A stretch of 35,945 bases of DNA from a virus, in IMG/VR virus record IMGVR_UViG_3300030330_006157, positions 1-35,945 of that record; one strand, given 5' to 3'. This document shows, piece after piece, positions 1 through 35,945 of this stretch. The notes under the pieces were generated by a model. That model worked only from the letters and a program-made list of their open reading frames with translations. It did not search any database and was not told the DNA's origin. The position numbers and the translations under genes are program-made. The first letter of the stretch is position 1. The number at the start of each line of letters is the position of its first letter.

Positions 1-99
1 AAAGTGCGTAAGCTCATCAATAAATAATACATTAATCTCGACGCCTTGATACTTTAAAACGTCCTTTTGATACTGGCAATGACATAAATGGATTTTAGC
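1..99. repeat. Terminal duplication, copy 1 (identical to 35847..35945); overlap of a circular assembly
   Basis: Bases 1-99 (aaagtgcgtaagctcatcaataaat...ggattttagc) recur exactly as the last 99 bases. The repeat lies inside the terL reading frame, which is continuous across the junction. Confidence 0.9.
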
Positions 100-381
100 C
101 CCATTATCAAAAACTATTTGATTTGTGGTATAGTTTACCTTTACAACACCTGCATTAATATAATTATTTAACATCGCATTAAAGCCGCTTGCCCCGTCCA
201 AGTGATTCTTTTTTAAATCTTCGCTAAGCCGTCTAAATAAAAATATTTGCACATTAGGAATAGAAAAAGCATAGTAAAGAGCCATTACACGCATTAAGTG
301 ACTCTTTCCTCCACCTGCCGAACCGCCAAAGAGTGTTTCCGTGGCTTCGCTCTTGAAAGCAAGCGATTGCTTAGGGTGCAA
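1..381 (-). CDS. terL: Terminase large subunit, N-terminal ATPase part (gene wraps across the window ends)
   Basis: The minus frame is open from an in-frame TAA near 400 down to base 1. Translation LHPKQSLAFKSEATETLFGGSAGGGKSHLMRVMALYYA carries a Walker A motif (GGSAGGGKS). Codon phase at base 1 matches the phase at 35846. There is no ATG or GTG; TTG at 381..379 is the likeliest start. Confidence 0.85.
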   Translation of the reverse strand, partial: MHPKQSLAFKSEATETLFGGSAGGGKSHLMRVMALYYAFSIPNVQIFLFRRLSEDLKKNHLDGASGFNAMLNNYINAGVVKVNYTTNQIVFDNGAKIHLCHCQYQKDVLKYQGVEINVLFIDELTHF

Positions 382-388
382 ATTTATA

Positions 389-892
389 TTAATCGCTTTT
401 ATCGTCAGTTAATCCAATAACAATCGGGGGAAGTTGCTGCCCCTTCTTGCTTGCCTCATCTGCTATAATTATTGCATCACCGCCAAATACTTTGGGGGCT
501 AGCTTGGACGCTCTCCATTGCCTCTTATCGGCTCTAAGTCTTTGTAGCTGTATAAAGCCAGTGTCAACCCTTTTAACGCCTTTATCATCTATAATATATC
601 TTGGTTCAGCGTCTGTAATTTCTTTTATTTCATCAAATTCAAGTTGAGCTTGGAATGCTCTTGCGTGCGCGTATTGGTGTCTAAAACCTTCGTGCATATC
701 TGTTACAAGCCATTTACAAACAGTTCTTTTGCTTGGCATCTCTGGAGCATCGCAGATTTTTCTCAAGCTCTTCCCCTCTAGTAACTGTAAACATATTTTT
801 TCCCCGATTTCCTTAGTGTACTTGCTTGGCCTGCCCTGCTTTCTAACGGTCTTAGACTTCACCGCCTTTTTTTCATCTTTTTTTTTCGTCAA
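389..892 (-). CDS. terS: Terminase small subunit (N-terminal HTH)
   Basis: 167 aa, directly upstream of terL. The basic N-terminus GRPSKYTKEIGEKICLQLLEGKSLRKICDAPEMPSKRTVCKWL resembles terS-type HTH domains. The start is TTG immediately after an in-frame TAA. Confidence 0.65.
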   Translation of the reverse strand: MTKKKDEKKAVKSKTVRKQGRPSKYTKEIGEKICLQLLEGKSLRKICDAPEMPSKRTVCKWLVTDMHEGFRHQYAHARAFQAQLEFDEIKEITDAEPRYIIDDKGVKRVDTGFIQLQRLRADKRQWRASKLAPKVFGGDAIIIADEASKKGQQLPPIVIGLTDDKSD

Positions 893-897
893 TTATT

Positions 898-1062
898 TCA
901 AAAACAGTTAAACACACCTAAACAAGCAGCCCCCCAACTTGGAACGCCTTGCGGACACACTTCAACGGGCTTACCATTCATACAAATACAGCTACATTGA
1001 TTAGCTTGCAAGTTGGTGGCTATAGATAATAATATTGTGGTAATAAATAGAATTTTTTTCAT
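898..1062 (-). CDS. Small secreted Cys-rich peptide (54 aa; below the ORF-track size cutoff)
   Basis: ATG at 1062..1060. Translation is MKKILFITTILLSIATNLQA / NQCSCICMNGKPVEVCPQGVPSWGAACLGVFNCF. It has a signal-peptide-like N-terminus and six Cys in a 34-aa mature part. The TGA stop lies 5 nt before the terS start. Confidence 0.45.
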   Translation of the reverse strand: MKKILFITTILLSIATNLQANQCSCICMNGKPVEVCPQGVPSWGAACLGVFNCF

Positions 1063-1231
1063 AGTTTTATATTATGACATATATTATATTTTATTTAGTC
1101 AATTTTTAACAACAACTTTTTTAACTTTTTTTTAATTTTTTTTCATATATATTTATTATATACTATTCAAAACCCTAATAATAAAGGCTTCAAGTTGATT
1201 GTATCAAAATGAAAATAATGTAAAATAAAGC

Positions 1232-1260
1232 TTGACTTATAGGATGTAACGTGATATACT
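1232..1260 (+). promoter_or_regulatory. Sigma70-type early promoter
   Basis: TTGACT (1232-1237), 17-bp spacer, TATACT (1255-1260), 55 nt upstream of the first plus-strand gene. An imperfect inverted repeat ataggatat-aaaaaa-atatcttat follows at about 1268-1291. Confidence 0.55.
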
Positions 1261-1314
1261 TGTATTTATAGGATATAAAAAATATCTTATAATTTACCAA
1301 TTAATAAAAAAACT

Positions 1315-1995
1315 ATGACTAATTATAAAAGAACGGTTAAATTTACTGATGAATTACAAAATTTAGCAGTAATAAAGATTAATATAGAAGAAGGTCGTTT
1401 TTCTATGAGTGCCGACTATTGCAACGGGGGCGGTCAATGTCTTGACTCAATAAAACCAAGGACAGAGGAACAAAAGTATTTGATTCAAAATTGGCAAGCT
1501 TTTCACTTAAAAAAACCACCTAGCGATATAATAAAAGTAATAGATCATCTTTGCGACGCTATCGACAAAGAATTTCACGCTAATATAATTGATTCTAATG
1601 TGGAAGAAGAAGAATTAATAAAATTAATAGAAAATGAAAATTTAAAATACGATACATGGCTATACATTGTTTGTATTAAAGAATTTGATTTAACCATTGA
1701 CGATTTACACCAAATAAAATATGACGAATTGGATTATTTGGCTACAATTCAAGGAGTAGATTACTTAATAGGCGATGATGACGATATGGATTTAAGTTGG
1801 GATAAAGAATTGAATTATTATATTGATGAATGTATATTATCTGAAATACCAGACCATTTACAAGGATATTTTGACAAGGAAGCATTCAAAGATGATTGTA
1901 AATTTGACGGACGCGCTCATTCATTGAATAGATATGATGGTTCAGAATCTGAACAAGAAGCACTGGGCGCTACTTATTATATTTATCAACAATAA
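1315..1995 (+). CDS. Acidic early protein, function unknown (possible DNA-mimic or anti-restriction candidate)
   Basis: 226-aa ORF, first gene after the early promoter. It has a strongly acidic central and C-terminal part (DDDDMD, EEEE). The C-terminal YFDKEAFKDDCKFDGRAHSLNRYDGSE recalls ArdA-like tails only loosely. Confidence 0.5.
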   Translation: MTNYKRTVKFTDELQNLAVIKINIEEGRFSMSADYCNGGGQCLDSIKPRTEEQKYLIQNWQAFHLKKPPSDIIKVIDHLCDAIDKEFHANIIDSNVEEEELIKLIENENLKYDTWLYIVCIKEFDLTIDDLHQIKYDELDYLATIQGVDYLIGDDDDMDLSWDKELNYYIDECILSEIPDHLQGYFDKEAFKDDCKFDGRAHSLNRYDGSESEQEALGATYYIYQQ

Positions 1996-2042
1996 AACCA
2001 CCAACACCACAAGCCCCACAATATAAACTAAAATACAAAACT

Positions 2043-2339
2043 ATGGCTACTAAATTCTTAAAAAAAACTACTAGAAATCAAATTGCAATAACCATTATGG
2101 GAACTGATTGCAGCGACTTAAAAACCTTTAATTTTGGACATACAACTTTTTTTCAAGAATTAAAATATTTTATGAAGTCGGATTATGCACAATACTTAGA
2201 GGACGAAAAACTTAGAGGACTTCAATTCTCAAGCGATGGATTAAAACAAGACTATAATGAGGAAAATAGAAAAGAAAATATTATATACTATTGGAATAAA
2301 TTTAGCGAAAATATAAAGCACTTAAATATTATAAAATAA
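2043..2339 (+). CDS. Hypothetical early protein
   Basis: 98-aa ORF. A CCCACAAT box lies 28 nt upstream of the ATG. Confidence 0.55.
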   Translation: MATKFLKKTTRNQIAITIMGTDCSDLKTFNFGHTTFFQELKYFMKSDYAQYLEDEKLRGLQFSSDGLKQDYNEENRKENIIYYWNKFSENIKHLNIIK

Positions 2340-2376
2340 CCACACAACCCACAATATTAATTTAAATAAAAAAACT

Positions 2377-2766
2377 ATGTCAAATTTAAACCATATAAAA
2401 GAAGAACCAGATTTAAAAGAATATCAAAAACAACTAATTTCACAAGTTGATGCTATAGCCAAGGAAATTGAAACAGGAAAATTCTATAATAAAAGAATTA
2501 AATCTGCCTCCGACTATCTAAATAGCCTTGATGATGATATTTGCAATAATATTGTACATCGTCTAAACCAAAATGGGGAGTATTTGGGCGCTGAAATTAC
2601 AGTTTCTTCAGGTGGAGTAGTAGAGCCTGATATTACTATTCACACTAGAAGCAATAAGATTGTAGGCTTTATGCGTGGTGATAATTACACGATCAGATAT
2701 TGTGAACATGAAGATATTGACTTAGACGAAGCCCTAGAAGATTTATTATTTCTTTTGGTGGAGTAG
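2377..2766 (+). CDS. Hypothetical early protein; its C-terminal motifs are duplicated out of frame downstream
   Basis: 129-aa ORF. A CCCACAAT box lies 29 nt upstream of the ATG. Confidence 0.55.
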   Translation: MSNLNHIKEEPDLKEYQKQLISQVDAIAKEIETGKFYNKRIKSASDYLNSLDDDICNNIVHRLNQNGEYLGAEITVSSGGVVEPDITIHTRSNKIVGFMRGDNYTIRYCEHEDIDLDEALEDLLFLLVE

Positions 2767-2878
2767 TAAATCCTGAAGATGTTGACTTAAACAAAGCTTT
2801 AGAAGATTTATATAAGTATATTAACAATTTAAAAAACCAACACCACACCGCCCACAATAACAACTTAAATAAAACAAA

Positions 2879-3064
2879 ATGACTGATAAAGAATTAACTA
2901 AAATCAAAACTGTTTACAATGATTATTTCTATATTGATTATAAAGAATATATGAACAACAAAAGAAATCGTATTAAAATATATTACAGCACAGGCAAGCG
3001 AAGAACTAAAAATTGCGAATATATTTGGATACATAAAGAAAATATAAGCATGATTTACAACTAA
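2879..3064 (+). CDS. Hypothetical small early protein
   Basis: 61-aa ORF. A CCCACAAT box lies 28 nt upstream of the ATG. Confidence 0.45.
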   Translation: MTDKELTKIKTVYNDYFYIDYKEYMNNKRNRIKIYYSTGKRRTKNCEYIWIHKENISMIYN

Positions 3065-3094
3065 AGCCCACAATATTAATTTATAAAATATAAA

Positions 3095-3256
3095 ATGACT
3101 ACAGAAAAAGAAAGATTAAAGGATGATCGCATTCTTGAGGCAGGAGCTGATGTTAATTTTAAAAATGATCTTAACGAAACAGCTTTGACAATTGCAAAAG
3201 AATATTGGCGGGACGAAGTTGTAGAGCTCTTAGAAAATCATATAAATAATAATTAA
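3095..3256 (+). CDS. Small ankyrin-repeat-like protein (53 aa; below the ORF-track cutoff)
   Basis: Translation is MTTEKERLKDDRILEAGADVNFKNDLNETALTIAKEYWRDEVVELLENHINNN. The segment GADVNxKNxxxxTALxxA...VVELL matches the ankyrin repeat pattern. A CCCACAAT box lies 28 nt upstream. Confidence 0.4.
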   Translation: MTTEKERLKDDRILEAGADVNFKNDLNETALTIAKEYWRDEVVELLENHINNN

Positions 3257-3267
3257 TACAAAACAAA

Positions 3268-3453
3268 ATGACTAATAAAAAAATTACATTTACGACTAAA
3301 GAGGCTCTAGAATATTTAAAAGAAAATAATTTTAGCTATTCTCGAAACTCTTTACTACTTCGCAACAAAAAAATGAATGGTATTTTATGCAAAAAAGTTA
3401 CCGAAAGGAAGTTTTTATGGTATAAAGAGGAGCTAGACAAATTATTACCTTAA
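3268..3453 (+). CDS. Excisionase / AlpA / MerR-like HTH DNA-binding protein
   Basis: 61 aa. ITFTTKEALEYLKENNFSYSRNSLLLRN...KFLWYKEELDKLL fits the excisionase-family HTH pattern (T.eA.eyL..s..tl...... ...w.....l..ll). Confidence 0.45.
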   Translation: MTNKKITFTTKEALEYLKENNFSYSRNSLLLRNKKMNGILCKKVTERKFLWYKEELDKLLP

Positions 3454-3455
3454 CT

Positions 3456-3484
3456 AAAAAAGGGGGGGACTATGAACCCCCCCA
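3456..3484 (-). terminator. Rho-independent terminator (best on the minus strand; the hairpin also closes the plus-strand early block)
   Basis: G7 (3462-3468) and C7 (3477-3483) form a stem with an 8-nt loop. On the minus strand the stem is followed by T6 (plus-strand A-run 3456-3461). A second hairpin aaaatctt/aagatttt lies at about 3492-3510. Confidence 0.6.
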
Positions 3485-3713
3485 GAAAAGAAAAATCTTT
3501 TTTAAGATTTTAGGTTTAATTTACCATATACAATTATAATATTAACTAATATTAATTACAATTCAATTATGCACCTTTATTTTTAATTGGTGACACCCCC
3601 CCTCGCACCCCTTAAACACACAACCCACTTCTAGCAGCATTACATATTAGTAAAAATCAACAAGCTAGGTAACATTCAAATAACAAGCCCCTGCCCTTTC
3701 TAAATCTTACTTG
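3456..3713 (-). ncRNA. Candidate orphan non-coding transcript, about 250 nt (a possible shorter form of about 85 nt from an internal promoter)
   Basis: It is bounded by a promoter-like TTGACT-N18-TACAAT (3750..3721) and the G7/C7+T6 terminator. No ORF of 60 aa or more is present; the only ATG ORF seen is 24 aa (MLLEVGCVFKGCEGGVSPIKNKGA). Confidence 0.3.
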
Positions 3714-3720
3714 AGGCTTT

Positions 3721-3750
3721 ATTGTAATTTACAACTAACAAGCCAGTCAA
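3721..3750 (-). promoter_or_regulatory. Sigma70-like promoter on the minus strand inside the ORF-free region
   Basis: The reverse complement reads TTGACT (3750..3745), an 18-nt spacer, then TACAAT (3726..3721). Confidence 0.4.
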
Positions 3751-3754
3751 CAAT

Positions 3755-3787
3755 CAAATAACAAACAAATAACAAACAAATAACAAC
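3755..3787. repeat. Tandem 11-bp repeat CAAATAACAAA x3
   Basis: Copies at 3755-3765, 3766-3776 and 3777-3787 (the last ends in c). An AGAAGATA x2.5 repeat follows at about 3801-3820. Confidence 0.85.
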
Positions 3788-3903
3788 AACTAAAGAAATA
3801 AAGAAGATAAGAAGATAAGAATATATATATGTTGCTATTTTTTATTGGGTTTAAAATATTTTTTCAAACCTGATTTTTTAAATAGGTACATTTTCGCTAA
3901 TAA

Positions 3904-3932
3904 CAAAAACTATCAAAAACTATCAAAAACTG
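3904..3932. repeat. Tandem 10-bp repeat CAAAAACTAT x3 (phased A5 tracts)
   Basis: Copies at 3904-3913, 3914-3923 and 3924-3932. Confidence 0.85.
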
Positions 3933-3963
3933 GTTAGCGTCAAATTAATTGTTGATAAATAAA

Positions 3964-3997
3964 AAAGGTAATTACCTTTTTCGATAGGGTAATTACC
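3964..3997. promoter_or_regulatory. Two copies of the palindrome GGTAATTACC, 21 bp apart (operator-like)
   Basis: A perfect 16-bp palindrome aaaggtaattaccttt at 3964-3979. A 10-bp core ggtaattacc at 3988-3997. A third half-site ttacctt lies near 4013-4019. Confidence 0.55.
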
Positions 3998-4149
3998 TTT
4001 TTTATTTTCCTATTACCTTGTTTTTTAAAAGTCTACATCATAACTAGAGATAATACATCATTTTTAAAAACTTCTTAGAGCCAGTCTAGTAAACACTATA
4101 GATCGTTTATCATTGCTAGCAACAATAAATCATAACTAGCTATAATAAA

Positions 4150-4354
4150 CTATGCCAAACTATTCCAAAACTGCACCAAAACTGCACCAAAACTGCACCA
4201 CCTACTCTGTAAAAACTCTGTGGAAACTCTGTAAAAACTATTAGCAAACCCTTGTAATTAAAGGGTTTAGACTTCTAAGACTCTGTAAAAACTCTGTGGA
4301 AACTCTGCACCAAAACTGCACCAAAACTGCACCAAACTATGCCAAAACTATGCC
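4150..4354. repeat. Mirror-ordered iteron array: three families of about 11-bp direct repeats flanking a central hairpin
   Basis: A = CTATGCCAAA(A): 4150, 4160 (variant), 4337, 4348. B = CTGCACCAAAA: 4171, 4182, 4193, 4305, 4316, 4327. C = ACTCTGT(AAAA/GGAA): 4204, 4215, 4226, 4280, 4291, 4302 (fused to B). The order is AABBBCCC-core-CC(C)BBBAA, all in one orientation. The core hairpin aaaccctt/aagggttt is at 4246-4268. Confidence 0.9.
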
Positions 4355-4357
4355 GCC

Positions 4358-4399
4358 TGTGTTATACTTGGTATAAGTGCGTATACTCAGTATAACACA
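4358..4399. promoter_or_regulatory. 42-bp imperfect inverted repeat containing two TATAC-N3-GTATA palindromes
   Basis: tgtgttatacttggtata-agtgcg-tatactcagtataacaca has 18-bp arms with 2 mismatches. The sub-palindromes are ttatac-ttg-gtataa (4362-4376) and tatac-tca-gtata (4382-4394). Confidence 0.7.
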
Positions 4400-4426
4400 T
4401 TAACATTAACTTTTTTCACTTTTTAA

Positions 4427-4455
4427 TTGACTTGAAACTTTTTTGTTATTAAGAT
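4427..4455 (+). promoter_or_regulatory. Sigma70-like promoter upstream of the recombinase gene
   Basis: TTGACT (4427-4432), 17-bp spacer, TAAGAT (4450-4455). Confidence 0.4.
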
Positions 4456-4460
4456 AGTTT

Positions 4461-4489
4461 TTGTTCCGCTTCTGATAATAGCAGAACAA
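4461..4489. promoter_or_regulatory. Candidate tyrosine-recombinase core site (11-7-11 inverted arms)
   Basis: ttgttccgctt-ctgataa-tagcagaacaa; the arms match at 9 of 11 positions. The arm sequences recur in swapped, inverted order at 4560-4566 (attctgc) and 4586-4594 (aagcggaac). Confidence 0.4.
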
Positions 4490-4615
4490 CTATAAAACTA
4501 CTTAAAGCTTTACTAGTAGTGCCTTAAAGCTGTATTTAGGTAATAATATTAATAAATCTATTCTGCTTTTTTAAGAATATAAAGAAAGCGGAACTACTAA
4601 AAACAATTATAAATT

Positions 4616-5215
4616 ATGACTTTTACACCCTGGAATAAAGGAAAATGCGTTGGACAAAAAACAAAATTTACTAAAAGACAAGTAAGTTCGTTGAAAGATA
4701 TACTTAAAAATAAAAATAAGCAATTTGATTTAGTTTTATTTTCTCTTGGAGTTGATACAATGTTGCGAGCTTCAGATTTATTAAATTTAAAAGTAAGCGA
4801 TGTAATGGCTTATGATAGAACAATAAAAAATATATTTGATTTGAAACAACAAAAAACTAAAATGAATCACAAGGTTCAACTATCCGACTCTACTATTCAT
4901 GAACTAATAATATATACTCATAATAAAAACCCTCAAGAATATTTATTTAAGTCTTCAAGAAAAGATGCACCTATCACGAGAGAATATTACGCAAAAAAAG
5001 TAAAATCATGGTGCGAGTTGTTGGGATTAGATCCAAAAAATTATTCTACACACTCTTTGCGACGAACTAGAGCAAGTTATATATACGAATCAACAAGAGA
5101 TCCAGAATTAGTACGTCAACTGTTAGGTCAAAAACATATTACTGCCACATCAGCTTATTTAAGTATAGATAAAAATCGGGCAATTGAGTTAGGCTCAAAC
5201 TTTATGATGGATTAA
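4616..5215 (+). CDS. Short tyrosine recombinase (catalytic domain only; FimB/FimE-sized)
   Basis: 199 aa. Motifs seen are DTMLRASDLLNLKVSDV (first Arg box), HSLRRTRASYIY (HxxR) and LLGQKHITATSAYL (His...Tyr). Only about 45 aa precede the first Arg, so there is no room for an arm-binding domain. Confidence 0.8.
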   Translation: MTFTPWNKGKCVGQKTKFTKRQVSSLKDILKNKNKQFDLVLFSLGVDTMLRASDLLNLKVSDVMAYDRTIKNIFDLKQQKTKMNHKVQLSDSTIHELIIYTHNKNPQEYLFKSSRKDAPITREYYAKKVKSWCELLGLDPKNYSTHSLRRTRASYIYESTRDPELVRQLLGQKHITATSAYLSIDKNRAIELGSNFMMD

Positions 5216-5231
5216 GAGTCAATCTGGAACC

Positions 5232-5294
5232 GAAAAGGCAAGCCTTGACCTGCCTTTTCTAGCCCGCACGGGCTAATCTATTTTTAGTTTTTTT
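5232..5294. terminator. Terminator hairpins between convergent genes
   Basis: gaaaaggca/tgccttttc (5232-5240 and 5251-5259), then tagccc-gcac-gggcta (5260-5275) followed by a T-rich run (atctatttttagttttttt). A nested inverted repeat ttagtgtta...ttatcaa...ttgataa...taacactaa lies further on, before the stop of the minus-strand gene. Confidence 0.6.
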
Positions 5295-5368
5295 GTTTAT
5301 TTAACTTAGTGTTAGTAACTATTATCAAATAAAGCAATTGATAATTTAACACTAATACACTACAAATG

Positions 5369-5989
5369 TCAATGAATTTTTTTTAATTGATCTGCTTTTA
5401 AGTGCAGAACATCAACTTTATAGTACTTTTGAATAATCTCTAAAGCTTTAATTATATTCTTTTTTAAGGTTAATCGATGACTCTTTGTTAATTGATTAAT
5501 TTTATTTAATGAAAATTCTGATTCTAGGACATAACTAATTAATTTTTCATAATTACATTTTTGAGTAGATAACATCCTTAACATCTTTTTTATTTGCAGT
5601 ATATTGCTTGATGCTCTTAATTGCTTGGTTGAAAGAGACTTTTCGTGTCGCTTACCGCCCTTTTCGTTGATACTTGAGCCGTCCATAATAACTTTGCTAG
5701 AGAAAGGATCCCGGTGCATTAACTCATAATCGAGTTGGTAACGCTGGCCCGCTGCATACAGACCTAGATCTATGTCATCCTTAGCATAATATCTTTGTAG
5801 GGGTGATTGTATTACATATGAAATTTGGTTGTTCTTCATTAAGACTGGCTTAACCGATAAGCCTAATTTTTTTAATTGTTCGATCTGCTTAAGGTTATGA
5901 TTGGCGAGCAATGCTGCATTTAACTTACCTTCCAAAATTTTATTTGACTCTTTCAATATTTCGTAGGATGTTGCTGGTTTTTTCGTCAT
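5369..5989 (-). CDS. Hypothetical protein, second gene of the leftward switch operon
   Basis: 206-aa ORF with an ATGA start/stop overlap to the upstream gene. The segment SPLQRYYAKDDIDLGLYAAGQRYQLDYE loosely recalls a family I remember, without certainty, as DUF6456 from alphaproteobacteria. Confidence 0.55.
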   Translation of the reverse strand: MTKKPATSYEILKESNKILEGKLNAALLANHNLKQIEQLKKLGLSVKPVLMKNNQISYVIQSPLQRYYAKDDIDLGLYAAGQRYQLDYELMHRDPFSSKVIMDGSSINEKGGKRHEKSLSTKQLRASSNILQIKKMLRMLSTQKCNYEKLISYVLESEFSLNKINQLTKSHRLTLKKNIIKALEIIQKYYKVDVLHLKADQLKKIH

Positions 5990-6285
5990 AAGCGCAGAGT
6001 TATGTTGATATCAGAATGGTTTTTTTTGATGAATTCTAAAATTTCACGTGCCAAGTCAAGGCTGATGCCGCTTTTATGTGAATAGGCATTATTAAATGAA
6101 TTAGTGTCACGCCCCATCGCTCGAGCTAATTTCGCAATATATATCTTAACTTTGTCGTGATCGGCACGCAAATATTTATTAAAATTACTATCTTCAACGT
6201 AGTCTTTTACATATCCAGCTTCAATAATTAATTGTTCTAGCTTTTTTCTTTTCCCTCCTCTAACCCTTTCCATTGCTACTTTCAT
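5986..6285 (-). CDS. Small HTH-like DNA-binding protein (repressor candidate)
   Basis: 99 aa, first gene downstream of the leftward promoter of the switch. It has a helix-rich basic segment IYIAKLARAMGRDTNSFNNAYSHKSGISLDLAREILEFI. Confidence 0.5.
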   Translation of the reverse strand: MKVAMERVRGGKRKKLEQLIIEAGYVKDYVEDSNFNKYLRADHDKVKIYIAKLARAMGRDTNSFNNAYSHKSGISLDLAREILEFIKKNHSDINITLRL

Positions 6286-6314
6286 AAGCTCTATAAAAAA
6301 TATTAAAAAAGTTG

Positions 6315-6342
6315 TTGACTTAGTATTTATCAGTAGTATACT
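6315..6342 (+). promoter_or_regulatory. Rightward sigma70-type promoter of the switch
   Basis: TTGACT (6315-6320), 16-bp spacer, TATACT (6337-6342). Confidence 0.6.
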
Positions 6343-6351
6343 TTATACTAA

Positions 6352-6387
6352 TTACATATTTGCATACATAATTATGCATTTATGTAA
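6352..6387. promoter_or_regulatory. Palindromic operator made of two inverted 16-bp U boxes
   Basis: ttacatatttgcatac (6352-6367), ataa, ttatgcatttatgtaa (6372-6387). It fills the interval between the two facing -10 elements. Confidence 0.6.
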
Positions 6388-6390
6388 TTA

Positions 6391-6418
6391 ATTATATCAA
6401 CAATTAAATATTTATCAA
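6391..6418 (-). promoter_or_regulatory. Leftward sigma70-type promoter of the switch
   Basis: The reverse complement reads TTGATA (6418..6413), a 16-bp spacer, then TATAAT (6396..6391). Confidence 0.6.
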
Positions 6419-6434
6419 CTAAAATAAAAAGTCT

Positions 6435-6797
6435 ATGAAAAATATTGAAAATATTATTCCAAATGATGCTGGAGATCTGGCTCATTATACAGAAAATTTA
6501 GCAAAGAATATAGTTGCAATCCATAAGCAAAATCTTCCTTATATTGACACCCACAAATCTTGCAATGAAGCTTACTATAAGCTGGAGGAAAAAATAAAAA
6601 AAGAATGCGAAGAGATTGCTTTTACTGAACTTGATGATGATGGAGAATTAACAGTTGTCCCCTCTGATTATCATTTCGAATGTGAATACGATGAATACTC
6701 GCAAGGAAGAATTAAAGACTTAGCCAAAGAAAAAGCTTACGAAGCTTTTGATTTTATTGAGAGTTTTGCAAGAGTGTCGAAAAAGTATTATTTATAG
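6435..6797 (+). CDS. Hypothetical acidic protein, first gene of the rightward operon
   Basis: 120-aa ORF. It is followed by a 15-bp-stem inverted repeat at 6798-6841. Confidence 0.55.
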   Translation: MKNIENIIPNDAGDLAHYTENLAKNIVAIHKQNLPYIDTHKSCNEAYYKLEEKIKKECEEIAFTELDDDGELTVVPSDYHFECEYDEYSQGRIKDLAKEKAYEAFDFIESFARVSKKYYL

Positions 6798-6952
6798 CTT
6801 AAGAACTTTGAAAAGCCGTCAAGAAATTCAAAGCTCTTAAGTTAAGAAATGTAAAAAAATCAGAGGCAATTGGAGGTGACTCTGAAATTTAGTATAAAAT
6901 CAACAAATTATTAACTACTTCCTAAAGAAATTAATAACTTAATCGCAATATT

Positions 6953-7102
6953 ATGAAAAAAATTATAAATAGTCAAGCTTATTTTTTATTTAAATTATTG
7001 GAACTGGATCAATTTACTACAAAAGAAATAGTTGAGCAAAGTATTGCAGCCACTTTAACTGCCCTGCTCTTTGTTACCATTTTTGTAACTATAATCATTT
7101 AA
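6953..7102 (+). CDS. Small protein with a hydrophobic C-terminal segment (49 aa; below the track cutoff)
   Basis: Translation is MKKIINSQAYFLFKLLELDQFTTKEIVEQSIAATLTALLFVTIFVTIII. Confidence 0.3.
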   Translation: MKKIINSQAYFLFKLLELDQFTTKEIVEQSIAATLTALLFVTIFVTIII

Positions 7103-7119
7103 TTTTTTTTTGAAGCCAG

Positions 7120-7148
7120 TTGACTTTTAAAAAATAATAATATAAATT
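7120..7148 (+). promoter_or_regulatory. Sigma70-like promoter
   Basis: TTGACT (7120-7125) followed after 15-17 bp by tataaatt. Confidence 0.4.
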
Positions 7149-7164
7149 CAAGAACCATAAAACT

Positions 7165-7437
7165 ATGACAAATGAAAAAATGCTAGAACTAGAAAAGATT
7201 TTTACCAACGATAACAACTCTGAGTCGCAAGAGTTGGGTGATTATTTATCCAAAAAACTAAAAACAGACCAAGCCGAGGCTAATGCTCGTTGGAATGTAA
7301 TTGTTAATCGAGATTTCAGTGATCATGAATTAGTAAGATTGCTAAGAACATCAATTAGAAATAAAGGGGTGGATTGTGTGGTTGATTCCATAGAACTTGC
7401 ATGTTTGTCAGAAAAACTAAAAATTGAAGATTTTTAA
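7165..7437 (+). CDS. Hypothetical protein
   Basis: 90-aa ORF with the AAAACTATGAC start context. Confidence 0.55.
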   Translation: MTNEKMLELEKIFTNDNNSESQELGDYLSKKLKTDQAEANARWNVIVNRDFSDHELVRLLRTSIRNKGVDCVVDSIELACLSEKLKIEDF

Positions 7438-7463
7438 TTAATAATTAAAAAAAAGGGGGTGTT

Positions 7464-8225
7464 ATGGCTGATTATTGGGCGGTAATAAATAAAGGAATGT
7501 TTTATGATCCGAGGTTTCGTGACCTACCCCCCTACATTACTATGCTTTATCAGTTTTTACTTTTTGGCTTAAAAGATATTACTCCTGGTGGTATCGTAAA
7601 TATTCATTCTGGAGGAATGGAAATGCCGATTTCCAAGGAGGCTAATTTTCATCATGACGATGGTTGGCAACAGTTTCGAAAAGATATTCCAGAAGCAAAA
7701 GATCTTAATTTTTCTAATTTAGGTTCAAGAGTTTATCCTTTTGTAGAAGTGTTAGAATTAAGGGGTTTGATTGAATATGACAAACCACACCACCTTTTGA
7801 GAATTGTTGATTTTCACAGACATTGTAAATTTAATTCAGGATTTGGTGGTGATAGTATATTAGCTGATCTTAATAAAAAAATGAAAGATTTTGGACATCA
7901 TGAATTTTTTACTAAATATTTACAGGAAAACAAGGAAGAATTAACACCTATCTTGGAATGGTCAAGGGAGCGGTTTGCAAAAAAGGTTGCTTTAGACTCA
8001 CAACGAGAATGTTATCAAACTAAAGAAGAGAAAGAAAGTAAAGAATATAAAATATTAATGGAAGCTTTTAATTCGGTTAGGAACGCTAAAAATCCTGATA
8101 AAGAAGCTTTAGAAGTTTGCTGTATTTTAGATTCTTTAAATTCGCCAAAAACGACTCCGACATCTTGCAAATTATTAAAATTGCGAGATTCGGTGCAAAA
8201 GCAAGGTAGTATTGGCTCTAGATAA
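7464..8225 (+). CDS. Hypothetical protein, possibly replisome-organiser-like at the N-terminus
   Basis: 253 aa. YWAVINKGMFYDPRFRDLPPYITMLYQFLLFGLKDITPGGIV resembles the W..l....f.D..f..L......lY..Ll pattern of phage replisome organiser N-termini. Confidence 0.4.
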   Translation: MADYWAVINKGMFYDPRFRDLPPYITMLYQFLLFGLKDITPGGIVNIHSGGMEMPISKEANFHHDDGWQQFRKDIPEAKDLNFSNLGSRVYPFVEVLELRGLIEYDKPHHLLRIVDFHRHCKFNSGFGGDSILADLNKKMKDFGHHEFFTKYLQENKEELTPILEWSRERFAKKVALDSQRECYQTKEEKESKEYKILMEAFNSVRNAKNPDKEALEVCCILDSLNSPKTTPTSCKLLKLRDSVQKQGSIGSR

Positions 8226-8257
8226 TTTTTAACTATTTTTTGAACCATAGTAGATAT

Positions 8258-8296
8258 AGATTAAGAGAGAGATATAGATTAAGATAAAGATTAAGA
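8258..8296. repeat. Three copies of AGATTAAGA (spacing 18 and 12 bp)
   Basis: Copies at 8258-8266, 8276-8284 and 8288-8296, with GATATAGA also duplicated. They lie upstream of the replication genes. Confidence 0.75.
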
Positions 8297-8638
8297 TAAA
8301 AATAATGATAGAATTTAAAATTTGGATTTTGGAATCGTTGACAAATAATATTTCAATGATTTTGTTTTTGTTAGTTTCAATAGTTCTCATTTGGATTATT
8401 GCTAAATCGATGTAATTACCTATTATATTGTGTAAAAAATTGTTGCATTTTGAACATTTTAATGTCAAAATTGCAATTATTAATTTATTTTTATTTTAGT
8501 TGAATTAAGATTCATGCTAATATTAATAAATTATTTTTTATGTTATTTGTTATAACGTTGGCGTTATTGGCGGCTCTTCTGATTTTGATTTTGTTTTAGA
8601 AAGTCACCATGTATATTATGTAAACTAATATTGGAGAT

Positions 8639-9094
8639 ATGTTTCATAAAATTTTAAGCTTGAAAAAAGATTTTTTTTGTAGTATCGTACTAGATACCAT
8701 GAAAAAACCTAATTACACTCACACTATTGATCCATTGAAAGTGCCTTGCCCCGTGTGCAACTCTCCCTATGAGATCAACTTTAATTCAATTTCTAATGAC
8801 TGGATATCTCTAGAATCCTTACAAGAAATTGATGACAAAATTGATTTAGCAATTTTAAACTTAAAGAAAGAGCGCTTAAAGGTTCGATTTGCTCATATTT
8901 TAAGAACTTCACCTAATGCCCATGCCCTAACCGCTTATATACTGGCTTTTGATTTTAGTGGTATCAAATTTGAGCAAGGACGCATAGTTTACTATTACGA
9001 TGATACTTTCCCTATTAAACTTTTAAAAACTACTTTTAAGCATCTCAGAATCCATTTAAAACATAAAAAATTTGCTGGAGGTTGTAATGAGTAA
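8639..9094 (+). CDS. Hypothetical protein (the true start may be the internal ATG at 8699)
   Basis: 151-aa ORF with a single CPVC motif. Its stop overlaps the next gene's start (ATGAGTAA). Confidence 0.5.
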   Translation: MFHKILSLKKDFFCSIVLDTMKKPNYTHTIDPLKVPCPVCNSPYEINFNSISNDWISLESLQEIDDKIDLAILNLKKERLKVRFAHILRTSPNAHALTAYILAFDFSGIKFEQGRIVYYYDDTFPIKLLKTTFKHLRIHLKHKKFAGGCNE

Positions 9095-10160
9095 TATTTT
9101 AAATTTACTTTCCTTTGATGGATTTATTTCTGTCAACAAAACCTTGATTCGTAAACTAGGACTAGAAGAAGCTTGTGTTGTTGGTTTTTTAGCAACCATG
9201 CACGAATATCATGCTAGTAAAGATTTTGATGGCTGGTTCTATGTAAAATATGATCTCACCGACCAAGATGAAGATGTTGATAAGAATCGCAGAAACACGG
9301 CAAAATATCAATTAGGAATGAGTAAAGACAAGTTTATCAAAATTACAAAAAAACTTGAAAAAATAAATATAATTTTTACAAAAAAGAAGGGTGTCCCAGC
9401 ATTAAAGTTTTACAAGTTTGATGCTGATGTTATTTGTCAATTATTACTTGATGAAAATGCTATCAAGTCAGTAAATAAAGGTACTCATTCAGCTTTCGCA
9501 AAACACGAAAGCTTGCTTTCGCAAAACACAACATCAAGCTGTAGGAAAACACGAATGCTATATAAAGAGAAAATAAATAAAAAAGAAAGTATCTCTCTTC
9601 TGGCAAATATTTCTCCTCAAGATGTAACTTTAGATTTGATAAAAAAAGAAGCTAAGAGAAGAGAAAAGGATATTAAAAGTTTTATTAAAGATGAGTTAGG
9701 AAAAAAAATATCTGGTAATGAGTACAAAGAGCTATTTGAAAATTTTTGTAACAATTACTGGGAATGGATTCAGCGAAAAGAAATTAAATCATATACTGCT
9801 ACTTTTGAGAAATTTATATCTGAGGAAAATAGCTACAAAAGTAATGAGCCTGTTCAGCAAGGTTTCGTGTCGCCAAAGTCAAAAAAACCCCCTCCTCCAC
9901 TTTTAAGTTTAGGATTGCCCGACACAAGCACGGATTTTATTAAAGACTCTCAAGAGTGGCAAAACTTACTTAAAGAAAAGTTTGATGAAGATGTCTACGA
10001 TAAGTGGATTAAGTGCCTAATACCTCATCGCAAAGAAGGAGAGAAAGTAATTTTTTCTGTAGAAACAAAATTTGTAAGAGATTGGGTTATTCGTCAATAT
10101 CAAACAAAAATACAGGAATTTTTAGGTTTTGATATAGTAATTCTTTCCACTGAACCATGA
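9087..10160 (+). CDS. Replication initiation/organiser protein with a DnaA domain I-like C-terminus
   Basis: The N-terminus LNLLSFDGFISVNKTLIRKLGLEEACVVGFLATMHEY looks like a winged-helix replication protein. The C-terminus WQNLLKEKFDEDVYDKWIKCLIPHRKEGEKVIFSVETKFVRDWVIRQYQTKIQEFL parallels the E. coli DnaA N-terminal pattern W..L.......f..WI..L......l.l.....F..DWV...Y...I. I take the ATG at 9087 as the start rather than the TTG at 9072. Confidence 0.55.
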   Translation: MSNILNLLSFDGFISVNKTLIRKLGLEEACVVGFLATMHEYHASKDFDGWFYVKYDLTDQDEDVDKNRRNTAKYQLGMSKDKFIKITKKLEKINIIFTKKKGVPALKFYKFDADVICQLLLDENAIKSVNKGTHSAFAKHESLLSQNTTSSCRKTRMLYKEKINKKESISLLANISPQDVTLDLIKKEAKRREKDIKSFIKDELGKKISGNEYKELFENFCNNYWEWIQRKEIKSYTATFEKFISEENSYKSNEPVQQGFVSPKSKKPPPPLLSLGLPDTSTDFIKDSQEWQNLLKEKFDEDVYDKWIKCLIPHRKEGEKVIFSVETKFVRDWVIRQYQTKIQEFLGFDIVILSTEP

Positions 10161-10243
10161 AAATGTCATACACCCTCCACTTTCAGCCCAGCCTCACCAC
10201 GCCACCTAAAACACGCATTAAAAACCAACATCACTTGCTCTTA

Positions 10244-10284
10244 GCGGATCGCTTGACTTTAATGACTTTTTTTAAGCGATCCGC
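10244..10284. promoter_or_regulatory. 11-bp-arm inverted repeat with a 19-nt loop
   Basis: gcggatcgctt (10244-10254) and aagcgatccgc (10274-10284). There is no adjacent T-run, so it is more likely a binding site or RNA structure than a terminator. Confidence 0.4.
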
Positions 10285-10296
10285 CAAAAATAAGTG

Positions 10297-10324
10297 TTGA
10301 CTTATACCGATTAAGTATTATTAT
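10297..10324 (+). promoter_or_regulatory. Sigma70-type promoter of the partition operon
   Basis: TTGACT (10297-10302), 16-bp spacer, TATTAT (10319-10324). A TTATACTA box and a U box lie downstream. Confidence 0.5.
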
Positions 10325-10355
10325 CTTTACTAACCAATAGTATTTATACTACTAA

Positions 10356-10371
10356 TTACATAAATACATAA
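10356..10371. promoter_or_regulatory. U-box operator, forward orientation
   Basis: ttacataaatacataa, preceded by tatactactaa and followed by ataaataa. Confidence 0.5.
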
Positions 10372-10388
10372 ATAAATAATTTTATATT

Positions 10389-10610
10389 ATGCCTAAACCA
10401 GAAGCGCCTTCGATCCTTAGAGATTTAACTTATAAATTCTCTACCGTACTTGAACCTGACGAGAAAACTACTAAAACAATTAGATTGTCTACTGAAAACG
10501 ATAAATATTTAGATGATCTTGAAATTAAATATAGACTTGGTAAAGGTGCAATACTACACGCTGTCTTTGAATTGGGAAAAAAAGCTTTAAACTCAAGTTT
10601 AAATAATTAA
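10389..10610 (+). CDS. Small ribbon-helix-helix-like protein, first gene of the par operon
   Basis: 73 aa. KTIRLSTENDKYLDDLEIKY...GKGAILHAVFELGKKAL fits a strand-helix-helix layout. Confidence 0.35.
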   Translation: MPKPEAPSILRDLTYKFSTVLEPDEKTTKTIRLSTENDKYLDDLEIKYRLGKGAILHAVFELGKKALNSSLNN

Positions 10611-10616
10611 TTTATC

Positions 10617-11249
10617 ATGGCACATATTATCTCTATTATTGGTCAAAAAGGAGGTATTGGAAAAACTACTATAGCTTGGAATCTATTTATTACCCTACTT
10701 TCTCAAGGATACAAAGTTAAATTGGTTGATTGTGATAATAATCAATTTTCTACTTATGAAATCGCTCAAATTAGAAAAAATAAATTAGGTGGGGATTTGG
10801 TTGATGTTGAGTGCATGCCTGCCAATGAAGCTAGATACGTTTTAAGAGAATGTGATAAAAGTTATGATGTAATTATTTTTGAGTGTGGGGGTAGAATAGA
10901 TGATGAATTAAAAATGGCAATTTCTTATGGAGATAAAATTATTATGCCACTTAAACCATCTATTTTGGAAATTCAAACTATTAAGAATGTCGAAAAGGTA
11001 ATTGATAGGATTCCTAATTTTAATGCTGATTGCAAGATATTGCCCAATATGGTTTCCACGCATCATTTAAATAACGATCTTGATCAAATGAAAAATTTAA
11101 ATCCAAGATATTTCAAGTTTATGAAATCATTCATTTCTCATAGATCTATATATTCTTCTTCACTAACCTTTGGGCGTTCAATTTTTGAAATGTCTCCCTT
11201 AGACAATAAAGCGAATAATGAATTTAATAATTTCCTGTTGGAATTATAA
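10617..11249 (+). CDS. parA: ParA/Soj-family partition ATPase (small, type Ib-like)
   Basis: 210 aa. The N-terminus IISIIGQKGGIGKTTIAWNL carries the deviant Walker A motif KGGxGKT. There is no N-terminal HTH extension. Confidence 0.85.
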   Translation: MAHIISIIGQKGGIGKTTIAWNLFITLLSQGYKVKLVDCDNNQFSTYEIAQIRKNKLGGDLVDVECMPANEARYVLRECDKSYDVIIFECGGRIDDELKMAISYGDKIIMPLKPSILEIQTIKNVEKVIDRIPNFNADCKILPNMVSTHHLNNDLDQMKNLNPRYFKFMKSFISHRSIYSSSLTFGRSIFEMSPLDNKANNEFNNFLLEL

Positions 11250-11264
11250 TTAAAAATAAAAAAA

Positions 11265-11558
11265 ATGATAGACAACAAAAATAAATTTGCAGATATTGAT
11301 TTATCTAAAAAGCTAGACCAAAAAGAAAAATATTATGAATCTTTCTCCCCTGCCCATGTTAAAGTAAGAGATAAACAAGTTACGTTTTTACTTGATCCTG
11401 ACGTGCATTATGAAATGACTCAAGTTATTGCCTATAAAAGAAGGTTTGAAGGTGAGAACCTTACCCAAGCAAAGTTTATTACTGATCTGTTAGTAAAGAA
11501 CCTTAAACGTACATATCCAATTGCCAAAAAAGCATTCGATTCTGATCGCAAAAAATAA
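11265..11558 (+). CDS. ParG-like ribbon-helix-helix centromere-binding protein candidate
   Basis: 97 aa, immediately after parA. KQVTFLLDPDVHYEMTQVIAYKRR...LTQAKFITDLLVKNLKR fits an RHH layout. Confidence 0.4.
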   Translation: MIDNKNKFADIDLSKKLDQKEKYYESFSPAHVKVRDKQVTFLLDPDVHYEMTQVIAYKRRFEGENLTQAKFITDLLVKNLKRTYPIAKKAFDSDRKK

Positions 11559-11572
11559 TTAAAAAAAAGTGC

Positions 11573-11600
11573 TTGACATAATAAATACAAGTAGTAAACT
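11573..11600 (+). promoter_or_regulatory. Sigma70-type promoter of the recombination operon
   Basis: TTGACA (11573-11578), 16-bp spacer, TAAACT (11595-11600). Confidence 0.55.
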
Positions 11601-11609
11601 TTATACTAA

Positions 11610-11625
11610 TTATGTATTTATGTAA
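11610..11625. promoter_or_regulatory. U-box operator, reverse orientation
   Basis: ttatgtatttatgtaa is the exact reverse complement of the U box at 10356-10371. The flanks ttatactaa and ataaataa are the same as at that site. Confidence 0.5.
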
Positions 11626-11696
11626 ATAAATAAATATTTATACTTTACATTTATATAAATATATTTTAATTTTAATATTAACTTAATTAACTAATT

Positions 11697-12479
11697 ATGA
11701 GTATGGAAATTCAAAAAATTAATCAAGAAAAAAAATCAGTTATTAGTTCGTTGGCATCTAAATATGAAATGGAACCGGCAGCGTTTCAGGCTGTCATTAA
11801 AGAAACCGTTATGCCTGGAAATGTTAAGAATGAAGAAATGGCTTCTTTCCTTCTTGTTGCAAAAGAATATGATCTTAATCCTCTTACCAAAGAAATATAT
11901 GCTTTTTCAGGTCGAGGAAAAGTTACTCCCATTGTTTCCGTTGATGGTTGGGCTAAAATAATTAATAACCACCCCCAACTCGATGGAATTGAATTTGTTG
12001 ATAATAATAATGATTCTGATTTAATTTCTGTTGAGTGCAAAATATACCGAAAGGATCGTAAAATGCCTGTATGCGCCACCGAATATATGGCAGAATGCAA
12101 AGGCTCTAGTGAGCCATGGAAAAAGTGGCCAAGAAGAATGTTGAGACATAAAGCTTTAATTCAAGCTGCTCGTTATGCTTTTTCGTTTAGTGGTATTTAT
12201 GATGTTGATGAGGCTGAGCGCATCAAAGATGTCACCCCCCTCACCCCTGTACATAATCCTGAAAAAGTAGCGCTAGTTAGCGAAGCGATAGAACATATTG
12301 AGCAAGCTCCTTCTGTTGTGGGAAGTTTAAAAATTAGAATTAACAATTCTAGCAGCATAGATGAGCTTGAGTCAATTGGTGATGAAATAAAATCTTATGA
12401 ACTGAATAAGATTGATCGAGAGGAAATTAGTATTTGCTATAAAGAAAAAATTAATCAATTTAAAAACCATGAACAATAA
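11697..12479 (+). CDS. Bet/RecT-family single-strand annealing protein
   Basis: 260 aa. LNPLTKEIYAF...VSVDGWAKII...WKKWPRRMLRHKALIQAARYAFSFSGIYDVDEAE matches the Bet/RecT signature as I recall it. Confidence 0.75.
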   Translation: MSMEIQKINQEKKSVISSLASKYEMEPAAFQAVIKETVMPGNVKNEEMASFLLVAKEYDLNPLTKEIYAFSGRGKVTPIVSVDGWAKIINNHPQLDGIEFVDNNNDSDLISVECKIYRKDRKMPVCATEYMAECKGSSEPWKKWPRRMLRHKALIQAARYAFSFSGIYDVDEAERIKDVTPLTPVHNPEKVALVSEAIEHIEQAPSVVGSLKIRINNSSSIDELESIGDEIKSYELNKIDREEISICYKEKINQFKNHEQ

Positions 12480-12747
12480 TGTTATCGAGCTTTACCCTTA
12501 CACGCTTCATAATTATGAATCTAGTCTTAACGACATAGAGGATGAATTGCATAATTTAAAATCCGAACTTCGGCGTATTAAAAAAATTGTAAGGAAAAAA
12601 GATGATATTATTAATCAATTACAACAAAACAATAATTCATTAGAACTGATTTATAATCAACTTGAGCCAATTTGCTCAGCAATGTCTGAAGTTTTGACGA
12701 GTGAGCAACTGGATCAAGTAAATAATATATTACAAGAAAATGACTAA
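12469..12747 (+). CDS. Small coiled-coil protein
   Basis: The ATG at 12469 (MNNNVIELYPY...) overlaps the end of the Bet gene. The track's TTG start at 12412 seems less likely. Confidence 0.45.
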   Translation: MNNNVIELYPYTLHNYESSLNDIEDELHNLKSELRRIKKIVRKKDDIINQLQQNNNSLELIYNQLEPICSAMSEVLTSEQLDQVNNILQEND

Positions 12748-13879
12748 AATTAAACAGAGGTCTCAAGAGTGGCTTGATATTAAGCAAAATTACATTGGAG
12801 GTTCAGAAATTTATGGCTTAGCGCATCACTACTGTCCTCAAGAGCTTGAAAATATAGGTATTAATATTTTTAAAGAAAAACCTTTTTGCACGGCTCAAGA
12901 ACTATTTTTAAAAATCAAATATGATTGCAAGGTAGAAGTATCAGCTGCAAATCACATTTTGGCCTTTGGGGCACAAATGGAAGATTTTGTAGTCAGAAGG
13001 TTGCGTGGCGTAGTAAACGACTATGATATTTATAAAAAAGAATCAGAGCAAGTTAAGATCGAAGGGTCTGATGATTTTATAATTAATGAAAAGTTACACC
13101 CCCTCGCCTGTTGTTCACCAGACGGCTATATTGTTATGCCTAAAGATCGTCAGCTCCAAGTTGCAAATAGCGACTTGAAAGTTGATCACTCTTGGGGTAC
13201 TGGAGTTTTGGAACTAAAAACCGCACCATATCAAAAATTGCACGAACTTGTTGATGACAACGTAGGACCTTCTCCAAAATATATCTTACAAAATCAATAT
13301 CAAATGGCAGTATTGAATAAAAAGTGGGGAATAATAGCTGTCTTAGTTCCAAAAAATTCTACCGTAACGATAAATCTTGGGGAGAATCAAAAATATGAAT
13401 TTAATTCTGATGATGAATTTATTAAAGGTAGAATGCTGGCGGCTATGATGAATGATGAAACAGAATATTTAAGTGAGATTTATGACTTAATTTACTTTGT
13501 ACACCCTTTGTATGAACAATATCAAAATATTATTAACAAAGCCCTTAGGCTTTTTCAAGAAGATTTGGATAATAATATTTGCCCCAATGTTCTGTACGAT
13601 AATGCGGCCTATGAAAGATATAAGAAAATGTTATCTCAGGTCAAGCCAGAGCAATACGGCTGTAAAGAGTTATCACAAACCGATGAACTTGATATTTTAA
13701 TTAATGAGCGTCAAGACACGACTAAAGAAATTACAAGACAACAAAATTTACGAAATGAAAGCGACAGAAAAATCGATAATTTAACCAGAAGATATTATAA
13801 CGAGGTAATTGGCACTAAATATCGCTTAAAATATATTAAAAATGGTCAGCTAAGATTTTACGAAAGAAAAAATGTATGA
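12740..13879 (+). CDS. YqaJ/lambda-Exo-like recombination exonuclease (PD-(D/E)XK)
   Basis: 379 aa. The N-terminus QRSQEWLDIKQNYIGGSEI and the motifs CCSPDGYIV...GVLELKT are present. The C-terminal extension is long. Confidence 0.7.
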   Translation: MTKIKQRSQEWLDIKQNYIGGSEIYGLAHHYCPQELENIGINIFKEKPFCTAQELFLKIKYDCKVEVSAANHILAFGAQMEDFVVRRLRGVVNDYDIYKKESEQVKIEGSDDFIINEKLHPLACCSPDGYIVMPKDRQLQVANSDLKVDHSWGTGVLELKTAPYQKLHELVDDNVGPSPKYILQNQYQMAVLNKKWGIIAVLVPKNSTVTINLGENQKYEFNSDDEFIKGRMLAAMMNDETEYLSEIYDLIYFVHPLYEQYQNIINKALRLFQEDLDNNICPNVLYDNAAYERYKKMLSQVKPEQYGCKELSQTDELDILINERQDTTKEITRQQNLRNESDRKIDNLTRRYYNEVIGTKYRLKYIKNGQLRFYERKNV

Positions 13880-14337
13880 TTAAAAACTTAATTTCAGTAA
13901 AAGATATTACAGCTTTAAAAAAGAAAGACAATCTGACTGGTGATGAATTGCAGTTGTTGCAGCAAGAGGGCTTTAAAGAACAGCAGTTACAAATAAATTG
14001 TAAAACGATATTTGACGGTTTTGCTTTGAAGCATGGCCATGCTCAATACTATTTCCAGCAAAATGACAATGGTGGCTATAGTAATATTGCATCAAAAAAA
14101 ATGAAAGCAGCGCAAGGTACAATATCAGGCTGGCCTGATGTAACATTATGGAAGTTTGGCAAGAATTGCGAAAAATCAATTTTTATTGAGTTTAAGAGAC
14201 CTAAAGAGACAAAGATAAGTAAATCCCAAGAACTTATCCATAAACAGTTTTCTGATGCTGGAAAAGAAGTTTATTTGTGTAATAATACGGTATATTTTGA
14301 GAAAGTAATCTGTAAAGAATTTTTTGACTTAAAATAA
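13876..14337 (+). CDS. VRR-NUC domain nuclease
   Basis: 153 aa. GWPDVTLWKFGKNCEKSIFIEFKRPKETKISKSQELIHKQFSDAGKEV fits G.PD...(n)..E.K....s..Q. Confidence 0.65.
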   Translation: MIKNLISVKDITALKKKDNLTGDELQLLQQEGFKEQQLQINCKTIFDGFALKHGHAQYYFQQNDNGGYSNIASKKMKAAQGTISGWPDVTLWKFGKNCEKSIFIEFKRPKETKISKSQELIHKQFSDAGKEVYLCNNTVYFEKVICKEFFDLK

Positions 14338-14850
14338 TTTTCTAAATTGTTTTTCACCATTCTTTATTTTTTCTAATAAAAAGTAATTATTATTTTGATT
14401 TGGCTGGTAATTCACTTGAACGTGAACCCATTTTTTATAGTATTTCTTAGTATTATCCCATAAATAGGAGGCAATCATTTTGTCGCACTGAATTTTATTG
14501 ATAAAAAACTTGCAAATTTCAATAGGAGTCATACCCCCTATTACGAAATCAAAGGCTAAACCGTACATATGATAAGAATCGGCAGCAGATCCAATTAAAG
14601 TTTTATTTAATTCTAAAGAGCGATATCCACTTGTAATATGAATCGGTTTACCAATTAAATCTCGCATTTCCTGCGCCTTATCTGCCAAAATATCAAGGTT
14701 TTCAAGTGTTGCTTGCTCTTTGGGTGTATTATCTATTTTTTGTAGTCTAGCGGTACTAGAACTGTAAAATTCAGAAGCTTTAAAATTTTTACGATTTAAA
14801 TCAGAAAGTTTATATATCATTTTGATTACAAAAATTTTTTTGATTGACAC
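14329..14850 (-). CDS. Endolysin, peptidase M15-type (zinc D-Ala-D-Ala / L-Ala-D-Glu peptidase fold)
   Basis: ITSGYRSLELNKTLIGSAADSYHMYGLAFDF...WVHVQV provides the SxHxxGxAxD and terminal His motifs. The internal ATG at 14820 is an alternative start. Confidence 0.7.
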   Translation of the reverse strand: MSIKKIFVIKMIYKLSDLNRKNFKASEFYSSSTARLQKIDNTPKEQATLENLDILADKAQEMRDLIGKPIHITSGYRSLELNKTLIGSAADSYHMYGLAFDFVIGGMTPIEICKFFINKIQCDKMIASYLWDNTKKYYKKWVHVQVNYQPNQNNNYFLLEKIKNGEKQFRKLF

Positions 14851-15052
14851 AGTGGCAATTGTACAGCAATATCTTTTTCAAATTATTTTTAGTTAATACT
14901 TCGTTGTCTTTAAGTGTGATTGCATCAGCATTTTCACAAAAAGCATCAACCAAAATATATTCACTTCTTTTTGCGCAGCAAGTCACGCAAAGACTTAAAA
15001 TTAAGACTATCAAGCCATTTCTCAGTTTCAAGAATCGCTGCAATTTTTTCAT
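14810..15052 (-). CDS. Candidate o-spanin-like lipoprotein, overlapping the preceding ORF in another frame
   Basis: MKKLQRFLKLRNGLIVLILSLCVTCCAKRS... has a signal-like N-terminus with Cys residues, but the lipobox is not canonical. It starts inside 14961..15188. Confidence 0.3.
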   Translation of the reverse strand: MKKLQRFLKLRNGLIVLILSLCVTCCAKRSEYILVDAFCENADAITLKDNEVLTKNNLKKILLYNCHCVNQKNFCNQNDI

Positions 15053-15188
15053 ACCTTTTGCGATCATAAATTTTTTGCAATTTCTGTTTTGTACTATTTT
15101 TGCCAAATTCGTAGAAAACTTTAAATAATAATAAAGTTATACCAGCAATTCCGCCAATGCTGACTAAATATTTTGTCAATTGTTCCAT
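14961..15188 (-). CDS. Type II membrane protein (candidate i-spanin or holin-associated)
   Basis: 75 aa. It has an N-terminal TM segment YLVSIGGIAGITLLLFKVFY followed by a charged tail. Confidence 0.4.
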   Translation of the reverse strand: MEQLTKYLVSIGGIAGITLLLFKVFYEFGKNSTKQKLQKIYDRKRYEKIAAILETEKWLDSLNFKSLRDLLRKKK

Positions 15189-15189
15189 T

Positions 15190-15420
15190 TTACCAACCCA
15201 TTATATTAAAATTTATTATCTTGTAAACTATTACCAAAAATTCATGCAACGTCATTTTTCCTGCCACTAGGACTATAGAAAGACTGACGGACGCTGCAAT
15301 CATTAAAATTGATAGCGATAAAAATATAGAATAAATACGTGCTTGAATTATATTTTTACTTAAATAGTTTAATATTTTTGAAATAGTAGAACTTATAAAT
15401 TTTAATTTTTCACTTGTCAT
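15190..15420 (-). CDS. Small two-TM membrane protein (holin candidate)
   Basis: 76 aa. The hydrophobic segments are IYSIFLSLSILMIAASVSLSIVLVAG and LHEFLVIVYKIINFNIMGW. Confidence 0.45.
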   Translation of the reverse strand: MTSEKLKFISSTISKILNYLSKNIIQARIYSIFLSLSILMIAASVSLSIVLVAGKMTLHEFLVIVYKIINFNIMGW

Positions 15421-15715
15421 TTGTCAAAGATTTATTAATAGATTCGTGGAGTTTGTTAAGGTTTTCTAAGATTGTTACATAGTTGTCTTGTTGAGTCGCT
15501 TTAAGCTCCTTAAGCTTCTCCTCATTTTTAATTGCAAGATCAGCAATTGATTTCATTTGCAATTCTATTCGCTCATCGACTTTTTTCCAAACATCTTGAA
15601 CAATAAGAGATTTTAATTTGAGCAAAAACCAACGGATTGAATAGCCAACGCACAGTACTATAGCACTGTACGCCGCCATTCCGAGCTCATTAATAAAATT
15701 TAAGGTTTTTTCCAT
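15410..15715 (-). CDS. Single-TM membrane protein with a coiled-coil tail
   Basis: 101 aa. The TM segment is AAYSAIVLCVGYSIRWFLL. Confidence 0.45.
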   Translation of the reverse strand: MEKTLNFINELGMAAYSAIVLCVGYSIRWFLLKLKSLIVQDVWKKVDERIELQMKSIADLAIKNEEKLKELKATQQDNYVTILENLNKLHESINKSLTNDK

Positions 15716-15718
15716 TGC

Positions 15719-18700
15719 TTAATAAATAGAATTGGAGTTTGCAGGTTGCATATTATAAGAACCAGTAACGCTCAACGGACTCTTGAAGGTATTACCCGCA
15801 AAGTAGTTATAATCACCGTTTACAGTAATGCCAGAGTTAAACAAAGTGGTAGTATTGCATAAAAACTTACTCCTGTCACCGTTGCCGCTGATAGTATCAT
15901 CAATAATTGAATTACTGATAATATTGTCATCACCGTTGAAAGTCAAAGTTGAAGAGCCAAAGCAAGTCTCTACCCTATTTTTATCGCCCGATAGGCTAAC
16001 AGAGCCACTAAAAGTACAGTTTCTAAAGGTTCTTTGGCTAATGGTAGTAAAATTTTGTACCGTAGAAGCAAAAGTACAATTTTCGTAAACTGTATTTGGA
16101 ATTATAACAGATATCGAAGTGGTGTTGCTAAATTCGCAATTATTAAATTTCCAACCAGTCCAGCTTGGAGAGCCAGAAGAGTTATAATTTACTGAATCAA
16201 TAGTTGTACAATTGTTGACTGTAACATTGGTGCCACCAGTCGCTTGAACTATCTTACCAGTACCAAAATTAATATTATCTAGATTAGATTCATCATAATA
16301 CAAATAAAGTTCTAATTTTCCAGACGTGCTATTGGTTTGATTTGACGGTTTATCAAAATTACTTAAGTTTCCGCCCGCTACTATCGCATAGGCATCGCTT
16401 GAGGTAATATTTGACAATGCCCAGTTGATTTTCTTAATTTCCACCATTGGAAAATTACTTGGATCGCCAAAGACAACTGCCGAACCTAATAACACATCGG
16501 ATTCAATATTATTTTTCGTAAATTCACCAGAAATTTCTAAAGCATCGATAATCAGCTCATCGCCTAACTCAATGGCTTTAGCACAACTTGACCCACCCCC
16601 ATTAATGACAGTTTGGCCCTGTGCTAATGAAGGGGCGTTAATAGTGTTAAGATTCCAAGATAGACCGTTACCAGAGTAGTTTGGTAGTAGAGCTTTTACA
16701 TTTCTCGAAATAAAGACGCCCGTTGGTGAAAATTTTCCGTAATCATTTGCGGTCATTTGAGTAGTATCCCAAACTATACCATCTAATATAGTTTGGTTAG
16801 TTTCGGTACCGAAAGCAGAAGATCTACCTAAAAATTCAGCTTGAGTCGGAGTGGTAGGAATTTGCATTTTTACAGTTCCCGACCAAATACCGTTACCAGC
16901 TTCAATCACTAGATCGTTGCTGGTCGATTGCATGAATCTTTTTGGTTGCCACTCGCCTACGACTTTAATATAAACATCGCTTGTTACTTCAGTTTGACCA
17001 GACGAGACAATGTCATTTGATTCGACTACCGCAGCGCTAGTACCATCAACAAATATATATTGCTCTCCCGCTTGCACGGCAGCGTAAACCGTCGAATAGT
17101 CGCCACCAGTGGTTCTTACTATTTTATAAGGTAATGCAGTTCCACCACCGCCACCAGACTCTACCTGCCAAGTACCATTGCCAGAAGCATCGGTTTTTAA
17201 AACATAGCCAGCTACGGCAGTTGTTCCAAGTTGAAAATTAGTAGTTTGAATATCCGTTGCTGACAACGTTGGTATAGTTACCGTGCCAGTAAAGGTTGGC
17301 GAGGCAGTGTTAGCTTTTGAAGCAATGGAACTAGTGTTACTGTTGATTTGAGTTTGAATATTCGAAGTCACTCCATTCAAATAATCAAATTCAGTGTTAG
17401 AAATGATACCAGAGCTTATTTTGGTTGCCTCAATACCTGCTGCTGCTTTAATTTCATTATTATCAATATTACTGATTGTGTTGCTGTCGGCATCAATTGT
17501 TTTGTTTGTTAAAGTGTCAGTAGAGCTTGCGGATATCTTAGTTCCAATAGCAGTAGTATTAGAAGCAATATCCGTAGTATTAGTGTTAGTTTGACTTATT
17601 GCGCTGGAAATGGCCGAGGTGGTAATACCACCGTCTTGAATGATTTTACCAGTAGTGCCATCAAAACTAGCAATATTAGTATCAGTAGAACTTGAAGGCC
17701 CTGTTACATCACCAGAGCCAGTACTTAAAGTGACTGGTTGATATTCAGAAGATGCTGAATTATATTGCAAAACTTGATTATTGGTTGGAGCTGTAGATGA
17801 AACATCAGTCAAACTGCTTGTAGCAAGGTTGGCAATAGCAGAAGTATTGGTAGCTATATCACTTGTGTTAGCAGCAATGTTAGTAGTATTGCTAGCAATA
17901 TTGCTAGTGTTAGTTGAGACTTGTGCAAGAGTGTTTTGTGTCGCTGTATCTAAACCAACTGTTATTGAGCCACTATTGGTAACTGGTCCGCCGCTTGAAG
18001 TAATGCCAGTACCAGCAGTTACGTCAACTGAAGTTACCGTTCCTGTTCCCAAGCTTAGTGTTACAGGTTCGTATTTTGAAGTTGTAGTGCTGTACTCTAG
18101 AACTTGACCACCCGCTGGCAAAGTCGCTGACACATCGCTAAGATCTCTAGTGTCAAGACTTAAGTTTGATACAGCAGTATCTGCATAAGCAGTGGTTGCT
18201 AGCTTAGTTGAGTTATCCCCTGCCCCTTGTGTCGGAGCGGTAGGGTTGCCAGTTAATGCAGGTGATGCAATATCAGCCTTTGTTGAAATAGCGGTAGTGT
18301 TGCTTGTAATATTTGCAGTGTTAGTAGATATATTGCTAGTGTTAGTGGCTATATCAGCAGCATTGCTCACAATATCAGTAGTATTGGTTGCAACTTGAGC
18401 TAAACTTGCTTGCGTTGAAGCATCAAGACCAACTGTAATTGAGCCATTGGTAGTTACTGGTCCACCAGAAGAAGCAATACCAGTTCCAGCAGTAACATCT
18501 ACCGAAGTAACCGTTCCAGTCCCACCAGCGGTCGTATCAACATAATCTTTGACAGCAGCAGAAGTTGGAATAGTTGTATCGTTATCATTATTGCCAATAC
18601 CTTCACTTTCTATTACAATTGCACTTGCTTTAAAATTATCCACTTCTACATTACTAAGAGTGTTGCTATCTACATCAATTGTTTTGTTAGTCAGAGTATC

Positions 18701-20569
18701 AGAAGAAGATGCAGAGATTTTAGTTGCAATCGCACTAGTATTGGTTGCGATGTCGCTTGTGTTAGTTGAAATAGCTAAAGCGTTATTAGCAATGTCAGTA
18801 GTGTTGGTAGTAACTTGAGCCAAGCTAGTTTGCGTTGCAGCATCAAGACCAACTGTAATTGAGCCACTAGTTGTTACAGGACCGCCTGCCGAAGTAATAC
18901 CAGTACCGGCAGTTATCCCAATAGAAGTTACCGTTCCTAATGAATTAGAATCAGTATCAACCCAATCCGTTGTGGTTGTGTCCCAAACCCAAAACGTGTC
19001 AGTTGAACCAACGATCGCATACCAGCCATCTTGACCAGTCGGATATGCAGTTCTTAGAGCTGTTGGAGTTGCGAAAAATCCTTTGTTGTTTGGTGATGTT
19101 TGTGCGTCAACGTAAGCAGTGGTGGCAATTTTAGTTGAGTTGTCGCCATCAGCCTGCGTTGGAGCCGTAGGGTTACCAGTGAACGCTGGTGAAGCTAAGG
19201 CAGCTTTAGCATTTAATTGAGTTTGAATCGCAGAAGTTACACCGTCTAAGTACTCAAATTCTGTATTTGAGACTGTGCCGTTCGCAATTTTATCAGCATT
19301 GACCCCAGCGGCAATATCAGTGTCCGTAACACTTGATTGTGTTGCCAAACTTCCAAGTCCTAGATTAGATCGTGCATTAGTAGCTGTAGAAGCACCAGTA
19401 CCACCTTGTGCTACTGAAAGTGCGGTAGTAAGACCTGATATTTCTGTGATGTCAGTGTTTACTCCATTACCAGCTTTGCCAGCAATAGCCGTAGCGTTAT
19501 TAGTAATGCTGGTTGCATTGTTGCTAATTTGAGTTTGTAAATTTGAGGTTGCACCGTCTAAAAATCCAAATTCAGTATTATCAACGTTTCCGCTACCTAT
19601 TTTATTGGCGTTTATACCTGATCCTAATTTTGCATCTGAAACGTTACCATCGGTAATTTTTGGTGTCGTTACCGCATCACTAGCAAGCTCATTAGTATCT
19701 ACCGCGCCAGAATCAATATCTCCAGATCCAACGGTGTTTTTAACTGCCAAGCTGCCAAGTCCAAGATTAGTTCTTGCTCCTGAATCAGTAGTCGATCCAG
19801 TACCACCCTGTGCTACTGATAAAGCAGTTGTTAATCCTGAAATGCTTGTAATATCGCTATTCGCACCAGAAGCGGCTTTAGTTGCAATCTGGTTAGCATT
19901 GTTAGTAATATTAGTTTGGTTGGTTGCAATGTTGGTAGTGTTAGTTGCAATGTTGGTAGTGTTAGTATTTGTTTGAGTTACGGCACTAGAAACATCAGTA
20001 GTCGAAAGACTTGAATCTTGTATTACTTTTCCAGTAGTACCATCAAAACTTACTAAGTTTGCATTGGTAGAGCTTGATGGACCTGTAACGTCACCGCCAC
20101 CTGTGCCGCCATGATTATCAACAAAATCTTTTACCGCCGCAGCAGTTGGTACTGAAGCATCGTTGTCATTACCAGTTATTCCTTCTGCTTCGGTAATAAT
20201 TTTGCTGCCGCCATCTTGAATGATTTTACCCGAAGTCGAATTGTATGTAGCTATATTGTTGTCAATTGCAGAAGAAGGTCCTGTAACATCACCAGACCCT
20301 GCTTCTGAATTGTCTATCTTTTCCCAAGAGGTACCATCAAATAAAGCCCAGTCATTTGGTTGCCAGTCTGTTATTCCATCTAAGTCAGTAGTGCCAGCGA
20401 CACTTACGACATAGTAATAGTTTTTGACTCCCACCCCAGATTGTAGTGATGGAAATGATGAGTCAGTCGTAGTATTAGTATCAGCATTCCAAAAGCCTCT
20501 ATTTACTATTCCTGGTCTCGTATCGACCGACCCGGTATTGATCGAGCCTCTTCTTGATAAAATTGACAT
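15719..20569 (-). CDS. Giant modular tail fibre/spike protein (1616 aa) with a C-terminal beta-helix-like domain
   Basis: Fibre collar motif ASPAFTGNPTAPTQADGDNSTKIATTAYVD occurs at aa 459-488 and 768-797. Other repeated modules are listed in the findings. The C-terminus carries repeated NCTF/NCEF/NCTT motifs. Confidence 0.85.
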   Translation of the reverse strand: MSILSRRGSINTGSVDTRPGIVNRGFWNADTNTTTDSSFPSLQSGVGVKNYYYVVSVAGTTDLDGITDWQPNDWALFDGTSWEKIDNSEAGSGDVTGPSSAIDNNIATYNSTSGKIIQDGGSKIITEAEGITGNDNDASVPTAAAVKDFVDNHGGTGGGDVTGPSSSTNANLVSFDGTTGKVIQDSSLSTTDVSSAVTQTNTNTTNIATNTTNIATNQTNITNNANQIATKAASGANSDITSISGLTTALSVAQGGTGSTTDSGARTNLGLGSLAVKNTVGSGDIDSGAVDTNELASDAVTTPKITDGNVSDAKLGSGINANKIGSGNVDNTEFGFLDGATSNLQTQISNNATSITNNATAIAGKAGNGVNTDITEISGLTTALSVAQGGTGASTATNARSNLGLGSLATQSSVTDTDIAAGVNADKIANGTVSNTEFEYLDGVTSAIQTQLNAKAALASPAFTGNPTAPTQADGDNSTKIATTAYVDAQTSPNNKGFFATPTALRTAYPTGQDGWYAIVGSTDTFWVWDTTTTDWVDTDSNSLGTVTSIGITAGTGITSAGGPVTTSGSITVGLDAATQTSLAQVTTNTTDIANNALAISTNTSDIATNTSAIATKISASSSDTLTNKTIDVDSNTLSNVEVDNFKASAIVIESEGIGNNDNDTTIPTSAAVKDYVDTTAGGTGTVTSVDVTAGTGIASSGGPVTTNGSITVGLDASTQASLAQVATNTTDIVSNAADIATNTSNISTNTANITSNTTAISTKADIASPALTGNPTAPTQGAGDNSTKLATTAYADTAVSNLSLDTRDLSDVSATLPAGGQVLEYSTTTSKYEPVTLSLGTGTVTSVDVTAGTGITSSGGPVTNSGSITVGLDTATQNTLAQVSTNTSNIASNTTNIAANTSDIATNTSAIANLATSSLTDVSSTAPTNNQVLQYNSASSEYQPVTLSTGSGDVTGPSSSTDTNIASFDGTTGKIIQDGGITTSAISSAISQTNTNTTDIASNTTAIGTKISASSTDTLTNKTIDADSNTISNIDNNEIKAAAGIEATKISSGIISNTEFDYLNGVTSNIQTQINSNTSSIASKANTASPTFTGTVTIPTLSATDIQTTNFQLGTTAVAGYVLKTDASGNGTWQVESGGGGGTALPYKIVRTTGGDYSTVYAAVQAGEQYIFVDGTSAAVVESNDIVSSGQTEVTSDVYIKVVGEWQPKRFMQSTSNDLVIEAGNGIWSGTVKMQIPTTPTQAEFLGRSSAFGTETNQTILDGIVWDTTQMTANDYGKFSPTGVFISRNVKALLPNYSGNGLSWNLNTINAPSLAQGQTVINGGGSSCAKAIELGDELIIDALEISGEFTKNNIESDVLLGSAVVFGDPSNFPMVEIKKINWALSNITSSDAYAIVAGGNLSNFDKPSNQTNSTSGKLELYLYYDESNLDNINFGTGKIVQATGGTNVTVNNCTTIDSVNYNSSGSPSWTGWKFNNCEFSNTTSISVIIPNTVYENCTFASTVQNFTTISQRTFRNCTFSGSVSLSGDKNRVETCFGSSTLTFNGDDNIISNSIIDDTISGNGDRSKFLCNTTTLFNSGITVNGDYNYFAGNTFKSPLSVTGSYNMQPANSNSIY

Positions 20570-20650
20570 AATTTAATTATTTATTTGTTGCACCACGTTG
20601 AAAAGCCCCTTTGCGAAGCAAGCCTTTTTTAAGATTTTTTTTTATTAGCA

Positions 20651-20989
20651 TTAGGATACTATCTCACATTCCCAAACCCACGCATTGACATTAGTAGTAG
20701 CTGTAGCGCCAGTAATAGTAAGTCGCAATGGCACATAAGCAGAGTTTTCATATAAGCCCGTAATTCTAACGTAATCGCTACCTGTCCAGATATCGTTGAC
20801 AGGATCTGAAGGAATCCAGATACCATCAGGACTTTGCGCTTCCAATCTAATTTGAGTCGCCCCTAAAGCCCCAGCATCTACCATTAATTGTGGCAAGGCA
20901 TTAGTTTGAAAAGGGTTAGTACCAATGGGCATAAAAGATAGCGAACTGCCGTTAATAGTTTGATTTGTAAAAATTTGTGTTCTTGACAT
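20651..20989 (-). CDS. Hypothetical structural protein between the two fibre genes
   Basis: 112-aa ORF in the structural arm. Confidence 0.5.
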   Translation of the reverse strand: MSRTQIFTNQTINGSSLSFMPIGTNPFQTNALPQLMVDAGALGATQIRLEAQSPDGIWIPSDPVNDIWTGSDYVRITGLYENSAYVPLRLTITGATATTNVNAWVWECEIVS

Positions 20990-21014
20990 AATTTTGATAT
21001 TTTTTATTTAATTA

Positions 21015-22322
21015 TTAATAACCTATCGCAAGCCAATTAAAAGCTCTTCCTGCTACAGACGTGCCATTATTATCCCAAGCTTGCGAAATAAATGATGATG
21101 TGGTCAGATTATGAAAGCCATAAATACTCACGTTAGCAATTTGATTTTGAGTCATTTGCACGTTGAAAACTCCGTTTGGAAAAGAAGTTGGAAAATTGAC
21201 AATATTATTACTAGTTCCAGTTCCCCATTGCACTACTAAATTTTGCAATCCGAAAATATTATCAACAGAAATAGGAATCATTGCATATCCTGCGGCAGTA
21301 AGTAAAGAATCTGAATAAATATCATTTAGCCCCAGACGAATTGTACGTGCAGTAGTAATGTTATTTGCAGCATCAGTTAATACCGATCCAAGTCGAGTTT
21401 TAATAGATAAATTATTAGCGACAATGACTGGATCAGTAACAATATTTGCCCCTGTAGAACTAAGATCTCCAATCACATCAGTGATAGATAAATCTGGATT
21501 TGCAACAAGAAATAAATACAAAGTGCCGCTGGCTGGTAAAGTTTGACCAGCGACAATTCCGCCATTGTTATTTCCTAACGCAAAATTTGCATCAAGTTCT
21601 TTTGTTAAAGCAGAAATATTAGCTTGTCCACTACCATCATCAAATTCAAAAACACCAGCATTTATATCAATATCTTTAGTTGGATTAGCAGCATTTTGGC
21701 TAACTTTTATAGGATTGGGTAATAATGATTTTCCAAAAATACTAGTAGTAGCTTTTGCTGAATTATTTTCATTCATTAAAATCCACGCATTGTTAGCCGA
21801 ATTACGCTGAAAATCATAAATACCGCCCAAGTCTAAATCACCAATTTCTAGTGCAACTTCTGCGCCCGAAGTATCAATTTTTTTAATTACACCATCAAGA
21901 GCTGGATTACCAATGCCATTTAACTGCAAAGTAGGAGTTGTGGTAGCATTTGTAGCATGAATTTTAATTCTAAACGACATTGTTGCTTCATACGCTGCAA
22001 TTGCTGGTACAGCAGCCGCTGTGTAAGCATCTGCAACACCAGATGAAGTTCCTAAATTAAAAAGTGAGCTATTTTGAACTTGAGCAGTCGGGATTGCATC
22101 TCTAGCATCCGTTGAATTACCAAGGCTAGTAATTTTATTATTACCCATCGACTGGTTGCCTGTGTAAGGCGTTTGACCGTCTTTGGCAATAGAGTTAGTC
22201 AATCCAGTTGCAATATCGTCTTGCTGACCCATCATGCGCCCAGCCTGAATGGTAATACCATTGGCTAGATCGTCATTCCAGTTATAAGGTAGCGTGTACG
22301 TACCTGTTCCGTTTCTTGGCAT
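21015..22322 (-). CDS. Tail fibre protein
   Basis: 435 aa. The N-terminus NGTGTYTLPYNWNDDLANGITIQAGRMMGQQDDIATGLTNSIAKDGQTPYTGNQSMGNNKITSLGNSTDARDAIPTAQV matches the common phage fibre N-terminal pattern. Confidence 0.65.
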   Translation of the reverse strand: MPRNGTGTYTLPYNWNDDLANGITIQAGRMMGQQDDIATGLTNSIAKDGQTPYTGNQSMGNNKITSLGNSTDARDAIPTAQVQNSSLFNLGTSSGVADAYTAAAVPAIAAYEATMSFRIKIHATNATTTPTLQLNGIGNPALDGVIKKIDTSGAEVALEIGDLDLGGIYDFQRNSANNAWILMNENNSAKATTSIFGKSLLPNPIKVSQNAANPTKDIDINAGVFEFDDGSGQANISALTKELDANFALGNNNGGIVAGQTLPASGTLYLFLVANPDLSITDVIGDLSSTGANIVTDPVIVANNLSIKTRLGSVLTDAANNITTARTIRLGLNDIYSDSLLTAAGYAMIPISVDNIFGLQNLVVQWGTGTSNNIVNFPTSFPNGVFNVQMTQNQIANVSIYGFHNLTTSSFISQAWDNNGTSVAGRAFNWLAIGY

Positions 22323-22337
22323 GTTTAATTAATTTTA

Positions 22338-23957
22338 TTATTGTGAATTTGAAGTTATTGGAGCTTGCCCAATTGCTAAACCACTTACTGGTCTAGTAGG
22401 AATTTGTCTGACACCAGAACCAATTTCATTCATTAGTTGATTTACTTTTTGTTTTTGTAATGCTTCAGCTGCCCTTCTTGCTGTTTGAGTGGTGGCAATA
22501 CCTGCCGCCATTCCACCAACTCCACCAGTTGCAAAACCTGCTGCACCACCAACAAATCTATTACCTAATATTCTAAATAAATCTGTAACTACTCCAGTAT
22601 CGGCAATCTTTTTTATTATCTTTTTTTCTTGCTCGCTAAAGCCTTTTAGTTTTTTATCATTGGTTACAAGAGTTCTAAATCCAGTTTTTATTGAAGTAGC
22701 CGGAGTATCTGTCAATTCAGCTTTTTCAACTATTTTTTCTATTTGCCTTAATTTCATTGCTTTAGAATAAAGCTTAGTTGCATCTTTTAATGTTCTAAAA
22801 CCTTTGTCAGCACCTACAACATCTTCTGGTTTGGCATTTTCTATAGCTTCTCTTAAAGTATTTTGTATACCCTGGTAAACTCGCCCTATGTCAGTAAAAT
22901 TACCAGTTTCTCTATTCCAAGCTTTATCACCAAATTTTAATTGTGTCAGCTCTTTATCTAGCGCTTCTACTGTTTCAAGATTTAAATTATCATTTTTTAA
23001 TTCTTCATCAAATCTTTTAATAAAACCTTTGAAAGGCTTTTCTCTACCAGCAATTTTTTCTGCTGTTGTGTTAGAGGCAAAATCTGCTTCTTTTACTTTT
23101 TTAATTAGTTTATTTACAAAATTAGTGTTTAACACACCTCCTTCTTCCTCAGCTCTTTTATAAGCCTGGCCAGCTAAATCTTTTACTTCTTCTGAAGTAA
23201 TTTTATCTAATTTTTTATTAGCAATTTCTTTTAATTTTTTAACAGGTAAAATTTTACTTGCTGCCTTAATAGCTGTATCCCCTATTTTCTGTCCGACAAT
23301 TCCACCTACTGCACCACTTACAGCACCTTCCTTAGCGCCCTCAAGTCCTTTTCCAATTTCGGACGTTCCAGCGCCATATAAAGCTCCAGCTCCTCCTCCA
23401 ACAATAGCAGCTCTTTTATTTCTTCCGGCTACTCTTTTTGCTAATTGCTGAGCTGCGGCTTTTCCAGCTTTTGTTGAGGCTGCCCCAATTCCACCTGCGA
23501 GTGATCCTGCAACCTCTCCAGCCAGAAATGATTTAGGATTTTGTCTTCTAGCTTCATCAATTTCAGCTTGAGATTCACCTTGAATTTGTTTGTAAATATC
23601 AACTATAGATTTACTAGCTTGTCCACCAGTGTCAAAACCTAACATGTCAGCAGCTTGTATTCCAGCGTAAGCTACTGGTGTCGCTAAACCAGATATTAAC
23701 TCATCTCCAAAACCAAAAGTTGCACCTTGTCCAGCTCCTACAAACGCAGATTCAGCTGGCGAAATTTCTTGTTGTCTTGGCGCTATTGGTTGAGCAACTT
23801 CTTCTTGTATTGTTTCTTGTGATTGAGGTGTTTCAATTTGTTCATCAAGCTGAATTAGACCTCTATTTACAGCCTCTTCAAAGACAACTTTTTTATCATC
23901 TGGAAGAATGCCTCTTTTATAGGCTTCTTTAAATATTTCTATTTTATCTTTATCCAT
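22338..23957 (-). CDS. Gly/Ala-rich virion protein (internal/ejection protein candidate)
   Basis: 539 aa with several GxxxG/A-rich hydrophobic stretches (GAGQGATFGFG, AGEVAGSLAGGIGAAS, GGAAGFATGGVGGMAAGIA). Its position corresponds to the T7-type internal-protein block. Confidence 0.45.
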   Translation of the reverse strand: MDKDKIEIFKEAYKRGILPDDKKVVFEEAVNRGLIQLDEQIETPQSQETIQEEVAQPIAPRQQEISPAESAFVGAGQGATFGFGDELISGLATPVAYAGIQAADMLGFDTGGQASKSIVDIYKQIQGESQAEIDEARRQNPKSFLAGEVAGSLAGGIGAASTKAGKAAAQQLAKRVAGRNKRAAIVGGGAGALYGAGTSEIGKGLEGAKEGAVSGAVGGIVGQKIGDTAIKAASKILPVKKLKEIANKKLDKITSEEVKDLAGQAYKRAEEEGGVLNTNFVNKLIKKVKEADFASNTTAEKIAGREKPFKGFIKRFDEELKNDNLNLETVEALDKELTQLKFGDKAWNRETGNFTDIGRVYQGIQNTLREAIENAKPEDVVGADKGFRTLKDATKLYSKAMKLRQIEKIVEKAELTDTPATSIKTGFRTLVTNDKKLKGFSEQEKKIIKKIADTGVVTDLFRILGNRFVGGAAGFATGGVGGMAAGIATTQTARRAAEALQKQKVNQLMNEIGSGVRQIPTRPVSGLAIGQAPITSNSQ

Positions 23958-23958
23958 A

Positions 23959-25152
23959 TTATGAATTTAATGATCTTAATATTTCTTCATTGGTCATGCT
24001 TTCCAGTTTTTCTCTTCTCGAAGGTTTTTTATTTAAAAATCTTTTAACATCCCCTAAAATAGAACTTCTTTCGTCTTTTGATAAATTTACAGATTCAATG
24101 TTTTTAGTTAACTCATTCCACTTTTGTTTCTGGTAACTTTTCCATGCACTTCCAAATGATTGACCCTTTGCATTTAAATTTAACGCAGATCCATTATCGT
24201 TTACCCACTGAGTTATAAAAGCTGGCCTTTCGCTTAAAATATCACTAGCTATCTTCTTTCTTTGTAATATTGCTCTATTTGCAGCATTGGTTTTATTAAG
24301 TCCAGCTGTAGTTAATAGGGCTACTAATAACTCTCTATTACTATCATTACCGCCAAACAATTGAAGCGCTTTTGCCCCTAAACCTGTAGCTAAAGCTTCA
24401 AATCGCTGATATTTTGTCAACGAATCAGGGCTAACCGTTCCTAAAGTTAATGCGTCGACAATTTCCGCTCCTTTTGCCAATACTCTTGGGCCCGGTCCTG
24501 TTTCAATTTCTTCATTAAGTTTAATTAATTCATTAATTTCCGCTAAAGCAGAATCCGCTGCATCTGCTTTTTCAAATGCTCGATCAATAAGTTTTTCATC
24601 AGGTTTAGTTAGTTTAGGTCCGGTATTAATATTAATCTGATTGGGTTTCCTTTGTATTGCTTGTATTTGAGTTCCATCTTTTGTTTTTACAGGAAATACA
24701 TCACCTGTACTTTTATCAATCCGAACAGTACCTCTCGGTGTTTCTCTAAGTTCAAAATTAGGTTTTCTAGGGGTAAATTGACTTTTAGTAATATCTATAG
24801 CTAATTGATCTTGAGCCGCATTAGGTAAATTAGAAAACAAATCTCTTTGCTCTTCAGGTAAATTTGCAGCAAATTGTTGCCTCATCATGTCACGATCTTC
24901 AGCTTCTCGTATTTGAGCCTGATTATATTGCCCTAAAGCTTTATCAGCTCTACGTCTTTCTAAGCCCATTGCTAAAGCTAAAGGAATAGCAGCAAGTGAA
25001 TTTTGACCAAGCGCTTGTTGATAAGCTTGCATACTTCTTTGAGCATTTTGAGCTTGTTGTTTGTAAGCCAACCCTAGTTGCTCTGAAGGTGTTACTCTTT
25101 GCCCTCCAGAGTTATTAGCTGATAAAATAAATTGTGATAAATCTATTGCCAT
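23959..25152 (-). CDS. Virion protein, function unknown (internal protein candidate)
   Basis: 397-aa ORF whose start and stop abut or overlap its neighbours. Confidence 0.45.
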   Translation of the reverse strand: MAIDLSQFILSANNSGGQRVTPSEQLGLAYKQQAQNAQRSMQAYQQALGQNSLAAIPLALAMGLERRRADKALGQYNQAQIREAEDRDMMRQQFAANLPEEQRDLFSNLPNAAQDQLAIDITKSQFTPRKPNFELRETPRGTVRIDKSTGDVFPVKTKDGTQIQAIQRKPNQININTGPKLTKPDEKLIDRAFEKADAADSALAEINELIKLNEEIETGPGPRVLAKGAEIVDALTLGTVSPDSLTKYQRFEALATGLGAKALQLFGGNDSNRELLVALLTTAGLNKTNAANRAILQRKKIASDILSERPAFITQWVNDNGSALNLNAKGQSFGSAWKSYQKQKWNELTKNIESVNLSKDERSSILGDVKRFLNKKPSRREKLESMTNEEILRSLNS

Positions 25153-26111
25153 TAGTTAATTTCTTTAAATTCAATATCTAGTAAGCTGTAATCGACTGCT
25201 AAATAGCCATCTTTTACTATTACCGCTTCAGGTTTAATTTTTTGAAGATCTTGAGCCATTGCACCTTGATAGGTTTTTGAAGGATCAGATTTATACTTAA
25301 AGCTATATTTTTTATATCCTTGAGGTGATGTACCTAAATATTTAATATCCTCTTTTAATCTTTCATCAGACATTGCCATAGCGCCAGCTCCAATTATTCC
25401 ACTTAATAATTGAGTTCTGCGTGCTTGATCTGCTTGATACTGTTGCTGATTTAAAGCGTCTACCCCTTGCTGAATTGCCGCCGTATTAATAGGAGCAACA
25501 TTACCAAATAATTGTGCATTGATTCCGCCTGTTGCTGATCCTGCTTCAGCAAATCTTCTTGCTCTTTGTGCCTCACCAAGTCTAGTAAGATCTTTTGCTT
25601 CGCTAATACCAGATAATATTGCTTGTGATAATAAAGCGCGCCTTTCATCTTGTTGAGCTTGGTTAAGATCTCGCATAGATGTTCTATAAGCATCGCTATT
25701 CATACCCAAACCTCTGTTTGCCAAATCAATCTCACGTCTTCTCATGTTACGCTGCTGTAAAGGATCTAGCCTTTCCATGCCTCGATTGTAAATTTGATCT
25801 ATAACTTTATTGGAAATACCCTCAAAATCTGCAATTGAAGGCGCACGAGAACCGTATAACGATTGCGCTAATCTTTCTTGTGATTCTCTAATTCCTCTTT
25901 GAGAATCAGTTTCATTAATATTTAATGTAGTTCTTCCGTCCGGCGTTTTTGTAAATGTTCTTGAGCCAAAAGGAGAATTAATATTATAATTATTTGCTAG
26001 TTCTTGCTGTCTAATTGTTTCTGCTGCACTTTGAGGTTTTGGACCAGAACCACCACTAAATGCGTCAAATAAACCTCTTCCTATTCCTGTTGCTGCGTCA
26101 TAAAATCCCAT
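25152..26111 (-). CDS. Virion protein with a C-terminal S74-type intramolecular chaperone domain
   Basis: The last 72 aa, SDERLKEDIKYLGTSPQGYKKYSFKYKSDPSKTYQGAMAQDLQKIKPEAVIVKDGYLAVDYSLL, match the SDxRLKxxI...G.mAQ....P..V......vdY signature. Confidence 0.65.
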   Translation of the reverse strand: MGFYDAATGIGRGLFDAFSGGSGPKPQSAAETIRQQELANNYNINSPFGSRTFTKTPDGRTTLNINETDSQRGIRESQERLAQSLYGSRAPSIADFEGISNKVIDQIYNRGMERLDPLQQRNMRRREIDLANRGLGMNSDAYRTSMRDLNQAQQDERRALLSQAILSGISEAKDLTRLGEAQRARRFAEAGSATGGINAQLFGNVAPINTAAIQQGVDALNQQQYQADQARRTQLLSGIIGAGAMAMSDERLKEDIKYLGTSPQGYKKYSFKYKSDPSKTYQGAMAQDLQKIKPEAVIVKDGYLAVDYSLLDIEFKEIN

Positions 26112-26112
26112 T

Positions 26113-27648
26113 TTAAATTGTGTTTAAATTGTATGAATATAAAATACTGTAAAGATTTACCAACTGACCCCTAATTTGGAATCGTAGATGAAAACTTAAG
26201 TACGTACCATCGCCGTTAGTATCAAATTCTAACGTTCTAATTGTCAAAGCAGGACTCCATGGTGTGGTGTCCCATAATACCGTGTCCCATTGCACCCCAG
26301 AGCCGCAGGTAACGATTTCTGCATCTTGAAGGATAGAATCCACAAAATCATAATCAAGTGCGTTCTCAGGTTCAAAAGGGGCTGCTGAAGCATATGTTAA
26401 TCTATAAAAATTTGGATCTTTTCTTAGTGGCGTACCAAAGTCATTCCAAGCAGTTCTTAAGGTTACTTCTATATTTTGTCCATCATCACTAAATCCCTTG
26501 TCTGCTTGATAGATTTTTTGATCACCACCAAAATATAATTTATTATCAACTACAGCAAAGCATCTAGCATTCATGCCTGTAAATTTACAGCCTGTTGATG
26601 TTCCTATTTTGGTATTAAAAATTAACTGCTCATAGGTATCATTGGTAGCTACTGGAATGTTAATTATTAACCAGTTGCCAAAAGAATAATGTAGCAACTC
26701 CCAGCCGTAATTAGAACCGTACTTATTAACTGCTTCTTTAATCGCACCAGTAAGTTTGGTAGTACCTTCTGGTGAGTCTTGTCCTGTTATAGTAACTTGC
26801 TGCAATGAAGTAACATCATGTTCGTTAAGAACTAGTAAATCACCGCCTGAATTGATAATTGCCTTTTGTGAAATTGGCTGGCTCATATGATAGCTACCAA
26901 CTATCCGCCAATCCGTTGCTGAAGATGGATCTGTTCCTTGATAAACAATAACCTCACCTGTTGACATAAAGACTGCTAGTCTTTGCTCAATATCATAGCG
27001 CCCATCACTAGACCAACTTGCGCAGTTTATTACATTACCACCGTGTTTAGCTACAAACTCTAAAGGAAATCTACTTAATGGCCCTGAAATAGCATTAACA
27101 CCACCATAATAAAATGCACATTCCACTGCATTCCAAGTAATTAAGAATGTTTTAAATACTGTCATTCCGACTAAGCTGGAAGGTGTCAAACCACCAGCAG
27201 TAAAAGTATTAGTGGTTAAAGTTGTACCGTCATACTTTAATGGGTCGTCAACACCATTAAAAAGCAAAAGGTGATTGTTCATCATGCCACCGTACCAACG
27301 GCTATTGGAGTAACCAGTGCCGATTTGCGTTAGACCTGCCGTATCAATTCCTGTATAAAAATTGCCACCGGATACTGATATTAATTGAGTATCTGTATCA
27401 GATCTATATTCAAAGAGTGACTCAACATCTGCTGGTAAACCGCTTACCGCTTCTTCAAAGCCTCTGCGAGTAACCGCCTTGTCAACATCAGGAATAATGT
27501 TAGTCATTACTACTGCATCGTTAGGTGGTAATGAAGCAAGTGGTGATACCGTGTTAAGTCCACCAGTTGCCACTGGTAAAACTATTGCTTGTGATTGATT
27601 ATTTCTTTCTTGGGCTAAAGAATTAACATTTGTAAATGCCCTAACCAT
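26113..27648 (-). CDS. Tail tubular B/nozzle-like structural protein (by position)
   Basis: 511 aa. The call rests on gene order after the adaptor-like gene. Confidence 0.35.
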   Translation of the reverse strand: MVRAFTNVNSLAQERNNQSQAIVLPVATGGLNTVSPLASLPPNDAVVMTNIIPDVDKAVTRRGFEEAVSGLPADVESLFEYRSDTDTQLISVSGGNFYTGIDTAGLTQIGTGYSNSRWYGGMMNNHLLLFNGVDDPLKYDGTTLTTNTFTAGGLTPSSLVGMTVFKTFLITWNAVECAFYYGGVNAISGPLSRFPLEFVAKHGGNVINCASWSSDGRYDIEQRLAVFMSTGEVIVYQGTDPSSATDWRIVGSYHMSQPISQKAIINSGGDLLVLNEHDVTSLQQVTITGQDSPEGTTKLTGAIKEAVNKYGSNYGWELLHYSFGNWLIINIPVATNDTYEQLIFNTKIGTSTGCKFTGMNARCFAVVDNKLYFGGDQKIYQADKGFSDDGQNIEVTLRTAWNDFGTPLRKDPNFYRLTYASAAPFEPENALDYDFVDSILQDAEIVTCGSGVQWDTVLWDTTPWSPALTIRTLEFDTNGDGTYLSFHLRFQIRGQLVNLYSILYSYNLNTI

Positions 27649-28361
27649 TATGGTATAATTGGCAAAGGTTGATAATAATACATCGGATTGCCATTGGTAG
27701 GAATCGTTGTATTCATGTAAACATCGCCAGGGGCTTTGTCTTGCGCTATTCTTTCTCTTAAATCTTCATCTGCTTCTAATTTAGCTTCTGCATATGGTTT
27801 GCCTTTGAACTGCAAATATCGCCATCTCGCTTCTAATTCGATCGAAAACTCATCAAGTACCGAAGTATCAGTATCTGCTAGCCAATCTGTCTGTCTTACA
27901 AATAAAGCACTTTCAATTGGCGTATTTTGTATATAGCGATAGCTAACACTTTCTACCGCAGTAGGTACTGGCAGAATCTCAAATTTCTTTTGTCTGATTT
28001 GCCAAAAATACATAGGACCAACTGCTTTAAGCATTCCTTTCGTATATAGCTGCCATGTAGCATCGCTTTGCGGTCCTTGGAATTTCCAGCGTGTTGTATC
28101 ATTGTAGATACTATTATTTATAATCTTGTTGCCAGAAATGTCCGACGGCAAGTCATAACCAGAAACTCCATTTGCGGTATTAAATGTGTGAGTACTTGTT
28201 AATGCTTGCCAATCATGACTTCGAGCGATATATTTTGTAGCCCTCTTGATTGATGAGAAAAGCTGAACAGCAGTAGAGTTGTTATTGCCAACAATGCTAG
28301 TAGGTATCTGTCCATCTTTTGTATCTTGAGCTATATTTTGTGCAATACTTAATAGTGTCAT
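27648..28361 (-). CDS. Head-tail adaptor / tail tubular A-like protein (by position)
   Basis: 237 aa. The call rests on gene order; the gene shares a 1-nt overlap with the downstream gene. Confidence 0.35.
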   Translation of the reverse strand: MTLLSIAQNIAQDTKDGQIPTSIVGNNNSTAVQLFSSIKRATKYIARSHDWQALTSTHTFNTANGVSGYDLPSDISGNKIINNSIYNDTTRWKFQGPQSDATWQLYTKGMLKAVGPMYFWQIRQKKFEILPVPTAVESVSYRYIQNTPIESALFVRQTDWLADTDTSVLDEFSIELEARWRYLQFKGKPYAEAKLEADEDLRERIAQDKAPGDVYMNTTIPTNGNPMYYYQPLPIIP

Positions 28362-28774
28362 TTAGTCTTTTTTTTAGCAGAAGATTTTGCTTCTTTTTCT
28401 TTTACGTAAAGCTCAAAAGCTTCTGTGTATTTGTTTATTTCGCCAGGCGTTGCCTGTCTGCGCACCACGATAGTTTTGTCAACTGGCTGTGCTTTATATA
28501 TATAAATATCGTTACCATCATAAATCTGCCCTGTAAATGGGTGTTCGTCACCAATTTTTATTTCAATTGGCTTATCTTCATAATCTACTGTCAAAAATAT
28601 TTTTTTTAATGTCTCGCCTCGTTTATCTTTAAGCGGATAATCATAAAATCCAACTTCTTCTTTATAGTTTAATGGTGATCCGTCTTTGTCATATCCTTCT
28701 GTAGCAGAATATTGGACTAAAGGTGGCATTTCTTCTTTTACTAAAATTTTAGCAACAGGCTTAATTTGAGACAT
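28358..28774 (-). CDS. Hypothetical structural protein
   Basis: 138-aa ORF, first gene after the capsid-block terminator. Confidence 0.5.
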   Translation of the reverse strand: MSQIKPVAKILVKEEMPPLVQYSATEGYDKDGSPLNYKEEVGFYDYPLKDKRGETLKKIFLTVDYEDKPIEIKIGDEHPFTGQIYDGNDIYIYKAQPVDKTIVVRRQATPGEINKYTEAFELYVKEKEAKSSAKKKTK

Positions 28775-28789
28775 AAAATATTTATTTAA

Positions 28790-28823
28790 TTAATAAAAAG
28801 GGAGCTGACACTTGCCAGCCCCC
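28790..28823 (-). terminator. Rho-independent terminator after the capsid block
   Basis: The minus-strand RNA reads gggggcug-gcaagugu-cagcuccc: an 8-bp stem (one G-U pair) followed by UUUUUAUU. Confidence 0.7.
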
Positions 28824-28846
28824 AAGGTAAAGCATAAAACAAAAAC

Positions 28847-29545
28847 CTATGAGAACGGAGTTGCTAAAACGCCTGAACCATTCTGTAAACCTTGTACAGA
28901 ATAGATTCCAGCAGCAATATCAATGATCTCAAATTTATCACCACGTCCACCACCAGTAGTAGTACCGTTTAAGGTAATAGTAGTACCAGTTGCCTCAAAA
29001 GAGGTAGCTGTATTATCAGCAGCAGATCTAATAATAGTTCCGCCATGATAAGAAGTTCCACCAGGAGCGGTAATAGTAATAGAGTTGCTAGTCACAGTTT
29101 CTCCAACGATAAGTGTGAATTTGTTACCAGAACCAGTTGCAGCAGGAACTGTAACTGCTAAACCAGCAGCATTAGATAAAACCACAACTACGTTGTCAAA
29201 GGTTTTAGATAATGCCAAAGGTCCTGCAGAGGTATCAGTATAAACACCGCCGACAATTGGTTTGATTTTGTACCAGCCATATTGGTTAGCAACGTTAGCA
29301 GACATTGCTTCTGCTCTAATACCGCTGCCAGAACCATTAGCTAATTCTGAAGCAAAAACTGTTTCATCAATATAAACATCGGTACCTTCTACAGTTCCCG
29401 CAAAACCAGTAGCGTAAATATACTCATTTACTACACCAGTTGAGGAATCAATAGCAGATACTACAGTGCCTAGATCAATGTATTTTTTAGTTGAAGTTTC
29501 GTTTATTGCCTGAGGTATAATCTCAGAGCTTGTAATTGTAAACAT
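28847..29545 (-). CDS. Capsid-associated protein (decoration or minor capsid candidate)
   Basis: 232 aa, Gly/Thr-rich, immediately downstream of the major capsid gene and upstream of the terminator. Confidence 0.4.
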   Translation of the reverse strand: MFTITSSEIIPQAINETSTKKYIDLGTVVSAIDSSTGVVNEYIYATGFAGTVEGTDVYIDETVFASELANGSGSGIRAEAMSANVANQYGWYKIKPIVGGVYTDTSAGPLALSKTFDNVVVVLSNAAGLAVTVPAATGSGNKFTLIVGETVTSNSITITAPGGTSYHGGTIIRSAADNTATSFEATGTTITLNGTTTGGGRGDKFEIIDIAAGIYSVQGLQNGSGVLATPFS

Positions 29546-29570
29546 AATTTTGTAATTTAATGTTGATAGA

Positions 29571-30530
29571 TTAAGCGATCAAGACACCTTGAGTTCTACA
29601 GTTGCTGATTGTAAAGTTACCTTGACAATAGACTGGAATTACTCTAGCCAACTGATTCACTACTTCTCTTTCTTTGTCATAGTTAAATAACTTAGTTCCT
29701 AAGTGCTTAAAGCTTATATAATCAGTATTTAGGAAGTAAGCATGGTTAGCAGGACAATTTGGATCGTAGATTACGTTAGCATTTTTGTATCTAAGAACAT
29801 CAAAACCAGCTTCAGCTAGTTTAGAAGATGCGTGTCTTTGGATAGTTTGCTGTGAATCTTCAAAGAAGCCCATATAGTTGTCGTCCATAGTGATTAGATC
29901 TGGTACGATGTTAGCACCTTGCACTTGACACTTTCTGTACAACTTGTTCATTTGACCTAAGATGGTAGTTGCAGAAGCAGCAAGACCGTCAGCAGCAAAA
30001 GATTGAGTTTGGTTTCTCCAAACTGCATAGTTTGCTCTGTTAATGCCACCTACAGTACCAACTGCCGGGTTGTCAGCAACTAAAAGTTGAAGACCAGCAG
30101 GGTCAAGAGCTACAGCACCGTTAGAGTAAGTGTGAACGCCCATTGTATTTGATAAAGTGTTGTTAAGAACTTCTACTTCAGCAGAAACTAAATCGATCAA
30201 TCTTTCTCTACCAGCGTTTTGATTCTCTTCAAATTTAGAGAATGAAACTGAACCAGTGATGAATTTTTGAGCGAAATCAGCGTAAGTGATGTTGTCTTGT
30301 GGAGTAGTGTTAATTAGATCCCACTCACCCTGAGACTTCACGTTGCTGTTTTCAGCGTAAGTAATTTTTTCACGAAAAAGAGAACCGCCGCCTTCACGAG
30401 CGATTTTGTTTTTCTCACGCATCATAAACCATAATGCATTGTTGTTAGAGATGTTGTCTACTAAAATGTTCGACATTTGCTCTAACGTTACTGCGGTCAA
30501 TTGACCTAATAAACCTTGTGGATTTGCCAT
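29571..30530 (-). CDS. Major capsid protein
   Basis: 319 aa. The position directly after the scaffold gene, and the size and composition, fit podovirus HK97-fold capsid proteins. Confidence 0.7.
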   Translation of the reverse strand: MANPQGLLGQLTAVTLEQMSNILVDNISNNNALWFMMREKNKIAREGGGSLFREKITYAENSNVKSQGEWDLINTTPQDNITYADFAQKFITGSVSFSKFEENQNAGRERLIDLVSAEVEVLNNTLSNTMGVHTYSNGAVALDPAGLQLLVADNPAVGTVGGINRANYAVWRNQTQSFAADGLAASATTILGQMNKLYRKCQVQGANIVPDLITMDDNYMGFFEDSQQTIQRHASSKLAEAGFDVLRYKNANVIYDPNCPANHAYFLNTDYISFKHLGTKLFNYDKEREVVNQLARVIPVYCQGNFTISNCRTQGVLIA

Positions 30531-30566
30531 TTTAATTTTAAATTTATGTTAGTTAATTAAAAATTA

Positions 30567-31613
30567 TTAACTAGAGATAGAATCATAAATACTACCAACA
30601 AGATCACGGTAATTAGTTTTAGCATAAGGGTTACGTTTTGGTGGAGCTGTTACCGTTTCCACTTTTTTTGACCTTATAGTTTGACCATTAAGCTGCTTAG
30701 CTCTGTTTACCTGTTCTTGATTAGTATTATTTACTTGGTTTGTAATAACTTTATTTCTTAATTCTTGATTTGAGTAAACAGCGGTTTCATAGGCTTGTCG
30801 CAAAAGCTCCCTGTCTGACATTCGGTCATAGCGGGGATTGGAAAGCATACTGGAAACAACAAAAGACATATCATCACGAACTTCATTGAAATATGGTCTA
30901 ATTTTGTTACCATTGCTGTCAACTTCATTTTCAAGATCCAAAACAAGTTTATTACGCTCCTCAACAAGCTTTGCTTGCTCTCTTGATTCATAATCTTGTA
31001 ATTTTTTTTCTAATTGACTAACTTTACTATTATATTTTTCATCAATGATTCTTTCATTTTCTGTAAAATCATAAAGATCAGAATCAGATGAAGTACCAGT
31101 TTGATCGTCGTTAAGGTTAACATTATGCTCTTTTGCTAAAGCTTTAAGGGTCTCCGCAGGGTTGCGATAGAATTTATCAGCAAAGTCAATTGAATGCTCG
31201 ATCTGACCAAGTGTTCTATCGTCGATGTTTTCCACTCCGTAGTTCTTAAGCTTGTCACCTAATCTATTGACAATCTTGTTTTTTTCGCCCAATTCAGTTT
31301 GTTTTCTGTCAAAGTTCGCTCTGATTTTGTTGTGCGCCTCGATTACGGCTTGTTGTGCTGCAACGTCATCTAGCTTTTCGACATACTCCCTAACTGAAGG
31401 GTCGATATTATTTAAATTTAAAGAGTTATCCACAGGCTCTTCGGACGGCATTTGACCCTCTTGTTGAACTTGTGATACATCTTCTTTTACTTTTTCATTG
31501 CTTGAAGCGGCGCTATCAGCGACCCCCTCATTTGTACTTTGATCTTGCTCAATAACCTCTTCTTCAAGAGAATTGGCATTTTGCTCAACCAAGGCACGAA
31601 TTTCGTTATTCAT
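30567..31613 (-). CDS. Scaffolding protein
   Basis: 348 aa, acidic and helical with coiled-coil character, between the portal block and the capsid gene. Confidence 0.6.
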   Translation of the reverse strand: MNNEIRALVEQNANSLEEEVIEQDQSTNEGVADSAASSNEKVKEDVSQVQQEGQMPSEEPVDNSLNLNNIDPSVREYVEKLDDVAAQQAVIEAHNKIRANFDRKQTELGEKNKIVNRLGDKLKNYGVENIDDRTLGQIEHSIDFADKFYRNPAETLKALAKEHNVNLNDDQTGTSSDSDLYDFTENERIIDEKYNSKVSQLEKKLQDYESREQAKLVEERNKLVLDLENEVDSNGNKIRPYFNEVRDDMSFVVSSMLSNPRYDRMSDRELLRQAYETAVYSNQELRNKVITNQVNNTNQEQVNRAKQLNGQTIRSKKVETVTAPPKRNPYAKTNYRDLVGSIYDSISS

Positions 31614-31621
31614 ATATTATT

Positions 31622-31858
31622 TTATTTATTAATAATTTTTGAAGCTTCTTCAACTGCTCTTCTTATGTTGTTTGATACCATTCTGTCGTTATCACGCTTA
31701 ATCGCTGCTCGATCTACTTTGTAGTCTTTCACGTGCAGGTCATTGCGTTTTAAATGCTCATTATAAGCATGTTTTGTTGTAACCACTGTGCCATCGCCCA
31801 TTGGTATTCCGCCATATTTATTAATATAGCTGTTTACAGATAGATCTTCTTTAGACAT
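31622..31858 (-). CDS. Hypothetical protein
   Basis: 78-aa ORF. Confidence 0.5.
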   Translation of the reverse strand: MSKEDLSVNSYINKYGGIPMGDGTVVTTKHAYNEHLKRNDLHVKDYKVDRAAIKRDNDRMVSNNIRRAVEEASKIINK

Positions 31859-31894
31859 ATAGAAGGATTTATTAATATTAATATATTGTGGTGA

Positions 31895-32032
31895 TTATTT
31901 CTTTTTCTTCTTGCCTTTACCTGCCTTTGACAATGCTATTGCTATTGCCTGTTTTTGAGGCGTGCCATATCTCATTTCAGTTTTAATGTTTTCAGATATG
32001 ACTTTTTTTGATTTTCCTGATTTAAGTGGCAT
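31895..32032 (-). CDS. Lys-rich microprotein (45 aa; below the track cutoff)
   Basis: Translation is [45 protein letters not shown]. Its ATG overlaps the upstream stop (TAATG). Confidence 0.55.
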
Positions 32033-32178
32033 TATTTCTTTTTATTTTTTTTGCTATTTGGAAAGCCAGCCTTCATGTTAGCATAGGCTTTAGCAGATAT
32101 GGTTGATTTACTTTTAGGTCTGCTAGTACCTGCTTTACGTCTAGCGTTGATATTTGCGTATAATCCTTTCTTAGGCAT
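32032..32178 (-). CDS. Lys-rich microprotein (48 aa; below the track cutoff)
   Basis: Translation is [48 protein letters not shown]. Its ATG overlaps the portal stop (ATGCCTAA). Confidence 0.55.
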
Positions 32179-34408
32179 TTTCAAATTGTTTTTCTCGTTC
32201 TAACTCCATATCTCTTATTGTTTTTTCTTTTTCCAATAAGAAGTCCCTTGTAGCTTGACCTTGTTGCAATGCAAAATCACGCTTTGCATTATTTTCATTT
32301 TTAGCAAGATCAGCGGCTATTTTTTCTCTATCTACTTGGTTTTTGTCTTCTTTAACCGCCACCTCTCTATCTTTAAGCTGCATTTCAGCCATTTGCATTT
32401 GCTGTGCTTGCTCTTGAGCTTGTTGTTGCGCTATTTCAGCTTGACTCGGCTGGTTGTCGTCTTCTTCGTCAAGTATAATGTTTTCAATCTCTTCAATAGC
32501 TCCTAGTTGTTTTAATTGATAGGCTAGTAGTGCTTTATATGCTTTTTGCGATATACCACCAGCTTGAACAATAGGAAATAATTTGTTGGCAGTATCAGTC
32601 ATGGTGTTGACTATCTCCATTGCTTCGGCTTGCCTTCTTTCTTTGTCGATCTGAATGGTTGAATCAGTCTCAATATCTATTCTATATTCACGTAGTGAAT
32701 CGTTTTTTAATATCTCATCAATTTCAGGCACTATTGCCGCATCAATCGCCTTATTTTCCTTAATCATTTTTTCAAAAGGTCGCAATTGGTCGGCTATTGC
32801 TTGATTTACTTGCTGATTGACTTGCTCTTGTGCATCGTCTGGCAAGTCTTGCATTGGCACTGTATTGGCAATATTATTAACTATAGTGGTTTGTATTTCT
32901 TGGCTAATAGCTTGCAGATCTATTATTTCCATGCCTGAAATATAAGCTAGTTCTTCCACAGTCCAGTTAGCAGAATATAGTTGAGCTGTTAGCCTGACTA
33001 GATCACGGCAAAAGTGTTGTACTTCTTTTTGCTGTGGTTGTATTCTCGATATTGCAAAGTTACCTTTGATTCTTTGAGCGGTCGCCGTTTCTTCTGCATT
33101 GGTAGAGCCTCTAACTAGATCAGAAACGCCTGATATTTGCTCTACAATAGCTATAGCTTGCTGTCTTTGTTGATATAAAGCCACTAAAGTGTCAACAATA
33201 GGCTGTATCTCTTTAAAATAGATCTTGTCGGATATTCTCTCACCTGTTGCAATGTTTTTAACTGGCGAAAATACGCCGTCATCATTACTAAGGAAATTTT
33301 GTATATCTTTTTGACTAATTACCGCATCATAAAGCCCAGCTACTCGCACTTGCTCTATAAGTGCGCTAATTCTTTGCGATAAAAAGCTAATTTCTTGAGC
33401 TTGAGCCTTATACTGCGTATAATCCGGAATAGGAATAATGCTATTAATACCTGACTCAATCCCTAATGGCTTAGGAATACACCAGAAATCATCGAAGCCG
33501 TAAAAGTCTGACGTTTCTTTAATTACTTTATTAGCTACAGCACTTTCAGTGTAGAATATTATTTTTCTTTCTGTTTTATCCCAAATTTCCCATACTTCGC
33601 AAGTTCTAAAAAGACCATTTTTAACAGCTGCGTTGGTATCTGATGAATCATTATAATTACCTACCTCTTTTGTTTTATTAAATGTTACATTCTTAGCCTT
33701 TCTTGCGCCAAATTTAGCTTTAAACTCATCTTTTGTAAACTCATGTCGAAAAGCGATCCAGTCAACATCTTCCCACTGTCTGGCTGGCTGTATTAGCAGA
33801 TCGTCCCACGGCACGTAATCAAGAGTAACTTTTTTTTCGCCTGGCATTTCCATCTTGCTTTTTTCAATAACAACTTCACCAGTATCAGTCATTATTTCTT
33901 GTTCTTGCTCTTCTTTGATTATCTCTTGCTCAAAACCCACTCGAACAACGCCTTTTTTAACTATTAAGAAATCATCACGGGCTTTTGCAATCTTTGTTAC
34001 CGCATCTTCTTTGTCAAGAGTGCATGATACAGCACGCTCTAATAATGTAGATATAGTGCCACTTACATTGTCTTGCTGGATATTTCTTCTTCTGATCTGC
34101 GGTACTGGTAAATTGGAAAAGATAAGCGGTCTAAGTGTTTCAATATTGGAGTATAGGACATTAAATCGATCTTGTAGCCCTGCGTAAGTGCTGGTACTCT
34201 CATCATATTTAGCAGTAACCACATTTGCCCTAGCTTGGTCAAGTGTTTTGTTCTGAAAAGTGCGCACATACTCATTAGCCATGCACACATATTCATTTTG
34301 ATACTGCTTAGCAAGTTTTATTTCTTCCTGCCATCTAATATATTTACCCTCTTCGCTACCGTATTGCTCTTTTAATTCAGCAATTTCTGTTATTTGTTCT
34401 GTTTCCAA
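32171..34408 (-). CDS. Portal protein with a long C-terminal helical extension
   Basis: 745 aa, positioned between terL and the scaffold gene. The C-terminal 120 aa or so are Q/E/K-rich and helical, resembling a P22-type barrel. The start is TTG directly after an in-frame TAA. Confidence 0.75.
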   Translation of the reverse strand: METEQITEIAELKEQYGSEEGKYIRWQEEIKLAKQYQNEYVCMANEYVRTFQNKTLDQARANVVTAKYDESTSTYAGLQDRFNVLYSNIETLRPLIFSNLPVPQIRRRNIQQDNVSGTISTLLERAVSCTLDKEDAVTKIAKARDDFLIVKKGVVRVGFEQEIIKEEQEQEIMTDTGEVVIEKSKMEMPGEKKVTLDYVPWDDLLIQPARQWEDVDWIAFRHEFTKDEFKAKFGARKAKNVTFNKTKEVGNYNDSSDTNAAVKNGLFRTCEVWEIWDKTERKIIFYTESAVANKVIKETSDFYGFDDFWCIPKPLGIESGINSIIPIPDYTQYKAQAQEISFLSQRISALIEQVRVAGLYDAVISQKDIQNFLSNDDGVFSPVKNIATGERISDKIYFKEIQPIVDTLVALYQQRQQAIAIVEQISGVSDLVRGSTNAEETATAQRIKGNFAISRIQPQQKEVQHFCRDLVRLTAQLYSANWTVEELAYISGMEIIDLQAISQEIQTTIVNNIANTVPMQDLPDDAQEQVNQQVNQAIADQLRPFEKMIKENKAIDAAIVPEIDEILKNDSLREYRIDIETDSTIQIDKERRQAEAMEIVNTMTDTANKLFPIVQAGGISQKAYKALLAYQLKQLGAIEEIENIILDEEDDNQPSQAEIAQQQAQEQAQQMQMAEMQLKDREVAVKEDKNQVDREKIAADLAKNENNAKRDFALQQGQATRDFLLEKEKTIRDMELEREKQFENA

Positions 34409-34412
34409 TTAT

Positions 34413-34544
34413 TTATTTCTTTTTCTTAGTATTGGTCATTTTCTTAGTATTGGTCATTTTCTTACCAGTTGCTTTGGCTGCTTTTTTAGCTGCTGAAACT
34501 CCTTTTTTAGTATATGGAAAATTTTTATTGTTTACTTTTGGCAT
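34413..34544 (-). CDS. Lys-rich microprotein (43 aa) containing a tandem KKMTNT duplication
   Basis: Translation is MPKVNNKNFPYTKKGVSAAKKAAKATGKKMTNTKKMTNTKKKK. The 18-bp unit ttcttagtattggtcatt occurs twice in tandem (34423-34458). Confidence 0.45.
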   Translation of the reverse strand: MPKVNNKNFPYTKKGVSAAKKAAKATGKKMTNTKKMTNTKKKK

Positions 34545-34579
34545 TGTTTTATTGATTTATTGTTATTAATTAATTGTTA

Positions 34580-34831
34580 CTACCATTTTTCGTGATTCGC
34601 CCACCAAGCCGCTGACATCTTGCCTTTAGCGATGTTTTTGGCGTGTCTTGCTTTAAACGATCTTGCTCTTGCGGTGTTAGTTTTATCACCTGACACACCT
34701 TGCTGACCAAACCTGATTAATTTAACTTGGTCGCCACTCTTAGCTAAAACTGCGTGACTTTTTTTAGCGCTTGGCGTTCTTTTAGGCTTGTTATATCCTG
34801 AGAACTTTTCGCCTCTATATGTAATTGTCAT
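34580..34831 (-). CDS. Conserved-looking small basic protein
   Basis: 83 aa, immediately downstream of terL: KPKRTPSAKKSHAVLAKSGDQVKLIRFGQQG...SFKARHAKNIAKGKMSAAWWANHEKW. Confidence 0.6.
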   Translation of the reverse strand: MTITYRGEKFSGYNKPKRTPSAKKSHAVLAKSGDQVKLIRFGQQGVSGDKTNTARARSFKARHAKNIAKGKMSAAWWANHEKW

Positions 34832-34835
34832 GTTA

Positions 34836-35945
34836 TCAATTGTTAATTATGTTATATAATGCAAATTGCTCTGTATTCTTTCTTTCTTCATCAACAACTA
34901 ACGGTCTAGTCATGCAAAGATAACGCAATGTATCTACTGCATGATCTTCTAATTTAGTGTTAAGATCTTCAGCGTTTGTATTGTCGTACTGCATTATCGG
35001 CAATGTTCTAAGAAGATTCTTGCAATTGTCAAAAAAATATAAAAGCGGTCTATTTTCGCTTGCCTCTTCACCTGCTAGCCTGCGGCGTATCTGTTGCCAA
35101 CCTGGTATCCGTTTATTATCTGCTTTCATGAAATGAATGTCATTTCTAATGAAATCTTCGTAAATACTTATACCGCCATTATTGGCATAAATAGCAGGAT
35201 CTGCAACGCTTGTAGCTATCTCTTCATTTTCCAGCTCTTTAATTCTGGTTGCTATTTGTGTGTTGGTGAATTTAACGCCGCTGTTAAACTTTTCACGCTC
35301 GCAGCCGTAAAACTCCCTATAAATAACTATTGAGCCACGTGGCAGCCAACGCCCTTGGTGTTCTATCCCATCTGATACTGCGCCCCACAAAACACAAAAG
35401 GGGGCGGAGTAGCCCCAATCCATAGCCCTTATCCTTGCCCAGTGTTGTGGTATTTCGAAAGGAGCAACAACATGGGTTGAAGCCTCGAACTGGTCAAAAT
35501 AAGCCCCTTCGATTGCGTCCCAATCACCTTCGAGCATTGCCTTGGCTAATGCACCGCCTAGCCCTAGCAACTTATCTTCATAGGTCGGATCATTTTCAAG
35601 CATTGTCGGGTTGTCTGTAAGCCGTGCAGGTATAAACTGTCTAAGCATCCCCCCTTGATCTGCATCTTGCCGATAAAGCTTTAAAGGCTCTTTATTGTCT
35701 ATAAAATATCTTTTTACAAACTCATGACCCTCGCCGCCTGGATTCGATGAAGTGAAGATCTTAGGGAGTTTATTTTCAAACTCTTTACCAACCTTTAAGC
35801 CGCCCAGCCTTACCCTTGAGCGCAAAAATTTATATATATACTCATCAAAGTGCGTAAGCTCATCAATAAATAATACATTAATCTCGACGCCTTGATACTT
35901 TAAAACGTCCTTTTGATACTGGCAATGACATAAATGGATTTTAGC
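34836..35945 (-). CDS. terL: Terminase large subunit, C-terminal part (continues from 1..381; 35847..35945 duplicates 1..99)
   Basis: The frame is open upstream of the track start at 35825 to the window end. It reads AKIHLCHCQYQKDVLKYQGVEINVLFIDELTHFDEY (Walker B-like hhhhDE), followed by a nuclease-like half. The joined gene is 1392 nt (463 aa). Confidence 0.85.
   Translation of the reverse strand, partial: AKIHLCHCQYQKDVLKYQGVEINVLFIDELTHFDEYIYKFLRSRVRLGGLKVGKEFENKLPKIFTSSNPGGEGHEFVKRYFIDNKEPLKLYRQDADQGGMLRQFIPARLTDNPTMLENDPTYEDKLLGLGGALAKAMLEGDWDAIEGAYFDQFEASTHVVAPFEIPQHWARIRAMDWGYSAPFCVLWGAVSDGIEHQGRWLPRGSIVIYREFYGCEREKFNSGVKFTNTQIATRIKELENEEIATSVADPAIYANNGGISIYEDFIRNDIHFMKADNKRIPGWQQIRRRLAGEEASENRPLLYFFDNCKNLLRTLPIMQYDNTNAEDLNTKLEDHAVDTLRYLCMTRPLVVDEERKNTEQFALYNIINN
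35847..35945. repeat. Terminal duplication, copy 2 (identical to 1..99)
   Basis: Exact 99-bp match to the window start. Confidence 0.9.

Follow-up and report, generated by a model that had tools for sequence, protein, structure and literature searches.

The window, by which we mean the whole stretch of 35,945 nucleotides analysed here, holds the genome of an uncultured marine podovirus, complete at ~35.85 kb and known from Tara Oceans contigs. The coordinates of all open reading frames in the initial annotation were confirmed, as was the podovirus-like structural arm that it described: TerS, TerL, portal, capsid and tail/fibre genes are present, and no match to a sheath, tube or tape-measure protein was found in that arm of the window. 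Packaging is headful, and the gene order is lambdoid or P22-like. No polymerase gene was detected among the ORFs scanned, again in agreement with the initial annotation. The relatives of the portal protein belong to phages infecting Brucella, Rhizobium, Ruegeria and Myxococcus (Mx8), several of them podoviruses. These phages, which mostly infect Alphaproteobacteria, provide the sole support for the proposed low-GC marine alphaproteobacterial host, which is suggested rather than established. Identical genomes recur at distant stations in virus-size fractions; all contigs of known size fraction are from such fractions, where unintegrated DNA is expected anyway.

The short recombinase gene and reported flanking repeat region contain the following features.

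3268 to 3453, plus strand: winged-helix protein of 61 aa with an Xis/MerR/BldC-like fold, last gene of the leftward early block
3462 to 3483, minus strand: G+C-rich hairpin terminator for leftward transcripts
3597 to 3895: conserved non-coding block, with 3.5 copies of AACAAACAAAT (3749 to 3786) and an AT-rich stretch
3896 to 4108: variable insert with a perfect 20-bp hairpin (3957 to 4007)
4149 to 4358, plus strand: direct 11-bp repeats in two arrays, one of about 9 copies and one of about 7
4358 to 4399: quasi-palindrome of 42 bp (18+6+18), possible operator
4427 to 4455, plus strand: promoter-like TTGACT-17-TAAGAT directed toward the recombinase gene, invariant in all variants
4461 to 4489: site I, an 11-7-11 palindrome, TTGTTCCGCTT-CTGATAA-TAGCAGAACAA, 155 bp upstream of the recombinase start codon
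4558 to 4596: site II, where the site I half-site recurs as another inverted pair, 17 bp apart, next to the recombinase start codon
4616 to 5215, plus strand: tyrosine recombinase of 199 aa, catalytic domain only (Pfam, PHROG and NCBIfam searches)

A short recombinase of a plasmid-common family

The recombinase matched Pfam Phage_integrase (E 8.6e-22) and the PHROG integrase family phrog_216 (E 2.5e-36). The Pfam match spans residues 18 to 187 and so leaves no space for either a core-binding or an arm-binding domain; the description of the protein as short and arm-less is correct. The catalytic residues R51, H146, R149 and Y181 are conserved, with Gln in place of the usual His/Trp, and a dN/dS of 0.05-0.08 reveals strong purifying selection, which argues that the recombinase is functional.

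The protein is a member of a large family, with 253 matches and a typical length of ~200 aa, that is present on 967 PLSDB plasmid records. In Ssp-JY41, a plasmid-like record, the homologue adjoins RepA, ParA and a toxin-antitoxin pair, and in a distant viral contig (L196) a short recombinase again co-occurs with a ParA of the window's lineage. Short homologues (~200 aa, 32-34% identity) are also carried by the Clostridioides difficile phages phiCD38-2 and phiSemix9P1, which are documented to be extrachromosomal in lysogens and reported to have parA (PMC6127314); they differ from the window in being siphoviruses of Firmicutes that lack synteny with it. Javan565, a Streptococcus prophage found integrated, has a 362-aa integrase at its end; the homologue, located at the end of the early region, is an additional recombinase and not this integrase. 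Many homologues reside on Mb-scale chromosomal contigs. None of 84 cellular loci had the homologue adjoining ParA, and in none of 60 was it directly adjacent to a tRNA gene, the nearest tRNA being ~1.6 kb off. The FimB/FimE-type invertases are likewise about 200 aa long and consist of the catalytic domain only; the window protein, however, scored 24 bits against the NCBIfam tyrosine-type DNA invertase model (cut-off 221 bits), and inversion needs two inverted sites, whereas the window has a single core site.

Recombinase alleles have been swapped between sister lineages, such that a recombinase of 45% identity lies beside a neighbour that is 88% identical. In one sister lineage (L035), a stand-alone Arm-DNA-bind_3 ORF (E 5.7e-24) is located directly upstream of the swapped allele.

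A palindrome upstream of the recombinase gene

A palindrome of the form GCTT-N7/8-AAGC was found 111-203 bp upstream of recombinase homologues of 33-48% identity, the motif having been derived and counted on the same loci. The corresponding palindrome of the window, site I, is newly identified here and is identical in about ten assemblies. A scan of the whole genome located the exact GTTCYGCTT sequence at 4463 (plus) and 4586 (minus) only. Distant family members share with the window a simple palindrome near position -150, together with a half-site or pair of half-sites closer to the gene; the equivalents of site II are a proximal inverted pair with an 18-bp gap in L116, a wider pair with a 50-bp gap in L115, and one proximal half-site each in L014 and L029. 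In L137, a gene of the recombinase family is flanked by two inverted sites. From this layout we propose that site I is probably the crossover site of the recombinase and that site II may serve as an accessory or autoregulatory site. The 11-bp arrays are likely not the recombination site; the probable site falls in the last 155 bp of the 1.16-kb region, outside the arrays. No connection between this region and the par operon emerged.

The repeat region of the initial annotation (3454 to 4615, 1162 bp) contains no plausible ORF, and phased repeats are abundant in it. Its block at 3597 to 3895 retains 93-95% identity in L006, L009 and L010, as against a synonymous divergence of 0.19-0.37 in neighbouring genes; it showed no ORF, no Rfam match and an RNA folding z of -0.1. 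The adjacent insert is shared by the window and L007 and is missing from L006, L009 and L010. Motifs of three classes (CTATGCC, CTGCACC and CTCTGTR), each followed by an A-tract, make up the arrays in mirror order around a hairpin at 4243 to 4268. Copy number varies by strain: L006 has one extra repeat per side, L009 has lost nearly all and L010 all of them. The inner part of the 42-bp quasi-palindrome is inverted in L009, and the L010 deletion ends inside it. The arrays are possibly binding sites for an architectural or accessory protein.

The 61-aa protein on the other side of the region had been called Xis-like. It has no match in Pfam, PHROG or NCBIfam, only 6 close homologues were found, and its dN/dS is 0.10-0.18. 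Its AlphaFold model (pLDDT 87.7) has the beta-alpha-alpha-beta-beta-alpha topology of a winged helix, and Foldseek aligned the model with Tn916 Xis (TM 0.58/0.60), BldC (0.56-0.62), RdfS (0.49) and MerR N-domains, all at E >0.1. The Xis-like label is tentative.

With respect to integration, no tRNA gene, tRNA fragment or tRNA-like attP was found in the window. The initial annotation had suggested a search of bacterial genomes for an integrated form; among 185,579 species genomes, neither a relative nor an integrated copy was found. No host junction was found either, and the contigs with identical genes are all <=36 kb and collinear through site I.

Regulators, replication genes and the partition operon

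The remainder of the early arm contains the following.

5369 to 6285, minus strand: two leftward genes (206 aa and 99 aa), with homologues in L001, L034 and L035
6352 to 6387: palindromic operator at the divergent early promoter, formed by a pair of TTACATAWWTRCAT copies
8250 to 8310, plus strand: short repeats of the AGATTAAGA type upstream of the replication genes
8639 to 10160, plus strand: two overlapping replication-region genes
10356 to 10369, plus strand: 14-bp operator half-site, single copy, in the par promoter region (TTGACT at 10297)
10389 to 10610, plus strand: RHH-like protein of 73 aa, first par-operon gene, candidate repressor; all relatives have a small ORF here
10617 to 11249, plus strand: ParA of 210 aa, a partition ATPase of type Ib resembling ParF; its Walker A motif, GQKGGIGKT, is of the deviant kind
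11265 to 11558, plus strand: candidate centromere-binding protein of 97 aa, ParG-like; the N-terminal tail has a conserved IDNKNKF, and the C-terminal domain is RHH-like
11612 to 11625, minus strand: inverted copy of the operator half-site just downstream of the par operon
11697 to 14337, plus strand: recombination module of RecT, YqaJ-type exonuclease and VRR-NUC, downstream of par in all relatives

Neither leftward gene product had a library match; the 99-aa protein gave a weak match to XRE regulators in the PDB (E 0.25), is thus weakly XRE/Cro-CI-like, and is a candidate immunity regulator. The product of 9072 to 10160 has a C-terminal DnaA_N domain (E 4e-11) and, as the initial annotation held, would be an initiator that relies on host replication enzymes. 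The repeats at 8250 to 8310, which have analogues upstream of rep in L034 and L035, are candidate origin iterons.

ParA, the motifs of which are intact, matched phrog_164 (E 2e-29) and, over its full length, NCBIfam ParA_partition (111 bits, under the 180-bit cut-off). Its best solved relative is ParF of plasmid TP228, a protein of equal size that aligns over the full length (E 9e-19). Searches of PLSDB yielded no match at E <= 1e-10, and among 50,697 phage records the sole match was in Sodalis phage phiSG1 (27% identity), a podovirus-like extrachromosomal element; this very distant match is from an insect-symbiont host, and no recombinase relationship was found. Neither small par protein of the window had a library match. 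The L016 homologues gave sub-threshold Omega/ParG/RHH matches, and the top four PDB matches of the family profile were three CopG/E73-type RHH proteins and ParG (E 0.1-0.7). The single-sequence AlphaFold model of the 97-aa protein, of which only one distant representative was found, is poor, with a beta-alpha-alpha C-terminus visible. Both proteins are probably RHH proteins; like TP228 ParG, the 97-aa protein starts with a flexible tail and ends in an RHH-like part. Unlike TP228, the window has an extra RHH-like gene upstream of ParA, is a phage, and owes its RHH assignment to sub-threshold matches. The ParA of the initial annotation, with its deviant Walker A motif, is confirmed, and the RHH label of its small partners is weakly supported.

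The partition operon is of the plasmid ParF/ParG type. The order small ORF, ParA, tailed RHH-like protein is kept in every relative (L001, L016-L019, L032 and L034-L036). In L001 and L034 (ParA 60%), both of which have the operon, no recombinase is seen within ~10 kb on the upstream side of ParA, where the window has its own; therefore par, and not the recombinase, is the constant maintenance-type module. The operator half-site on the par promoter and on the promoter just downstream of the operon is that of the divergent early promoter. If a lysogeny repressor binds this shared half-site, par would be off in lysogens.

Discussion

The combination of a ParA-RHH operon with a recombinase and a putative excisionase is real, with the excisionase and RHH labels the weaker parts. 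The explanation that we favor, and to which we assign about half of our confidence, is that the prophage is a plasmid and that the recombinase resolves its dimers as Cre does in P1. It builds on gene identities, purifying selection, lineage-wide par conservation and a family-wide site layout, all of which are seen in the data. In lysogens the phage would be a circular plasmid of low copy number. The initiator with the DnaA N-terminal-like domain would recruit the host replication machinery, and the ParF/ParG-type operon (small RHH protein, ParA ATPase, tailed RHH adaptor) would segregate the copies. Acting on the palindrome at 4461 to 4489, the 199-aa recombinase would convert replicon dimers to monomers, a function served by Cre/loxP for P1 and by single-recombinase Xer/dif systems for chromosomes. 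The recombinase probably also represses its own synthesis, because site I lies just downstream of its promoter. The Xis-fold protein and the phased arrays might be accessory DNA-shaping elements or have a separate function.

The resolvase role proposed in the initial annotation fits a family common on plasmids, the homologues in plasmid prophages, the gene-adjacent palindrome, and the failure to find a tRNA-type attP or integrated copy. Counting against the plasmid reading are the operator half-site shared by par and the early promoter, the conserved Xis-fold neighbour, the Arm-DNA-bind_3 ORF of L035, which is typical of integrases, the 0 of 84 cellular homologues beside ParA, and a ParA without a PLSDB match. 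P1 (ParA/ParB/parS and Cre/loxP) follows the same proposed logic of partition plus dimer resolution; both phages package by headful, and P1 shares with the proposed model a temperate lifestyle, a partition operon of the Walker type and a tyrosine recombinase with a simple palindromic target. P1 differs in being a ~94-kb myovirus with a large type Ia ParA and an HTH ParB, whereas the window ParA is of the small ParF type with RHH partners. Cre, at 343 aa, has an N-terminal DNA-clamping domain that the window recombinase lacks. Outside the superfamily, P1 and the window show no detectable relationship in sequence.

The main rival, to which we give about one-half the weight of the plasmid reading, is an integrating temperate phage in which the cassette is attP plus integrase, insertion is into a non-tRNA site of the chromosome, the 61-aa protein is an excisionase on the phased direct repeats, and ParA has another role or is a leftover. 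The order of Xis-like gene, non-coding site region, int, leftward regulators and divergent early promoter is a classical layout for integration and immunity, and the Xis/RdfS/BldC fold suits it, as proteins of the Xis and BldC types assemble head to tail on direct repeats. Yet the arrays are dispensable in the natural variants L009 and L010, both of which have the recombinase. Swapped alleles are expected if integration specificity changes, and the L035 ORF and the many homologues on chromosomal contigs point the same way; against this, the window has no arm-binding or core-binding domain, in none of the 60 cellular loci was the homologue directly beside a tRNA gene, no attB-like tRNA fragment, integrated copy or junction was found, and ParA is intact and conserved across the lineage.

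Less probable again is a phage without stable lysogeny, in which the role of ParA and its partners is to place or control the phage DNA as it replicates during infection, and that of the recombinase is to circularise genomes, or reduce them to monomers, when they are terminally redundant or concatemeric. Headful packaging, the presence of RecT and an exonuclease, and the identical genomes in virus-size fractions at distant stations would suit such a phage, as would the operator common to par and the early lytic promoters, the Javan565 homologue that is not the integrase, and the lack of a recognised CI-type repressor beyond the weak XRE-like match. However, to our knowledge, ParF/ParG-type operons are segregation devices of low-copy replicons, and the divergent regulator genes beside the recombinase resemble an immunity region. 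Finally, a dual strategy, in which the phage is either a partitioned plasmid or integrated and the recombinase drives the switch as well as dimer resolution, seems the most doubtful of all, since it needs all the requirements of both other models and no integrated form was seen, even though both modules are intact and under selection.

A complete podovirus-like genome with plasmid-type genes

The first 99 bases of the window are identical to the last 99 (1-99 and 35847-35945), and the large terminase gene crosses the join; the window is therefore a complete, circularly assembled genome of ~35.85 kb. Its minus-strand arm codes for a small terminase of the Sf6 type, which points to headful packaging, as well as for the large terminase, portal, capsid, and tail or fibre proteins. 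Searches with the virion-arm proteins gave no match to a sheath, tube, or tape measure, and this gene set, together with the relatives of the portal, makes the podovirus-like label of the initial annotation a reasonable one. The cultured phages that carry a related portal (23-30% identity) are only those of Brucella, Rhizobium, Ruegeria, Bradyrhizobium, and Myxococcus (Mx8), and the alphaproteobacterial host proposed earlier is only hinted at by the sequence. A full virion and packaging gene set coexists here with plasmid-type partition and replication genes, the gene combination of a phage-plasmid. Partition genes and a tyrosine recombinase are already known together in phages, as in P1 and the plasmid prophages of C. 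difficile; the points of interest in the present case are the marine podovirus background and a recombinase of unusually minimal form whose site can be recognised.

When 25 kb of the window was compared by megablast with 50,697 phage records, no nucleotide match was found. Its ParA, recombinase, and capsid sequences recur without change on ~12 contigs from Tara Oceans assemblies (one fraction being 0.1-0.22 µm). All of these contigs are 50 kb or shorter, and 100% identity to the window is shown by two contigs, each assembled from a different run. The gene for the 1616-aa fibre (15719-20569) contains several internal repeats (segments of ~200 bp, 66-77% nucleotide identity). The fibre protein is 65-85% identical to the fibres of two relatives (L001 and L034), the rest of which is much more divergent. 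The early genes at 1310, 2038, 2372, and 7160 share the start context AAACTATG and have no Shine-Dalgarno sequence upstream.

The partition operon in the window and its relatives

The partition genes are arranged as follows.

10389-11558, plus strand: par operon (73-aa RHH-like gene, ParA gene, 97-aa RHH-like gene)
10617-11249, plus strand: ParA gene

ParA (210 aa) carries a deviant Walker A motif, GQKGGIGKT, at residues 9-17 and has no N-terminal HTH, as is characteristic of type Ib. ParF, the partition ATPase of a plasmid (4dzz), aligns with it over the entire length (E = 9e-19), and the NCBIfam model ParA_partition matches its full length with 111 bits, under the 180-bit cut-off. The initial annotation had named a degenerate ParA in relatives as evidence that would count against its proposal; residues K11, K16, D38, and D40 are instead invariant in 25 homologues. 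Every relative recovered has the same layout of a small ORF, ParA, and an ORF of ~100-130 aa, with ParA identity ranging from 60% down to 33%. Searching PLSDB with ParA gave no match at E ≤ 1e-10, and generic ParAs dominated a metagenome scan, with at least five close relatives among the matches listed.

An RHH fold for the small par proteins is plausible from their sequences. The downstream proteins are conserved in position and size and share a tail of the IDNKNKF type at the N-terminus and a strand-helix-helix pattern at the C-terminus. The best PDB matches of the family profile were CopG, E73, and ParG, at E-values of 0.1-0.7, and the homologue at locus L016 matched Omega_Repress (1.5e-4) and ParG (0.01), both under cut-off. 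The 97-aa protein itself retrieved one relative only in an exhaustive HMMER search, and its single-sequence AlphaFold model (pLDDT 53) was too poor for structure search.

In L001 and L034 the par operon is kept, and the 10 kb that precede ParA contain no recombinase; the operon is therefore what stays constant in the lineage, and the recombinase cassette is what varies. The recombinase-free arm upstream of ParA in L001 encodes a ParB_N-N6_N4 DNA methylase fusion (978-2609).

The recombinase belongs to a family of short enzymes

The product of 4616-5215 (plus strand) matches Pfam Phage_integrase over residues 18-187 of 199 (E = 8.6e-22), and a protein of this length has no room for the core-binding and arm-binding domains that accompany the canonical architecture of Cre, XerC/D, and lambda Int. 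The catalytic residues R51, H146, R149, and Y181 are invariant in the family, K80 lies within a conserved KQQKTK motif, and the second catalytic His/Trp is replaced by Gln in most members. That the protein is a truncated integrase was ruled out, because a search of 5.8 billion proteins yielded 253 homologues, nearly all of 197-220 aa, in which a PWNKGK-GQK N-terminus is conserved along with the catalytic Arg, His-x-x-Arg, and Tyr. Between strain variants, the dN/dS of the recombinase is 0.05-0.08, not far from the 0.03 of the portal.

Viral contigs seldom carry the family (6 IMG/VR loci), which is common in bacterial genomes (>600 matches) and on plasmids, with full-length matches of ~36% identity in 967 PLSDB records (E ≤ 1e-10); the cassette occurs on plasmids and mobile islands and in a few phages. 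The best matches among phage records include Ssp-JY41, phiCD38-2, and phiSemix9P1, the last two being C. difficile phages documented as extrachromosomal prophages with parA (PMC6127314). In Javan565, an integrated Streptococcus prophage, the homologue is a second recombinase located mid-genome, and a separate 362-aa integrase lies at the prophage end. The 20-kb record of 'Synechococcus phage Ssp-JY41' (PP438431.1; L029), deposited as a phage, has a plasmid-type backbone in the portion examined, with a RepA-like initiator, ParA, a YoeB toxin module (toxin-antitoxin pair), and the short recombinase.

A candidate crossover site lies upstream of the recombinase gene

The initial annotation had described a 1.16-kb repeat region flanked by an Xis-like gene and the recombinase gene. 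The repeats are indeed present there; the candidate crossover site is a separate element at 4461-4489 and not the arrays. The region has no credible ORF, and its features are listed with the two flanking genes.

3268-3453, plus strand: gene for the 61-aa Xis-fold protein
3462-3483: terminator hairpin, oriented for leftward transcripts
3570-3596: ORF stump, the start (ATGCACCTTTATTTTTAA) left of a 166-aa ORF that is still whole in two strain variants (L006, 8219-8719; L009)
3597-3895: conserved block, 93-95% identity between strains with synonymous divergence of 0.19-0.37
3896-4108: variable insert, in some variants only
4149-4358: repeat arrays, ~16 direct 11-bp repeats of three motif classes, an A-tract after each, their order mirrored on the two sides of a small hairpin
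4358-4399: 42-bp quasi-palindrome
4461-4489: site I, candidate crossover site
4560-4594: second inverted pair of the site I half-site
4616-5215, plus strand: recombinase gene

In seven distant homologues (33-48% identity), an 11-7/8-11 palindrome of the form ...GCTT-N7/8-AAGC... lies 111-203 bp upstream of the recombinase gene. Upstream sequence totalling 35 kb contains seven copies, as compared with 12 in the remaining 1,273 kb of these loci, an enrichment of ~21-fold that is optimistic since the motif was derived post hoc from the loci on which it was counted; the constant distance from the gene and the constant spacer length are observations independent of that derivation. Site I, the equivalent in the window, is an 11-7-11 element 155 bp upstream of the gene, with TTGTTCCGCTT and TAGCAGAACAA on either side of the spacer CTGATAA, and it resembles lox and dif in having inverted arms around a spacer of 6-8 bp near a recombinase gene. 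Exact occurrences of GTTCYGCTT in the whole genome are confined to site I and the second inverted pair. Among the homologues' loci, L116 shows this layout of a core and a proximal element most clearly; the pair is wider in L115, and one proximal half-site is present in each of L014 and L029. The interval 4440-4615 is the best-conserved block in all strain variants. Site I lies immediately downstream of a TTGACT-17-TAAGAT promoter, and it is therefore likely that the recombinase represses its own synthesis.

With one core site in the genome, neither inversion nor deletion is possible within a monomer. The recombinase must have two copies of the genome as its partners, or the phage and some other DNA molecule. 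Exact searches of IMG/VR with each half of site I plus its flank returned nothing.

Other elements were considered as recombination targets. The two inverted sites that flank the invertible segment of a FimB/FimE-type switch are not present, the genome having a single core site. An invertible promoter segment bounded by a 13-bp inverted repeat (3902/4453) and acted on by a FimB-like enzyme was dropped because the family-typical site is elsewhere and because none of the spanning contigs (the near-identical L002 and L202-L204, and the window-like L007) carries the repeat in the opposite orientation. The 42-bp quasi-palindrome was first favoured as the crossover site because its inner part is inverted in strain variant L009 (5614-5655) and a 498-bp deletion in strain variant L010 (~310-335) ends inside its spacer, but it was demoted in favour of the GCTT-N7-AAGC site at 4461-4489, which is conserved in the family. 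L009 and L010 code for the same recombinase protein, and the L009 inversion could be explained by template switching at the quasi-palindrome.

The repeat arrays and the 61-aa protein

The copy number of the 11-bp arrays differs between strains; in L009 and L010, most or all repeats are gone and the recombinase is intact. The non-coding region resembles none of the long sequences upstream of other recombinase family members. Rfam showed no match above its gathering thresholds, and the hairpin matches that came up at relaxed ones were of chance level. A leftward small RNA ending at the 3462-3483 terminator was rejected, as its folding was no better than that of shuffled sequences (z = -0.1). Strain variants L006 and L007 have an extra acidic 148-aa ORF immediately upstream of the recombinase gene.

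The 61-aa protein has no sequence-family match. AlphaFold predicts a winged helix (pLDDT 88) resembling Tn916 Xis, RdfS, and BldC; the Foldseek E-values are all >0.1, and the likeness to excisionases is thus a resemblance of fold rather than a family assignment. Proteins of the Xis/RdfS/BldC type coat direct repeats head to tail, and our leading guess, guided by the predicted fold, is that the 61-aa protein would bind the adjacent arrays. The gene set given in the initial annotation largely stands, the arm-less recombinase and the ParA operon being confirmed; the RHH and Xis-like labels are weaker, being sub-threshold or fold-level matches.

A 14-bp motif brackets the par operon

The motif TTACATAWWTRCAT occurs exactly four times in the genome. 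One pair forms a palindrome (6352-6387) at a divergent early promoter; on each side of the par operon lies one inverted copy (10356-10369 and 11612-11625). At the three places homologous to these sites, the sister lineage L035 has 11-bp ACAATAT repeats of its own, including arrays on both par flanks. In the window, no centromere of repeated sites was identified beside the operon, the flanks of which hold single 14-bp half-sites only, and the large arrays at 4149-4358 are 6 kb away. The four copies could be a dispersed set of operator and centromere sites; they could equally mark a repressor regulon that includes par.

Plasmid maintenance and integration

The initial annotation proposed plasmid lysogeny with the recombinase as a Cre-like dimer resolvase. 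A plasmid prophage of this kind remains the leading interpretation of the sequence, and we hold it with about as much confidence as doubt.

Integration into the host chromosome is the alternative to be taken most seriously, unlikely as we consider it. L035 carries a swapped recombinase allele (45% identity to that of the window, as compared with 88% for the next gene), and a stand-alone Arm-DNA-bind_3 ORF (145 aa, E = 5.7e-24) ends 2 nt before this short, catalytic-only recombinase (L035:189-1255). The pair looks like a split integrase without a core-binding domain, and it is only here, as a separate ORF, that an arm-binding domain is found in the family. Moreover, the Xis-fold gene, site region, recombinase, and leftward regulator genes, one of them weakly XRE-like, are ordered as in lambdoid integration/immunity regions. 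The core of an attP matches the host attB, commonly the 3′ end of a tRNA gene. A tRNA-type attP was rejected, as ARAGORN, a T-loop pattern search, and Rfam detected no tRNA gene or fragment in the window, a result that bears on tRNA-type attB only. The search of bacterial genomes suggested in the initial annotation found neither relatives nor integrated copies in 185,579 GTDB species genomes, and all of the ~10 metagenome assemblies that cover site I are collinear and unrecombined. These negative results weigh little against integration because the known size fractions are virus-size only and the host may be missing from genome collections. That the phage forms no stable lysogeny is improbable, and maintenance in both modes, as a plasmid and integrated, is highly improbable.

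The cassette that would serve dimer resolution in a plasmid prophage is compact and easily tested, its parts being a catalytic-domain-only enzyme of ~200 aa, a site of 11-7-11 form near −150, and, closer to the gene, a half-site or a pair of them. If the plasmid reading is true, an abundant, uncultured marine podovirus lineage would join the phage-plasmids, among which podoviruses are few (PMC7969092). Plasmid-type lysogeny in oligotrophic ocean bacteria would escape surveys for integrated prophages. One could envision a cosmopolitan open-ocean podovirus lineage that persists as a ParF/ParG-partitioned plasmid lysogen in a low-GC, streamlined marine alphaproteobacterium such as SAR11 and uses the minimal recombinase and adjacent site for dimer resolution; in this full form, the proposal is improbable. 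To our knowledge, no plasmids have been reported in SAR11.

The recombinase cassette in cellular genomes

The short recombinase gene adjoins a gene for a large AAA_13/SMC_N ATPase at two cellular loci of unrelated context (L013:10660-13314 and L192:9538-12171), and restriction-modification genes are also nearby in L013; the cassette may travel with defence cargo. At L137, a bacterial MAG locus, two palindromic copies of the site (~9875-9910 and 10640-10670) flank the short recombinase gene. Their spacers are mutually reverse-complementary, and hence, the gene may reside on an invertible segment.

Follow-up and report, generated by a model that had tools for sequence, protein, structure and literature searches.

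What is the role of a 205-bp repeat array within a 1.16-kb non-coding gap, upstream of the gene for a 199-aa tyrosine recombinase? The array, at 4150–4354 of the stretch of DNA analysed here (35,945 nucleotides; the window), has a marine phage genome as its source. A sequence-only reading had offered three candidate functions for it: centromere, origin, or recombination-arm scaffold. We favour, at a probability of about 40%, an optional and conserved protein-binding scaffold that would act locally, of the RDF/Cox/Apl or ParR type, and that would be neither centromere nor origin. This is the likeliest role because the array is optional and does not track the partition, replication or recombinase genes.

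Units were called by direct reading, Tandem Repeats Finder, a repeat search and a custom parser, with concordant results. Fifteen clear and two degenerate 11-bp units lie head-to-tail, on one strand and in one orientation throughout, in the order A a B B B C c C, hairpin with 8-bp stem, C c B B B A A (Table 1). The sixteen to seventeen units of the sequence-only reading are thus borne out, and its mirror order of three families, single orientation and hairpin are confirmed. Tandem Repeats Finder reported period 11 at 4165–4200, 4204–4239, 4280–4307, 4305–4336 and 4334–4354 (matches 84–100%); the parser gave unit spacings of 10–13 bp, mostly 11; the repeat search returned a 30-nt B block and a 28-nt C block as exact duplicates across both arms. 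The 11-bp periodicity peak is the strongest of the window, and elsewhere in these 35.9 kb the A, B and C 11-mers gave nothing beyond chance-level matches with two mismatches; the repetition is far from chance. The hairpin is the centroid structure of the region folded as single-stranded DNA, and the core is without a predicted sigma-70-like promoter.

Table 1 Features of the array and its surroundings, by position in the window. Capital and small letters denote unit types; int, recombinase gene.
Feature	Position	Strand	Sequence or remark
Gene for 61-aa protein	3268–3453	+	Directly upstream of non-coding gap; candidate binder
Swappable non-coding module	3585–4405		Carries the array
Left arm, A a B B B C c C	4150–4236	+	Eight head-to-tail units of 10–12 bp
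A unit	Start 4150		CTATGCC
a unit	Start 4160		CTATTCC
B units, left arm	Starts 4171, 4182, 4193		CTGCACC; 4193 unit ends CCT
C unit	Start 4204		ACTCTGTAAAA
c unit	Start 4215		ACTCTGTGGAA
Third C-type unit, left arm	Start 4226		C
Core	4237–4279		43 bp; degenerate unit, palindromic hairpin, degenerate unit
Degenerate unit	Start 4237		ACTATTAGCAA
Hairpin	4246–4268		AAACCCTT-gtaatta-AAGGGTTT
Degenerate unit	Start 4269		AGACTTCTAAG
Right arm, C c (ACT) B B B A A	4280–4354	+	Seven units, oriented like left arm
C unit, right arm	Start 4280		
c unit, right arm	Start 4291		
B units, right arm	Starts 4305, 4316, 4327		After ACT
A units, right arm	Starts 4337, 4348		4348 unit truncated
18-6-18 imperfect palindrome	4358–4399		TGTGTTATACTtgGTATA-AGTGCG-TATACtcAGTATAACACA
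Site I, core-type short-spacer palindrome	4461–4489		TTGTTCCGCT-TCTGATAAT-AGCAGAACAA; 155 bp upstream of int start codon
Site II, long-spacer palindrome	4561–4594		TTCTGCTTT..AAAGCGGAA; 55 bp upstream of int start codon
Tyrosine recombinase, 199 aa	4616–5215	+	Catalytic domain only, Xer-like; PF00589 8.6e-22; phrog_216
Gene for 206-aa protein	5369–5989	-	Second in leftward operon headed by putative repressor

The proposal that every site faces one side of the helix holds approximately only: the units are phased at 11 bp, but this period precesses against ~10.5 bp per turn, and the register slips by 1–3 bp at block junctions. The array DNA is predicted to be strongly curved (end-to-end/contour ratio 0.685 vs. 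0.906 ± 0.06 for the genome; rank 24 of 3,574 windows). Judged from one genome, the mirror order by itself has odds of only about 1 in 6, and its significance comes from the relatives, not from these odds.

The relatives compared are contigs from marine metagenomes. In L282 the array has exactly the window's length (217 bp in total in the comparison), with one unit changed from B to A in each arm at mirror-symmetric places and the A/B boundary shifted; the variation is symmetric and compensated. The centre, from C through the hairpin to C, is identical at 101 of 101 positions, against a divergence of 10–12% in the flanks and neighbouring genes (neutral probability about 8e-6); recent mosaic exchange, instead of purifying selection, could account for this perfect identity. 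The left arm reads A A a B B C c C in L282 and L283 and is also kept in L286, and unit sequences are identical between lineages. The core is the same in L282 and differs by two SNPs in L286, which has a c-to-k unit variant in both arms; L002 has a single SNP (G4341A), in an A unit. Copy number across relatives, a comparison that the sequence-only reading had proposed, varies: L286 is asymmetric (C5 left vs. C1 right), the hairpin is lost in L284 and L285, and L287 has A units only. Should these truncated arrays be genuine, a strict need for the mirror layout would fall away. The same reading had named loss of the array in closely related functional genomes as refuting its proposal; at the level of natural contigs, at least five from close relatives are without it (L090, L279, L294–296). 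L282 differs from the window in several other modules (ParA 43% identical, recombinase 42% identical, ParB-like protein and initiator unrelated); the array is independent of par, rep and int.

Wider searches returned little. At nucleotide level the region matched no INPHARED phage and no PLSDB plasmid, an exact search for the B block in IMG/VR gave nothing, and an Int-based search for close relatives in IMG/VR and GTDB genomes likewise found none. In a scan of IMG/VR, 101 loci had five 11-bp-phased AAACT motifs; almost all were simple single-family tandem repeats, and none was mirror-ordered among the matches listed.

The array sits in a swappable non-coding module: it is missing in its entirety from L090 and L294–296, L279 is without the part 3883–4380, and the window has an additional insert (3914–4152) relative to L282. 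A tRNA search of the gap found no tRNA fragment of the kind an attP would carry. The palindrome next to the right arm adjoins every array variant, with its central 20 bp inverted in L282 and L286. An alternative reading of it is a pair of 13-bp palindromes (TATAC-N3-GTATA) with TGTGT/ACACA flanks; its outer arms each read as an extended -10 element (TGnTATACT), the two facing each other. It is the window's sole inverted repeat of this kind, with one more lone TATAC-N3-GTATA at 33409, and is probably an operator or promoter element travelling with the array. Second copies of its half-site, as might bound an invertible or excisable segment, were present as chance-level matches only. A promoter-like match (ATGCCA-18-TATACT) spans 4339–4368, and at either end of the array the last A unit is overlapped by promoter-like hexamers, on the left by those of a minus-strand element at 4129–4158; such matches are not enriched in the region (13 vs. 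10.3 ± 3.2 in shuffled sequence). The 18-6-18 geometry fits a tyrosine-recombinase core, and the palindrome was considered as such, which would make the array a cer-like accessory arm of it; this was dropped as the main reading because Sites I and II, which have the family-typical GCTT..AAGC sequence, lie outside the module.

The nearest NCBIfam and PDB matches of the recombinase are XerA/XerD. It has homologues on 1,894 plasmids of PLSDB and among the C. difficile phages of the phiCD38-2 group, whose namesake persists as a plasmid prophage. The Site I layout with GCTT..AAGC core is also found upstream of many distant homologues (L007, L008, L010, L012, L199, L200, and others) and is conserved in L090, L282, L286, and L294; the second site lies at about -47 to -69 across the family. 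The array ends 107 bp before Site I and 262 bp before the int start codon, and its A, B and C units are unlike the half-sites of either site.

These sites invite a different explanation, a dedicated accessory arm (like cer/psi or an attP P-arm) that would do no more than shape the Site I synapse for the small recombinase, as a topological filter or for directionality. The geometry, ~205 bp on one side of Site I and 107 bp from it, is that described for Xer plasmid sites; the recombination-arm part of the sequence-only reading survives in weakened form. As in cer/psi, where ~180–200 bp flank a dif-like core on one side, the array adjoins an Xer-like recombinase function on a plasmid-type replicon; the abundance of homologues on plasmids and their presence in the phiCD38-2 group agree with this. 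Catalytic-domain-only recombinases such as FimB/E, which this one resembles, rely on architectural factors, and the array-bearing L284 and L285 have an AlpA-type gene beside int, of which the window has none. The accessory-protein sites of cer are symmetric (PepA-ArgR-PepA). The cer/psi accessory sequences are, however, not tandem 11-bp iterons and are bound by host PepA, ArgR or ArcA, whereas here the palindrome intervenes between array and core-type site, and relatives that share the recombinase can do without the array. Another tyrosine-recombinase site with an inverted-repeat core and adjacent direct-repeat accessory motifs, the internal resolution site of Tn4430 TnpI, owes its resolution selectivity to these motifs; there are only two of them, similar to the core half-sites, and their binder is the recombinase itself. 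L090 (Int 96% identical) and L294–296 keep the int cassette and its Sites I and II but have no array, L294 has a separate Arm-DNA-bind_3 ORF yet no array, no 9–13-bp periodic array was found at ~165 loci of more distant recombinase homologues, and the array is kept across Int proteins only 42–51% identical to the window's. With the site pair outside the array and relatives that do without it, an accessory arm is unlikely.

A partition centromere of the parC/parH kind, in which a binder would coat both iteron clusters and ParA would segregate the plasmid prophage, is highly improbable in spite of the likeness on which it was proposed. That likeness is real: R1 parC has direct 11-bp iterons in two clusters, with a ~40-bp core between them, in curved DNA, and its complex with ParR on 2x5 iterons is folded into a U shape with one dimer per iteron, as would by analogy be expected of the array (PMC2241845). 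The genome also encodes a 210-aa ParA (NF041546, 4.8e-32), followed by a 97-aa protein. In some phage-plasmids, such as N15, the centromere is far from the par genes. The distance of 6.3 kb between the array and parA (Walker-type, at 10617) nonetheless counts against the centromere reading. R1 parC, moreover, has a single iteron family (5+5) and a core that is the par promoter directly upstream of parMR, whereas the array has three families in mirror order (8+7), no predicted core promoter and a recombinase gene as neighbour; the actin-like ParM was not found in the genome, and the Walker-type par genes and the array do not co-vary. A centromere should co-vary with its binding protein, and the array fails this expectation, since it is the same in L282 despite a ParA only 43% identical and a downstream small protein without similarity. 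Upstream of the par operon none of the A, B and C motifs occurs; that region has repeats of its own, different among relatives (GCGGATCGCTT-N19-AAGCGATCCGC at 10244–10284 in the window; a 23-bp repeat, three times, at 8731–8798 in L282). Some close relatives are without the array, and none is present in 16.6 kb of L196, the ParA of which is 60% identical. The C units do contain ACTC, as had been pointed out in comparing them with the boxes bound by ParG. In parH, ACTC tetramer boxes lie ~8 bp apart, adjoin parF-parG and double as operator; here the spacing is 11 bp and parA is 6.3 kb away, unlike a type Ib parH. A hexamer array at 8252–8310, considered as the true centromere, has counterparts by position in L196 and L282 but is no better supported, since it belongs to a block that window and L282 share despite their different par genes.

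Still further from likely is an origin or set of copy-control iterons of the oriP/incA type, bound by the initiator. The direct repeats are iteron-like, the DNA is A-rich and curved, TGTGGAAAC inside the c units reads as two mismatches from a DnaA box, and an initiator gene is nearby (9072–10160; C-terminus DnaA_N-like). This gene, however, contains an arrangement like that of lambda O, with three 19-bp iterons (~9495–9553) and an A-rich tract, to which the array units bear no resemblance; L196 and L282 match it with iterons of their own, and iterons plus A-rich tract were present in 3/3 relatives examined. These initiator-internal sites are, as judged from sequence, better origin candidates than the array. 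In L282 the initiator is replaced by one of no detectable similarity with the array unchanged, close relatives lack the array, and searches with Pfam, PHROGs and NCBIfam revealed no further gene of Rep type. Both the centromere and the origin readings are disfavoured by the relatives, the initiator-internal candidates and the position of the recombinase sites outside the array. The ParA, initiator and recombinase genes themselves are present as had been stated.

Two further explanations were considered. The array might be the body of a non-coding RNA, such as a protein sponge of reiterated motifs, which would explain the single orientation of all units; the units lie on one strand, no ORF of ≥20 aa in the module is credible, leftward transcription across the gap is shown by a strong intrinsic terminator on the minus strand (G7-N8-C7-T6, 3483–3462), the palindrome has extended -10-like elements, TATAAT occurs at 4141–4146 just before the first unit, and the left part of the module carries CA-rich repeats (AACAAACAAAT, 3.5 times). 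We consider such an RNA very unlikely: an Rfam search of the gap gave no family match, no extended structure is predicted beyond two hairpins (z = -1.9), the promoters are consensus matches only, with the left TATAAT missing in L282, and we know of no RNA-binding partner candidate. It is also quite unlikely that the array is a largely non-functional, fast-evolving product of slippage in a hypervariable spacer, its mirror order an inherited accident, though copy numbers vary, arrays are truncated or absent in relatives, rearrangement junctions fall in short repeats, slippage automatically preserves block order, and single-family 11-bp arrays are common in viral contigs. Mirror order with single orientation cannot arise by simple duplication or inversion, the centre is invariant at 101/101 against a background divergence of 10–12%, the change between window and L282 is length-neutral, mirror-symmetric and compensated, unit sequences are identical between lineages, and none of the 101 phased-AAACT arrays in IMG/VR has this layout among the matches listed. 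An origin of the mirror order in nested target-site duplications was rejected, with no element sequence found between blocks.

For the local protein-binding scaffold, the closest models apart from R1 parC are the arrays of recombination directionality proteins (lambda Xis X1-X1.5-X2, P2 Cox, and 186 Apl), which have head-to-tail repeats 10–11 bp apart. These are bound cooperatively with bending of the DNA, they adjoin an integrase site and/or overlap face-to-face promoters, and their proteins have a double role in recombination and transcription; phage 186 Apl has five such repeats at att and seven between pR and pL (PMC7498355). Repeats of this kind, direct and a helical turn apart, mark cooperative filaments of monomers or dimers. 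Known RDF arrays differ in having 3–7 sites of one degenerate family, without mirror-ordered families or a central hairpin, and the window's recombinase, unlike those of RDF systems, has no arm-binding domain. We infer that the array is bound and folded by protein and has a local target. Its helically phased head-to-tail 11-bp units, on intrinsically curved DNA, would serve as operators; one or more small DNA-binding proteins would load cooperatively on either side of the central palindrome and compact ~200 bp into a U-shaped or wrapped complex. The target would lie to the right, in the face-to-face promoter-like palindrome and the recombinase cassette (Site I), and the operator array would tune the expression and/or the recombination geometry of this cassette.

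Conserved alongside the array are the 61-aa protein, a candidate binder, and the 206-aa protein, unlike ParA, the ParB-like protein, the initiator or Int; both also occur in the array-less L279, L090, and L294. The 61-aa protein is identical on 14 contigs, diverged ones included, and 88–97% identical in array-bearing relatives. By eye it was taken as Xis/HTH_17-like, and this was given up: no Xis, RHH or HTH signature was found (Pfam at E ≤ 5, phmmer against PDB, Foldseek), nor did BLASTP against a relative's AlpA support it. Its AlphaFold2 model (pLDDT 67) has a beta-alpha...beta-hairpin-alpha topology. The two RHH-like proteins and the excisionase-like protein of the sequence-only reading found no support in Pfam, PDB sequence search or Foldseek, and no winged-helix RDF was recognisable in the window. 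The 206-aa protein is 87–96% identical in L282 and L284–286, its 99-aa neighbour 52–54% in L284–286. Of its 25 remote homologues, seven match DUF6456 (best E-value 1.5e-5), an annotation carried by GafA homologues (PMC9638019), and it may be a GafA-like (DUF6456) transcription factor; its AlphaFold2 model was unusable (pLDDT 41).

A more specific form of the scaffold, decidedly unlikely as it stands, would take the three unit types as three binding specificities or affinity classes, nested as a "zipper" with a U-turn at the central palindrome. Each left-arm unit would then lie antiparallel to the right-arm unit of the same type, and two-fold-symmetric dimers would bridge like with like. Such pairing would explain a mirrored order without mirrored orientation, the joint move of the A/B boundary by one unit in both arms between window and L282 with length unchanged, and the c-to-k variant in both arms of L286. 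If true, a phage would possess an ordered, multi-layer nucleoprotein switch of an architecture not described before, which would extend phased direct-repeat operators (ParR/parC, Xis/Cox/Apl) by ordered arm-to-arm pairing of several specificities.

The phages concerned are an abundant, uncultured, marine group, plasmid-prophage-like in appearance. For iteron arrays in phage-plasmids, no centromere or origin should be called without checking co-variation with the par and rep modules. Two features were found along with the array: the initiator-internal candidate origins and, in the minimal (~200-aa) Xer-like recombinases widespread on plasmids, a family-wide two-site signature.

The repeat layout claimed by the sequence-only reading was borne out by direct reading, Tandem Repeats Finder, a repeat search and a unit parser, all of which agreed. 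The array (4150-4354; lower-case letters, variants of families A and C) reads A a B B B C c C in the left arm and C c (ACT) B B B A A in the right arm; its centre consists of ACTATTAGCAA, the hairpin AAACCCTT-gtaatta-AAGGGTTT (4246-4268) and AGACTTCTAAG. All units lie on the same strand at a spacing of 10-13 bp, mostly 11, and exact copies of one B block (30 nt) and one C block (28 nt) stand in both arms; a whole-window search found no A, B or C 11-mers elsewhere above chance. Predicted curvature of the 205-bp array ranked 24th of 3,574 windows in a self-coded wedge model. The array sits in a 1.16-kb gap without credible ORF (3454-4615), between a small early-gene cluster and the gene for a 199-aa tyrosine recombinase (Int).

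Related marine contigs (L-numbers) were collected via the recombinase and neighbouring proteins. In two Logan assemblies (L282, from a 34-kb contig, and L283) the array reads A A a B B C c C, an identical core, and C c B B A A A; relative to the window, each arm has one B replaced by A, at places that mirror each other, and the distance from the first A to the adjacent palindrome is exactly equal (217 bp). The 101-bp C-hairpin-C centre shows 0 mismatches between window and L282, against 10-12% divergence in the array flanks and the neighbouring 206-aa gene (probability under neutrality, ~8e-6); this identity could instead stem from recent mosaic exchange. L286 keeps the unit order, with five C-type units on the left versus one on the right, and both arms contain the variant unit ACTCTGTAGAA. 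The hairpin is missing from L284/285, where the junction falls within the 28-bp C repeat, and L287 has A units only; because of the short repeats, low coverage and an N gap inside the L286 array, these truncated arrays could be assembly collapses and were left out of the argument. The whole 3585-4405 module is missing from L090, whose Int is 96% identical, and from L294-296, and 3883-4380 is missing from L279, so the array is optional.

Positions of sequence features in the window and in related contigs
Feature	Window	Relatives	Remarks
Intrinsic terminator, G7-N8-C7 then T6	3462-3483		minus strand; left edge of non-coding gap
164-202-aa ORF		L090 27-557; L279 417-911; L282 1607-2161; L294 1859-2467	
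CA-rich repeats, AACAAACAAAT x3.5, then AAGAAGAT x3	3749-3825		left part of non-coding module
Self-complementary decamer GGTAATTACC, two copies	3957-4007		21 bp apart
18-6-18 palindrome	4358-4399	L282 2669-2710; L286 ~4268-4309	directly after array
Recombinase-family palindrome pair	present	L007, L008, L010, L012, L199, L200, L201, L282, L286, L294	
Site I	4461-4489		within the stretch conserved in array-less L090
Site II	4561-4594		within the stretch conserved in array-less L090
Split integrase		L289 4273-5351; L290; L294 3141-4216	
Hexamer array	8252-8310 (AGATWA)	L196 5554-5612 (ATAAAY); L282 7093-7156 (ATAGAG/AGATAA)	
Perfect 11-bp inverted repeat GCGGATCGCTT-N19-AAGCGATCCGC	10244-10284		upstream of 73-aa/ParA/97-aa operon

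Every array variant is accompanied by the 18-6-18 palindrome, one possible reading of which is a pair of 13-bp TATAC-N3-GTATA palindromes; its outer arms each read as an extended -10 element, facing each other. Compared with the window and L284, both L282 and L286 carry the central 20 bp of this palindrome in inverted orientation, asymmetric 6-bp spacer included (AGTGCG vs CGCACT), with the outer 11-bp arms unchanged; the palindrome resembles an operator or promoter element.

Between window and L282, identity is high for the 61-aa (97%), 206-aa (96%), 99-aa (92%) and 253-aa (86%) proteins, low for ParA (43%) and Int (42%), and not detectable for the ParB-like protein, the initiator and the 151-aa protein; judged by these comparisons, the array does not track the modules for partition, replication and recombination. 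In L284-286 the 206-aa protein is 87-91% identical to that of the window, the 61-aa protein, where found (L285, L286), 89-95%, and the 99-aa putative repressor falls to ~53%. An excisionase role for the 61-aa protein, as suggested earlier, found no support in Pfam, PDB or Foldseek. Remote homologues of the 206-aa protein (5369-5989, minus strand; a small family) weakly match DUF6456, an annotation carried by homologues of GafA (PMC9638019), which activates the gene transfer agent of Rhodobacter; the protein may be a phage-encoded activator of transcription, of a type typical for elements of Alphaproteobacteria.

The proposals that the array is a centromere or an origin fail on co-variation and retention: it tracks neither the par module nor the initiator across relatives, and is missing from L090, L279 and L294-296. 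A partition centromere is thus very unlikely, and better par-site candidates would be the par operons' own upstream repeats, which differ between relatives: the inverted repeat at 10244-10284, overlapping a TTGACT promoter-like site, and its positional counterpart in L282, an unrelated 23-bp x3 repeat, are candidate operator or centromere sites. A replication origin in the array is extremely unlikely; the initiator gene (9072-10160) holds three 19-bp iterons at ~9495-9553 followed by an A-rich tract (to ~9600), and L196 (6868-6950) and L282 (8161-8246) have their own, different iterons and A-rich tract at the same initiator-internal position. These iterons (15-19 bp in the three genes) co-vary with the initiator and would be the better origin candidate, in the same arrangement as in lambda O. 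Some 10 contiguous hexamers also lie just after the 253-aa gene, upstream of the replication/partition cluster, in window, L196 and L282.

Beyond its catalytic domain (PF00589, 8.6e-22) the 199-aa recombinase contains little; among named proteins, XerA and XerD are closest to it. Across distant homologues of this ~200-aa family a conserved palindrome pair precedes the gene, one with a short spacer at ~-125 to -165 and one with a long spacer at ~-47 to -69; a GCTT..AAGC core is typical, and the arm sequences vary by lineage. The pair probably represents the core site plus an autoregulatory or accessory site. Both palindromes (Sites I and II) lie in a stretch of the window that array-less L090 conserves, so that the int cassette is self-contained and has the array outside it. 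Family members are numerous on plasmids (1,894 PLSDB records) and are also found in C. difficile phages of the phiCD38-2 group; the phiCD38-2 prophage persists as a plasmid. Some relatives have a split integrase: a 145-aa Arm-DNA-bind_3 ORF (PF13356) immediately precedes a 211-212-aa catalytic-domain ORF, with a 148-aa ORF ahead of both; L294 has the separate arm-binding ORF, yet is array-less. None of ~165 more distant int loci had a 9-13-bp periodic array nearby. That the array is an accessory arm for recombination only we consider unlikely.

The best match for the array is a known class, that of helically phased direct-repeat operators on bent DNA, exemplified by ParR on parC (PMC2241845) and the recombination-directionality factors Apl, Cox and Xis (PMC7498355). 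Operators of this class are bound cooperatively by monomers or dimers, one to each helical turn; the proteins bend the DNA and work at att sites, between face-to-face promoters, or both. From this match we propose, tentatively (probability about 0.4), an optional architectural or regulatory scaffold whose targets would be its neighbours, namely the palindrome, promoter and int cassette. An arm-to-arm "zipper", in which the DNA makes a U-turn and like units pair, is a long shot. The mechanistic class is known; no description was found in the literature of three unit families mirror-ordered around a palindrome (15-17 units) and combined with an apparently compensated symmetric change between relatives. 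Largely neutral repeat DNA is quite improbable: a mirror order with single orientation cannot be obtained by simple duplication or inversion, but once existing it is automatically kept through slippage. The body of a non-coding RNA is decidedly improbable, although a strong minus-strand terminator (3483-3462), oriented leftward at the left edge of the gap, implies a leftward transcript across 3454-4615.

The window is a ~36-kb marine phage-type genome, independently assembled from Tara Oceans samples (e.g., L001, a 35,973-bp contig identical over the region). Its portal protein, a distant relative of portals from podoviruses infecting Alphaproteobacteria, and a G+C of 27-42% together suggest a low-GC alphaproteobacterial host. 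The left module part with the CA-rich repeats is kept in all array-bearing relatives and in L279. The decamer copies lie inside a perfect inverted repeat (20-nt arms, A and T runs on the flanks) that looks like a bidirectional terminator; its absence from L282 and L284-288 makes it part of a ~240-bp extra insert in the window. An ORF of 164-202 aa, without family match, occupies the position of window 3584/3585 in relatives and is missing from the window. The rightward early gene cluster opens with a 226-aa protein (1315-1995) whose match to the ArdA antirestriction family stays under the Pfam cut-off (E = 0.002).
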